Translations under genes and position numbers: made by a program
Virus record (IMG/VR): IMGVR_UViG_2864804954_000001
Span: 1 to 46,192 of that record
Length of the DNA: 46,192 nt
Origin: a virus
Taxonomy: Duplodnaviria > Heunggongvirae > Uroviricota > Caudoviricetes
Strand: one strand, 5' to 3'
Notes under the pieces: generated by a model
What the model saw: only the letters and a program-made list of their open reading frames with translations
Told to the model about the DNA's origin: nothing
The model's database searches: none
Shown: positions 1-46,192 of the stretch, piece by piece
Layout of the letters: each line of letters begins with the position of its first letter
Numbering within the stretch: the first letter of the stretch is position 1

Positions 1-1797
1 TCCCTCAACGGTATCCTTCAGGTGACGAGACAGTGAGCCGCGACCTGTGCCGGACTGAGCGTGAGGACAACCGTCGGAAAGTACGATCATGATCTTGCCT
101 TTCTCCTTACGCATACGCAGGCGACGGTGAGCAATGTCAATACATTCTCCATCGACGTTGTTGCGGAGAAAGCTCACGTTAGGCAACCATGCGAAGCGTT
201 GGCGTGTCTCAGTGTTAATACGCTCCTCATAGCCTTTCACGATAGGCATGTAGAGTGATTCATAGCGCGAGTATTTAACGCCGTACTTTCGCTCTTGTTC
301 TTCCATGCGTGAACCGTCGTGGACGTCGCCAGTCGTAAAGCAGATCACCTCATGATTGATACTGAGGCGGTCGAGTACCTGTGAGAGCGCATAGGCTGCT
401 GCTGCTGCGGTGTGAATCTTACCGCCAGTCATTGACCCTGATGCATCGACAACAAGTGATACCGCAACGTCGTTGGTGATGTTCTGACGCTTCTGACGGA
501 ACACGCGGTCGTCGCCTGCACTCAGACGAGCAAGCGCTGACGGATTCATGCGACCTTTGCGCAAGCCGCCTTCCCATGAAGCAATAGACTTTGCTCGCAT
601 GGCACGTTCAAGGTCTTTTGAGATTGGACCAACCATCGCGTCCACTTTCTCGTTCATGTTCACGACCATTCTGGGACTGAAACCTGAGCCGACGTGCAAC
701 TTCTCCACTTTGTCGTGTTCGTTTGTATATACGAGATACGGTGTACCTTTGGCAGCGAGCGCAGCTTGTTCGCCCATCTTGCGCGAAATGGCAGCGTCGT
801 AGTTGTTGGCAGTGTTTTTGTCGATCGCACCCAAGATTGCACCGCCATCTAGGTTTGAAACTTCATCATCGGTTTGCTTGTGGCTCATTTCGCCTGATTT
901 AGCTTTGCCCTTACCTTTTTTACCTTCGTCTTTGCCTTCACCTGAGCTGTCACCTTCGCCTTCGCCTTTAGCTTCGCTTTTGCTCTTGCCTTCGTCTTCA
1001 CCTTCACCATCTTCTTTGGCTGCGCCTGGTGCAGAACCTTCGCCTTCATTTTCGCCTTCGTCGTCTGCGCTGCCGCCTGATGCACCTGCACCTGAACCAC
1101 CGCCACTTTCAGATTCTTCTTCGTTGTCGTCATTTTCATCTTCGTCGGGCGCAGGCGGCTCCTCATCTTTAATGCGCTTGATGATGGTTTGCGCCATGTT
1201 GATCACTTCTTTGGTTGAGCTGAGAGCTTCAATCTGTGGCTGCAAGTCTTTGATCTTGTCGTAGAAGTTTTGAACATGGTGCATCTTGTCATCCATATAC
1301 GCTTGGAAGCGATGCTGACCTGACATGCCGCGCAACAATGGCGTTGCTAACAGTCCAACCATTTCTTCTTCGGAAGCGCCCGCTTTGACTGCCTTTTTAA
1401 TTTCAGGCTCAATCATGTTCTCAAGGAAAAAGTCTGCGGTATTACCCAAGTTTGTACCTGAACCGCGATATTTGTTTGCCATCGCTTTTTCAATACGCGC
1501 ATCTTCGAGAATGTTAAACAGCTGGTGCAAGTCTTTGTCTTTGATCTTCATAGACTGTTTAAAGTCGGTAAACAGGATGTGCGCAACTTCGTGATCGAGA
1601 AAGCCTTGAATAGCGTCAATTAGCGCGTCGTCTGCGTTGTCTGGGAGGTATGGTAGATTAACCTGAACTGGCTTGCCTGACGCGTCATTGCGCACCCATG
1701 CTTCGATACCTGACTGCGTTACTTGAACATCTGCGCCTGAGAGTGTTTGTGTGACCGTTGCGATCGCTTGGCGCATAATTGCTATACGTTCGTTCAT
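1..1797 (-). CDS. CobT-like protein: N-terminal HExxH domain, acidic linker, C-terminal vWA domain (3' end runs off the window)
   Basis: Hand translation from ATG at 1797 (MNERIAIMRQAIATVTQTLSGADVQV...) is open to position 1. It contains DHEVAHILFTD (HExxH), a D/E/G-rich linker at ~880-1170 and the MIDAS motif VVDASGSM at ~430-455. Absent from the ORF track because no stop codon lies in the window. Confidence 0.85.
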   Translation of the reverse strand, partial: MNERIAIMRQAIATVTQTLSGADVQVTQSGIEAWVRNDASGKPVQVNLPYLPDNADDALIDAIQGFLDHEVAHILFTDFKQSMKIKDKDLHQLFNILEDARIEKAMANKYRGSGTNLGNTADFFLENMIEPEIKKAVKAGASEEEMVGLLATPLLRGMSGQHRFQAYMDDKMHHVQNFYDKIKDLQPQIEALSSTKEVINMAQTIIKRIKDEEPPAPDEDENDDNEEESESGGGSGAGASGGSADDEGENEGEGSAPGAAKEDGEGEDEGKSKSEAKGEGEGDSSGEGKDEGKKGKGKAKSGEMSHKQTDDEVSNLDGGAILGAIDKNTANNYDAAISRKMGEQAALAAKGTPYLVYTNEHDKVEKLHVGSGFSPRMVVNMNEKVDAMVGPISKDLERAMRAKSIASWEGGLRKGRMNPSALARLSAGDDRVFRQKRQNITNDVAVSLVVDASGSMTGGKIHTAAAAAYALSQVLDRLSINHEVICFTTGDVHDGSRMEEQERKYGVKYSRYESLYMPIVKGYEERINTETRQRFAWLPNVSFLRNNVDGECIDIAHRRLRMRKEKGKIMIVLSDGCPHAQSGTGRGSLSRHLKDTVEG

Positions 1798-1836
1798 ATT
1801 CAACTTCCTTCGAGTGAAAATTAATACCAAAAATTA

Positions 1837-1852
1837 AAGTCACCGCTGACTT
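1837..1852. promoter_or_regulatory. 16-bp palindromic motif copy (AAGTCA-CCGC-TGACTT)
   Basis: Matches the window-wide consensus WAGTCA-N4-TGACTT; 40 bp upstream of the cobT-like start. Confidence 0.7.
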
Positions 1853-1915
1853 ATTATGTCTAGTATTATGCACGAAAGATGTTGGAATAGAAGTGTTTAT
1901 AGTGGGGAAAATTTT

Positions 1916-1935
1916 AAGCCCCATAATTGGGGCTT
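1916..1935. terminator. Intrinsic terminator-like hairpin
   Basis: AAGCCCCA-TAAT-TGGGGCTT, directly downstream of the small minus-strand ORF. Confidence 0.5.
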
Positions 1936-1962
1936 ATTGTTCGTTTCGAGGCCGTTGGGCTG

Positions 1963-2154
1963 TTACATGCTTATCATAACGCAGTCACTATCTGCTGCAG
2001 ACTGGATGATTACCGCGTTGCCGCAGATTGGATGACCACACAGTCGGCACATCGTAAAAGTTCCTATATTCTCCATAGATGCTTGATCTGATTCGCACAA
2101 ATCGCAAAATTCATCTATGGAGATTAATGTTCCCGCTGCTTGCTTCTCGCTCAT
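1963..2154 (-). CDS. Small Cys-rich, putatively Zn-binding protein (63 aa)
   Basis: MSEKQAAG...FCDLCE...MCRLCGHPIC; two CxxC pairs. ATG at 2154 preferred over the upstream TTG. Confidence 0.55.
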   Translation of the reverse strand: MSEKQAAGTLISIDEFCDLCESDQASMENIGTFTMCRLCGHPICGNAVIIQSAADSDCVMISM

Positions 2155-2412
2155 TTTTACTTCCCAAGACACATTGTTCTTAATTAGGTGGGTTACGGCT
2201 TGGAGGTTTTCGCCAAATTGTAACAAAGTAGATATGGCGTATTATATTGGATTAAATCTTCTTTTCGCTTTGCGTAATTTCCGTTTGATTAAATATTAAC
2301 TAGCGGCCGAAATCTAATTTATAAGTTCCGATGATTGAGAATGGCCTTTTCCAACAAACCGCTGCTTGAAAATTTTGCGTGATTTGTCTCCTAATTTGCC
2401 GTAATTTCGGCT

Positions 2413-2532
2413 AACTTGGGAGACTTGGGCATCCATACCGCTATCGTATATAAATATATAAATCTAATTAATGTATTTAAATTACATATTAATTAATACG
2501 ATAGACATGGCGGTTCCCAAGTCTCCCAAGTT
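2413..2532. repeat. Inverted-repeat / AT-rich-core element, copy A
   Basis: AACTTGGGAGACTTGGG-N11-CTATCGTAT (2413-2449), a 46-bp almost pure A/T core, then ATACGATAG-N11-CCCAAGTCTCCCAAGTT (2496-2532). Confidence 0.8.
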
Positions 2533-2545
2533 GCGGATTTAAAGT

Positions 2546-2561
2546 AAGTCACTTGTAACTT
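2546..2561. promoter_or_regulatory. Palindromic motif copy (AAGTCA-CTTG-TAACTT)
   Basis: One mismatch to consensus; preceded by AAAGT. Confidence 0.6.
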
Positions 2562-2730
2562 AACCGACCTCGGGCGTTCAAATTGCCTTCATAATCTTGT
2601 GCTACAATTGCCTCATAGAGATGTAATTTGGTTCGCTTAATTGTCCATTAATTGAGCCGCATTAACATTAAGCCTGTTGAAATTTGTTAGCTTGGGACGA
2701 AAATTATGGCAAGTGCTATGATTTGTAATT

Positions 2731-2746
2731 AAATCACCCGTAACTT
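2731..2746. promoter_or_regulatory. Palindromic motif copy (AAATCA-CCCG-TAACTT)
   Basis: Degenerate copy followed by the typical ACTTTT tail; upstream of the XRE regulator. Confidence 0.55.
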
Positions 2747-2857
2747 ACTTTTAACGATGTATAATGTTGGGACGAAGGTTCGGTTTGACCTCGACAAAAA
2801 CATTACTATTAAAATTAACTACGGCATTTTGTGCCTTTGGGAACGCGGAGTATCGCT

Positions 2858-3265
2858 ATGAACAACTTAATCAACGACAGTCGCTCAGTGGCGGATATTG
2901 TGAACGACGCGCTTGAGGCGAATCCTCAAATCAAGCAGTCGGTGGTTGCGGAAGTATCAGGCTTTGCGAAGCCAAACATGATCTACATGATCAAGACTGG
3001 CAAGACCAAAGTACCTCTCGATAAAGCAGGCAAGCTGGCGGAAGCTATTCGATTAGACCCTAGAGAGTTCTGGTTTAAGTGTTTGAAAGAATATTTACCA
3101 GGCGCATTTGAGGAGTTCGAGAATTACTGCAAGCAGCCTGTAGTTAGCGCAACGGAGTTGCGTTTCATTAGAGCGGCACGTCACCACAAGTTAGACCTTA
3201 TGAAGCTTTTGGATGACAACACCGCCCCTGTCAAACTCACGGAAGAACAGACTGCGGACGAATAA
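2858..3265 (+). CDS. XRE-family HTH transcriptional regulator (candidate repressor), 135 aa
   Basis: KQSVVAEVSGFAKPNMIYMIKTGKTKVPLDKAGKLAEAI fits an HTH_XRE pattern; GGAG RBS before ATG at 2858. Confidence 0.75.
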   Translation: MNNLINDSRSVADIVNDALEANPQIKQSVVAEVSGFAKPNMIYMIKTGKTKVPLDKAGKLAEAIRLDPREFWFKCLKEYLPGAFEEFENYCKQPVVSATELRFIRAARHHKLDLMKLLDDNTAPVKLTEEQTADE

Positions 3266-3287
3266 CGCTTCAAGTTCCCAAAATACT

Positions 3288-3309
3288 AACCGCCTTCGGG
3301 CGGTTTTTT
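3288..3309 (+). terminator. Intrinsic terminator
   Basis: AACCGCC-TTCG-GGCGGTT followed by a T run, after the regulator stop codon. Confidence 0.85.
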
Positions 3310-3323
3310 ATTCTCTCCCCTTA

Positions 3324-3355
3324 AAATGTAGTAAAATGTCTCTTTTACTACATTT
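3324..3355. other. Candidate tyrosine-recombinase target (resolution) site, 13-6-13
   Basis: Perfect 13-bp inverted arms AAATGTAGTAAAA / TTTTACTACATTT around the asymmetric 6-bp spacer TGTCTC, ~100 bp upstream of the recombinase. An extra half-site AAATGTAGTAA lies at 3409-3419. Confidence 0.55.
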
Positions 3356-3456
3356 GTTAGGAAAAAAGCCTAGACATCGTTTTGGCTTGGCGTTATAAGA
3401 AACTGAACAAATGTAGTAATTTATATTTATTTACTGGACTTTCAGGGATTTACAAA

Positions 3457-4035
3457 ATGATTAAGAGTGGCAAAGCTCCATACGTGCCGCCCGAGGATTT
3501 GGAACTCACAGTTGGAAAGTTGAAGGGTCCAAACATGCGACGAAACAGGGTGGTGTTGTACTTCTCGCATTACCTCGGGTTACGCGCAAAAGAATTGGCG
3601 GCACTCAAGTTGTCAGACGTTTACGATCACAAGCGCAGTAAGGTCAAAGAAGCCATTCGATTATTGGCCGCATATACCAAAGGTCAGAAGTTTAGGGAGG
3701 TTTATCTCGTCAACGAACAGGCGATCGACTATCTCAAAGCCTATCTGTATGCCGAACGCTGTGGTAGTTCGCCTGAATCTCCGCTGTTCATGTCTCAAAA
3801 AGGCGGTCACTTCAATAACAAGTCGATGGCTCGAATGATCAACACTCTTTACAAGCAAGCAGGGGTGAACGCGAGTTCTCACTCTGGGCGACGCTCATTT
3901 GCGACACACTTGATCCGCAAGAATGTAGACATTCATTCTGTGCAGCAGTTGATGGGGCATAGCTCGATTCAAACAACCCAAGAATATTTCGCTACAGACC
4001 CGAACAAACTCAGGGATGCAATGGGCAAGTTATAA
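3457..4035 (+). CDS. Short tyrosine recombinase (catalytic domain only, 192 aa)
   Basis: GLRAKEL (R), SSHSGRRSFAT (HxxR), MGHSSIQTTQEY (H, Y). ATG at 3457 preferred over the TTG at 3382. Confidence 0.9.
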   Translation: MIKSGKAPYVPPEDLELTVGKLKGPNMRRNRVVLYFSHYLGLRAKELAALKLSDVYDHKRSKVKEAIRLLAAYTKGQKFREVYLVNEQAIDYLKAYLYAERCGSSPESPLFMSQKGGHFNNKSMARMINTLYKQAGVNASSHSGRRSFATHLIRKNVDIHSVQQLMGHSSIQTTQEYFATDPNKLRDAMGKL

Positions 4036-4069
4036 ATATGGCAATATGGGAATATTCCTTGCCATATTT
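4034..4069. promoter_or_regulatory. Inverted repeat upstream of parA (candidate centromere/operator)
   Basis: AAATATGGCAA-N14-TTGCCATATTT; further TTGCCA-type half sites at ~4102 and ~4150. Confidence 0.45.
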
Positions 4070-4173
4070 CCATGTACTCATCAGGTCACTTTTAAATGCC
4101 GTTGCCAAACTATGCAGCCTATATTACACTCATGCTTTCACTGGTGCATTTGCCAATATTAGAAGGATAAAAA

Positions 4174-4824
4174 ATGTTAATACTAATCGCTAACTCGAAA
4201 GGCGGTTCACACAAGACCTCACTTGCAACTTCAATTCTTGCGGAACTCTCTAAACACCACGCAGTAGTCGGCATTGACCTTGACCCTGTAAATAAGTCAG
4301 CGTCCAAATGGAGCGTCTCTCGCGATGAAACGCAGGGGAAATTCTACGAACTTACTGGAGACATTAAGGACGAACTGGCGCGTGTACGCGACGATTATGA
4401 CCATGTTATCGTGGACGCTGGCGGTTTCGATAACATTGAAATTCGTACTGCAATGGCTCTAGCTGACGTGGTTTTAATCCCACTTAAAGTCGGTTCTTTG
4501 GATAATATTGAGGGTTTCCGCAACATCGTTGATCTCGTCTATGAGTTCCAACCAGTTAAAGAAAAGCCTGCAAAAGTGTTTGGCGTTGTCGTTGGTGCGA
4601 AGGGTGTTGGCGGTGGCGCAGAAATTCAACGTGCGCTTGCTGAGATTGCCGACTATGACGCTGTTAAGCCACTGAAAACCTCAATCGCTGATCGCATTTG
4701 GTATGGGCGTGCCATAGATGCAAAAGTCGGTCTGACTGAATATGTAAGTCCTGACCCAAAAGACTTCCGTTTAGTTGAAATGGCCAAAAAAGAATTTTTA
4801 GCAATGCTTGAGGAGATTATGTAA
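4174..4824 (+). CDS. parA: ParA-family partition ATPase (short, type Ib-like)
   Basis: N-terminal ANSKGGSHKTS deviant Walker A, IDLDP, VIVDAGG Walker B, ADVVLIP; no N-terminal HTH. Confidence 0.88.
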   Translation: MLILIANSKGGSHKTSLATSILAELSKHHAVVGIDLDPVNKSASKWSVSRDETQGKFYELTGDIKDELARVRDDYDHVIVDAGGFDNIEIRTAMALADVVLIPLKVGSLDNIEGFRNIVDLVYEFQPVKEKPAKVFGVVVGAKGVGGGAEIQRALAEIADYDAVKPLKTSIADRIWYGRAIDAKVGLTEYVSPDPKDFRLVEMAKKEFLAMLEEIM

Positions 4825-5252
4825 TGACTGAATCAAACAACGAGAAAGGCGCATTGCCACCTAAGCGCGAACGTACACCACCAGGACAAGGGCAGCCACA
4901 AACACAGGAACAGCGTCAGCAGGCGGAAGATGAAATCATCAACAACGCACCTTTGCGCAGTACCGACGACAGCTCTACCAATGCTGCAGAGCCAAAACAG
5001 ACACGTAAAGCAAAGAAACCGAAACCTTGGCGTCAGGGCTTTGATTTGTCAGCCGAAGAACTCTCACACATGCCAGTAAAGACCACGCTCTCTACGAGCA
5101 AGGAGATTGAGCTGCGCTTGGCGTTTATTGCGAACGAAATGAACCTGAATCGCGGCTTTGGGCCAAAGACGTTCTTGCGTGACCTACAGATGCAGGCGTT
5201 TGAGGAGTTCACTACACGTAAGCTGAAGGAGATGGGTTACGACGTCGATTAA
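4824..5252 (+). CDS. Putative centromere-binding partition partner (ParB/ParG-like)
   Basis: Start overlaps the parA stop (TAATG). Disordered P/Q/E-rich N-terminus and compact C-terminal domain. Assignment rests on position. Confidence 0.55.
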   Translation: MTESNNEKGALPPKRERTPPGQGQPQTQEQRQQAEDEIINNAPLRSTDDSSTNAAEPKQTRKAKKPKPWRQGFDLSAEELSHMPVKTTLSTSKEIELRLAFIANEMNLNRGFGPKTFLRDLQMQAFEEFTTRKLKEMGYDVD

Positions 5253-5265
5253 GTCCAACTCATTA

Positions 5266-5289
5266 AAAAGCCCGCTTATGCGGGCTTTT
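5266..5289. terminator. Bidirectional intrinsic terminator
   Basis: AAAAGCCCGC-TTAT-GCGGGCTTTT between convergent genes. Confidence 0.8.
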
Positions 5290-5929
5290 CTTCGTCATCA
5301 CCGAAGATGATTGGATTGTAATGATCTGCAACCATTCGCTTGTACTGCGTCCCTAAGCTAGTCCATGAGCGACCGTATGCGCCATAAACCACCTCGTTGA
5401 GATCATCTAGGGCAACATGCTCTAAGTCGTCTGTGACGTGCCAAAACATATGTATCGTCTTAGTAGATAGAACGCTACTGCGGAGCACACCTTGCGCAAG
5501 CTCTGTGAGATTGGAAAGTCTATGTGCTTGCTGTACGGTTAAGTTTGCGGTGCGAATCGCTGATAACTCCATTTCCATGCCGAATAGGAGTGCCATGCGG
5601 TAGATCGGCGGCATACGCTTTAAGCCCGATACAAACTCTGTGGTCGTTAATGCTTCTGTGTGGTCTTGGTAATAGTCTAGTAGTGGTGAATCGCAAAGGT
5701 CGTCAAGTTTGGCGTAAAGTACGTGTTGGATTAAAAAGCTAATTTCTTGGTCAATGTTTGAGTTTGTGTCGTTCATTAAGGTTTTTTTGCGCACAGCAAC
5801 GAGCTGCACAGGATGAATCTCCGAGACTTCTTTGTCCCAAAGTTTCGATTTTGCGATCGCAGAGCCTGCCAAAGTTGGCAGTAAGCCTGGAATTTCTTTT
5901 AACAACATGAAGGAAAACCCCTTAAACAA
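5276..5929 (-). CDS. Hypothetical protein (start uncertain)
   Basis: 217-aa ORF in the coding orientation of the block; no recognisable motif. Confidence 0.6.
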   Translation of the reverse strand: MFKGFSFMLLKEIPGLLPTLAGSAIAKSKLWDKEVSEIHPVQLVAVRKKTLMNDTNSNIDQEISFLIQHVLYAKLDDLCDSPLLDYYQDHTEALTTTEFVSGLKRMPPIYRMALLFGMEMELSAIRTANLTVQQAHRLSNLTELAQGVLRSSVLSTKTIHMFWHVTDDLEHVALDDLNEVVYGAYGRSWTSLGTQYKRMVADHYNPIIFGDDEEKPA

Positions 5930-5979
5930 AAAACCCCAACCGAAGTTGAGGCTTTTATTATAGTGGCTCTGAAGTAGTT

Positions 5980-6624
5980 TTAAGCCACTTTTTTGATGCT
6001 TGCCTTGAAATTAATGCTGGACGGCAACTCATTCATGCGCGTGACGTGATCATGGATGATGGCCGAAACCTGTTGAATTTCTTCAGGACGGTCTCCTGAC
6101 ATATCAAAAAAGATGTCAAAGTGAGTGCCGCGCTTGGCCTCGTCCACCCACCCCTTCTCCATTTCGATGTAGCTGACCACCTTGTCAATGTACTCCGCAT
6201 TGCTTAGGCTATTTTCATCACGCTCCTTGATTAGACGCGCCAGGATCGTCATCATGTCTCCGTCGATAAAACTCATCAAGTGCGGCATCTTGTTCGCGAT
6301 CAAGTATTTGCGGAGCTTCTTTGCACCATTAGGGCTGAGTGTGACAACTGAGTTCACATTACCTTCGATGGCTTCGAGCAATTCAGCGAAAGACAAACCG
6401 TATTGCTCGCCAAAGAAGGTTTCGGTTTCAAGGTATTTACCGCTTTCTTTGGCCTTGTTAAACGTCTCATGGTCGAGAAAGTAATAAGTGTACCCTTCAA
6501 CTTCGTTGTTCATGCGTTTGCGTGTGGTGCTTGTCACGATCTTGGTGTAGCCGCGCAAAACTAAATCATCTGCAATCTGACGTTTGCCCGAGCGCGTTTG
6601 TCCTGAAAGTATTACTAATGCCAT
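5980..6624 (-). CDS. Guanylate-kinase-like nucleotide kinase (214 aa)
   Basis: VILSGQTRSGK P-loop and IVTSTTRKRMNNEVEGYTYYFLD, matching the GMPK TTRxxRxxExxGxxYxF signature. ATG at 6624. Confidence 0.8.
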   Translation of the reverse strand: MALVILSGQTRSGKRQIADDLVLRGYTKIVTSTTRKRMNNEVEGYTYYFLDHETFNKAKESGKYLETETFFGEQYGLSFAELLEAIEGNVNSVVTLSPNGAKKLRKYLIANKMPHLMSFIDGDMMTILARLIKERDENSLSNAEYIDKVVSYIEMEKGWVDEAKRGTHFDIFFDMSGDRPEEIQQVSAIIHDHVTRMNELPSSINFKASIKKVA

Positions 6625-6698
6625 TTTATTTGTCCCTAATTGGTTTGGTGCAATAAAGAATGCCGACCATTTCGAGATAGTCGGCATTTCAATTTCTA

Positions 6699-7085
6699 TC
6701 AGCAGTAACGTCGATAAACTTGGCGATCAGCCGAGTAACGACTATTGCGCAAGGTGTCACATTCGACATCGTCATCACGGCGGTGTGAACCGTAGTATGG
6801 TCTTGGCTTTGTTGCGCTGTTCGCTACAACTGGCTTTTTCACCGTTGAGATCGGTCGCGGTGCAACTGGCTTAACCACTGTTGGCGTTGTACGTGCAATC
6901 GAAGATGTTGTACGAGTTACCGATGGGCGTGAACTGCTAAAGCTGCTCGACGAACGGCTAACACTTACGCTACTGCGGCCACCGCTGAACCCTGCATGTG
7001 CTTGTTGCAATGACAGAGCAATGATTGCTCCTGCGGTACACATTGCCAGTACCGCTGCAATCACCACATCTTTAATGTTGATCAT
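6699..7085 (-). CDS. Exported or membrane-anchored S/R/T/P-rich low-complexity protein
   Basis: Hydrophobic N-terminus ending in QAHA, then GFSGGRSSVSVSRSSSSFSSSRPS; start overlaps the ligase stop. Confidence 0.6.
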   Translation of the reverse strand: MINIKDVVIAAVLAMCTAGAIIALSLQQAHAGFSGGRSSVSVSRSSSSFSSSRPSVTRTTSSIARTTPTVVKPVAPRPISTVKKPVVANSATKPRPYYGSHRRDDDVECDTLRNSRYSADRQVYRRYC

Positions 7086-8452
7086 GCCGCTTTCCCAGTG
7101 ATGATGTTGTCAAATTGCGCTTGAATGCGCTCCAAACTGTCTGCTTCGTCTTTGTCTGTGCGGTACACATCTTCTGCAAGGCGAGGTAAAAACAAGCTGT
7201 AATCGTCATTTGATGCACTTGGACTAAGCAACTGATTAAACACGACCGTTACAATTTTACCATTCCAGTCTGCACGATCTTTTTCAATCGCCTTGCGCAT
7301 CTTTTCATTCTTGACCGCAACATCAACTTTCAATTTGCCACACGCAGATCGGCAACGTAACGCTCCCGGCAAGCCTTCGTTCTTACTGCCAATCTTGCCG
7401 TCCGCAATGTCGTAGATTTCCAACTCACACGGCGCTTCGATCTTGAGCTTCACTTGATCTTTAGATGTGCCATCTTTCCAAATCATGTCAGGACGTTTAA
7501 TTACAGTGCCCTCTTTACCTTGCTTGGTAAGACTGAAAAAGTGATCGTATGCGGCAGCGAGTGACGTCACCACCTTCGTTTCGATCATGCGAATGTGAGT
7601 GGTGTTCTTGGTTGTGTCGCGAATATCCTTCAGACGATTCAAGTAAGGCGTGTTGTACTGCCCTTTCGCTTTCACCGCAGTGATTGGAATTAAGTCCCAA
7701 ATCAAGTAAATCGGACGCTCACCTTCGCCAAACTTGCCACCTTTAAGAACTGAGTTCAGAATGCCGTTACTGACTTCACGCGCCAAAATTTCGCCATCAC
7801 GTTCAACCATTAGCTCACCGTGATACTGGAAGTTTTCACGGAGCTTGACCTTTGCTTCTTCAATCAGATCGCCAAACTCATCCATAGGGAATGGTGAGCC
7901 TTGACGCGAAGCGAAGAACAATGTGCCTTTGATGCGGTTGCCATTTGCGAACATACTGTCGGCTTTCTCTTGTGAGATAATACCTTTCGACCAGTCCCAT
8001 TCTTCGATCTTCGCTTCTTTTGGCAAAGAGCAGCGCTGATAAGGGAAAACGGGGATTAAGTCCTTACATGCTTTGTTGATGGTTGATTCGCTGAAGCCTG
8101 CACGTAGGTCTTTACGCAAGATACGAATCAATAGCTCTGCTGAATCCTTGCTGAGTGTACGCAACTGTTTCTCAAGTGCGTCTTTGGCTGCGTTACCTGT
8201 GAGTTTGCGATCAATCAGGTCTTGCAGGAACTCATGCGTACCGTTTTCATCAAAGAACAATTCGCCTGGCTCAATTTCTTCGTGCGCTTTGGTTGGCCGA
8301 ATGCCAAAGATCATAAAAGGGTCGTATGCGAGTTTGCACACCGCCTTAAATTCATCATTTGCCGCAAAGTTCGTAACGAGTGCCTGCTTGTCATTCTTTG
8401 ACGATTTTTCGGCTACTTCGTTAAGTGCGAGTAATATGTCTTTACTGTTCAT
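7082..8452 (-). CDS. ATP-dependent DNA ligase
   Basis: Ligase motifs in order: EKADS (I), HGELMV (III), IWDLIP (IIIa), EGTVIK (IV), KLKI (V), LFLPR...RTDK (VI). N-terminal ILRKDLRAGFSESTINK as in T4-like ligases. Confidence 0.9.
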   Translation of the reverse strand: MNSKDILLALNEVAEKSSKNDKQALVTNFAANDEFKAVCKLAYDPFMIFGIRPTKAHEEIEPGELFFDENGTHEFLQDLIDRKLTGNAAKDALEKQLRTLSKDSAELLIRILRKDLRAGFSESTINKACKDLIPVFPYQRCSLPKEAKIEEWDWSKGIISQEKADSMFANGNRIKGTLFFASRQGSPFPMDEFGDLIEEAKVKLRENFQYHGELMVERDGEILAREVSNGILNSVLKGGKFGEGERPIYLIWDLIPITAVKAKGQYNTPYLNRLKDIRDTTKNTTHIRMIETKVVTSLAAAYDHFFSLTKQGKEGTVIKRPDMIWKDGTSKDQVKLKIEAPCELEIYDIADGKIGSKNEGLPGALRCRSACGKLKVDVAVKNEKMRKAIEKDRADWNGKIVTVVFNQLLSPSASNDDYSLFLPRLAEDVYRTDKDEADSLERIQAQFDNIITGKAA

Positions 8453-8463
8453 GGATATACCCT

Positions 8464-9114
8464 TTAGTTGGCTACTGCTTGCTGTTTACGACGTTTCGCG
8501 ATTTCGAGGAGCGACATGCCCGTCGTGTCAAAAGTCACCGCTGACTTTTCATTTTGTGATGATACTGTATTCGCTGTGGAAGTTGAAGCATTTGCACTGG
8601 TTGTCTTTTCTTCTGTTGGTTCTTTCGCCAACTCACGCATACGCTTGTTGATGGCGTCTGCAACGGTTGGTGTTGATTTAAATTCTGGAGCATGTGCAAT
8701 GCCTTTTGGCACAAGTCTGCTTTCGTCAACTGCTTTTGGAGAAGCTAGGGTGCGACCGACATTACTTTGGCGACCAAGTTTAAGGCCCATCGCTTCTGCA
8801 TTTTCGATTTGATTTTCTCGGAGCTTCTTGCGGTTCACGTAGTAGATTGCGCGTCCCGCTTGTTCTTCTTCCTTGCGCATACCGATGACCATGCAAGCCG
8901 AACCACTTGCGATAGCCGCCCCACAAGCCGCTTCGTTTGTATCTAAACTTCCTGCTTTGCGGTCTTCGATACGACGCAAGCATGATGCGTAATTGGGACG
9001 GTAGCCTGCTGCGCCGCAGTAGTCGCAGTAATACGCGTTAGTGCCTAATGCAGATTGTTCTATTGGGTAGACTTCTTCGTCTTTAAACTCGACTAAGCGA
9101 ATGTTACGTGCCAT
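8464..9114 (-). CDS. Hypothetical protein with Cys-rich N-terminal domain (216 aa)
   Basis: YYCDYCG...ASC...AC...AC; low-complexity T/S/A C-terminal half. ATG at 9114 follows the repeated leader. Confidence 0.7.
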   Translation of the reverse strand: MARNIRLVEFKDEEVYPIEQSALGTNAYYCDYCGAAGYRPNYASCLRRIEDRKAGSLDTNEAACGAAIASGSACMVIGMRKEEEQAGRAIYYVNRKKLRENQIENAEAMGLKLGRQSNVGRTLASPKAVDESRLVPKGIAHAPEFKSTPTVADAINKRMRELAKEPTEEKTTSANASTSTANTVSSQNEKSAVTFDTTGMSLLEIAKRRKQQAVAN

Positions 9115-9140
9115 GTGATGTACCTTTTTGATTGATGCTT
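9112..9140 (-). repeat. 29-bp conserved 5' leader, copy 1
   Basis: AAGCATCAATCAAAAAGGTACATCACATG; 28/29 identical to 11410-11438; both end in a start codon. Confidence 0.85.
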
Positions 9141-9213
9141 CGTTTCGATAAAGCAATGATATAGTGCTGATGTAGGGTTAGAAGCGTGTTTGTAACTAAC
9201 CCTAGTGTTTGCC

Positions 9214-9711
9214 CTACCATGTCGCCCAATTGTCGTACTGGGGCTTTGGTTGCGCAGGAATGTTGGTAACAACACCAGGCGTAGTGCCGTTGAGGTTGAA
9301 ATGCTTGGTAAGTGTCGGCAATGCCAAACTGCCATCATTACGCATCTCTAACCGCTTGTTCTTTTGTAGCGCGTAGATGAATCCATACACTTGAGATGCC
9401 TCAAGTTCGGCAGAGTAATTGCCTGCGTCCACAAGTTGCGAAATCAGATCCAAGAAACCAATTCCTCGATCTTTGAGTTGATGAATCCGCTGATTGCCGT
9501 TCTCTAGGCAAGTCTCATTGAGTTCGTCAATTTGCTTGGCGTAACTGTTCATGTCTGCACCGCTGTAGGTATTAACCCACACCGTTGATCTTTCGCTATT
9601 CATAGACAGCACTGCCGAATTGAAGTTGCCTTCAGCACCCGCCTCAATACCGACTACACTGAAAAAGCCTGTTAGTGTTTTGTAGGTGCTCTGTGTAAAT
9701 GTGAAGCTCAT
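9214..9711 (-). CDS. Hypothetical protein with WGxW-type C-terminal tail (..QYDNWATW)
   Basis: 165 aa from ATG at 9711, ATGA-coupled to the upstream gene. Confidence 0.75.
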   Translation of the reverse strand: MSFTFTQSTYKTLTGFFSVVGIEAGAEGNFNSAVLSMNSERSTVWVNTYSGADMNSYAKQIDELNETCLENGNQRIHQLKDRGIGFLDLISQLVDAGNYSAELEASQVYGFIYALQKNKRLEMRNDGSLALPTLTKHFNLNGTTPGVVTNIPAQPKPQYDNWATW

Positions 9712-10277
9712 TGCCACGTCCCCCATTGTGCGTATTGATTTGTCTTTGGAGCTTCCTCAATCTTTGTTCCCGTTAGTGCGCCAAACAGCTTGAAGCGTTG
9801 CTTTTGGTGTTCGCCATCATGCTGAATGCCAAGACTGTCTAACCAACGATTCAAGCCTTGAAGTGAAATCGTTGGTTGTTGTGCATTGCAGAAATTCATA
9901 ATGCGCGTGTCGGTCTGCATCAAACATCTGACATCGCCATTGTTGTCCTTGTAGGGGATGTGGCGCATGTAGACGTCGGACGGCGTGGCGACATATCCTG
10001 TATCTTCAGCGTAATCTAAGACTTTTTGGTAGCCTTTCAACAGGCGATCGTTTTCGCCAGGCTGCTTAATGTTATAAGCATCGGCACCAATCTCTATCTC
10101 CCCATGTCGATTCTCAACGCCAAGGTCAATGCTGATGCCAATTGCGACAGAGATGCCATTGTTTCGATTGCTTACAATGACAGCAATGGCACGCTCTCCT
10201 TCATTAGCGGAATTGGTATGAACGCCATCAAAACTGGCTGTAACCGTCAATACGGTCGGAGGAAGGTGCTCAATCAC
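9708..10277 (-). CDS. Hypothetical protein with WGxW-type tail (..QYAQWGTWQ)
   Basis: 189 aa from GTG at 10277 (GTGA overlap with the upstream stop). Confidence 0.75.
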   Translation of the reverse strand: MIEHLPPTVLTVTASFDGVHTNSANEGERAIAVIVSNRNNGISVAIGISIDLGVENRHGEIEIGADAYNIKQPGENDRLLKGYQKVLDYAEDTGYVATPSDVYMRHIPYKDNNGDVRCLMQTDTRIMNFCNAQQPTISLQGLNRWLDSLGIQHDGEHQKQRFKLFGALTGTKIEEAPKTNQYAQWGTWQ

Positions 10278-10882
10278 CACGCACCCCACTGATTGTTATA
10301 GGTCAAGTCAACTTCCTTGTACTTTTCACCACCCTGTAAGAAGTCCACGATGAAATGTGCATTACGACCGAGACATGCGTACATGGCTTCGCCCATGCCG
10401 TTTGCAGCCTCTAGCCATTGATTGCCTTTGTAGTGCGACAAGCCCATATCAAAGTCGCGCTTGCAGTATTCGCCATTCATCACCTTTTTGCGGAACTCGA
10501 TCATTTCGCCTTGATTGAAATTCACGAATCCATCTTCGTCGGTGCTGTATAGAATATTGATCGCTTTTGGCTCTTTGCCGTTACTTGTTGCCCATGTCAC
10601 ATCAATAAATACAGATCGGAGCGATTTAGTGGCTTGAATGGCTATACCCGCATGAATCTCTTTTAAGTCGTCGGTCATGCCGTTGAAGTGTGCAACAAAC
10701 AATGCCGTGTGACCTTCTGGACTTAGATCAACCATTTCGCCATTTACTTCGTCAATCTCCTTGTAGAGATCGACAAGGTCGCTGTCGTTCGTTGCTGACA
10801 CATCCTCTGTAATGTCGTCTTCGTCGGAGAACAGCGCGTCTAAGTCTTTGTCTGACAGCATGTAGCTTTTTGTAGTCATCAT
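10274..10882 (-). CDS. Hypothetical protein, acidic N-terminus, WGxW-type tail (..YNNQWGAW)
   Basis: 202 aa from ATG at 10882 (ATGA overlap). Confidence 0.75.
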   Translation of the reverse strand: MMTTKSYMLSDKDLDALFSDEDDITEDVSATNDSDLVDLYKEIDEVNGEMVDLSPEGHTALFVAHFNGMTDDLKEIHAGIAIQATKSLRSVFIDVTWATSNGKEPKAINILYSTDEDGFVNFNQGEMIEFRKKVMNGEYCKRDFDMGLSHYKGNQWLEAANGMGEAMYACLGRNAHFIVDFLQGGEKYKEVDLTYNNQWGAW

Positions 10883-11412
10883 GCCCACATTCCCCATGAC
10901 GATTGGTAGGCATTTGCACGTTCTTCATCGAGAGCTGCCATGCGGTTCTTTTCTTCTTCCGCCTCTTTAATGTCGGCTTCTGATGGTTCGACTGAATTAT
11001 GCCAACCACCTAACAGCATGATCTGCTCGACAACCGATGAGCCTAAGTCTTTACGAATGATCGAAAGCGCCTCTTTGTCTTTAAGTTTGTCATTGCCAAA
11101 AACATGCGCGTTAAGCTGACCAGGCTGTCCGAGCATCATCTTTGAATTTGAAAGACGGCGCGTATAACCTTTCTTTTCCTTTTCGTTGATCTTCTTCTGT
11201 GCCTCTGAATAGACTGTTGAATTGTTAATTCCGTGAGACCAAGAAATCTGACCTGTTTTTCCAATAGGGCCATATTGCGTCATCATGGATGCAATCTTGG
11301 TTGTTTTGTTCGCCACGACCATGATGCGATAGAACTTGTTGGAAGAACCCTCTGTGCATTCGAGATAGTATTGGGTTATCTCTACGCTGTGTTTGCCTGT
11401 GATTTCTGTCAT
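10879..11412 (-). CDS. WGR-domain protein with WGxW-type tail (..AYQSSWGMWA)
   Basis: YLECTEGSSNKFYRI...QYGPIGKTGQ...AQKKINEKEKKGY matches the WGR domain pattern. Confidence 0.75.
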   Translation of the reverse strand: MTEITGKHSVEITQYYLECTEGSSNKFYRIMVVANKTTKIASMMTQYGPIGKTGQISWSHGINNSTVYSEAQKKINEKEKKGYTRRLSNSKMMLGQPGQLNAHVFGNDKLKDKEALSIIRKDLGSSVVEQIMLLGGWHNSVEPSEADIKEAEEEKNRMAALDEERANAYQSSWGMWA

Positions 11413-11438
11413 GTGATGTACCTTTTTGCTTGATGCTT
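11410..11438 (-). repeat. 29-bp conserved 5' leader, copy 2
   Basis: AAGCATCAAGCAAAAAGGTACATCACATG. Confidence 0.85.
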
Positions 11439-11490
11439 AATTGTGAATGACGAATATTGGAAAGTAGCGTTTCGGGGCTACCTGATCTGT

Positions 11491-12072
11491 TTAGCCGAAC
11501 AATGCCCACTGTGCGTATTGCGGCTCTTGTTTTGGTGTCGGCTTTGTGACATTTGAAAAGATCGGCTTTCGCTCAAGTCTCCTCATGATGACATCTAGCT
11601 CTGTCATAATGTCTTTACCTACCGAATCTCCAAATTTGCGAAGGAGCATGTTTTCGGCGCGCTGTGCGTCGCCAATAGCTCTCAAAGGAAAATGAACACC
11701 ATTTACGTTGAATGGTGCATCCGCGTGTATGAAGTAGTGCTTCATATTTTCAAACATGCGGCTCTTGTATAGATCGCATTTAAACGTCGTGGAGATAAAT
11801 AAGCTCATAGATCGCATTTCGCGAACACCTTTGCTTTCCAGGCTATTTGGCGTAATGTCAAAAACCTCAGAACAGTGATGAACCCAATCATCTTCTTCGA
11901 TGTATCCGTCATCCGACACGAAGTCACTCAATGCGGTGCGTACTCCTCTAACTCCGCCAAGTAGAGGGTGGTAATCAGTTTTGTCATACAACTCAACCAC
12001 GAACGCCTCAGCAAGCATGTCGTGGTTTTTATTTTCCGTAATCTGAGAACGAACAATTAATTCCAAACTCAT
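11491..12072 (-). CDS. Hypothetical protein with WGxW-like tail (..QYAQWALFG)
   Basis: 193 aa from ATG at 12072 (ATGA overlap). Confidence 0.75.
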   Translation of the reverse strand: MSLELIVRSQITENKNHDMLAEAFVVELYDKTDYHPLLGGVRGVRTALSDFVSDDGYIEEDDWVHHCSEVFDITPNSLESKGVREMRSMSLFISTTFKCDLYKSRMFENMKHYFIHADAPFNVNGVHFPLRAIGDAQRAENMLLRKFGDSVGKDIMTELDVIMRRLERKPIFSNVTKPTPKQEPQYAQWALFG

Positions 12073-12659
12073 GCCCACATCCCCCACGCTGCTCCGTATT
12101 CGCGCCGCTGTGCCTCACCAGGCATTTTTGGCATTTGTGATTGCGGCTCGACAACACGAAGACTCGTTGCTGGCAGTTCTTCAAATTGCTGCTGAAAGAA
12201 GTTCAGGACTTCTATCGCTCTGCGTTTACCTAGCGACTCCACCAATGTAATTTGAAGATTCCTAAAACATTCCCGATCGACGACGTCATCGAATTTGCAC
12301 TCATTGCCAAATGGTGTCTTTGTCTCGTTGCGCGTCGTTACACAAAGATGATTCATTCTGCCTACATCATCGATACCGTAGTCATTGACGAGCTTGGCCG
12401 TCTCCTTGTTGCACAAGTGAGTAATGCGCTGGCGGGAAACGCTGTCGTGCTTTGTCGTGTTGATATATTGCCAATCTTCATATTCAAGGATGTACTTATC
12501 CTCGTCGTCATACTGGAAGCACTGAATCTCAGCCTTTCGCGTCAGGATGATTGCTGACAGGCTAGAGCGTTGACCGCCTCGCATGTCGATGGAGATCGTC
12601 TCGAAAATATGCGTCTCGTTTTTAAATACACTTGAGCTATAAACCGCTTGAATGCCCAT
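12069..12659 (-). CDS. Hypothetical protein with WGxW-type tail (..EYGAAWGMWA)
   Basis: 196 aa; start overlaps the primase stop (TAATG). Confidence 0.75.
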   Translation of the reverse strand: MGIQAVYSSSVFKNETHIFETISIDMRGGQRSSLSAIILTRKAEIQCFQYDDEDKYILEYEDWQYINTTKHDSVSRQRITHLCNKETAKLVNDYGIDDVGRMNHLCVTTRNETKTPFGNECKFDDVVDRECFRNLQITLVESLGKRRAIEVLNFFQQQFEELPATSLRVVEPQSQMPKMPGEAQRREYGAAWGMWA

Positions 12660-13753
12660 TACATGAGTTCCATTTTTAATTTAATTGCTGATGTAGTATT
12701 TATAACTCGCGCATTGAGGAAAGCATCGCGAACTACTTGGGCATCTACTTCATTCGGGTCTTTATCCTTCGGTAGCCTTGCAAGTCGCGCGACAAAGCCA
12801 ACACCATGCAACATCAATGCGGCATCCACTGCGTCATTCAGCGCCACCTTCTCGCCATCCCACATGATTGTGATGCGCTTCAAGCCTGCATCTTTCATCT
12901 TGAGCAGCTGTGCCAACTGAGAACTTTCGTCGCCATGCGACAGATGCTTACCGAATGAACCGATTGCTGCCACGTTGCACAAGGCGTCGTCTTCTTGAAA
13001 CGCCTGGTGAATTGCCATGACGTCGAACACACCTTCGCCCATGCACGCGTCTTTATAGCCAAACGCATTATGGCCATTAAAAATAATTGAGCCTGTAGAC
13101 GCAAAACCGTTAGGGAATAAGTATTTCTTTTCCGATGTGCCAGTGATGTCACGACCTTGATAGGACACAAGATTGCCGTCCAGATCGTAGATAGGAATAA
13201 TGATTCGACTGCTGAAATTTTGTAACTTGCGTTCCCCTTCATGGTCGATGTATTCAAACCACCCCTTTTGACAGTAGCGCAAGCCAAAATCTTTCGTCGT
13301 GTCGTTTGTAATACCGCGCTCTTGGAGGTACTTGAGATTGCGACCGCCCACAGGTAACACCATTGACTTAGGCATTTTTAGTGCACCACGCTCTGCAGGC
13401 TTGTACTCACTACGCTTTACGGTGAAGCCTTGTTCTTCTGCGATAGCTTTGATGTGATCCACGATCTCGCGATTGTTCAGATCGCCCAATGATGCTTTGA
13501 TGAATGACCACTTTGAGAACTTAGCCTCACAGTCACCGTGAAAGCAGTTACCCAAGCCAGTCTCTTGCCCCATGTAGACCTTCCAATTGCTGTTACCGCA
13601 CACTGGACATTCGCGAATATTCAACTGAACACCGCGAGAACCACGTGCAACCTTGTACTCGACCGCCTCACGGTTGAGCCAATACTCCATGTCGATCTTG
13701 TCGAGTATTTCGCCAATCTCTGAATTATCGCGTTTGGTGACTGAGGTGGACAT
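12659..13753 (-). CDS. DNA primase (Zn-ribbon + TOPRIM)
   Basis: CPVCG...NCFHGDC zinc finger; YLQERGI, RIIIPIYDLDGNLVSYQGRDI, MGEGVFDV, MWDGE, KDKDPNE. Confidence 0.9.
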   Translation of the reverse strand: MSTSVTKRDNSEIGEILDKIDMEYWLNREAVEYKVARGSRGVQLNIRECPVCGNSNWKVYMGQETGLGNCFHGDCEAKFSKWSFIKASLGDLNNREIVDHIKAIAEEQGFTVKRSEYKPAERGALKMPKSMVLPVGGRNLKYLQERGITNDTTKDFGLRYCQKGWFEYIDHEGERKLQNFSSRIIIPIYDLDGNLVSYQGRDITGTSEKKYLFPNGFASTGSIIFNGHNAFGYKDACMGEGVFDVMAIHQAFQEDDALCNVAAIGSFGKHLSHGDESSQLAQLLKMKDAGLKRITIMWDGEKVALNDAVDAALMLHGVGFVARLARLPKDKDPNEVDAQVVRDAFLNARVINTTSAIKLKMELM

Positions 13754-13811
13754 TGTTTGTATCTCTTAAAACTTGTTACACGTCTACTTTAGACGCTGAA
13801 TACTGGAACGC

Positions 13812-13834
13812 AAAAAGGGCGTGTAAAACGCCCT
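13812..13834 (-). terminator. Intrinsic terminator
   Basis: AGGGCGT-N5-ACGCCCT followed by TTTTT on the minus strand. Confidence 0.75.
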
Positions 13835-13908
13835 GTGCTTTGCTTATGCCGCTTGCGCTTCGTCAGCAATCAGAAGGTTAGCCACCCGAAGGTGACTAAG
13901 TAAGCGAA

Positions 13909-14541
13909 TCAAATTGCTGGAAATGCAATGTTCAATCGTCGCATCTTCACTTTACATGCCGTGAGGAACTTACTTCGCGATGACCATGCAAGGTTGTCGA
14001 GGTTGGCGTTGTTACGGTCGCCATCTAGGTGCTCAACCAAATCAAGACCAAACATGATGGTTGGACCCTTCGGTGTGAGGTAGATGTCCTGCATATACTG
14101 TGGCATCTCAGAGAATGCTTGCAGAACCAAATGAGACACGCGACACGACACATAGCCATCTTTTGACTTTGATTGGCGACACATGCGATTTGGCAAGTAA
14201 ACTACCGCTGATTTGCCTTTGCAATTGACGTGGTTTTGCTTGCGCTCCTCCCATGCGCCATTCACATTTACTTCAACCTTTGTGCCTGTGCGGTTTACGC
14301 GTAAAACGATGCCATACACATAGGTTTCGCGAAATTCGTCGTCCGCGACTGGCAATGGAGTTATAACTTCAAACCCACCATCAGTCGCTTCAGGCTTTCC
14401 CGCAAAATGTTCCGCTGCTTGTTCGGCTGTTGTGATGCCGATTTCCGACAAAGCTTTTTCAACAAAGTGCTTCTTTACCACCTCTGCCGCTTCTACTTTT
14501 GCTTCGGCTTTGATTTGCGCAAGTTCTTCTGGACTAAACAT
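13909..14541 (-). CDS. HNH-endonuclease-like protein
   Basis: RVSHLVLQAF...VEHLDGDRNNANLDNLAWS resembles the phage HNH_3 pattern (VHRLVAxAF...HxDGxxxNNxxxNLxW). Confidence 0.6.
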   Translation of the reverse strand: MFSPEELAQIKAEAKVEAAEVVKKHFVEKALSEIGITTAEQAAEHFAGKPEATDGGFEVITPLPVADDEFRETYVYGIVLRVNRTGTKVEVNVNGAWEERKQNHVNCKGKSAVVYLPNRMCRQSKSKDGYVSCRVSHLVLQAFSEMPQYMQDIYLTPKGPTIMFGLDLVEHLDGDRNNANLDNLAWSSRSKFLTACKVKMRRLNIAFPAI

Positions 14542-14591
14542 ACTTTTTCCTTTTAGGTTGGTGGTGAGCCGCTCTGACTCACCCGATCGAC

Positions 14592-14783
14592 TTAATGACC
14601 TCTAACCACCTTAATTGCATCCTTGATTGCGCTTGTGCCGATGTTGCGTAACTTCTGCAATTTTGATGGCTGTTGTTTAACCTCCACCATGTCTGCAGGC
14701 ACTACGAATAACCAATCATCTATAGGCTTATCGAGTACAAGCACCTCAACTGTTGGCTCTTTAAGTAGCTGTTGATCTTTCAT
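14592..14783 (-). CDS. Small hypothetical protein (63 aa)
   Basis: GGAG RBS before ATG at 14783 (MKDQQLLKEPTVEVLVLD...). Confidence 0.55.
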   Translation of the reverse strand: MKDQQLLKEPTVEVLVLDKPIDDWLFVVPADMVEVKQQPSKLQKLRNIGTSAIKDAIKVVRGH

Positions 14784-14850
14784 TTTATTCTCCGCAAGTG
14801 AACTGTTTCGAGAGTGTATAGTCACTTGCGGTTTCAGGGGATGCAAGCGC

Positions 14851-15015
14851 TTAGCTCACATCGCCTGTTGGCTGTTTTTCTTTCTTTGGTTGAGTCACAT
14901 TGACGAACCAAGCCACGATCATTGCTGCTGTCGCTACGCCAAACGTAAACGCCAACCCGATGAAGTAAGCCCAAAACATTGAGCCTACTAAACTAAAGTT
15001 CACACTGAGTTCCAT
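14851..15015 (-). CDS. Small single-pass membrane protein (54 aa)
   Basis: Hand translation MELSVNFSLVGSMFWAYFIGLAFTFGVATAAMIVAWFVNVTQPKKEKQPTGDVS; TGATG coupling to the helicase stop. Below the ORF-track size cutoff. Confidence 0.55.
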   Translation of the reverse strand: MELSVNFSLVGSMFWAYFIGLAFTFGVATAAMIVAWFVNVTQPKKEKQPTGDVS

Positions 15016-16415
15016 CACTCGATCCTCACTACATCTTCGATGAATTTCATCATGGACAAGTTTTGCTTGATCACGACGGTAAAGCCTGATTCTTGGTTAC
15101 GTGATGCCGCAAAGTACAAGCGAGATTCGCCACGCGCCGCTTCTTCTTCGGTCTTGTTGATCGAGATCATCAAGTCCACTGTACGCACCTTGTTAAAGTC
15201 CTCTGCGACGTGTTCTGCTTTTGCAACGGTTGACTTAAAGCCCTCACGGTTGGTCTGCGTTGCTGTCAGTACCGCTGCATTCTCCTCAAACGCGATAGCA
15301 CGTAAATCGACATAAACACTTTTGGAGTTCTCGATCGCGTCATTCGTGCGATAGTTTGGAGCCATAATGTCTGCATAATCGACCACAATTAAGTCAAACT
15401 TAATCGGTGGGCGAATTGAACCATCGGGATTCCGCCCAGGCGTTTTGTATCGCTGCACCAACTGACGCAATTGATTAGGACTGAACGTACCTGAAGGATA
15501 TTCATGCAAGATCAGCTTGCCTGCCTTCTCCCCTGCTTTCTTGACCACTTCCGCAACTGATGCCGCTTTCGCGCCAAGCTCTTTCATCACGACACTTGCA
15601 ACTGACGCATCCATACGGTCTGAGATAATGTTTGCACCAACCTCTAAGGTCGCGTACAACACATTGAAACCGTGAAATGACGCCATGCGTGCGAAGTGAA
15701 TCAAGGCTGTCGTTTTACCTGCCTTTGCACCACCCATGATTGACGTAAGCTCTCGACGCCCCCAACCGCGATGGTAGAGAACAGCATCGAGCTTTGGCGT
15801 ACCAGTCGTGATACCTTGCGGTGGCAGCACACCTGTTTCTTTCTCAATACGGACAACGGTACGATCTGCAACTTTGGCGTAGTAGTCATACATTGCGCCA
15901 TCTTCATTGATACCGACTGTGAGTGCTGATTGGACGAGTTCGTCAATTTTGACAAATTCACCGCGTCTTAGGAGTTCAACCGAGTTCATGATTGCCTGTG
16001 TCATCGCTTGCTGTTTAGCAAAGTTGACAAGGTTGTCCTCGACGTAACCGCGATTGGATACGTCTGCATCGAGCAGCGTCTTGACGGACGCTGCTACTAT
16101 TGGACCCATTTCTTTGGTGATCTGCTTTGACGCAATGGCATCTTTAATCGACTTAACTAAAGATGCTTTGTCAGGAGCGCAGTTGTACTTTTTGAAGTGA
16201 CGTAGGGCGATGTCAACTAACTTTGCTTCACCCTTGTTTTCAAAGTATTCAGGACGCAGTATGTGTGCGGTACGACGCAAGAACTCGTCATCTCGCAGAG
16301 CCAGTGCTGCAATCTTCGTCTGAAATGCTTCTTCAAATTCAAACGTGCTTACAGGCGAACCTGTGGGGTCTTCCACAAGTTCTGTTGGCTCTAAAACTGC
16401 TGCTGTCGCTGTCAT
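15015..16415 (-). CDS. dnaB: Replicative DnaB-like (SF4) helicase
   Basis: Walker A MGGAKAGKTT, YATLE, Walker B IVVDYAD, TATQTNR, AEDFNK, ASRNQE. Confidence 0.92.
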   Translation of the reverse strand: MTATAAVLEPTELVEDPTGSPVSTFEFEEAFQTKIAALALRDDEFLRRTAHILRPEYFENKGEAKLVDIALRHFKKYNCAPDKASLVKSIKDAIASKQITKEMGPIVAASVKTLLDADVSNRGYVEDNLVNFAKQQAMTQAIMNSVELLRRGEFVKIDELVQSALTVGINEDGAMYDYYAKVADRTVVRIEKETGVLPPQGITTGTPKLDAVLYHRGWGRRELTSIMGGAKAGKTTALIHFARMASFHGFNVLYATLEVGANIISDRMDASVASVVMKELGAKAASVAEVVKKAGEKAGKLILHEYPSGTFSPNQLRQLVQRYKTPGRNPDGSIRPPIKFDLIVVDYADIMAPNYRTNDAIENSKSVYVDLRAIAFEENAAVLTATQTNREGFKSTVAKAEHVAEDFNKVRTVDLMISINKTEEEAARGESRLYFAASRNQESGFTVVIKQNLSMMKFIEDVVRIE

Positions 16416-16425
16416 GGTTAAATCC

Positions 16426-16926
16426 TTAGCTAAACTTCACGCCATCTACTACAGGCGCAAACTCAATGAGGTTGTGCTTGAAGAAAACGCGATTTTGGTA
16501 TGCGTCTGGATTGTCTGGAGTTGCACAGCTAATGCGGATTGAAATGGTCGTTTCGTCGCAGCCTTTGATTACACCTGTGTATTCATCGCCTGCAATAGTC
16601 ACCAAACGAATGACGGCCGCTGAACGCATAAGACCTTTCAAAAAGGCTTGATGTCCAGTTGCTCGGTTGCCGTCGTTACGATCATCAAAACCGTGATCAT
16701 CTTGGTTACGCGGTGTAAAGCCACCGTTATGACGCTGACCGCGATAGCCATTATGTTGACCAAATTGGTTTGGACGTTGAACGTGACTGTTTTCGTAACC
16801 ACCGCCACCAACACTGTTACCGACTGGCTGACGATAGACCATATCGCTTTCGTTCTGCATCATCGTCTGACCGTAGCTGCGCTGATTTTGAAGCTCGTCA
16901 CGCCAAGCTGACCCTGTACCATTCAT
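16426..16926 (-). CDS. Hfq/Sm-like RNA-binding protein with G/N/Q/R-rich N-terminal extension
   Basis: C-terminal HQAFLKGLMRSAAVIRLVTIAGDEYTGVIKGCDETTISIR...RVFFKHNLIEFAP aligns by eye with Hfq [39 protein letters not shown]...QMVYKHAISTVVP (helix, Sm1, Sm2). Confidence 0.7.
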   Translation of the reverse strand: MNGTGSAWRDELQNQRSYGQTMMQNESDMVYRQPVGNSVGGGGYENSHVQRPNQFGQHNGYRGQRHNGGFTPRNQDDHGFDDRNDGNRATGHQAFLKGLMRSAAVIRLVTIAGDEYTGVIKGCDETTISIRISCATPDNPDAYQNRVFFKHNLIEFAPVVDGVKFS

Positions 16927-16984
16927 GTTTTATATCCTTATAAAAACCGAGTGAATCAAACGCGATTCACTCATGGCACAAGTA

Positions 16985-17000
16985 TAGTCACCTGTGACTT
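16985..17000. promoter_or_regulatory. Palindromic motif copy (TAGTCA-CCTG-TGACTT)
   Basis: 59 bp upstream of the Hfq-like gene; on the minus strand it runs into the -10-like hexamer TATACT. Confidence 0.75.
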
Positions 17001-17014
17001 ACTTTTTTGGGAAA

Positions 17015-17758
17015 TTAAAACTCGATTGAATGATTAATAGCCATACTTAACGTATGTTGATCAAACTGCTGCATTGCTGCCTCAATTCTGACCACTTCAA
17101 ACTCATACAAACAACACGCAAGCGAATAATGCGGAACACTACGCTGTGCAACTTGAGCCAATGCAAACCGTTCATGGTCGCGCTGTATCAAGCTATGATT
17201 GAAGTTTGAGACACGAAAGTAGGGGCTGCAAGCGATCTGCAAACCTGCCTTGCACATTGCCTGCCAGGACAGAAGAATTTCAGCAAGGAGGTCTTCGCTG
17301 CTTAGTTGACTTGGACGTGGAGGTACTACTCGACCGCCTGCTTTCATGGTGTAGATTTTGTTGAATGCAACTTTTAAGAAGAAGTCGTAACGAATCCCGA
17401 GCATGTCCGCTTTCTGACGTAACCGCCAAATTGTCAGACCTTCTTTTGCTTTTAAGAAGTTGCGCTTGGCTTCACCTTTGAACGGATAGATGAAGGGTGC
17501 AGATTCGATGTTGATGTTTTTGGCAATGTAGGCTTGATACTCTTTCACGAACAGGTCGAAAAAGTGGAAGGTTGCGTACATGGGGTGCATCAGCCGATAA
17601 TCAAACCACTTGGTCGTCATCAGCTCAGTTTCGACTTTCCGATCCTTGAGAGGAATGTGATTGATCATCAAAATTTCATAATGATCGAAGGCGAGATTGT
17701 CGTTGTAAAACTCTCCCATCCACTCTAAGTGTTCCGACTTGGGAATACTTGGGTTCAT
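17015..17758 (-). CDS. Conserved phage-plasmid hypothetical protein (247 aa) between repA and the helicase
   Basis: Full-length ORF containing TKWFDYRLMHP; function not recognisable from the sequence. Confidence 0.75.
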   Translation of the reverse strand: MNPSIPKSEHLEWMGEFYNDNLAFDHYEILMINHIPLKDRKVETELMTTKWFDYRLMHPMYATFHFFDLFVKEYQAYIAKNINIESAPFIYPFKGEAKRNFLKAKEGLTIWRLRQKADMLGIRYDFFLKVAFNKIYTMKAGGRVVPPRPSQLSSEDLLAEILLSWQAMCKAGLQIACSPYFRVSNFNHSLIQRDHERFALAQVAQRSVPHYSLACCLYEFEVVRIEAAMQQFDQHTLSMAINHSIEF

Positions 17759-17846
17759 CCGTTGCTACCGTAATATTAATAAGTTTAAGTTGTAGTTATT
17801 ATATATAAATATACGATAGAGTTCGCGGTTCCCAAGTCTCCCAAGT
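17737..17846. repeat. Inverted-repeat / AT-rich-core element, copy B
   Basis: ACTTGGGAATACTTGGG-N11-CTACCGTA, a 38-bp AT-rich core, then ATACGATAG-N11-CCCAAGTCTCCCAAGT; same orientation as copy A. Confidence 0.8.
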
Positions 17847-17873
17847 GTGGCAAAGAGTCAATAAATACGCGGC

Positions 17874-18710
17874 TCAGAAGGGTAATTCTACATCCTCGCC
17901 GTCCGCTTCGTTTGGTGGTGGGAAGTCGGCTGAAGGTTTGCCTTGTCCGTAGCTTTCATCCTCGCCGTTCTCTCCGATCTGTGCATTCTTTGGTGTGTAA
18001 CTGAATCGGTAGCCGACAGTTGTGCGCCCTTCTTTTTGTGGCTCAAATTCTAGGGCGATGTCGGTTTTCTTGGTGATCTCATCTACGGACTTCTTGATGA
18101 CATTGCGGTTAAAAATCTTGAGTTCTTCGTAATCATCATCTTTGACGCCCAACCATGTACGCATGTATGCGACCGACAGCGGTGGAGTGCTTCCCTTCTT
18201 GCGCCAGAACATCATCAACTCATATAGGCGTATCGAGTGCATCGAGCTGAGTTTGGCGATGTTGCGCAAGTTGTAATAGGTGTAATTCTTTTGCACATCG
18301 AGAATCAATGGGATGATGTCATGAGTAAATGTTACCTCCAGCACCTTAATCTCATCGTTGTATTCGGCTTTTGAGATCCAGTTGATGCCACCAACCCAGT
18401 TTCCTGCAGTTCCTTCTTTTTTGATTTTTCGGTATCTTAGTTTTGCGTTAAGTAACTCGTCCGTCGCACCCTTAAATGATCTGTATGCTGGCGAAGTATC
18501 TCCACCCGTTCCGAAAACATCATGGTAGTCGCCTGGGCTGATGCGAATCGGGGCAAGTGGGCTTGTTTTGATTTGCTCAATGAACTTGTCCGAGCTAGCC
18601 AGTAGAATAATCCGATATGCGATAACAGACATATCGTAAAACTGCGCCTTGGTCAGCTCATTGTCTTTTTTAATGTAGTGATTTATGGGCTTGTTTTTAA
18701 GTTGCAACAT
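17874..18710 (-). CDS. repA: Rep_3-family plasmid replication initiator
   Basis: IKKDNEL...YRIILLA...NYTYYNLRNIAKLSSMHSIRLYELM...YEELKIFNRNVIKKSVDEITKKTDI; adjacent 22-bp iterons. Confidence 0.92.
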   Translation of the reverse strand: MLQLKNKPINHYIKKDNELTKAQFYDMSVIAYRIILLASSDKFIEQIKTSPLAPIRISPGDYHDVFGTGGDTSPAYRSFKGATDELLNAKLRYRKIKKEGTAGNWVGGINWISKAEYNDEIKVLEVTFTHDIIPLILDVQKNYTYYNLRNIAKLSSMHSIRLYELMMFWRKKGSTPPLSVAYMRTWLGVKDDDYEELKIFNRNVIKKSVDEITKKTDIALEFEPQKEGRTTVGYRFSYTPKNAQIGENGEDESYGQGKPSADFPPPNEADGEDVELPF

Positions 18711-18729
18711 TATTCTGTTTAAACCTAGT

Positions 18730-18745
18730 AAGTTACGGGTGACTT
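18730..18745. promoter_or_regulatory. Palindromic motif copy (AAGTTA-CGGG-TGACTT)
   Basis: 20 bp upstream of the repA start, abutting the first iteron. Confidence 0.7.
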
Positions 18746-19025
18746 TAGGAAATTTCAGTCACCGAAAATATTAAAAATTCGACACTATCAGGCACAATAT
18801 GCACTGTCAAATTGAAAAATGTGTGGCTCAAACGTGCTACAGAATGATGTTGGTTAAATTATCCCCATTTTCTGTGGATAAGTCTGGTGATAACCCCTGC
18901 ATTGTTAGGAAATTTCAGTCACCGAAACCGACATTTTCAGTCACCGAAATCGACATTTTCAGTCACCGAAACTTTATGTTTCCGACATTTTCAGTCACCG
19001 AAACCGACATTTTCAGTCACCGAAA
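18745..19025 (+). repeat. Replication-origin iterons
   Basis: 22-bp unit (C/T)CGACATTTTCAGTCACCGAAA at 18928, 18950, 18982 and 19004 (10-bp gap between the pairs), plus two identical variants TTAGGAAATTTCAGTCACCGAAA at 18745 and 18905. Confidence 0.92.
18859..18893. promoter_or_regulatory. DnaA boxes
   Basis: TGTGGATAA (perfect, 18873-18881), TTATCCCCA (18859-18867) and a weaker TGGTGATAA, next to the iterons. Confidence 0.7.
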
Positions 19026-19140
19026 AATATGTCAATACCAACAATGGTAAGGCTTTGAGGGGTGCTCCATAAGTTGTTTATAAAGCGGCTGCGCCACTGT
19101 GGGAAGTGCTTCGCCCTTCCATGTTTAAATCGCTTCGCTC

Positions 19141-19182
19141 TTTAAACAAATTTAAATTTAAATTTAAATTTATTATTATAAT
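19141..19182. other. AT-rich DNA-unwinding element of the plasmid origin
   Basis: Tandem TTTAAA run, nearly 100% A/T, ~115 bp from the iterons. Confidence 0.6.
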
Positions 19183-19385
19183 GTCTCGCTTCGCTTCGAC
19201 TTTTCCAACAATTTTAAAAATCTTATTTTTCTTTTTGTTTACCGTGTATCGGTATTCATCTATGACAAACATAGGGCTAATTCTTTACAGAATCGCGTAT
19301 TTCGCATTTAAACCCATTTTAGCGGTCAGTTTACGTTTTTACAAATAGGCACGCTTAAAACGCAAAATAGCCCACATTGAGTGAG

Positions 19386-20003
19386 CTATTCTTTTTTGCA
19401 AAATTGATAACCTTGATCTTGTTTGTCCTTCACATAGTCTTGCAAAGCCTTAAACCGCTCTGACTGCTCATGATAGAGACCTACAACCTCAAGATCGTTT
19501 TCAACCAACTTGCCTACTGTAACGTCGGAAGCGGTTTGATCGGAAGCATCGTTGCTGCTGGCGGTGCTATCGGTGTCATTGGCACGGGCTGCGTCGAGCA
19601 AGCGTACAACCCCGTTACTAAAAGACCAAGGACGAGAAGTTTCAATCGAAACGGCGGGCGTTGGGTCTCCGTCATTTGCATTGCTAACATGGTTCTCTCC
19701 TGGGCATTTGTAAACTGTAACGGTTTTGGTAATCACTTTAGGCTCATTCGCCTCCACCCGCCTGACCGCCTCATCTTTGATTGCTTCGATCTTTTGGGTT
19801 GAAGCTGCCACCTTATCCTCAATCGCTATCGACTTCGCTTGGCTTGCAAGCACTTCCTGATTGGAATCGGCTTGGGTTAAGGTGGCTGCCTCAATTTGTT
19901 TATCCTTCTGATTGCTAGTTGCCACGGCGTAACCTAGTGTGAAACACAGAGCCATCACCGCAAGCGCACCAACAATCTTCAGGATAATTTTTTCAACAAA
20001 CAC
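19386..20003 (-). CDS. Rz-like inner-membrane spanin
   Basis: N-terminal transmembrane segment, helical periplasmic part, last gene of the lysis cassette, contains an embedded lipoprotein ORF. Confidence 0.75.
   Translation of the reverse strand: MFVEKIILKIVGALAVMALCFTLGYAVATSNQKDKQIEAATLTQADSNQEVLASQAKSIAIEDKVAASTQKIEAIKDEAVRRVEANEPKVITKTVTVYKCPGENHVSNANDGDPTPAVSIETSRPWSFSNGVVRLLDAARANDTDSTASSNDASDQTASDVTVGKLVENDLEVVGLYHEQSERFKALQDYVKDKQDQGYQFCKKE
19514..19675 (-). CDS. Rz1-like outer-membrane spanin lipoprotein (embedded, 53 aa)
   Basis: Hand translation MTETQRPPFRLKLLVLGLLVTGLYA-CSTQPVPMTPIAPPAATMLPIKPLPTLQ: signal peptide, lipobox LYAC, Pro-rich mature part, in an alternate frame inside Rz. 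Confidence 0.8.
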   Translation of the reverse strand: MTETQRPPFRLKLLVLGLLVTGLYACSTQPVPMTPIAPPAATMLPIKPLPTLQ

Positions 20004-20509
20004 TAGGCTTCTGTGACTTTCTGAGCAGTTACACCGCTGTACTCAGGAAGCTCGTAGCGAATCGCTAGTGGGGTTGATGTTTTGCCGTACCAGCGGAACT
20101 CCTTAAAATCGGATTCGCTGTATAGGGCTAGGCAGACTTGATCGCTTTGGTTTCCACCAAGAACAACCAATTTGCCAGTTTTTTTGTCGCGACCTACCAC
20201 GAAACAAACGTGACCACCGCCCTGTCGGGACTTGATGGCGACGCAGCCGTAACATGGCTTGGATAATTTTGCACCGTAGTTACAGTAATCCAATGCGCGA
20301 TACCACGCTTTTGCGTACTTGACGCCTGCTGACTTCAAGCACCACGCGACGAACGTGCCGCACCAAGCGGTTTCATCGTCGTCGTACCAAGCACCTAACG
20401 CCTTCAACCATTTTGCGATTTCGGGGTTGGTCTTGGGTCCCTTGATTTCATGTACGCCAATATTGCTAAAGGCCGTTTGAACCCAAGGTAAATTCGGTTG
20501 ATTACTCAA
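20003..20509 (-). CDS. Endolysin, TIGR02594 / CHAP-like (NlpC/P60-fold) peptidoglycan hydrolase
   Basis: PW...IGVHEIKGPK...DDETAWCGTFVAWCL...GGGHVCFVVG...LGGNQSD (Cys/His pair). Confidence 0.88.
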   Translation of the reverse strand: MSNQPNLPWVQTAFSNIGVHEIKGPKTNPEIAKWLKALGAWYDDDETAWCGTFVAWCLKSAGVKYAKAWYRALDYCNYGAKLSKPCYGCVAIKSRQGGGHVCFVVGRDKKTGKLVVLGGNQSDQVCLALYSESDFKEFRWYGKTSTPLAIRYELPEYSGVTAQKVTEA

Positions 20510-20838
20510 ATGCCTCCTCCTTCGACTTTATCCTTAAAGCGCTTTTGAAGAATCCGAATAAATTCGACTCCCATGTGTCCTGCTAATCCTGTGCAGATTG
20601 CAGTTAGGAATCCTGGGGCGTGAACCTGCATACAGCCTAACCATGCGAGTAAACCCGCAAAGCCACTCGTAGACAGATGCACGAATGCACTTGTCCACGA
20701 ATGAGAGTGTCCTTCCTGAACACGTCGGAAGTAGCCAATAAGGCCACCCCACATTGCGGTTACGGCTGCAAGCCAGATATGCCACCATTCGATTTGTGGT
20801 GGGTTGACCCCGCCACCGACGCTGAATGGGTCAGTCAT
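20506..20838 (-). CDS. Holin (LydA-like)
   Basis: Hydrophobic segments WGGLIGYF, SGFAGLLAWLG and GLAGHMG; directly upstream of the endolysin. ATG at 20838 has the better-spaced RBS. Confidence 0.78.
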   Translation of the reverse strand: MTDPFSVGGGVNPPQIEWWHIWLAAVTAMWGGLIGYFRRVQEGHSHSWTSAFVHLSTSGFAGLLAWLGCMQVHAPGFLTAICTGLAGHMGVEFIRILQKRFKDKVEGGGI

Positions 20839-20899
20839 CGTGCTATGCCTCACATCCTTGTGATGGCATGGGAATATACGCCAATCTATCCAATAAGTA

Positions 20900-20915
20900 A
20901 AGTCACGGGTGACTT
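20900..20915. promoter_or_regulatory. Palindromic motif copy (AAGTCA-CGGG-TGACTT)
   Basis: Within a 22-bp direct repeat (20895-20916 = 21155-21176); 62 bp upstream of the holin. Confidence 0.8.
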
Positions 20916-20926
20916 ATCTTTTGGAG

Positions 20927-21100
20927 TTAAGCTTGCCCCTCCGTTTGTTCAACTTTGAACTCTAGGTTGACGCCCGTGCCTTCTGTGGTGTAAGCCAACT
21001 CAAGCTTCTCCACTTTCTTTCCAGTTGTGGATTCAATCAGGCTAACTTGACCGTTCAACCATGTAATTAGGTTCGCTTCTTCCTTTGAAACTAACTTCAT
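20927..21100 (-). CDS. Small hypothetical protein (57 aa)
   Basis: Hand translation MKLVSKEEANLITWLNGQVSLIESTTGKKVEKLELAYTTEGTGVNLEFKVEQTEGQA; purine-rich RBS; lies between two motif copies. Confidence 0.6.
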   Translation of the reverse strand: MKLVSKEEANLITWLNGQVSLIESTTGKKVEKLELAYTTEGTGVNLEFKVEQTEGQA

Positions 21101-21159
21101 TTTCCCTTTGTCCTTTGAGGTAATGTGTGGCTGATAATACCACTAATAGCAACAAAGTA

Positions 21160-21175
21160 AAGTCACGGGTGACTT
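21160..21175. promoter_or_regulatory. Palindromic motif copy (AAGTCA-CGGG-TGACTT)
   Basis: Between divergent genes (60 bp and 53 bp from their starts). Confidence 0.8.
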
Positions 21176-21227
21176 ACTTTGTATTTGTAGGTAAACTTTC
21201 TCCATCGAAACAGATGGATGGTTACAA

Positions 21228-21620
21228 ATGCCACAAGGATTAGAGGTCAACGGCCCTAACGGAGAACAGATCATCTCCTTAACAGATCGCCTTACAAAAG
21301 TGTTAGGAACGCTCGTTATTCCCGCCACAGTTGAAGAAGACAGCGGAATGCTCGAAGTTCCCGATCTTGCTTTCGGCACGCCTTTTTATTTCACCACTGG
21401 CAATGAATGCCTGAAGAAAGGGTATAAAGACAGTAGAGGTTGGAATCATGGATTTTGGATTTATGACGACGGCTCTTTTTATCCAAAATATGAAATCCCC
21501 GCCTATGAGGTGCAAATCACTTTCAATGGCAACATTATGGATTGGTACGTTAAGCGTTACTCAAAGTGGTGGGTCGGCATCAAGAACCAATCATTCAACA
21601 TTCACTATGGGGTTTACTAA
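21228..21620 (+). CDS. Putative tail-tip accessory protein (small)
   Basis: N-terminus MPQGLEVNGPNGEQIISLTDRLTKVLG resembles the small proteins encoded directly after gpJ in T1/phi80-type and Acinetobacter/Pseudomonas siphoviruses. Confidence 0.55.
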   Translation: MPQGLEVNGPNGEQIISLTDRLTKVLGTLVIPATVEEDSGMLEVPDLAFGTPFYFTTGNECLKKGYKDSRGWNHGFWIYDDGSFYPKYEIPAYEVQITFNGNIMDWYVKRYSKWWVGIKNQSFNIHYGVY

Positions 21621-22564
21621 TGGCTAAGAACGCAGGCATCCGAGTAATTAGTGACTCAGGCATCCTTCAGGTGGATTCTTCCTACCGAAACTTTCACTTG
21701 ATCGGGAAGAAAAGTGCGCCTCACTATTACGAACCATCCGACCCAGTACCATTGGCAGCAGGGTCTATTTTGTATCAGCCCAAAAGTAAGACCTCAATCG
21801 TGGCCTATGGCTTAGATTTGTGGTATCCCGATGTTGACCCAAGAACTGACGCCGAAATGCCTGGCAAGGATTACAATGGGCAATACGCGCTTGCCGAACG
21901 TTTCTCTCAGCCTTTGTTTATATTCCGCGGTCGAAAGTCTTACGATGAAAATCCATCAGTGGCGGGGATGGATGAATTTTCAGGCGTGACAGCGTTGTCG
22001 AAATTGGTCAATATCGAACGCCGATCATCAGGCCCATACCGTGTCTACAAGACGTTTGACTATTACTCTGCAATGCCACCTAAGAGTGCCAATGTCGAGT
22101 TTTCAGTATATGAGTTCGACTTGATCGATCTGTCTGATTCTGAGTCCACCTCGGGGATGCAAGTTTTTGACGCACAAGGCAAGCTTGTGTTTGATGCAAA
22201 TTACAAACCGATGCGTGTGGTGAAGTTCTTTGAAAGTGAGGTTTACTATGATGGCGAGTGGAAGTTTCCCCCCAACGTGTGGAAACTTCCTCAGTACAAT
22301 GATGGCATCAAGCGAAAATATGCGATTGCGCCCCTTGACGCTCCTCTGCGCTTTCACAATTACTATACCTATGTAAATGGTCAGGCTGACGATTACGTGA
22401 TGAGCGGTGGGCATAGCGCGGTTGATTTCTTTCAGTTTCAACAAACGCGTATTTTACACATAGCGCAAGGCGTAGATGCTGGAATCAAAACTCAACCTAG
22501 TCGCTATCTATACTCGGGAATGCGAACGGTCAACTATCTACTTTTGGATGTGACTGGTTATTAA
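21620..22564 (+). CDS. Putative tail-tip / receptor-binding accessory protein (314 aa)
   Basis: Two related modules AGIRVISDSGILQVDSSYRNF and SGMQVFDAQGKLVFDANYKPM; TAATG coupling to the previous gene. Confidence 0.55.
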   Translation: MAKNAGIRVISDSGILQVDSSYRNFHLIGKKSAPHYYEPSDPVPLAAGSILYQPKSKTSIVAYGLDLWYPDVDPRTDAEMPGKDYNGQYALAERFSQPLFIFRGRKSYDENPSVAGMDEFSGVTALSKLVNIERRSSGPYRVYKTFDYYSAMPPKSANVEFSVYEFDLIDLSDSESTSGMQVFDAQGKLVFDANYKPMRVVKFFESEVYYDGEWKFPPNVWKLPQYNDGIKRKYAIAPLDAPLRFHNYYTYVNGQADDYVMSGGHSAVDFFQFQQTRILHIAQGVDAGIKTQPSRYLYSGMRTVNYLLLDVTGY

Positions 22565-22567
22565 AAC

Positions 22568-22591
22568 AAAGCCCATCAATTGATGGGCTTT
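22568..22591. terminator. Bidirectional terminator
   Basis: Perfect 24-bp palindrome AAAGCCCATCAATTGATGGGCTTT between convergent gene sets. Confidence 0.85.
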
Positions 22592-22602
22592 TTAGTGTCA
22601 GC

Positions 22603-22833
22603 TTATAAGCATGGACTGATTGCGATTTTCAATTCATCGACATTGGTTGCTTTGTCGATCTCTGTCTGAATTTCCGCATATTCTTGGCGAATCTCCTCGC
22701 GTTTAGCTTCCGCCTTCTCTGCTTCTGATGGAATCGTTGTAAGAATATCCAAGTCTTTTAGCAGCTCAGCGCGAACATGGCGGCGCTTGTCGTGGGCGAT
22801 TTCTTTCGCTTTGTTTAAATTTACTTGAATCAT
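22603..22833 (-). CDS. Putative tail-fibre assembly chaperone (C-terminal-type half)
   Basis: VNLNKAKEIAHDKRR...IDKATNVDELK pattern typical of small genes following tail fibres. Confidence 0.55.
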   Translation of the reverse strand: MIQVNLNKAKEIAHDKRRHVRAELLKDLDILTTIPSEAEKAEAKREEIRQEYAEIQTEIDKATNVDELKIAISPCL

Positions 22834-23048
22834 GCGCCTACTCCGTCAGTCATTAGTGATTCGTCCATTACCCAAGCATCGCGGAATGTGCGATCTGTTG
22901 GGACTTCGTGGTCTTGTACGATTTTAAATGGGCGACCTGAAGGCACGTCCTTTCGCGCAAGTTCAAACATTGTCATTGTCTCCAATGCTTCTGCTGTTGG
23001 GTGAATGATGGCAATTGAGCCATCGCCAGTTGCGAAGATGATTTTCAT
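22830..23048 (-). CDS. Putative tail-fibre assembly chaperone (N-terminal-type half)
   Basis: IAIIHP...ARKDVPSGRPFKIV...PTDRTFRDAW pattern. Confidence 0.6.
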   Translation of the reverse strand: MKIIFATGDGSIAIIHPTAEALETMTMFELARKDVPSGRPFKIVQDHEVPTDRTFRDAWVMDESLMTDGVGA

Positions 23049-23071
23049 AATCTTTCCTTAATTAAGTTTGG

Positions 23072-23446
23072 TTATCCGATGAAAGCGATTTCAATTGATG
23101 GGAAGTCTACAATAGAGCCACTTGCTGTCAGGGTTGTAATTTGTGACTGTGCGGCAGTCTTCACTGCACTTTTAGGTCGCCCGACGTATGAGTCACCTTG
23201 TCCATCTGTGTCTTCTCCGCCGCCGCAAATTACGTAATTTGCGTGAGGTAGAGCTTGCGCAAAGTTAATTGTAAACCTGCCAACGCCGTTATCAGTGACG
23301 CTACCCACGTTAAATGACCCAGCGATGGCATTGCCGCCTGTGGGCGAGAACGAGAGCCACGCGAGCACTTTACTTCCCAAGAGATCCTCAACATTTGAAG
23401 ATCGAGCTCCATTTGAGATAGAGCCTGCGATGAGTGTTCCTGCCAT
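23072..23446 (-). CDS. Tail-fibre tip-like module, paralog 4
   Basis: AWLSF...SFNVGSVTDNGVGRFTINF motif shared with the three neighbours. Confidence 0.65.
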   Translation of the reverse strand: MAGTLIAGSISNGARSSNVEDLLGSKVLAWLSFSPTGGNAIAGSFNVGSVTDNGVGRFTINFAQALPHANYVICGGGEDTDGQGDSYVGRPKSAVKTAAQSQITTLTASGSIVDFPSIEIAFIG

Positions 23447-23449
23447 TAA

Positions 23450-23848
23450 TCACTGACCTCCGATTAAAATGTACATTTCTTTACTGTCCAGTATGGTGTT
23501 TCTAGACCACTGAAGCACCGTTACAGCCTTTCGCGTTTTGTTTAGAGCGCCTGAGTTATAAGCTCCAGATACGGTCTGAACAATAGTCCCTGCGGCGTTG
23601 TTGTTGTCGCTCAGTGTTCCACCTACAACGTAATACTTGTCACTTGGCAGCTCTTGAGCAAAGTTCAACGTGTAGTTGCCAGCGCCATTATCAGTAACAC
23701 TGGAAATGTTATATTGACTCTTTATCTCAATTGGCGTGGCAACGGTATCCATAACGACGTATGCGTGAGGTGACGCTATGATCGCTCGTTGAATGTCGAT
23801 GGAGTTTGCCCCGTCGGTCAATGCTTCCACCTTGAGAGTACCTGCCAT
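23450..23848 (-). CDS. Tail-fibre tip-like module, paralog 3
   Basis: SQYNISSVTDNGAGNYTLNF. Confidence 0.65.
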   Translation of the reverse strand: MAGTLKVEALTDGANSIDIQRAIIASPHAYVVMDTVATPIEIKSQYNISSVTDNGAGNYTLNFAQELPSDKYYVVGGTLSDNNNAAGTIVQTVSGAYNSGALNKTRKAVTVLQWSRNTILDSKEMYILIGGQ

Positions 23849-24246
23849 TAGCCACCTCCAACTAAAACGTAAGTGTCCTTAGTGTCGTAAAGTCCTGTGT
23901 TTGACCAAAGACGAACATCAACCGCATTTGCTGTTTTGTTGATTGGCCCCACGTTATAAGCTCCTGAAACTCGCAGAAGCAAGCTGCCGCCGCCATTGTT
24001 TTGGTCACTCAATGTTCCACCAATTACATAGTAATTAGGGCTAGGCATTGGCTTTGTGAAGTTCAATGTAAACTGACCAACACCCAAATCTGTAACGCTT
24101 GTGATGTTGTACTGGCTCTTAATGTTGATTGTCGTTGGTGTTGTGTCCATTACGACAAACGCGCCAGGAGACGCTTTGGACAGTTTCTCGACCGTGATCG
24201 TGTTGAGTCCGTCAGTGATCTGATCCGCTTTGATTGTTCCTGCCAT
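23848..24246 (-). CDS. Tail-fibre tip-like module, paralog 2
   Basis: SQYNITSVTDLGVGQFTLNF; colinear with paralog 3. Confidence 0.65.
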   Translation of the reverse strand: MAGTIKADQITDGLNTITVEKLSKASPGAFVVMDTTPTTINIKSQYNITSVTDLGVGQFTLNFTKPMPSPNYYVIGGTLSDQNNGGGSLLLRVSGAYNVGPINKTANAVDVRLWSNTGLYDTKDTYVLVGGG

Positions 24247-24620
24247 TAGCGCACCACCATCACGCTAAAATCATATGTATCCGTCCCAGATACATGACCT
24301 ACAGTTACAGATGACTCTGTTTTAAGGTTAGGGGCGTTGGCTGCACCGCCTGTTGTTAGGACTTTCGGGGTGGCTTCACCAGTCAAGATGTCACTTACAC
24401 CAAAGACAATTGCATATTTTGTATCTACAAAAGCCTTAGCAAAGTTTAAGGTGTACTGACCCACACCAATGTCGGTGATGGAACTCACGTTTCCTGAGCT
24501 ATTGATTGACACAACGCCCGTACCATTGAAATTTACCCACGCTCGAACTTTGAAGTTTTCAGAACCATCAGAGTTCGTCCACTTGTCGGCAATGATTTCG
24601 TTAGTTTTTAGCTTTGACAT
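24246..24620 (-). CDS. Tail-fibre tip-like module, paralog 1
   Basis: RAWVNFNGTG...SGNVSSITDIGVGQYTLNF. Confidence 0.65.
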   Translation of the reverse strand: MSKLKTNEIIADKWTNSDGSENFKVRAWVNFNGTGVVSINSSGNVSSITDIGVGQYTLNFAKAFVDTKYAIVFGVSDILTGEATPKVLTTGGAANAPNLKTESSVTVGHVSGTDTYDFSVMVVR

Positions 24621-24623
24621 TAA

Positions 24624-25331
24624 TTACACCACCGTCCATGTTGCGCCATCGTCAATGATTACTGTGAAGCTGTCTCCAATCTCAATTGGCCCTGCACTTA
24701 AGGCATTAACATCACCAGGAATAGTGACATTCTCTGTGATTGTCTTAGCGTTGAATGCAATCGCCTTGACCGCTTGGTTGCCAATGTACTGACCGCCTTT
24801 TGGCAATTCCAACTGAGTTAAAGGAACTTTTCCGTCTGCTCCTAGCGTCGCGACACCATTAACCGCTCCACGTTGAGCTAATGGAATCATCGTCTTTGCG
24901 TAGTCGTAAGTTTTCTTTACGGCGTTCGCTGTGGCAGCTTGAGCTGCTGACGTACTGGTCATTGTGTCATTCAGCTGAACAATGCCTGTAGCTGCGGTTG
25001 TAGCCGCTTGAATGGCAGTTGTGCTCGCTGAGGTGATACGACCTTTTGCGTCAATCGTAAATGTGCCAACCGCAACAGCCGTGCCGTAAGTCCCCGCTGT
25101 CGCACCTGAGTTTTTTAGGTAAGTTTCCTCAATTTGAGTTTGAGCATTTAGCGGTACGATGCCATTAGCCTTACCTTTGGATGTAGTGAGAGCGGATGCT
25201 ACCGACTCAGCACTGGAAATTCTTTGCTCTGCCTGTGTGAAGTTGCCATTCACTTTCGCGAAGGCGTTTCGGACGGTGTCCCCTTTGCCGTCGTTTGGCG
25301 CAGAGCCGAGAATCACATTATCAAAAGCCAT
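24624..25331 (-). CDS. Side tail-fibre shaft/attachment protein
   Basis: N-terminal GSAPNDGKGDTVRNAFAKVNGNF anchor; phage fibre repeat ATTAATGIVQLNDTMTSTSAAQAATANAVK; GVATLGADGKVP; C-terminal NALSAGPIEI...GATWTVV. Confidence 0.72.
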   Translation of the reverse strand: MAFDNVILGSAPNDGKGDTVRNAFAKVNGNFTQAEQRISSAESVASALTTSKGKANGIVPLNAQTQIEETYLKNSGATAGTYGTAVAVGTFTIDAKGRITSASTTAIQAATTAATGIVQLNDTMTSTSAAQAATANAVKKTYDYAKTMIPLAQRGAVNGVATLGADGKVPLTQLELPKGGQYIGNQAVKAIAFNAKTITENVTIPGDVNALSAGPIEIGDSFTVIIDDGATWTVV

Positions 25332-25401
25332 TTACAAAATCCTTTTCGTGTAATGGGGTGAATGTGAGGTGTTAAGTTTATTCCATTTGAAATAAAAAAG
25401 T

Positions 25402-25417
25402 AAGTCACGTATGACTT
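25402..25417. promoter_or_regulatory. Palindromic motif copy, extended (AAAAAGTAAGTCA-CGTA-TGACTTACTTTTT, 25395-25424)
   Basis: Longest and most perfect copy (13-bp arms), between the J stop and the fibre cassette. Confidence 0.82.
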
Positions 25418-25431
25418 ACTTTTTGAGTGGT

Positions 25432-28400
25432 TTAAAAGTCTTGATCGTCCCATACGCCAATTCGGACTCGCAGGACGTTGTTTTCGTCATACACTTTGAT
25501 TAAGTTGTCCGAAATCTCAGTGCGCGCTCCTGTTGTTGCCGTTCGCAGTGTACCAATTGTGGCGCTGACCGCACTAAGGGATGTGATGCTCGCCTTGTCG
25601 ATGTGAGCCATCTTAATTGATGCCTCTGCAATGTAAGCGGAGTCAATCCAAGTGCCAGGAGGGTATGTGATACCGTTGATTTCTCGCGGCTCAGTAGTGA
25701 CGATGAACGGTCGCTTCCCTGTGGCTGGAGAGCCGATGTAGAAGTTGTTCGCATTAACACCAAAGGTTGATACCACTTCCTGATTTTCGCCTCGTTCGGA
25801 AACAAGTTGGAAGTTGCTCAGTACGCCATTGTTGTCGATCGTCACTGTGTACTTGCCGTAGATGCCATTAACAGAAGCCATCACTGTGTCGATTCGCGTG
25901 GTCTGATCGCCCAGTGAGGTGCTTACGTGGTTGACCTGCTCACTTAGAGCTGACATGCCATCTTTCACCTCTGAGTTGATCACCTGACCCCACTCAGCGA
26001 GCGTTCCGTCCATTTCGGCTTTCATGTTGTCAACCGCTTTCGCGTTTGCCATGTCGCCTTCGACAATCATTGAGTGATACGTCCAACGCACCGCACCATT
26101 CGTTCCACCGTCAGCCGTGAGGTTGCTATCGTCTACCGTCTCACCCGCATCGAAGTAGGCAGACATTGACTCAACCTTTTCGGCTGTCGCGCCAGTGTTG
26201 GTAGTTAAAGTGTTTACCTTGCTCTGAACTTCGGCAACAGTGGTGCGCAGCTGAGGCGTCATGTCATCAAAATCAGTCGTGTCGTAAACTTCGATCGAAG
26301 CTAGATACCAGTTAAGCGGAGCGGCAGCTGTTGGTGTTGGGCCGTTCACATAAACATGACCAGTCGAGCTGAACGAACCAGTTTCACCACACTTAATCAG
26401 ACGGTAGTAAGTTTCATACTTACCTGTGCCATCTACATTGCCGATAAAACTGGTTGTTCCGCCTGTCCCTACTGAGTTAGAGGCAGGGACTAACGTATAC
26501 CCAACAGGTAGGCAAATGATGTACTTAATTAAAAATACAGCACTTGCACGCGCAGCAAGGTTTTGAAAAAACCCTCCAAGCCCTGGGTTTCCTGCGCCTG
26601 TGCTTGTGATTCGCATTTCAAAATCAGAGCTAGTTGGGTTTTTGGCTTGCTTTGCAACCCGAGCCACTGTCACATTTCCATTGTTGGCGTTGTTGTAGGC
26701 GCTAACGCCATTTGCTCCAGTTTTGAATGTCGGGTCGCCGTAAACTAACTTTCCGCTCGACATTGCACGCGCAAGAAGTTCGGCGTTTGAAATGTCGTTA
26801 GCCATCGTTGTCGTTTTGCTCGTTAGCGTGTTAATGCTTTGAGCTTGCGTTTCAACTTTGCCACTCAGAGTGTTAAGCGTGGAGTTGGTTGAGTTCAGTG
26901 ACGACTGTTCAGCCTTGGTTGAAATCGCTCTGTTGGCTACATTAAGTCCTGATTCAAGCTGACTTAACTTGGTGTTGGTATTGCTCGACAAGGTGGTTAC
27001 GGAATCCGCAACGTCTTTAATCTTTCCAGTTACAGTCGTGTTGTTGTTTGTCACCGTGGTAGTGAGCGTATCAACACGACTGGCAGTGGCAGCGTTATTC
27101 GTTACCGCAGTGTTTGCCGTAGTTTGAGCTGTAGCTGCGTTAGAGATGGCTGTGTTTGTTTTGGCATCTACTGCAGTTAGGTCAGACTGTAATTTGGCGA
27201 TGCTTGAGCCTTGAGCTACCACTACGCCATTAACGCGTGATACCTCGGTGTTGGTGGCGTTGATCGCTGTTGAGTTTGCATCAATGGCAGTCTGCTTTTC
27301 TGCAAGCGCAGTAAGCGTGTCTTCTGGTGCAGGACTCCATTCAGTCGGTACGCTGCCAATTTCCATTTTTAAACCGCACAGGTAAATTGTGCCAGTGGTT
27401 AATGGATTCTCAGGGCGCATGTGCAAAGCGACGGTATCCGACGTTACTGTCGCCGTTGCCGAGTAACGCTTCCACTCAGTGGTCAATTTGACTTGGTTGT
27501 TGGTTGAACCTGCCATAATTGCATAGCTAGTACCGTTACAGTAAACGCCTAGAGGTTGATTGGTAACGTCAGCTTTGGCATAGAAGCTCAGGGTAAGTTT
27601 GGTGCCAATTGGGAATGCGCCTACAGGGAAAATCTGTTTAGCGCCATTCCACTGACCTGTTGATTTACGCACCACCAAGCTTTTGTAGATTTGAGCGGTG
27701 TCGATTGACGTTGAGCCAATTGACCACTCTGTGCCTGCAAACTCTTTTGATTTCAAGTACAGGTTGGTGCTGCCAACTTGAAGCGCAGCACTGAACTCAC
27801 TTACTTTGCCTGCCGCAATCGTGGTTGCGCTCGCATCACTTTGGGTCTTGGTGTAGTAGTTGTTTAAAGCTGTAGCGTCAGCTTTTTTGGCTACATTCCC
27901 CTCAATGGTGGTAGCTCTGCCTTGCAATGTAGTAATCGCAGAAGCGTTGGAAGAAACCTTACCATCTACTTGAGTAACTTTGGTATCCAGGGCATTTAAA
28001 GCATTAGCACTTGCCTTGGTTGCAACGTCAGCTTCAACAGCATCAAGGCCAGCCTCTAACGTAGACACGCGACCTGCTACGGCACTGTTGGCAGTTACCG
28101 CTGAGTTTGCGGTGTCTTGGGCTGTCGCTGCGGCTGTCTTAGTGGTGTTTAGCAGTTCGTTTGTTTCGGTTAGATCCGCACGAAGCGTGGTGATGCTGTT
28201 GGCATTCGCTGTCACTCGACCGTCAATTGAAGTTACCTTCGAGTCCAAAGTAGTAAGCGCGGCTGTGCTTGCTTTGGTATTGATGGTGTCGTTCATGGTT
28301 TTAAGCGGCTGTTCCCACGCGCTCCAAACGGCAGCTGTTCCCGAGCCACTACTGCGGCGAACCATTTGTAACAATGGGTTAGATACGCCGATGGCGGTTT

Positions 28401-31400
28401 GTAAGATTGGGCCACCTGACGCGTCGCCGTAGTACACACGCGTTTCTAGGTTGACATACGCGCCTAAGCCAGTCACTCCAATTACCGATGCGGACTTAAA
28501 CTCATTCACAATGCGCTTGGCGTGATTGGTCCAATACCACGATGGCAATTCGTTGGTACTACGCGTGTCTTTTACTTCCACTGCGGAGAGCGCTTTGCCT
28601 GCATTGGTTGTGGTTGTTGCGAGATCGTTGGTCAGACTCGTAATCGACGTGCCTTGAGAGGTGTTTACCCCTTCTGCATTGGTTACGCGCGTAGTCAGAG
28701 CTGTAAGTGCCGCAGCATCTGCTTTCTTGCCAATGTTGGTGTTTGCGGTGTTTAGTCCAGATTCAAGGCTTGTAAAACGCGTGTTGGTATTGCCAGTCAG
28801 CGTAGTTACAGAGTCGGCCACATCCTTGATTTGTCCTTTAACCGCCGTGTCGTTGTTTTGGACGGTGGTGGTGATTGAGTCAATACGATTACCCAGTGCA
28901 GTATCAGCGTTAGACAATGCTGTTTGTGCGTTGGTTAGATCAGTATTAGTCTTAACAATCGCATCCGCATTGGTCTTGTCTGCTGCATCAAGATTTGCAA
29001 CTTTGGCTTCGTATGCAGCTTTTAGCGTGTTGGTGGCACTTGCCGCTGCATCTGCTTTGGTTACACCAGTGTTAGCAGTTGATTGTGCGGTTGCTGCGTT
29101 GTTTACAGCTGTGCCAGCTTTTGTATCTACCGCAGAAAGACTTGACTCCAAAGTGCTAATCTTGCTGCCCTGAGCAACCACTTCGCCATTTACACGATTG
29201 ACTTCCGTATTGGTTGCGTCGATTGCGGTCGAGTTGGCATCTAGCTTGGCTTGAGTGGCCTTGTCAGACTCCGCAAAGGATGAAGCTGTGGTTGCCTTTT
29301 CCATCATGAAGTTACGCCACTGAATCTCATCCCCCGCTGTCTTTCTGCCAACCAAGTTGAATACTAGGTTGATACCTGTAGCTGGTTGACCAGAGGTGTA
29401 AGTGCCTGGTGCAGTAGTCAGTTTTACCCAAGTGTCTTTCGGTAGAGTTTTTACATCTACGGTTGGCGCATACACATACGATGAACCTGAGAATCTGTAT
29501 GTGCCAAATTGAATCGTGTAATCACTTGTATCTGTAGACGGCACAAAGATTTCAATGCTTGCAATGGTCGGGTCGCCGATCTGTAAGCCTGACAAATCTA
29601 GGTTGTCATTAGTCAGGTAGTTGAATCGCTGAGTGTTGCCCGATTCAACAGCAGGGAATACGATGCGCCCTTCCGAGGTTTGGCTGCGAAGCACTACAGG
29701 GTTTGGACCGAAGTACAGGTTACTGCCACCAATAGTCAGTTTGGCATCGTACTTACTCACCTCGCCTGCAGCGATTGTGGTAGCGGAAGCGTCTGATTGT
29801 GCCTTGGTGTAATAGTTGTTGATTGCAGTTGCATCTAGCTTCTTAGCAACATTACCCTCAACGGCAGTCATTTTGCCTTCAAGTGTACTTGTGCGGCCTG
29901 CCACGGCTGCGGTGTTGCTTACAGCAGTATCCGCTGTGGTTTGGGCCTTTGCGGCAGCCGTCTTGACTACACCCACTTCTTTGTTGGTGTTACTAAGCTG
30001 AGATTCTAGTGAGCTGAATTTCGTATTGGTCGAACCTTCCAAAGTCGTTACAGACTTGGCAACGTCCTGGATTTGACCTTTGACTGCCGTATCGTTGTTG
30101 CTAACAGTGGTGGTCAAGGTGTCAATACGTTGACCTAGCGCGGTGTCTGCTGTAGTGCGCGCAGTCGTTTCCGCAGTGACTAGGGCTGTAACGTCAGCTT
30201 TGTCAGTTTTGGCTGTCGCAATAACCGCATCGACACGCTGCCCTAAAGCAGTATCCGCTGTTGTGCGTGCTGTCTGTTCAGTCGTGATTGCTGTTTGTAG
30301 GGTTGACTTATCTGTCGCTGCATTGGCAGTCACAGTGTCGATACGAGAACCCAAAGCTGTATCTGCATCAGAACGTGCTTTTTGCTCCGCAGTTACCGCT
30401 GCGTTGGTCTTGCCAAGTTCGGTATTTGTCGAAGTGGTCAGGGTATCAATGCGACTGGACAATGCAGTGTCCGCACTTGTACGTGCCGAAGTTTCGGCTG
30501 TTACCAATGCAGTGACATCAGTTTTGTCAGTTTTGGCTGTAGCCACTACAGTATCAATGCGAATACCTAGTGCCTTGTCTGCATCTGTTGATGTTTTTTC
30601 AACGCTAGACACTTTGGCATTGGTTTGAACAAGCGCTGCGTCGTTGGCTGTTTTGTAACTCTTGAAGCTTGAGTCCAGTTCAGTGATGCGTGAAGCATTC
30701 GCGCCTGTCGCTGTAACTGCTGTATTTGCGGTCTGTTGCGCTGTAGCTGCATTCGTTACCGCTGTACCTGCTTTACTGTCAGTTGCGCTTAAATCGCTTT
30801 GCAGCTTCGCAATTAAAGTGCCATGAGTGGTTACGACACCATTGATGCGGCTGACTTCCGTATTGGTCGCATTGAGTGCTACAGTTTTGGCAAGGGATTC
30901 ATCAGAAGCCACAGACCAGTCACGCAAGCTCACTGCGCCAAAAGCCATTGCAGAAGCAGGATCATTAGCGCCGCTAGCCTGACGGTTAACCAGGAAGCCC
31001 ACGCGAACATAAGCAGTCATCATCGGCAACTTGTCGGTTGCCGATAGTGGCGTACCGCTTAGATGCGAACCTGACACATCTCCGCTGTATGTCGTCCAGC
31101 CATCAGGAACCGTGCCGCCCTTCAAGCCAATGTACATATATGTACCACCTGAGCTGCCGTTAGATACTTCTGTGCCTGCTGAAATCTCAGCGCCAGCCCA
31201 CGGCGCTTTCAAGGTGATCACATTGCCATTGATGGAGCCTGCTGTGTACAGGTTGCCAAAGTAATTACGGCTGTATGTGTTTGGCGGCCATGTGTAACCA
31301 GTCTTGTCCGTGTAGTTCCAGAAGATCGCTGACAACAGGTGGGTTGACGTTGCAGGTGCAGTGTTGTTCCACTTGGACGCATCCTCTAGCGTCATTGTGG

Positions 31401-34400
31401 TGTCACCTTTCTTCAAAGGCTGAGCTAGGCGCGTTAGTGTGCCAGTCTGCGCCATGTAGTGCTGAGGTGAGATTTGGTTTTTGTCCACATCGCAAGGTAC
31501 AAACATGCCATAGGCACGCGCAACTACGCCAGGAGTCAACTGACGCAATGCGTAAGATAGACGGTAGATACGTGTTGGGTCTACTGCGATCAGTTCACTA
31601 CCGACGATATTGGTCTTTCCTGGCCCAAGAACGAAAGAGCCAGCCCCTGATGGTTTGTCAGTCGCAGTGAACTCGGCACCTTGCCAGAATTTGTTACTTT
31701 GCAACTGACCTAAGCCGTTACTCACCAAGTCTTGACCGCGCAAGTTGATATTGTCAATGCTTGCGGCCAGTTCTGTAATCTGGCCAGTTTTACTGGTCAG
31801 GTCACTGCCCTGTTGGGTAACTTTGGTTTCAAGCGCTGTAAGTGCAGTTGCGTCCGCTTTCTTGGCAACATTTGAATTGGTTGTGTTCAGGCTTGACTGT
31901 AGGCCAACTACCTTGCTTGCGGTTGCTGCGTCGTTGCTGATTGCCGTTTCTGCTTTCTCAAGAACGGCAGCTACAGCTGTATCATTTGATGTCTTGTAGG
32001 CATTCAATTGACCCACAACCGCAGTATCACCTGCTTGGCGATCCGTGATTTCTTTAGTGATGCCGTCGTTTAGGGTTTTAACTTTCGCTGCAACGTCTGT
32101 ATTGATCTCGTTGGCTTTGGCTGTAATTGCCGCATTGCGGTCAGTCACTTCCTTAGTGATTGCAGCCTGACGATCGGTAACTTCTTTGCTGATTGCTGTT
32201 GTGCGTGCGGTCACTTCCGCAGCGAGGGCATCGCCACGCGCTTTTGCTTCTGCTGCAATGGCAGCTGCGCGGTCTTTCACCTCTTTAACCACAGCATCAT
32301 TTACTGCTGTGCGCGCCGCGATCTCGGCTTGAATTGCGTTAGCGCGAGCTGTAGCTTCTGCAGCAATGGCATTTGCACGACTTGTTGCCTCTGTTTGAAG
32401 TGCTGTGGCGCGAGCTGAGCTTTCCACGGCGATAGCATTGGCACGAGCTGTAGCTTCGGCCGCAACTGCCTTGGCGATGTTGTCACTGGTAATATTCGCC
32501 TGAGAGTTAATTTGGCTACTAATCTCGTTTGAGCGCAATGTTGCTTCGTTTTCCATTGCTGTAGTGCGAGCAAGAACTTCGTCTTTAACTGCCTGATGCG
32601 CAACTTTGGCATCTGTTACCGCTTGCTTGGAAGTGTCAAAAGCATCCTGTAATTTTTCATTTACAGAATTTTCCAACTGACTTGGGCCAATCGAGTCCGA
32701 TAAAACATCAAGCACCTTGTCAGGGCTAACGTCAGGTGACGCAGAAACGACATTTGACCACTCACCAAAGTTACCGTACTTATCAGCAATGCGAGCCTTG
32801 AACCAGTGTTTAGACGCAACGTACAAGCCACCAATGGCATGATGTTGCAATGGGTCAGGGTAAGTGCCAAGAAGCGTAAATGTTTTGCCATCTAAGCTGC
32901 TGTGTACCTCAGTGTGAGAAACACCAACCGTCCCTGCCCCGTAAAGCCAATCAAGCTCAATGCCAAACTGTGCTGCTTTCGCCGTGAATGACGACAGCTT
33001 AGGCAAAGTTGAAGCTTGACCATCTAACAAAACCATGTCCGAGTAAGCTACACGTGACTTGCTTCCTGTAGAAGAAACAGCGACGACTTGAGCTTGATAT
33101 TCGCCTTGGTAGATGTTTTGAACATCTACGCTTAGACCCTTGACGGTTGGAAGTGTAAGCCAGTTACCTTCACCTTTGCGGTACTTCACTTCGTAAGACA
33201 CGGCGTTTGCCACTTGCTCCCACGAAATGCTCATATCGCGAACGGTGATACCTTGATCAATACGCGCTTCTTGAACGACCGTTACCGACGCTGTAGGTAC
33301 GATAACCGAAGGTGAGACCAAGCTTGTATTTGGCGTTTCAAGGATTAGATCACTTTCAATGTGACCGAACTTATTGATGTTGTGAGGGATAGCGGTGATA
33401 GAGAACTCACCTGCGTTTTCACCTTGTCCAACAGATACAATTCGGGCTGTTTGTGGTTCAAGCTCAGGCGAGCTAATAACCCACATTGCATTCGCAAGCG
33501 GCAACTTAGTTAATGGAGTTTCCCAATAAATAACTTGCTCGTCCGTGTCTACATTGACGCCAACAGATGCAATTAAGCGCTCAGTGAATTTTCCGTCAGG
33601 AAGACGCATTGAGATTGTTGTGTTCGCCTTAATGAGGGCGGCATCAATCGGAGCATCCAACACGGCAAAATCGGCAGCGACTTTTTTAAGACGACCACCA
33701 AGACGAGAGCCTGCACGATCAGCGTCCACAATTTGAATCACGTCACCCGGCAACACGAATGATGAGTCGATGCCTACATTGAATGAAATTGTCTTGGACT
33801 GATAACGCTCGGTGTATAAAAGCCATTTACCGATACGGTGAGCTTGACCGCGAGACGTACAGCCAAACGAAGTAATCTCAGCTTTACGAACACCAAAGCG
33901 CTCTACCAACTCTTGATCTTCTACATATTCAACGGACGTCTGATAGTTACGTGCAGGGTCATTCCATGTAACTAATACGACGGAGTGCATGTCTTTACGC
34001 GCTGCGCCTGCATAGTTGAACATGCCGTCAATGACGTTGGCAGCAGAATAGACCATCGACACTTCTGTTGGCATGTCCGCCATGTAACCAAGCAAGCCGC
34101 CAGTCCAGTAGGTCATACCGTTAAACGCAGATGAAATGTCACTAATCAATTGGTACGCGTCGGCACGACTGTTGATACAGGTGTTGATTGAGAAACGCGG
34201 CTCTCGACCACCAAAACCATCATCGACCATTTCGTCACAGTAGCGACCAATCACGTATAGACGCGCAGGATTGGCAAGTGATGGATCAATGAACGAACCT
34301 AAGCCGTAACGAGCGTTGGTGATAACGTCGTAAAGAATCCATGCAGGGTTATCAGTGACAGCAAGTTTGAACGTGCCGTCCCATACGCCTGTGTAAACGC

Positions 34401-35265
34401 GAGTTTTAGGATCGTAGTTCGACGGCACTTTAACAAGTAAACCATCCACAAGGTACGAACGTGTTGGCACGCTAGAGAATTGCTCAGCGTTAAAGTTGAT
34501 ACCAACGATTGCTGAGTTTGGATAAGTCAGACGTGAGCCGACAGCAACAGAGTAGCTGTCCACATAGAGGTCATTCTGAACTGAGGTTGAGCTTGAGTCA
34601 GGACTTGTACGCGCAACACGAATCGTCCACGAAGTAACCTTTTTACCTGTGGATGTAGTTTTCGGAAGAATGTGGCTGTATTCACGTTGGAAGCGCGAAC
34701 GCGTCTTACCTTTAATCTGACCGATGCCCAGTTCTTCAAATGGGCCTGAGTTCAGCGACAACGCAAAAGAGAAGCGCACAGCAGAGCCGTTGATATTCCC
34801 TTTCTTATCCGTGCTGATCAGCGCAGGAGTCGCAACAACAACGCGCACCTGACTTGCATTTGGGTCGGTAATGGTAAAAGTGAGCGGTGTTGCATTCTTA
34901 ACAAGCTGATTAAGCGACTGTGTAAACTCGGCATTATCAAAGCCTTCGCCTAACGAATCTTGAGTTTGGGAACCTGTAAGAATAGCCCAAGTCACGTTGT
35001 CAAAATTATATTGACCAGTCTTGCTCACTAAAGGCGTGTCATTCAAAAAGATTGATGACGGGCTACCGTCAACCAAGCCGCCAATTTGACCTTCACCTAA
35101 AAGATCAAGAATGGACATATACGCCTTTGATTCAAGCGTATCGTCAGCCTCACTGCCGCCACTTGATTCGCCACCGCCGCTGCTTCCTGCACCTGCAATG
35201 ACTTTTGATCGATGATGTTTTGCTAAGGCAACATTAATAGTTGTCAGGCGATGTACTGCTTCCAT
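25432..35265 (-). CDS. Giant central tail fibre / host-specificity protein (gpJ-like, ~3,277 aa)
   Basis: N-terminal LDLLGEGQIGGL and TDNPAWILYD, REPRFSIN, GCTSRGQAHRIGKWLL are gpJ motifs; fibronectin-like region, long coiled-coil repeats with globular inserts, C-terminal LRVRIGVW. ATG at 35265 has an AAGGA RBS. Confidence 0.92.
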   Translation of the reverse strand: MEAVHRLTTINVALAKHHRSKVIAGAGSSGGGESSGGSEADDTLESKAYMSILDLLGEGQIGGLVDGSPSSIFLNDTPLVSKTGQYNFDNVTWAILTGSQTQDSLGEGFDNAEFTQSLNQLVKNATPLTFTITDPNASQVRVVVATPALISTDKKGNINGSAVRFSFALSLNSGPFEELGIGQIKGKTRSRFQREYSHILPKTTSTGKKVTSWTIRVARTSPDSSSTSVQNDLYVDSYSVAVGSRLTYPNSAIVGINFNAEQFSSVPTRSYLVDGLLVKVPSNYDPKTRVYTGVWDGTFKLAVTDNPAWILYDVITNARYGLGSFIDPSLANPARLYVIGRYCDEMVDDGFGGREPRFSINTCINSRADAYQLISDISSAFNGMTYWTGGLLGYMADMPTEVSMVYSAANVIDGMFNYAGAARKDMHSVVLVTWNDPARNYQTSVEYVEDQELVERFGVRKAEITSFGCTSRGQAHRIGKWLLYTERYQSKTISFNVGIDSSFVLPGDVIQIVDADRAGSRLGGRLKKVAADFAVLDAPIDAALIKANTTISMRLPDGKFTERLIASVGVNVDTDEQVIYWETPLTKLPLANAMWVISSPELEPQTARIVSVGQGENAGEFSITAIPHNINKFGHIESDLILETPNTSLVSPSVIVPTASVTVVQEARIDQGITVRDMSISWEQVANAVSYEVKYRKGEGNWLTLPTVKGLSVDVQNIYQGEYQAQVVAVSSTGSKSRVAYSDMVLLDGQASTLPKLSSFTAKAAQFGIELDWLYGAGTVGVSHTEVHSSLDGKTFTLLGTYPDPLQHHAIGGLYVASKHWFKARIADKYGNFGEWSNVVSASPDVSPDKVLDVLSDSIGPSQLENSVNEKLQDAFDTSKQAVTDAKVAHQAVKDEVLARTTAMENEATLRSNEISSQINSQANITSDNIAKAVAAEATARANAIAVESSARATALQTEATSRANAIAAEATARANAIQAEIAARTAVNDAVVKEVKDRAAAIAAEAKARGDALAAEVTARTTAISKEVTDRQAAITKEVTDRNAAITAKANEINTDVAAKVKTLNDGITKEITDRQAGDTAVVGQLNAYKTSNDTAVAAVLEKAETAISNDAATASKVVGLQSSLNTTNSNVAKKADATALTALETKVTQQGSDLTSKTGQITELAASIDNINLRGQDLVSNGLGQLQSNKFWQGAEFTATDKPSGAGSFVLGPGKTNIVGSELIAVDPTRIYRLSYALRQLTPGVVARAYGMFVPCDVDKNQISPQHYMAQTGTLTRLAQPLKKGDTTMTLEDASKWNNTAPATSTHLLSAIFWNYTDKTGYTWPPNTYSRNYFGNLYTAGSINGNVITLKAPWAGAEISAGTEVSNGSSGGTYMYIGLKGGTVPDGWTTYSGDVSGSHLSGTPLSATDKLPMMTAYVRVGFLVNRQASGANDPASAMAFGAVSLRDWSVASDESLAKTVALNATNTEVSRINGVVTTHGTLIAKLQSDLSATDSKAGTAVTNAATAQQTANTAVTATGANASRITELDSSFKSYKTANDAALVQTNAKVSSVEKTSTDADKALGIRIDTVVATAKTDKTDVTALVTAETSARTSADTALSSRIDTLTTSTNTELGKTNAAVTAEQKARSDADTALGSRIDTVTANAATDKSTLQTAITTEQTARTTADTALGQRVDAVIATAKTDKADVTALVTAETTARTTADTALGQRIDTLTTTVSNNDTAVKGQIQDVAKSVTTLEGSTNTKFSSLESQLSNTNKEVGVVKTAAAKAQTTADTAVSNTAAVAGRTSTLEGKMTAVEGNVAKKLDATAINNYYTKAQSDASATTIAAGEVSKYDAKLTIGGSNLYFGPNPVVLRSQTSEGRIVFPAVESGNTQRFNYLTNDNLDLSGLQIGDPTIASIEIFVPSTDTSDYTIQFGTYRFSGSSYVYAPTVDVKTLPKDTWVKLTTAPGTYTSGQPATGINLVFNLVGRKTAGDEIQWRNFMMEKATTASSFAESDKATQAKLDANSTAIDATNTEVNRVNGEVVAQGSKISTLESSLSAVDTKAGTAVNNAATAQSTANTGVTKADAAASATNTLKAAYEAKVANLDAADKTNADAIVKTNTDLTNAQTALSNADTALGNRIDSITTTVQNNDTAVKGQIKDVADSVTTLTGNTNTRFTSLESGLNTANTNIGKKADAAALTALTTRVTNAEGVNTSQGTSITSLTNDLATTTTNAGKALSAVEVKDTRSTNELPSWYWTNHAKRIVNEFKSASVIGVTGLGAYVNLETRVYYGDASGGPILQTAIGVSNPLLQMVRRSSGSGTAAVWSAWEQPLKTMNDTINTKASTAALTTLDSKVTSIDGRVTANANSITTLRADLTETNELLNTTKTAAATAQDTANSAVTANSAVAGRVSTLEAGLDAVEADVATKASANALNALDTKVTQVDGKVSSNASAITTLQGRATTIEGNVAKKADATALNNYYTKTQSDASATTIAAGKVSEFSAALQVGSTNLYLKSKEFAGTEWSIGSTSIDTAQIYKSLVVRKSTGQWNGAKQIFPVGAFPIGTKLTLSFYAKADVTNQPLGVYCNGTSYAIMAGSTNNQVKLTTEWKRYSATATVTSDTVALHMRPENPLTTGTIYLCGLKMEIGSVPTEWSPAPEDTLTALAEKQTAIDANSTAINATNTEVSRVNGVVVAQGSSIAKLQSDLTAVDAKTNTAISNAATAQTTANTAVTNNAATASRVDTLTTTVTNNNTTVTGKIKDVADSVTTLSSNTNTKLSQLESGLNVANRAISTKAEQSSLNSTNSTLNTLSGKVETQAQSINTLTSKTTTMANDISNAELLARAMSSGKLVYGDPTFKTGANGVSAYNNANNGNVTVARVAKQAKNPTSSDFEMRITSTGAGNPGLGGFFQNLAARASAVFLIKYIICLPVGYTLVPASNSVGTGGTTSFIGNVDGTGKYETYYRLIKCGETGSFSSTGHVYVNGPTPTAAAPLNWYLASIEVYDTTDFDDMTPQLRTTVAEVQSKVNTLTTNTGATAEKVESMSAYFDAGETVDDSNLTADGGTNGAVRWTYHSMIVEGDMANAKAVDNMKAEMDGTLAEWGQVINSEVKDGMSALSEQVNHVSTSLGDQTTRIDTVMASVNGIYGKYTVTIDNNGVLSNFQLVSERGENQEVVSTFGVNANNFYIGSPATGKRPFIVTTEPREINGITYPPGTWIDSAYIAEASIKMAHIDKASITSLSAVSATIGTLRTATTGARTEISDNLIKVYDENNVLRVRIGVWDDQDF

Positions 35266-35851
35266 GCAAGTAGTCCTTAATTCCTTTTGGTTTTGTGTTG
35301 TACGGTGATAGGTCATTTACTGAGGTGCGTACGGAAATTGGCGCAGAACCAACTCGACAGCGACCATAGATCAGCGGAACAGGGTCGCCTTGAGAGACGG
35401 TGTTCGCCACACCCTGAAAGTAGTGAGAGGTCTTGGTTGAGCCTGTCTTTACCTTTGGCGCAAGCAATTCACTGACGCCACTAAGCGCCAAAGCCATACC
35501 TGCTTGGAATGCCACTGGCCCTAACCAAATGGATGCGACCATTAGCACTACGCCACCGATGATCTTGCCTGCCTTCCCTGAGCCTTCCACAACTGGCGTG
35601 AATCGCAATTCTTTGACGTTGTGTGCCGTAAGCAGCGTGTCTTGGGTAAGGTACTCTTTTTGTCCGTTCTTAAAGACCGCAAGCACCTTGTAGGTGCTGT
35701 ACTTCTTTAAGTTATTTCGCATCCATGCAAACACCTTTCCTGTGTTTGCTTCGATGAGGGCTAAAGCTTCGCGAGGGGTGGAAATGGATAACTTCCACTC
35801 CCGCCCAAGCTCTTTACCCATTGGTCCCTGTAGGTAAACATTAACTAGCAT
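35234..35851 (-). CDS. Tail assembly protein I (gpI-like)
   Basis: Ubiquitin-like N-terminus, FTPVVEGSG, hydrophobic segment, NTVSQGDPVPLIYGR. Confidence 0.88.
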   Translation of the reverse strand: MLVNVYLQGPMGKELGREWKLSISTPREALALIEANTGKVFAWMRNNLKKYSTYKVLAVFKNGQKEYLTQDTLLTAHNVKELRFTPVVEGSGKAGKIIGGVVLMVASIWLGPVAFQAGMALALSGVSELLAPKVKTGSTKTSHYFQGVANTVSQGDPVPLIYGRCRVGSAPISVRTSVNDLSPYNTKPKGIKDYLHGSSTSPDNY

Positions 35852-36591
35852 TTACTTTCATGCCTTAAGTGTCGAATGGTGTGCTTTGTCCAGTAGCCAC
35901 CATAAATGTCAATTTGAGATAGTCGTCCTTGTACGTGATGCAGAATTTTGTCATCACCCACGTAGACGGCTACGTGACTAGCTTTGCCAGTTGCGTCGGT
36001 TTGAAACATAAAGACGTCGCCGTCCTTTGGTTCGCCCTGAACTTCAATCAAGCCCTCATTGCTGAAGCAAGAATCGAAGAAATCTGAGCCATCTTTGCGC
36101 CAAAACCCATCGATACGCGGATAGTCATTACTCATCCGTATACCGTGGGTTCGCTCAAGGTAATCAACAACCAAAGTCCAACAGTCGAATGTTCCGAAGA
36201 TGTATGGGCGACCTACGAATGGCGCTTTATAACCTGACGGCTCAAATACCACCATTGGTGAGTATTCAAAGCAGTCTGTGCGCTTGTAGACGTTCAGCAA
36301 AAGCCAAGTCACGCCACTTGCTTCACAGCCTGCCAAGTCTGCTTCTGTTGGCTCGATGTTTCCGTTTGTGTGGGTGTGCCACACGGCGAGAATCTCTCCC
36401 TGTTCTTCGGCTTCGATGTAAGCTTCAGGGTTAATTAGGAAAAATTCACGCGGGTTTGCTGCTTCGTTTTTCACTTCAATCGCAACGGATTTCTTTCCTT
36501 TGGAAATGATGAAGCCGCAAGCTTCGTTTGGATAACTTGCGGCGCCTGCATTACGAATGAAAGCTTCTACTTCACGGTTATTGATTGCCAC
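35845..36591 (-). CDS. Tail assembly protein K (JAB/MPN + NlpC/P60)
   Basis: YPNEACG...WHTHT...EADL (JAB) and GRPYIFGTFDCW...HVAVYVGD..ILHH (NlpC/P60). GTG at 36591 has a GGAG RBS. Confidence 0.9.
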   Translation of the reverse strand: MAINNREVEAFIRNAGAASYPNEACGFIISKGKKSVAIEVKNEAANPREFFLINPEAYIEAEEQGEILAVWHTHTNGNIEPTEADLAGCEASGVTWLLLNVYKRTDCFEYSPMVVFEPSGYKAPFVGRPYIFGTFDCWTLVVDYLERTHGIRMSNDYPRIDGFWRKDGSDFFDSCFSNEGLIEVQGEPKDGDVFMFQTDATGKASHVAVYVGDDKILHHVQGRLSQIDIYGGYWTKHTIRHLRHESKC

Positions 36592-37282
36592 GATCTGCTC
36601 CAGGGAATCCGCCATAGGTCAAATCAGCATCAACGCCTTGTCGTGCAGTGCATGAACTTAAGCGCTTAGGACAACAGTCTTTGTTGATGTCCGTGGTTGG
36701 TTGGTCGTTGAGGTCATAGAAGCCGCCCGTGTAACCACATTCAGAACTTCTATAACGCCAAGGGCATGTGTTCTTAATGATCTGACGGTAAGGCAACTGA
36801 ATGCCATCTAAGTCAAATGCTGATGCCAACTCCCATTCAACGGTGTTGCGGTTTTCAGCAGTCTTGCGATCAACAAACCACAGCTGATCAGGAAGGTATT
36901 GGTCGGGATTCGCTTCGGGGTTTCCGCCGATGAAGTTCACTTCATCCAAGTAGCGAGCAAATGTCTGCTTGCGAGTTACTTTGGCGTTAATGAGATCGTC
37001 CATTTCGACGGCCATTGCTGAGAACAAACCTCCAATATTCGCTACGCGAATTTTTGGACGAGGAAGCGTTCCTTGCGCTGTGATGTCGAAGCCTTCCGCT
37101 TCAATTGGAATTGCTTGATAAGTTTCACCTTGCCAAACAATGTCTTTGTAGCCTTGCGCTGTTCCTGAGTGAAAGCGCATCAGTGTTCCCTTTTCAATGT
37201 GACTGGTATCAATGACAAACATTTCTACCAATGCAGTCGGGGACAATGATTGCACCTCCGACTGAATAGGAATTTTCTCCAT
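36578..37282 (-). CDS. Minor tail protein L (gpL-like)
   Basis: WQGETYQAIPIEAEGF, PRPKIRVANI, C-terminal CPWRYRSSECGY...CPKRLSSC...YGGFPG Cys cluster. Confidence 0.92.
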   Translation of the reverse strand: MEKIPIQSEVQSLSPTALVEMFVIDTSHIEKGTLMRFHSGTAQGYKDIVWQGETYQAIPIEAEGFDITAQGTLPRPKIRVANIGGLFSAMAVEMDDLINAKVTRKQTFARYLDEVNFIGGNPEANPDQYLPDQLWFVDRKTAENRNTVEWELASAFDLDGIQLPYRQIIKNTCPWRYRSSECGYTGGFYDLNDQPTTDINKDCCPKRLSSCTARQGVDADLTYGGFPGADRGNQ

Positions 37283-37620
37283 TAACTCCCTCTTTCAAAC
37301 ACTTGCTCGAATGCGCCTGTAATCTCAAACACACCGAAATTCTTTTGCCGACTTTTCCATGATCGACAAACGTAAATGCCCTCCTCTCCCTCGGGGTCTA
37401 CCCAAGCAAACGCTTTTGAAGCGCCTTGTTTCTTGAGAAAATTACGAATCTCCTTATGTCTAAGGAGCGGTGAGGTAAAGCTGACTGACCACTTTGAGGG
37501 CTGATCATTGATGCCAACAGGAAGTCGGCTCTCGTACCCATCTCCGAACTTAGTTACCTTAACGAGAGGAGCTTCCTCTCGTTCGGCACCCAAGTCGGGA
37601 GACCATTGGAATTTATCCAT
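37282..37620 (-). CDS. Minor tail protein M (gpM-like)
   Basis: FQWSPD...KFGDGYESR..GIN...FAWVDP...FEQVF; ATG at 37620. Confidence 0.88.
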   Translation of the reverse strand: MDKFQWSPDLGAEREEAPLVKVTKFGDGYESRLPVGINDQPSKWSVSFTSPLLRHKEIRNFLKKQGASKAFAWVDPEGEEGIYVCRSWKSRQKNFGVFEITGAFEQVFERGS

Positions 37621-37624
37621 AATA

Positions 37625-37640
37625 TAGTCACCCATGACTT
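37625..37640. promoter_or_regulatory. Palindromic motif copy (TAGTCA-CCCA-TGACTT)
   Basis: In the short gap between the tape measure and gpM genes. Confidence 0.75.
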
Positions 37641-37656
37641 ACTTTTCAAGGGGAAA

Positions 37657-40600
37657 TTAATGAAGCATTCCGCCTGGGCGTTTTTGCTTCACAATTTCCT
37701 CTTGAACGACTGATTTAACGCGATCTGACATGGCCTTCCAATCTGAATTGGTATTGCCACTCTCGCTCTCGGTTGAAGTTGAACCGTTGTTGTTCACTTC
37801 GATGTTGATGCTTACCACCGTTCCACCTGTGTTTCCTGCAGCTGCTCCGCCAGTGCTTCCGTTGACAGCGACGCCAAGACGCCCTGAGCTATCACGCTGA
37901 AGTGGCATTACTGCTTCGGGGCCTGCTTCGCCCATTACACCTTGACTGAACCCACCACCGTTCGCGAACTTGAATAGCGTTGGGGAGTTGTACAGACCGT
38001 TTGTAAACGCGCCACCGTTCGCAAACTTGTGCATGTGACCCGAACCATCAAAGGCGTTGCCATTCGCACTAAACAGAGCGCTGATGCCATTAACTGCCGC
38101 ACCTACATAGCCACCAGTTGCGTAACCTTGCATTGCTGCGCCAGCTGCACCGACCAGGCGACCGCCTGTTGAGCCTTTGCCGCCAAAAGCACTACTTAAC
38201 ACCGTACCGATGCCTGAGAAGATTGAACCGAAGTTATTACCAATCTTGCTCATGAGGCCGCCTGATGATGAAAATAGGTTTGTGAACCCATTTTTAATCG
38301 ACGTGAACATATCGGAGAAGTAACCGCCTGTTCCTGCAGCTGTAGCTTCATTTGGGTCTACAGCTACACGATCTTCCATCGGAATGATGTCTGTGCCTGC
38401 GGGCGCTTGATCTGACGGAAGTGCAACGGGGGTGTTTTTAAAACCTCTATCAATGGCCCATTGTTGGAACGCCATTGTTAGCTGTTGAATGGCTGAGGTG
38501 TTTGCGTTGGTTGCCTGATCGCCTGTTAGGTTTGCGACATCCGTACCGCTTTCACCGCCGAAGAACTTACCGAGGAAGCCTTGTGCTGCGCCGAAGATTT
38601 TAGAAACTACACCGCCATCTTCACCGCTCGTCTTGCTGTTGATGTATCGGCCAATCCAACCGTCGTTTGATTGCTGTTTGCCAGTAGCGAAGTTTCTAAC
38701 CATGTCGATGACATTGGTGTTTTCACCTTCGCCCATGAGCATTTTTGACGCATTGCCCCAAGCGGACTTGAACAAGTTAGAGCCAATGTCTTTGCTCATG
38801 CTGCCAAAGTATTCGCCAAGGTCTAGCTTCTTGTCGCCAGTGATGACATCCCAAAGGTCTGTAGCTGCTCGTTCGCCGTAAGATGAGAGCGTTCCGCTCA
38901 CATTCGATTCGAGGTCGCGCCATGTGGCCATTGTTTGGTCATAAGCGGAGCGTGTATTCTCTACGCGGAGCTTGTTTTGATTTTCAAGATAGGTTGTGAA
39001 CTCGCTCTCAATGCCTTTCTTGACGTTTACAAGGTCTTTGTAAAGACTGCTATCTTCGCCGTACATTGCTTTAGTTGCCGCAATTTGGGCATCTAAGGAA
39101 TCTTTAACGGCAAGAACTTTCTTGGTTTCAGTTTCGTAGCGGCGCTTCTCTGCTTCGCGGGTGGCCTGAACGTCATTTTCAAGGAATTGCTCATGCAGCT
39201 CCTTGTTTTTGTCGCGCAAGTCTTTACCCATTTCGGCAAAGTTTGTACCCGCAATTCGCGCTAAAGCTTCACCTTTGAACTTTTGATACGCTGGGTTTTG
39301 CGTAGCTGTGGAGTTCTTCGCTTCAAATTTGGCAAAATCCCGTTGAGCTTTTGCTGTATCTGATGGCGTGTTGGTGTCGTTATTCCACTCCTCAACAGCA
39401 TTTTCAAAGTTGGAACTCGCTTCTCCAATCTTTCCTGCCGCGTACTCAAGAGCCTTTTGAATGCCGTCGTTGAGTTGGTTCTTCTCAGAAAGTGCTACCC
39501 AATCCTTAACTTTCTGATCATTCCAATTGATGTCGTTCTCAGTCCACTTTTTATCTTTGGACCAAGCGCGGTTGGCAAATGGACGTGCTGATGGATCGCG
39601 ACCGTCATCTAACTTGCCTTGCATCCACTCTTTGGCGAACGCTTGTCGAGCAAGCCAGTTGTAGTCTTTTGGAATGCCTTGTAACTCAGCGAGGCGCGCT
39701 ACGTCCTTAGCTGACTCACCTTTCAGGTTGGCCAAGCTCACATCGTAAGCATTTTGAGGAATAAACTCTTTACGATCAGGCTTCTTGTTTGCCGCATTCA
39801 TGCCAGGAGGGAGACCGTTGCCTGGCAAGCCTGCGCCTGGAGTCGGGTTAAACTCCTTCATATCCGCCGTGTGTTCGGCTTCTACTTTAGGCGTCGGTTT
39901 AGGGGCAGGCTTATTGCGCGCCTTTTCAGTGGCAACAGTTTCAGAGTCAAGCGCAGCAAGGATGCTGTTATTCATCTGACTGAGAGCATTTCCGCTTTCT
40001 GTTCCTAGTCTGCCGCTTTTTGGCAGCGTAAAAGGCATCACGCCGTTGCCATCGTACTTTTTGAGGCGCTCGCTATTTTCACGCGCCATTTCAGGGGTGA
40101 TGTGATACGTCACGCCATCAATGGTGAACTTGCCGTTCTTTCCAGAGTTAGCGATTTTCTCAAGATCGCCACCAAATCGTTTAGCTAACGCGTTCTTAGC
40201 ATCGCCATCGGTACGGTTTCTAAGGTCTGCATTCTGTTGGCTGATCTGTCCACGGGTTTCGGCGATTTCTCGACGCACCTGTTCGTTTTGAGCGCCAAAT
40301 ACACCTAAGAAGTCTTGCCACGCACTGCGCATGTTGAGGATTAAGTTATCCCAACCTGTGAAAATGTCGTTAAACAAATTCTGCATGTGCTGATTGATGG
40401 TGATACCGCCAACCTGAATGTCACCAATCCACTTGCCAATAGCCCAACCGAACATAGCTGCAAGCGTGAGCCATCCCGCCCAATTGAGTAACGTACCCAA
40501 TACGCGGAAAATTGAACCTACACCAACCTTGACGCCTGCAGCTGCCCTGTTTGCTCCTGAAGTTACGTTCGAGTCAATTGCATCGCCTGCCGCCTTGCTC

Positions 40601-43206
40601 GCCTGTGCGGCTTTGCCTGCCATGTCTCCAACGGCATCGCCTGTGGATTTTGCCTTACTTGACGTCCCAAGAAATGCAGCCTGCAAGGTTGCTAACATGC
40701 CTTGTGCGACTTTGGCGCCCTTGTCGGTGCTAAGCAGCGTTTTTGCAAACAAGCCCACAACACCTGTAGTGGCCGCGACAGCAACTTTAAAACCTAAGAA
40801 GCCTAATGCGAGAGAGGCGATTGTTGGATTTGCTGTGGCGAATCCTGCTAACCCTTTCAAAATCTCAGTTAAAGCTTTTGGGATTTCGGTCAACGTGCGA
40901 AGTAAAGGCTCAAAGGCAACTGCTAAATTGGCCGCTTGCGCCTTTAGCTCGATGATCGTTTGATTCCAGTTATCACTTAAGTCTTTAAGTAATTCTTCCT
41001 GACCTTTAGAGTTCTTGGCGGTTGCAACAGAGTGGTTGGCACGCTCAGCATACGATTGGTTCATCAACGTCATCATGCCTGTGACGTTGTTGTTCGACAT
41101 GCCTGTAGGCGCTAAGAAGCGAAGCATGGCGGCATTTTCAATGTTTGCCTGCTGACGCTTGTCCACCACCTTGCCGTCAGCGTCAATCATTTGACCTTTT
41201 TTGTCGTATGAATGCTTGCGTGCGTCTTTGCCGAAATACTCTTTAAAGTTCGCTTCGCGCATCATAAAGTCCATGATACCGCCGCGAATGGCTTGCATTG
41301 CACCTACTGGGTCGGATGCGATTTGCCCTTGGTTTTTAAAGCCTGCAGTCATGAGCGCTCGGCTCATTACTTTGTTGTGCTTTTCACCTTGCTTGAAATC
41401 GTGCGCTGCACCGTCTTCGTAAATGTCATTCAGCGCACCTGCACCAACCAATCGCTGTGCCGCGATATTCGTAAGCTTACGACCCGACCCGAGCAACTGG
41501 AGCATTTTGATAAGCGTACCGACACGCGCTACACCACCGCCACCACCATTACCGCCACCTGACGTCTTGTTCTGCTCGATCAATGGTAAAAGCTTGAGCC
41601 AACCTTCGTCAGAGATCGTCATCACCCCTGAGCCAATGTTGTTCATCACGGTTTCCATATCGGCTACCGTAACCTTACCGCCTGATGCCACAACCATACG
41701 ACGCATAAGGTCGGATGTTTTAACTGCTTCGTTAGAGTAGTCAGCCGTCGCTAAGCCACGCTTTTCCACTGCCGCGTATAAGTTCTTAACAATGTCGGAC
41801 AGTTCCGCCTTGTCGTAACCTTTCGCCTTCAAAATAAAGGCATCACGCATCACGCTTTCAAGTGTGTTGTCGATGAACTTAGGGTCATTGTGGGCCAATG
41901 CTGAGATCGCATCGATTGAGCCTTGCAAAGCTTCTGTTTTAGACAGGAACTTGTTGTTGGCCGTTAGTCGATCTGTACGCTCCATGATTTGAGCGTTTTC
42001 TTCGTTGGTATAGTTATACGCACGAAGACGATCCATAACATCTTGGTACTCAGCGGCCTTTTTGACGCCTGCGCCTGTCGCTCCTGCAGCTGCCGCCCCT
42101 GTTGCAAAGGCAGCCATTTCTTTGTGCATCTGAAGTTCATCACGGCGCATTTGCATAATTTCTTTATGCGCTTGGCGCTGTGCCTGAAGAACATCTCGCT
42201 GTGCCTGTTTTTCCGCATCCGCTCTGACTTTCGCCTGAACTTTCGCGTCTGCCGAAGCTTGCTTGGTCAACTCTTTCTCTTGAGCTGCGGCCTTCTTCTT
42301 GGCTTCTTTTAGGCGTTCAGTTTCTTCGCGTTGTTCCTTTTGAACCTGTAGTGTTTGCTTGTTGGCATTCAGAAGCGCCTGTTCGCCTTGAATGGCTTTG
42401 TTAAGCTCTGAGTTGCGGAATCGCATTTCTCCAACAATGGCATCAATGTGCGCTTTCTGTTGGCGAATTTGATCGGCTTCTTGTTTATAGGCGCTGATCT
42501 CAGCCATCAATTCGCTATGACGACCTGAGTTCTTACCTACATAACGACGAACCTCTGTTCCATCAGCCCGAGTTTTGTATGCGTCAGCACGCGCAAATGC
42601 CGCACGTGTTTCAGCACGACGTTCCAACTGCTCAAGTTGGGATGTCATGTTCTTACGAACTTTGATACGCTCGTCGTTGATCTTGCGTTCTTCGCTCAGT
42701 GCGCGAATACGATCTTGAATGCCTGATTGAATCGCACGAACTTCCGCCTTAGTCGAACTCTCTGTGACTGAGGAAAGTTGCTTGTGTGATTTGGTAATCT
42801 CCTGCATTTTCGGACGCAAGTCGTCGAGAGACTTTCCGTAAAACTTATTCCAGTCCGCCAATGAGGACATGGCTGCATCTGAACCTTTAGCCTGTTCGGA
42901 AAGTTCAGAAAGCTTTTGCTTGAAACGACTAGAGCCGTTACTCGCCTTCTCAATGCTCTTATGCGTGCGATCTAAACCGCCTGCGAGTCCATCAAGATTT
43001 TGAGTAACAGCTCCGAGTTTGTCTGACGCTTGTTTGGCATTGGTGCCCAAGTCACGCAAGTCTTTCTCTAGCTTGCCTGATTGATTGTCCAGTTTTGCCA
43101 ATTTAGCATCGAGCGAGTCCAGCTTTTTATCGACTTGGGCAAGCCCCGATGTAAAGTTACTGACGTCCAACGTCAGTTCGTTATTAATGTCGTTGCCACC
43201 TGCCAT
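37657..43206 (-). CDS. Tail tape measure protein (1,849 aa)
   Basis: N-terminal LTLDVSNFTSGL, long helical A/Q/K-rich body, C-terminal FANGGAF...GVMGEAGPEAVMPL...GRLGV. Confidence 0.92.
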   Translation of the reverse strand: MAGGNDINNELTLDVSNFTSGLAQVDKKLDSLDAKLAKLDNQSGKLEKDLRDLGTNAKQASDKLGAVTQNLDGLAGGLDRTHKSIEKASNGSSRFKQKLSELSEQAKGSDAAMSSLADWNKFYGKSLDDLRPKMQEITKSHKQLSSVTESSTKAEVRAIQSGIQDRIRALSEERKINDERIKVRKNMTSQLEQLERRAETRAAFARADAYKTRADGTEVRRYVGKNSGRHSELMAEISAYKQEADQIRQQKAHIDAIVGEMRFRNSELNKAIQGEQALLNANKQTLQVQKEQREETERLKEAKKKAAAQEKELTKQASADAKVQAKVRADAEKQAQRDVLQAQRQAHKEIMQMRRDELQMHKEMAAFATGAAAAGATGAGVKKAAEYQDVMDRLRAYNYTNEENAQIMERTDRLTANNKFLSKTEALQGSIDAISALAHNDPKFIDNTLESVMRDAFILKAKGYDKAELSDIVKNLYAAVEKRGLATADYSNEAVKTSDLMRRMVVASGGKVTVADMETVMNNIGSGVMTISDEGWLKLLPLIEQNKTSGGGNGGGGGVARVGTLIKMLQLLGSGRKLTNIAAQRLVGAGALNDIYEDGAAHDFKQGEKHNKVMSRALMTAGFKNQGQIASDPVGAMQAIRGGIMDFMMREANFKEYFGKDARKHSYDKKGQMIDADGKVVDKRQQANIENAAMLRFLAPTGMSNNNVTGMMTLMNQSYAERANHSVATAKNSKGQEELLKDLSDNWNQTIIELKAQAANLAVAFEPLLRTLTEIPKALTEILKGLAGFATANPTIASLALGFLGFKVAVAATTGVVGLFAKTLLSTDKGAKVAQGMLATLQAAFLGTSSKAKSTGDAVGDMAGKAAQASKAAGDAIDSNVTSGANRAAAGVKVGVGSIFRVLGTLLNWAGWLTLAAMFGWAIGKWIGDIQVGGITINQHMQNLFNDIFTGWDNLILNMRSAWQDFLGVFGAQNEQVRREIAETRGQISQQNADLRNRTDGDAKNALAKRFGGDLEKIANSGKNGKFTIDGVTYHITPEMARENSERLKKYDGNGVMPFTLPKSGRLGTESGNALSQMNNSILAALDSETVATEKARNKPAPKPTPKVEAEHTADMKEFNPTPGAGLPGNGLPPGMNAANKKPDRKEFIPQNAYDVSLANLKGESAKDVARLAELQGIPKDYNWLARQAFAKEWMQGKLDDGRDPSARPFANRAWSKDKKWTENDINWNDQKVKDWVALSEKNQLNDGIQKALEYAAGKIGEASSNFENAVEEWNNDTNTPSDTAKAQRDFAKFEAKNSTATQNPAYQKFKGEALARIAGTNFAEMGKDLRDKNKELHEQFLENDVQATREAEKRRYETETKKVLAVKDSLDAQIAATKAMYGEDSSLYKDLVNVKKGIESEFTTYLENQNKLRVENTRSAYDQTMATWRDLESNVSGTLSSYGERAATDLWDVITGDKKLDLGEYFGSMSKDIGSNLFKSAWGNASKMLMGEGENTNVIDMVRNFATGKQQSNDGWIGRYINSKTSGEDGGVVSKIFGAAQGFLGKFFGGESGTDVANLTGDQATNANTSAIQQLTMAFQQWAIDRGFKNTPVALPSDQAPAGTDIIPMEDRVAVDPNEATAAGTGGYFSDMFTSIKNGFTNLFSSSGGLMSKIGNNFGSIFSGIGTVLSSAFGGKGSTGGRLVGAAGAAMQGYATGGYVGAAVNGISALFSANGNAFDGSGHMHKFANGGAFTNGLYNSPTLFKFANGGGFSQGVMGEAGPEAVMPLQRDSSGRLGVAVNGSTGGAAAGNTGGTVVSINIEVNNNGSTSTESESGNTNSDWKAMSDRVKSVVQEEIVKQKRPGGMLH

Positions 43207-43221
43207 TTTTTAGCGTCCTTG

Positions 43222-43557
43222 CTATATGTGTTGCGCCATTGCTCTGAGTTCCTCGAAACCTTGCTGATCGCGTGGGGCATGAAGTTGAGCTTTGGCTGAC
43301 GTTTTGACCACCTCCCCTGTTTCTGCGATTAAGACTTCGTGCATTTGTTTGACGGCTTGCTCTGTCGCTCCGAATCCAGTCCTTAGATTCAATTGCATGG
43401 TGCGCAAGTCGATTTGTGCTTGAATCCGCTCTACGTTGTTGCTGAGAAGCCAAAATGTTCGCAGCGGCATCCGCATTACTGATTCATAGGTTTCCGAGTA
43501 GAAGTACATCACCCGAGTTAATAAGAAGCCAAAATCTATGGCTTCATATTCAGGCAA
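43222..43557 (-). CDS. Tail assembly chaperone, T part (reached by -1 frameshift)
   Basis: Open frame between G and the tape measure gene, in the -1 frame relative to G; no convincing ATG of its own. Confidence 0.75.
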   Translation of the reverse strand: MPEYEAIDFGFLLTRVMYFYSETYESVMRMPLRTFWLLSNNVERIQAQIDLRTMQLNLRTGFGATEQAVKQMHEVLIAETGEVVKTSAKAQLHAPRDQQGFEELRAMAQHI

Positions 43558-43562
43558 TGTAC

Positions 43563-43880
43563 TTAGACGTTTCCCTCAACGTCTTCTGCGCCATCTACAT
43601 CATCTTTTTGGATGTAGTCGGCCATTTGTTGAAGCTGCTCTAAGCTTAGAGATTCGATGTCCAAGCGCGAAGCTGACGGCACGCATTCGGCCAATAGATC
43701 GAGAATCATGTTGATTTCGCGAATAGGGTCTTTTTCGCCCGCCTTCACGTATTCTTCGGCTTCTTGTGTTTTCTTCACAAAAGCACCAACAGAAAGAGGC
43801 ATAACCGTATGTTGGACGCCTTTAATGACGATTGACTTGTTGGTTTTCTTTGCAACTTGATCAAGATTTAATAATTTCAT
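43563..43880 (-). CDS. Tail assembly chaperone, G part
   Basis: 105 aa, between the major tail and tape measure genes; ends in a slippery sequence. Confidence 0.8.
   Translation of the reverse strand: MKLLNLDQVAKKTNKSIVIKGVQHTVMPLSVGAFVKKTQEAEEYVKAGEKDPIREINMILDLLAECVPSASRLDIESLSLEQLQQMADYIQKDDVDGAEDVEGNV
43569..43575 (-). other. Programmed -1 ribosomal frameshift site (G GGA AAC)
   Basis: X XXY YYZ heptamer in the last codons of G; slippage gives ..GKRLSTLPEYEAIDF, entering the T frame. Confidence 0.8.
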
Positions 43881-43932
43881 GTCTCTAACTCTTAAGAAGC
43901 CCCGCGATTGCAGGGCTGTTTGTGTGTCTTTT

Positions 43933-43948
43933 AAGTCACAAGTGACTT
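43933..43948. promoter_or_regulatory. Palindromic motif copy (AAGTCA-CAAG-TGACTT)
   Basis: 53 bp upstream of the G start. Confidence 0.78.
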
Positions 43949-43950
43949 AC

Positions 43951-44484
43951 TTATGCGGCAACAGCAAGCGGATCGCCCACTGAGTACAACACGCCTTTGT
44001 CAGTTGGGTAGCCTTTGAAATCACAGCTGTAGATTCGCTCGTTTTCCAACTCGTAAGCGAAGTCCAACGCACCTGCCGTTGCAGCAAGCGGAACTGTAAA
44101 GTCTTCAGACTTGTCTGACTCGGGTTTGCCGATTGGGTGCAAAACAAGCTCTTTGGCGAAATCAAGCAAAGAAACGCCTACACCCGTTGGAACATCGACG
44201 CGTGCAGTTTTTGCAACTCCGTCAGAGATCAACTTGGCACCAGGCATAACTTTTACAAGGTTTTCGAGAGTGGTTTCGGCTAACGGAACTTTCACGGACA
44301 CTGTACGGCCCATGATAAATTCGTTAATTGGGGTTTGACCGTATTGGTCAACTTGAACTTCGTGTGTTTCAGTGGCAACAGTTACGCTGACACCGCCTTT
44401 GGTAAAGCCTAAATCCTGTCCGCCGAACGAGACTTTACACACACCAAGCTTGACGTTTTTAGCGTCACTGGTAGTTGTTGCCAT
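43951..44484 (-). CDS. Major tail tube protein
   Basis: NVKLGVCKVSFGGQDLGFTKGGVSV...DQYG...VKVPLAETTLENL; position before G/T. Confidence 0.82.
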   Translation of the reverse strand: MATTTSDAKNVKLGVCKVSFGGQDLGFTKGGVSVTVATETHEVQVDQYGQTPINEFIMGRTVSVKVPLAETTLENLVKVMPGAKLISDGVAKTARVDVPTGVGVSLLDFAKELVLHPIGKPESDKSEDFTVPLAATAGALDFAYELENERIYSCDFKGYPTDKGVLYSVGDPLAVAA

Positions 44485-44536
44485 TTAGCATTCTCCTTTG
44501 CATTGGCATTTTTCTGTTAAGTTACGTTGACAATCC

Positions 44537-44552
44537 TAGTCACCCGTGACTT
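44537..44552. promoter_or_regulatory. Palindromic motif copy (TAGTCA-CCCG-TGACTT)
   Basis: 53 bp upstream of the major tail start; on the minus strand it runs into TAGGAT (-10-like). Confidence 0.78.
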
Positions 44553-44579
44553 ACTTTTTGAATTAAATCATATAGGCAT

Positions 44580-45092
44580 TTATTTGTCTACATGGTTCGC
44601 CATGTAATCCTGATGATTAATGAATTTGCGTGCCTTTCGGCTCAATTTCGCTTTAATCTGACCACGATGTTTCAACATGGCGCGGTCAAGGAACTTACCA
44701 CCCACCACCTCGCCGTTGCCCGCTGCAACCGAAGCTACCGACGGCATGATCACGTTTGGTACGCCTGCCCACCCCATGTGTTCATGGACAAGCCAAGCAT
44801 AGCCACCCACCACACCCTCCTTATGCCCTGGCGCGGGTGTCATGGGGTTGATGTAGATTTGGAATGAGCTTTTCCCCTTTACGAATCCCTTTACACCCTT
44901 TTGGGTTGCAGCTGTGCGTCGTACCTGAATGGCTTGCTTGAGACCGCCATATTGAATGGGTGCCATGTTTCGAGCGGTTTGCTGAACCTCTTGGGCAATT
45001 TCTCCCAACTCTTGATCTAGCACGTTAGGGAGCTTTTTAAGTCGCTCTAACTTGAGCTTTACTTCGCGTACCTGTCGCAATCGCAGAGCCAT
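44580..45092 (-). CDS. Tail completion / neck protein (HK97 gp10-like)
   Basis: TARNMAPIQYGGLKQAI...VHEH...GGKFLDRA pattern; position in the head-tail block. Confidence 0.6.
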   Translation of the reverse strand: MALRLRQVREVKLKLERLKKLPNVLDQELGEIAQEVQQTARNMAPIQYGGLKQAIQVRRTAATQKGVKGFVKGKSSFQIYINPMTPAPGHKEGVVGGYAWLVHEHMGWAGVPNVIMPSVASVAAGNGEVVGGKFLDRAMLKHRGQIKAKLSRKARKFINHQDYMANHVDK

Positions 45093-45476
45093 TTAGTTCA
45101 CCTTGTAACATGAGACGTCAAAGTACACGGAGAACTCCAAGAGGTTTCCCTCACTTAGTGGGAAAACGACTGGCTCAGTGCGGGGACGGCAGTAGTTGAA
45201 GTGGTATTGCCAGAGCTTTTCATCGCTGAGCGTCAGGGCTGACGTTAGCTTTTCCATCAATTGCTCGCCTTGTGGGTAGCTTGGCGCACGGACAATCGCT
45301 TGGAATTGGGTTTTGGAATAGCCAGGGAGTTCGTGGTCGATCTCCGTGCCTGTTAGGGAGTTGCGGAGCAGTACCGCAAGTGGCACACCGATGGGAAGCA
45401 TATTGATGTATAGCGTCTTACCCATCGTGCCGACTTTTTTGGTTTGAAGATGCTCCACTAATGGGAGTAGGTTCAC
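45093..45476 (-). CDS. Tail terminator / minor capsid-type protein
   Basis: 127 aa with FQAIVRAPSYPQGEQLMEKL; position in the head-tail block. Confidence 0.55.
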   Translation of the reverse strand: MNLLPLVEHLQTKKVGTMGKTLYINMLPIGVPLAVLLRNSLTGTEIDHELPGYSKTQFQAIVRAPSYPQGEQLMEKLTSALTLSDEKLWQYHFNYCRPRTEPVVFPLSEGNLLEFSVYFDVSCYKVN

Positions 45477-45829
45477 GTTTCCTCCGAATCACTGAAGTAG
45501 GTGCAGCCGAGTTCGTAGTGATCGAGCTTGCCTGCAATGCTATATCGACCATGTTTACTCATAACGCGAAAGCGATCGCCTGCCGCGTCGAGAATTGCGT
45601 CGATTTGTGCTGTGGTACTGGCGCCAATGAGGATTAGCACATCAGCTTCCAGTTCGCGCGCATTTCCTCGGGATGCTGAGGAATCTGCACGCACTGAGGT
45701 TTTGTCGTTGCGTAGGACTTTCTTGACGATGGCACAACGCTCTTTCTTTCGGTTGCCGTATGTGGGCATCCCATAAACGTCGTTACCGTCCTTTTGGCGA
45801 ACTACGCAATCGAGGTTGGGTCTAAACAT
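45473..45829 (-). CDS. Putative head-closure / head-tail joining protein
   Basis: DVYGMPTY... beta-rich 118-aa protein; position in the head-tail block. Confidence 0.5.
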   Translation of the reverse strand: MFRPNLDCVVRQKDGNDVYGMPTYGNRKKERCAIVKKVLRNDKTSVRADSSASRGNARELEADVLILIGASTTAQIDAILDAAGDRFRVMSKHGRYSIAGKLDHYELGCTYFSDSEET

Positions 45830-46190
45830 CGAATCGCTCAGGAAGATTGTTTGAGTTTGGGTGGAACAGTTGATGGCGCACTTCTTGGAACAGGTCGAGC
45901 GTGTAACCGCGATTGCCGGCCGTGAAGAAATGCGCCCCTTCTGCTTTCAATTGCTCGATACGCGCTTCCACCTCACGTTGATAGTGGAAGTCACGCACGA
46001 TGGTTTGGACCAATGCGCTTGGGTCTTTCCAGTTTCGACCCGCAGAATCCACCACCGAGAGGTCAACCGATTGAGCTGCGCGTGCTACAAGATGCCCCAT
46101 TGCTCCATGAGCGTTGTTGCCGAGCATTCGTGCTGCGCCGTTGGCAATGCCAGTGGTGATCGCATTATTACCCTTCTTAATGAGCTGAAC
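45822..46190 (-). CDS. Virion morphogenesis hypothetical protein (5' end outside the window)
   Basis: The frame of ORF 45822-46127 stays open to the window edge (VQLIKKGNNAITTGIANGAARMLG...). Confidence 0.55.
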   Translation of the reverse strand, partial: VQLIKKGNNAITTGIANGAARMLGNNAHGAMGHLVARAAQSVDLSVVDSAGRNWKDPSALVQTIVRDFHYQREVEARIEQLKAEGAHFFTAGNRGYTLDLFQEVRHQLFHPNSNNLPERFDV

Positions 46191-46192
46191 CG

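What the first reader, a model, noticed from the sequence alone, without database searches (positions are those of the whole stretch)
9214..12659. Six tandem unrelated proteins sharing a terminal Y-x(2-3)-W-[GA]-x-[WF] tag
Seen: consecutive ORFs of 165-202 aa with no evident similarity in their bodies end in EYGAAWGMWA*, QYAQWALFG*, AYQSSWGMWA*, TYNNQWGAW*, QYAQWGTWQ* and QYDNWATW*, mostly after a flexible P/K/Q/E-rich linker. At four junctions the tag codons (TGG GGN NNN TGG) also provide the G-rich RBS and the ATGA/GTGA overlap for the next gene. Two tags have no coupled downstream gene yet keep Tyr/Trp, so selection appears to act on the peptide. One member is a WGR-domain protein, and the array sits between primase and ligase. 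Inference: a C-terminal address or docking code recruits a cargo set to one hub (the CobT/AAA+ machine, the Hfq-like ring, a replisome component, the membrane interface or the capsid for ejection). I know of no description of such a tag system. This is the best candidate for a novel system in the window.
Basis: partly seen in the sequence, partly recalled or inferred. Interest (0 to 1): 0.9.

Follow-up and report, generated by a model that had tools for sequence, protein, structure and literature searches.

The report
Shared tryptophan tail on phage-plasmid proteins
Six back-to-back small genes of an Acinetobacter phage-plasmid, and many more in its relatives, encode very different proteins that all end in the same short tyrosine/tryptophan tail, which behaves like a selected address label for one still unidentified partner.

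Summary
Six minus-strand genes between primase and ligase end in Y-x(2-3)-W-[GA]-x-[WF]. The 111-kb genome holds 7 strict matches against 0.001 in shuffles, and at least 15 with looser tails.

The tail is selected as a peptide:
- All four Gly codons are used.
- Ser is coded by AGC or TCT on two tails of one genome.
- Genes with no coupled downstream gene keep the tail.
- All 12 full-length WGR orthologues (24-50% identity) keep it.
- The motif is enriched only at the very C-terminus.

The last two residues co-vary (small+W versus large+F), as expected for one pocket. The linker before the tail is acidic and Pro/Glu-rich.

In 75 related phage contigs, one to four tailed genes follow the primase. 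A second tailed gene sits between sbcC and ruvC, also in Salmonella phage SSU5.

The bodies are not all unrelated: the first gene looks like a diverged copy of the WGR gene. Gene gain and loss happens exactly at the tail-coding repeats.

Best reading: a C-terminal docking peptide for a replication or recombination hub. This scan has already met the same tail in other windows and genomes. I found no published description.

The parts
12069..12659 (-). t1, 196 aa, ends ..REYGAAWGMWA. Its start overlaps the primase stop. It is probably a diverged WGR-like paralogue.
   Evidence: hhalign against the WGR family E 2e-5 over 56 columns; AF2 pLDDT 72.7 with tail residues 173-196 disordered; top VIA matches are PARP1 and PARP3 WGR at Z 4.6; an orthologue directly after the primase in an Acinetobacter MAG ends ..YANWGDFS
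11491..12072 (-). t2, 193 aa from the ATGA overlap (the ORF runs to 12087), ends ..QYAQWALFG. A 78-nt gap follows, so no downstream gene is coupled to it.
   Evidence: no Pfam or PHROG hit; it is a pseudogene (TGG>TAG plus a deletion) in the close relative L127
10879..11412 (-). t3, 177 aa: a WGR domain, a helical part and a long C-terminal helix, ending ..AYQSSWGMWA.
   Evidence: Pfam PF05406 E 6.8e-14; AF2 pLDDT 93.2; Foldseek matches PARP2/PARP1/PARP3 WGR domains on DNA breaks; 12 full-length orthologues keep the tail
10274..10882 (-). t4, 202 aa from the ATGA overlap (the ORF runs to 10897), with an acidic N-terminus, ends ..TYNNQWGAW.
   Evidence: no relative found in IMG/VR; close relatives carry it with a different N-terminal 35 aa
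9708..10277 (-). t5, 189 aa from the GTGA overlap (the ORF runs to 10289), ends ..QYAQWGTWQ. It is an ORFan cassette that is absent from the closest relatives.
   Evidence: L127 and L128 go straight from t4 to t6, and the breakpoints lie in the two TGG-GGN-NCN-TGG tail repeats
9214..9711 (-). t6, 165 aa from the ATGA overlap (the ORF runs to 9726), ends ..QYDNWATW, then TAG and a 57-nt gap.
12659..13753 (-). Context: DnaG-type primase without a C-terminal helicase-binding domain. In relatives the tailed genes start right after it.
8464..9156 (-). Context: four-Cys protein (phrog_4558) between the array and the ligase.
   Evidence: among five relatives searched it is present only in G005 and absent from tail-bearing G001 and G002
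7082..8452 (-). Context: ATP-dependent DNA ligase.
   Evidence: WGR-ligase fusions exist in bacteria (PMC7470946)

Best explanation
The tail is a short linear docking peptide. It reads Tyr, two to four residues, aromatic-Gly/Ala-x-Trp/Phe, with at most one more residue after it.

Shown:
- It is kept by selection on the protein.
- It works only at a free C-terminus.
- It usually sits on an acidic, Pro/Glu-rich linker or a long helix.
- It is attached to a fast-turning-over set of small proteins in the replication and recombination modules of SSU5-type phages and phage-plasmids.
- The conserved core of that set is a WGR-domain protein encoded after the primase and a second protein encoded between sbcC and ruvC. 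WGR is the fold that reads DNA nicks and 5'-phosphate ends in PARP enzymes.

Inferred:
- The two aromatic side chains plug into one hydrophobic pocket of a single receptor, next to something that reads the chain end. This is the way SSB tips, T7 gp2.5/gp4 tails and clamp-binding tails work.
- The tail thereby tethers nick or end sensors and ORFan accessory proteins to the replication and repair machinery.
- My ranking of the receptor is as follows: a core DNA-metabolism protein of the phage (DnaE polymerase, gp32-like SSB, RecA, helicase or ligase) about 0.35; host beta clamp about 0.15; the CobS/CobT AAA+/VWA pair about 0.1.

The tail-coding DNA (TGG GGN NNN TGG plus stop) also serves as the ribosome-binding and overlapping-start junction. 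It is the in-frame crossover point at which genes enter or leave the array.
For: Enrichment and position:
- 7 strict hits against 0.001 in shuffles.
- The aromatic-[GA]-x-aromatic motif is 65-fold enriched within 2 residues of the C-terminus (11 against 0.17 expected). Internally it is at background (15 against 12.8).
- Of 85 unique tails, 70 end exactly on the aromatic residue, 15 carry one more residue and none carries two.

Peptide-level selection:
- The Gly codon is GGA 23, GGC 18, GGT 16 and GGG 16.
- Two tails of one genome code Ser as AGC and as TCT (L032, L041, L056).
- Four G000 tails with no coupled downstream gene keep the motif.

Conservation:
- All 12 full-length WGR cluster representatives (24-50% identity) end Y-x3-[WF]-[GA]-x-W, and other WGR proteins do not.
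- In a 33-sequence alignment with 22% mean identity, the only near-invariant columns outside the WGR core are W173, G174 and W176.

One pocket:
- Small+W 63, large or other+F 17, small+F 3, large+W 2; Fisher P 6e-13, not corrected for phylogeny.
- Orthologues of t1 swap WGMWA, WGAWA, WALFG and WGDFS.

Concerted variants on dissimilar proteins of one genome:
- SSU5 has WATW on both tailed proteins.
- L072 has FGRF on three.
- L068 has WGIF and WGEF.
- The L008 type has LGSW and QGSW.

Linker: net charge -1.4 against 0.0 in controls, Glu 18% and Pro 9%.

Position: 1-4 tailed genes follow the primase in about 65 of 75 relatives. A tailed gene sits between sbcC and ruvC in G000, G001, G002, G005 and SSU5.

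WGR fold of t3.

Cassette behaviour at tail repeats.
Against:
- At least t1 and t3 share ancestry beyond the tail. Part of the sharing inside this array is therefore inheritance, not independent acquisition.
- Variant classes largely follow phylogeny, so the covariation and the 'concerted' pattern are not independent samples.
- A relative that keeps every core replication and recombination gene has no tails at all in its sequenced 66 kb (G003). The tails are therefore accessory, and no dedicated phage receptor gene disappears with them.
- G000's own tails are less acidic than those of most relatives.
Confidence: 0.62

Rival explanations
1. Host beta-sliding-clamp tool-belt. The tails are unusual clamp-binding motifs that hang accessory proteins on the host clamp used by the phage DnaE.
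For: - The phage has a DnaE but no recognisable clamp.
- Some tails resemble QL[SD]LF or the Pol II tail QLGLF: QWALF(G) in t2, and WGLF and FGLF in G001 and L070.
- Three of the six tails have Q before the first aromatic residue.
- T4 uses C-terminal clamp-binding tails on unrelated proteins (own knowledge).
Against: - Most tails have a small residue where the clamp motif needs Leu, and Trp where it needs Phe or Leu.
- Clamp motifs work internally, but this motif is enriched only at the chain end.
- The phage DnaE carries a canonical-looking internal Q-I-E-L-M-P motif that is unlike the tails.
- Tail classes differ strongly between lineages although the clamp pocket is highly conserved (own knowledge).
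Confidence: 0.13
2. Substrate tag for an AAA+ machine. The tail is read by the phage CobS/CobT (MoxR-type AAA+ plus VWA/MIDAS) pair, or is a degron for a host protease, giving remodelling or timed removal of early proteins.
For: - Strict dependence on a free C-terminus.
- CobS and CobT are conserved in all relatives examined, and CobT has an intact DxSxS MIDAS motif.
- VWA/MIDAS sites face the client protein in CobST (10.64898/2026.10.09.757910), and the phage has no CobN client.
- WGR tails of many relatives read R-G-[DE]-x-W-G-S-W.
Against: - The tail-less relative G003 keeps CobS and a 581-aa gene in the CobT position.
- The R-G-D/E feature is absent from this genome's tails.
- The tail has no resemblance to known ssrA-, MuA- or SulA-type degrons (own knowledge).
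- Nothing was tested directly.
Confidence: 0.12
3. No receptor. The tail is a by-product of tandem duplication of one ancestral WGR-tail gene together with a junction sequence kept for translational coupling and cassette recombination.
For: - Four of the six junctions use the tail codons as a G-rich Shine-Dalgarno plus ATGA/GTGA overlap.
- The optional extra residue (A, Q, S) is what creates the ATG in GCATGA, CAATGA and TCATGA.
- t1 is probably a WGR paralogue.
- t5 is gained or lost exactly between two tail repeats.
Against: - The wobble positions are free, and Ser uses both codon families.
- Uncoupled and isolated genes keep the tail (G000 69482-69817 followed by a terminator, 92415-92987, SSU5_076).
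- The tail is the best-conserved part of proteins that have otherwise diverged to 20-30% identity.
- The -2/-1 covariation is a property of the peptide.
Confidence: 0.05
4. The tail is a sorting or sticker signal rather than a one-to-one dock. It would either package the proteins into the capsid for co-injection, or act as aromatic 'stickers' on acidic spacers that partition clients into a replication condensate.
For: - Many cargo proteins are ORFans, which is typical of injected or anti-defence proteins.
- Structural genes are also part of the conserved core.
- A disordered acidic linker with Tyr/Trp stickers fits condensate clients (own knowledge of SSB condensates).
Against: - The genes lie in the replication and recombination operons, not the late ones.
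- The conserved members are DNA-nick or DNA-end type proteins placed next to the primase and SbcCD.
- The strict chain-end requirement and the pocket-like covariation fit a defined site better than weak multivalent contacts.
Confidence: 0.08

Closest known systems
Phage T4 sliding-clamp (gp45) binding tails of gp43, gp33 and gp55; bacterial beta-clamp motif QL[SD]LF; PCNA PIP box
   Same: Unrelated proteins of one phage share a short hydrophobic or aromatic C-terminal peptide that plugs into one hub. The spacing of the two hydrophobic anchors (i, i+3) is the same, and some variants (QWALF, WGLF, FGLF) come close to QLGLF.
   Different: The usual form is W-G-[SAT]-W, with Gly and a small residue where clamp motifs need Leu. 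A further Tyr lies upstream. The motif is strictly terminal. No phage clamp gene was found, and the phage DnaE carries a different, canonical-looking motif.
Bacterial SSB C-terminal tip (..DDDIPF) and the acidic, Phe-ending tails of T7 gp2.5 and gp4
   Same: An acidic, flexible linker ends in an aromatic residue at the very C-terminus. The chain end seems to be read, and the context is replication and recombination.
   Different: There, one hub protein carries the tail and many clients carry pockets. Here, many clients carry the tail. The bodies are not OB-fold SSBs, and the phage's own gp32-like SSB ends differently (..DIFAELDAAG).
PARP1/2/3 WGR domain, and bacterial ATP-dependent ligases fused to WGR (PMC7470946)
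   Same: t3 has the WGR fold and is encoded two genes from an ATP-dependent ligase. A role in nick or 5'-phosphate sensing is the natural inference.
   Different: t3 has no PARP catalytic domain and is not fused to the ligase. It carries a helical extension and the tail instead.
T4 internal-protein locus with a shared capsid-targeting sequence
   Same: A polymorphic array of unrelated small genes shares one short address peptide.
   Different: The T4 signal is N-terminal and is cleaved off. Here the signal is C-terminal, and the genes sit in replication operons.

Membership tests
Pfam WGR (PF05406), for t3 only | Significant match to the WGR profile | tested here: met
   E 6.8e-14, 52 bits against a cut-off of 22
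Pfam WGR (PF05406), for t3 only | WGR fold (four-stranded sheet packed on a helix) | tested here: met
   AF2 pLDDT 93.2. Foldseek matches 2ra8 and the PARP2 WGR domain on DNA (6f5f) at E 6e-4 to 8e-4, probability 1.0.
Pfam WGR (PF05406), for t3 only | Binding of a nick or a 5'-phosphate DNA end | not testable with these tools
   Inferred from the PARP structures that the model matches.
WGR-like paralogue (t1) | Sequence or fold similarity to the WGR family | tested here: inconclusive
   No Pfam hit. hhalign reaches 77% probability, E 2e-5, but only over the C-terminal helices and the tail. The order of secondary-structure elements is the same. PARP1 and PARP3 WGR domains rank first of 48,161 chains, but only at Z 4.6.
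Beta-clamp-binding motif QL[SD]LF / QLxLxL | Gln at position 1, Leu at position 4, Phe or Leu at position 5 | tested here: not met
   Of 85 unique tails, 63 have S, A or T at position 4 with Trp at position 5. Only t2 (QWALF) and the WG[LMI]F class come close.
Beta-clamp-binding motif QL[SD]LF / QLxLxL | Binds the hydrophobic cleft of DnaN | not testable with these tools
The host DnaN was retrieved (L113:547-1701) but could not be used.
SSB-Ct-type acidic C-terminal tip | Extreme C-terminal position with a terminal aromatic residue | tested here: met
   70 of 85 tails end on W or F and 15 carry one extra residue. Enrichment is found only at the terminus.
SSB-Ct-type acidic C-terminal tip | Preceded by acidic residues on a disordered linker | tested here: met
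   Net charge -1.4 against 0.0 in controls, with Glu 18% and Pro 9%. The t1 tail is disordered in the model. The feature is weaker in this genome's own tails, and t3 has a helix there.
SSB-Ct-type acidic C-terminal tip | Carried by an OB-fold single-strand-binding protein | tested here: not met
   No SSB profile hit in the genome. The gp32-like SSB has another ending. The bodies are WGR proteins or ORFans.
T4-type capsid-targeting sequence | N-terminal, cleavable signal on proteins made late | tested here: not met
   The shared element is C-terminal, and the genes lie in the primase-ligase operon.

The most novel reading that the evidence does not exclude
SSU5-type phages and phage-plasmids use an undescribed C-terminal address code (Y-x3-aromatic-G-x-W/F-COOH). 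This group includes large plasmids of Acinetobacter baumannii and, according to earlier notes of this scan, of the typhoid and plague bacteria. The code recruits WGR-derived DNA-nick or DNA-end sensors and a rapidly changing set of ORFan accessory proteins to one receptor in the replication and repair machinery. The DNA that encodes the tail is also the translational-coupling signal and the in-frame recombination joint. New cargo genes can therefore be slotted into the arrays as ready-addressed cassettes.
Probability: 0.5. Interest if true: 0.78.

Novelty: new variant of a known kind. Interest (0 to 1): 0.66.

Why it matters
About one gene in ten of this 111-kb element carries the tail, and most of those genes have no known function. 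Finding the one receptor would therefore give a functional handle on a whole class of 'dark' genes.

The phage-plasmid family concerned is widespread in clinically important bacteria. The closest DNA matches in the plasmid collection were 127 Acinetobacter plasmids, most of the listed ones from A. baumannii.

The finding would also add a new member to the short list of bacterial and phage hub-and-tail systems (SSB tip, clamp-binding motifs, T7 acidic tails).

It suggests a way in which phages can evolve new accessory functions quickly, by inserting genes at a junction that already supplies the address, the ribosome-binding site and the start codon.

The WGR protein next to the primase and ligase also points to a PARP-like nick-sensing step in phage lagging-strand or repair metabolism.

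Tried and rejected
- **Complex prediction.** I tried the host DnaN from an Acinetobacter MAG against the t5 tail.
- **Phage clamp.** Pfam DnaN N- and C-terminal domains find nothing in the genome. The 366-aa protein next to DnaE gave no PDB sequence hit and only weak atlas leads. The 230-aa protein upstream of DnaE (phrog_3616) is a Cys-cluster plus helical protein, not clamp-like.
- **phrog_2500 protein upstream of the helicase.** No atlas hit.
- **Hub by gene presence or absence.**
  - The Hfq-like gene is absent from tail-bearing relatives.
  - phrog_4558 is absent from tail-bearing G001 and G002.
  - The gp32-like SSB is present in all four relatives searched, including tail-less G003.
  - A ligase is present in G001, G005 and tail-less G003, and absent from G002.
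  - No dedicated gene is lost together with the tails.
- **Positions invariant in four tail-bearing genomes but changed in tail-less G003.**
  - SbcD stands out among the better-populated proteins, with 17 of 72 such positions changed and 10 of them between residues 171 and 225.
  - For comparison the figures are 6-16% for RecA, primase, SbcC, helicase, CobS, FEN, RuvC and DnaE, and 18% for DnaQ.
  - phrog2500 and gp32 had higher rates but only 21 and 18 invariant positions.
  - This rests on one lineage whose SbcCD is more divergent overall, so it is a lead for the partner of the sbcC-adjacent protein's body, not for the tail receptor.
- **Pfam and PHROG searches on about 25 tailed proteins.** Only WGR and 'unknown function' families were found.
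- **Foldseek on the t1 model.** Nothing significant.
- **Relatives of t4 and t5.** Only one near-identical fragment of t5 was found.
- **Literature searches.** Five searches for the motif, for shared phage tails, for WGR with primase, and for CobS/CobT in phage-plasmids found no description.
- **megablast against GenBank phages.** No match.

Full report
**What the window is.** The window is the first 46 kb of a complete 111,054-bp virus record with terminal repeats.
- Its replication genes resemble those of Salmonella phage SSU5, Pseudomonas phage nickie and Rhizobium phage RHEph10 (primase 38-45% identical).
- It also carries a Rep3 plasmid initiator at 17874-18710.
- The nearest DNA matches in the plasmid collection were 127 Acinetobacter plasmids; the listed ones are about 110-133 kb and mostly from A. 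baumannii.
- An Acinetobacter MAG holds a helicase fragment 89% identical to the window's.
- I therefore read it as an Acinetobacter phage-plasmid.

**The observation.**
- With starts placed at the overlapping ATGA/GTGA codons, they are 196, 193, 177, 202, 189 and 165 aa long.
- Four junctions are overlapped starts, and two tails are followed by gaps of 78 and 57 nt.
- No promoter- or terminator-like site stands out inside the array.
- The third gene is a WGR-domain protein.
- The strict pattern occurs 7 times among 149 genes of the genome, against 0.001 in 2000 shuffles.
- Looser scans add tailed genes at 69482-69817, 71196-71627, 90748-91572 and 92415-92987. They also add a second coupled array of five genes at 97487-99717, ending ..FGAW(S) and ..TWAAW.

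**Selection acts on the peptide.**
- I collected 85 unique tails from 75 IMG/VR relatives, two GenBank phages (SSU5 and nickie), three further complete genomes and this genome.
- The Gly codon uses all four third bases about equally (23/18/16/16).
- Two dissimilar proteins of one genome can both end WGSW, with Ser coded AGC in one and TCT in the other (L032, L041, L056). This excludes recent gene conversion and a pure DNA signal.
- Tails persist where nothing is coupled downstream, for example 69482-69817, which is followed by a terminator hairpin.
- All 12 full-length cluster representatives of the WGR protein (24-50% identity) end Y-x3-[WF]-[GA]-x-W(A). Other WGR proteins found by the same search do not.
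- In a 33-sequence alignment with 22% mean identity, the only near-invariant columns outside the WGR core are W173, G174 and W176.
- Distant homologues of three other cargo proteins also keep a tail.

**Properties that point to a defined receptor site.**
- The motif is enriched only at the chain end: 11 observed against 0.17 expected within two residues of the C-terminus, and 15 against 12.8 internally.
- At most one residue follows the last aromatic.
- Where that extra residue occurs at a coupled junction, it is the codon that creates the ATG of GCATGA, CAATGA or TCATGA. DNA-level coupling thus shapes only this optional residue.
- The last two motif positions co-vary:
  - S, A or T before Trp: 63 tails.
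  - Large or other residues before Phe: 17 tails.
  - Exceptions: 5 tails.
  - Fisher P is 6e-13, not corrected for relatedness.
- The covariation also shows within one lineage. t2 ends WALFG beside five W-ending neighbours, and close orthologues of t1 end WGMWA, WGAWA, WALFG or WGDFS.
- The 12 residues before the motif are acidic and rich in Glu and Pro. This argues against a membrane anchor and recalls SSB and T7 tails.
- Variants are concerted within genomes on dissimilar proteins: WATW twice in SSU5, FGRF three times in L072, WASW twice in L043, and WGIF with WGEF in L068.

**Distribution.**
- In about 65 of the 75 relatives, one to four tailed genes follow the primase directly. The recurrent first one is the WGR protein ending ..RG-x-x-WGSW.
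- A second positional class lies between sbcC and ruvC:
  - G000 92415-92987: ..YTQEGSW
  - G005: ..YEGFGSW
  - G001: ..NEIFGLF
  - G002: ..GYGDFS
  - SSU5_076..PTWATW
- SSU5 has just these two tailed genes, so they look like the minimal set.
- This genome has an expanded set of at least 15.
- One relative (G003, 66 kb, incomplete) keeps the helicase, primase, ligase, CobS, DnaE, gp32-like SSB, FEN, RecA, SbcCD, RuvC and DnaQ, plus a 581-aa gene in the CobT position. It has no tails and no gene between sbcC and ruvC.

**The cargo.**
- t3 folds with high confidence (pLDDT 93) into a WGR domain, a short helical part and a long helix that ends in the tail.
- Its best structural matches are PARP2, PARP1 and PARP3 WGR domains bound to DNA breaks.
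- Bacterial ATP-dependent ligases fused to WGR domains are known (PMC7470946). A nick- or end-sensing role together with the neighbouring ligase is therefore a reasonable inference.
- With tails trimmed, the six bodies show no pairwise similarity by blastp or hhalign. They are nevertheless not all unrelated:
  - The t1 family matches the WGR family over 56 columns covering two helices, the linker and the tail (E 2e-5).
  - The t1 model (pLDDT 73; the other four models score worse) has the same order of strands and helices as t3.
  - PARP1 and PARP3 WGR domains rank first among 48,161 chains, although only at Z 4.6.
- t4 and t5 have no relatives beyond near-identical copies.

**Array dynamics.**
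- Close relatives (about 80-95% identical genes) have t1, t2, WGR, t4 and t6 but lack t5.
- Their t4-to-t6 junction (CAG TGG GGC GCA TGG CAA TGA GCT) equals the left half of G000's t4 tail joined to the right half of its t5 tail.
- t5 was therefore gained or lost by a crossover between two tail-coding repeats.
- In one relative, t2 is a pseudogene with the tail Trp codon turned into TAG.

**The hub.**
- No phage clamp or classical SSB was found.
- The phage DnaE has a canonical-looking internal Q-I-E-L-M-P motif, unlike the tails.
- The Hfq-like protein and phrog_4558 are absent from some tail-bearing genomes.
- The gp32-like SSB, RecA, DnaE, helicase, primase, SbcCD and CobS/CobT are present in all tail-bearing genomes examined. 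A ligase is found in all but G002. Apart from CobT, which was not checked by homology there, all of these also occur in the tail-less genome.
- Presence and absence therefore do not discriminate between the candidates.
- I rank a core DNA-metabolism protein of the phage first, the host clamp second and CobS/CobT third, all with low individual confidence.

**Earlier notes of this scan.**
- The same tail has been reported in other windows of this genome and in other genomes: e1-1684858, e1-1684859, e1-1677513, e1-1684506, e1-1879132, e1-1676263 and e1-5352279.
- None of those notes identified the partner.
- New here:
  - the codon tests;
  - the chain-end restriction;
  - the -2/-1 covariation;
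  - the two positional core genes;
  - the tail-less lineage;
  - the WGR-like nature of t1;
  - the cassette breakpoints.

Noticed in passing
G000 104518-107964 (outside the window; locus L082:4518-7964, minus strand): In the phage DnaE, after the conserved R-x-K-D-Q-x-E-L-[ML]-P motif, comes a C-terminal domain that I read by eye as resembling family-4 uracil-DNA glycosylases (..KFMVVTDCPTWEEEK..), where the tau-binding end of cellular DnaE would be. This was not tested with any tool. In relative G003 the gene is split into 782-aa and 395-aa ORFs.
   Followed up: partly
window 1-1830 (minus strand) and G000 110810-111049: The CobT-like VWA protein has an intact DxSxS MIDAS motif and a long acidic Gly/Glu/Asp-rich linker. 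It runs across the terminal repeat of the record. CobS (G000 109428-110678) and its homologues all end ..QR[VI]FG.
   Followed up: partly
window 13909-14541 (minus strand); L125, L127 and L128 at about 3500-4800: An HNH-endonuclease-like gene lies between the helicase and the primase. Close relatives carry an additional NUMOD4/HNH gene of variable length (332-428 aa) directly before the primase. These are probably mobile homing-endonuclease insertions.
   Followed up: no
G000 107982-108674 (L082:7982-8674, minus strand): A conserved 230-aa protein (phrog_3616) is coupled upstream of DnaE. It has an invariant P-x-C-x13-C-x2-C-x5-C cluster, with a further near-invariant Cys between the first two, and a helical C-terminal domain. 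Its function is unknown.
   Followed up: partly
G000 95236-96321 (SbcD) compared with G003 36211-37290: In the only tail-less relative, 17 of 72 SbcD positions that are invariant in four tail-bearing genomes have changed. Ten of them lie between residues 171 and 225. The gene between sbcC and ruvC is also missing there. This may mark the contact between SbcD and that missing protein.
   Followed up: partly
G000 83050-84141 (L083:7050-8141, minus strand): The ribonucleotide reductase small subunit ends ..AYQTGALEWE. This looks tail-like, but I read it, from own knowledge and not tested, as the usual R2 tail that binds the large subunit. I did not count it.
   Followed up: no
window 17874-18710 and 5980-6687 (minus strand): A Rep3-family plasmid initiator lies next to the lytic replication genes. 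A guanylate-kinase-like gene lies downstream of the ligase.
   Followed up: no
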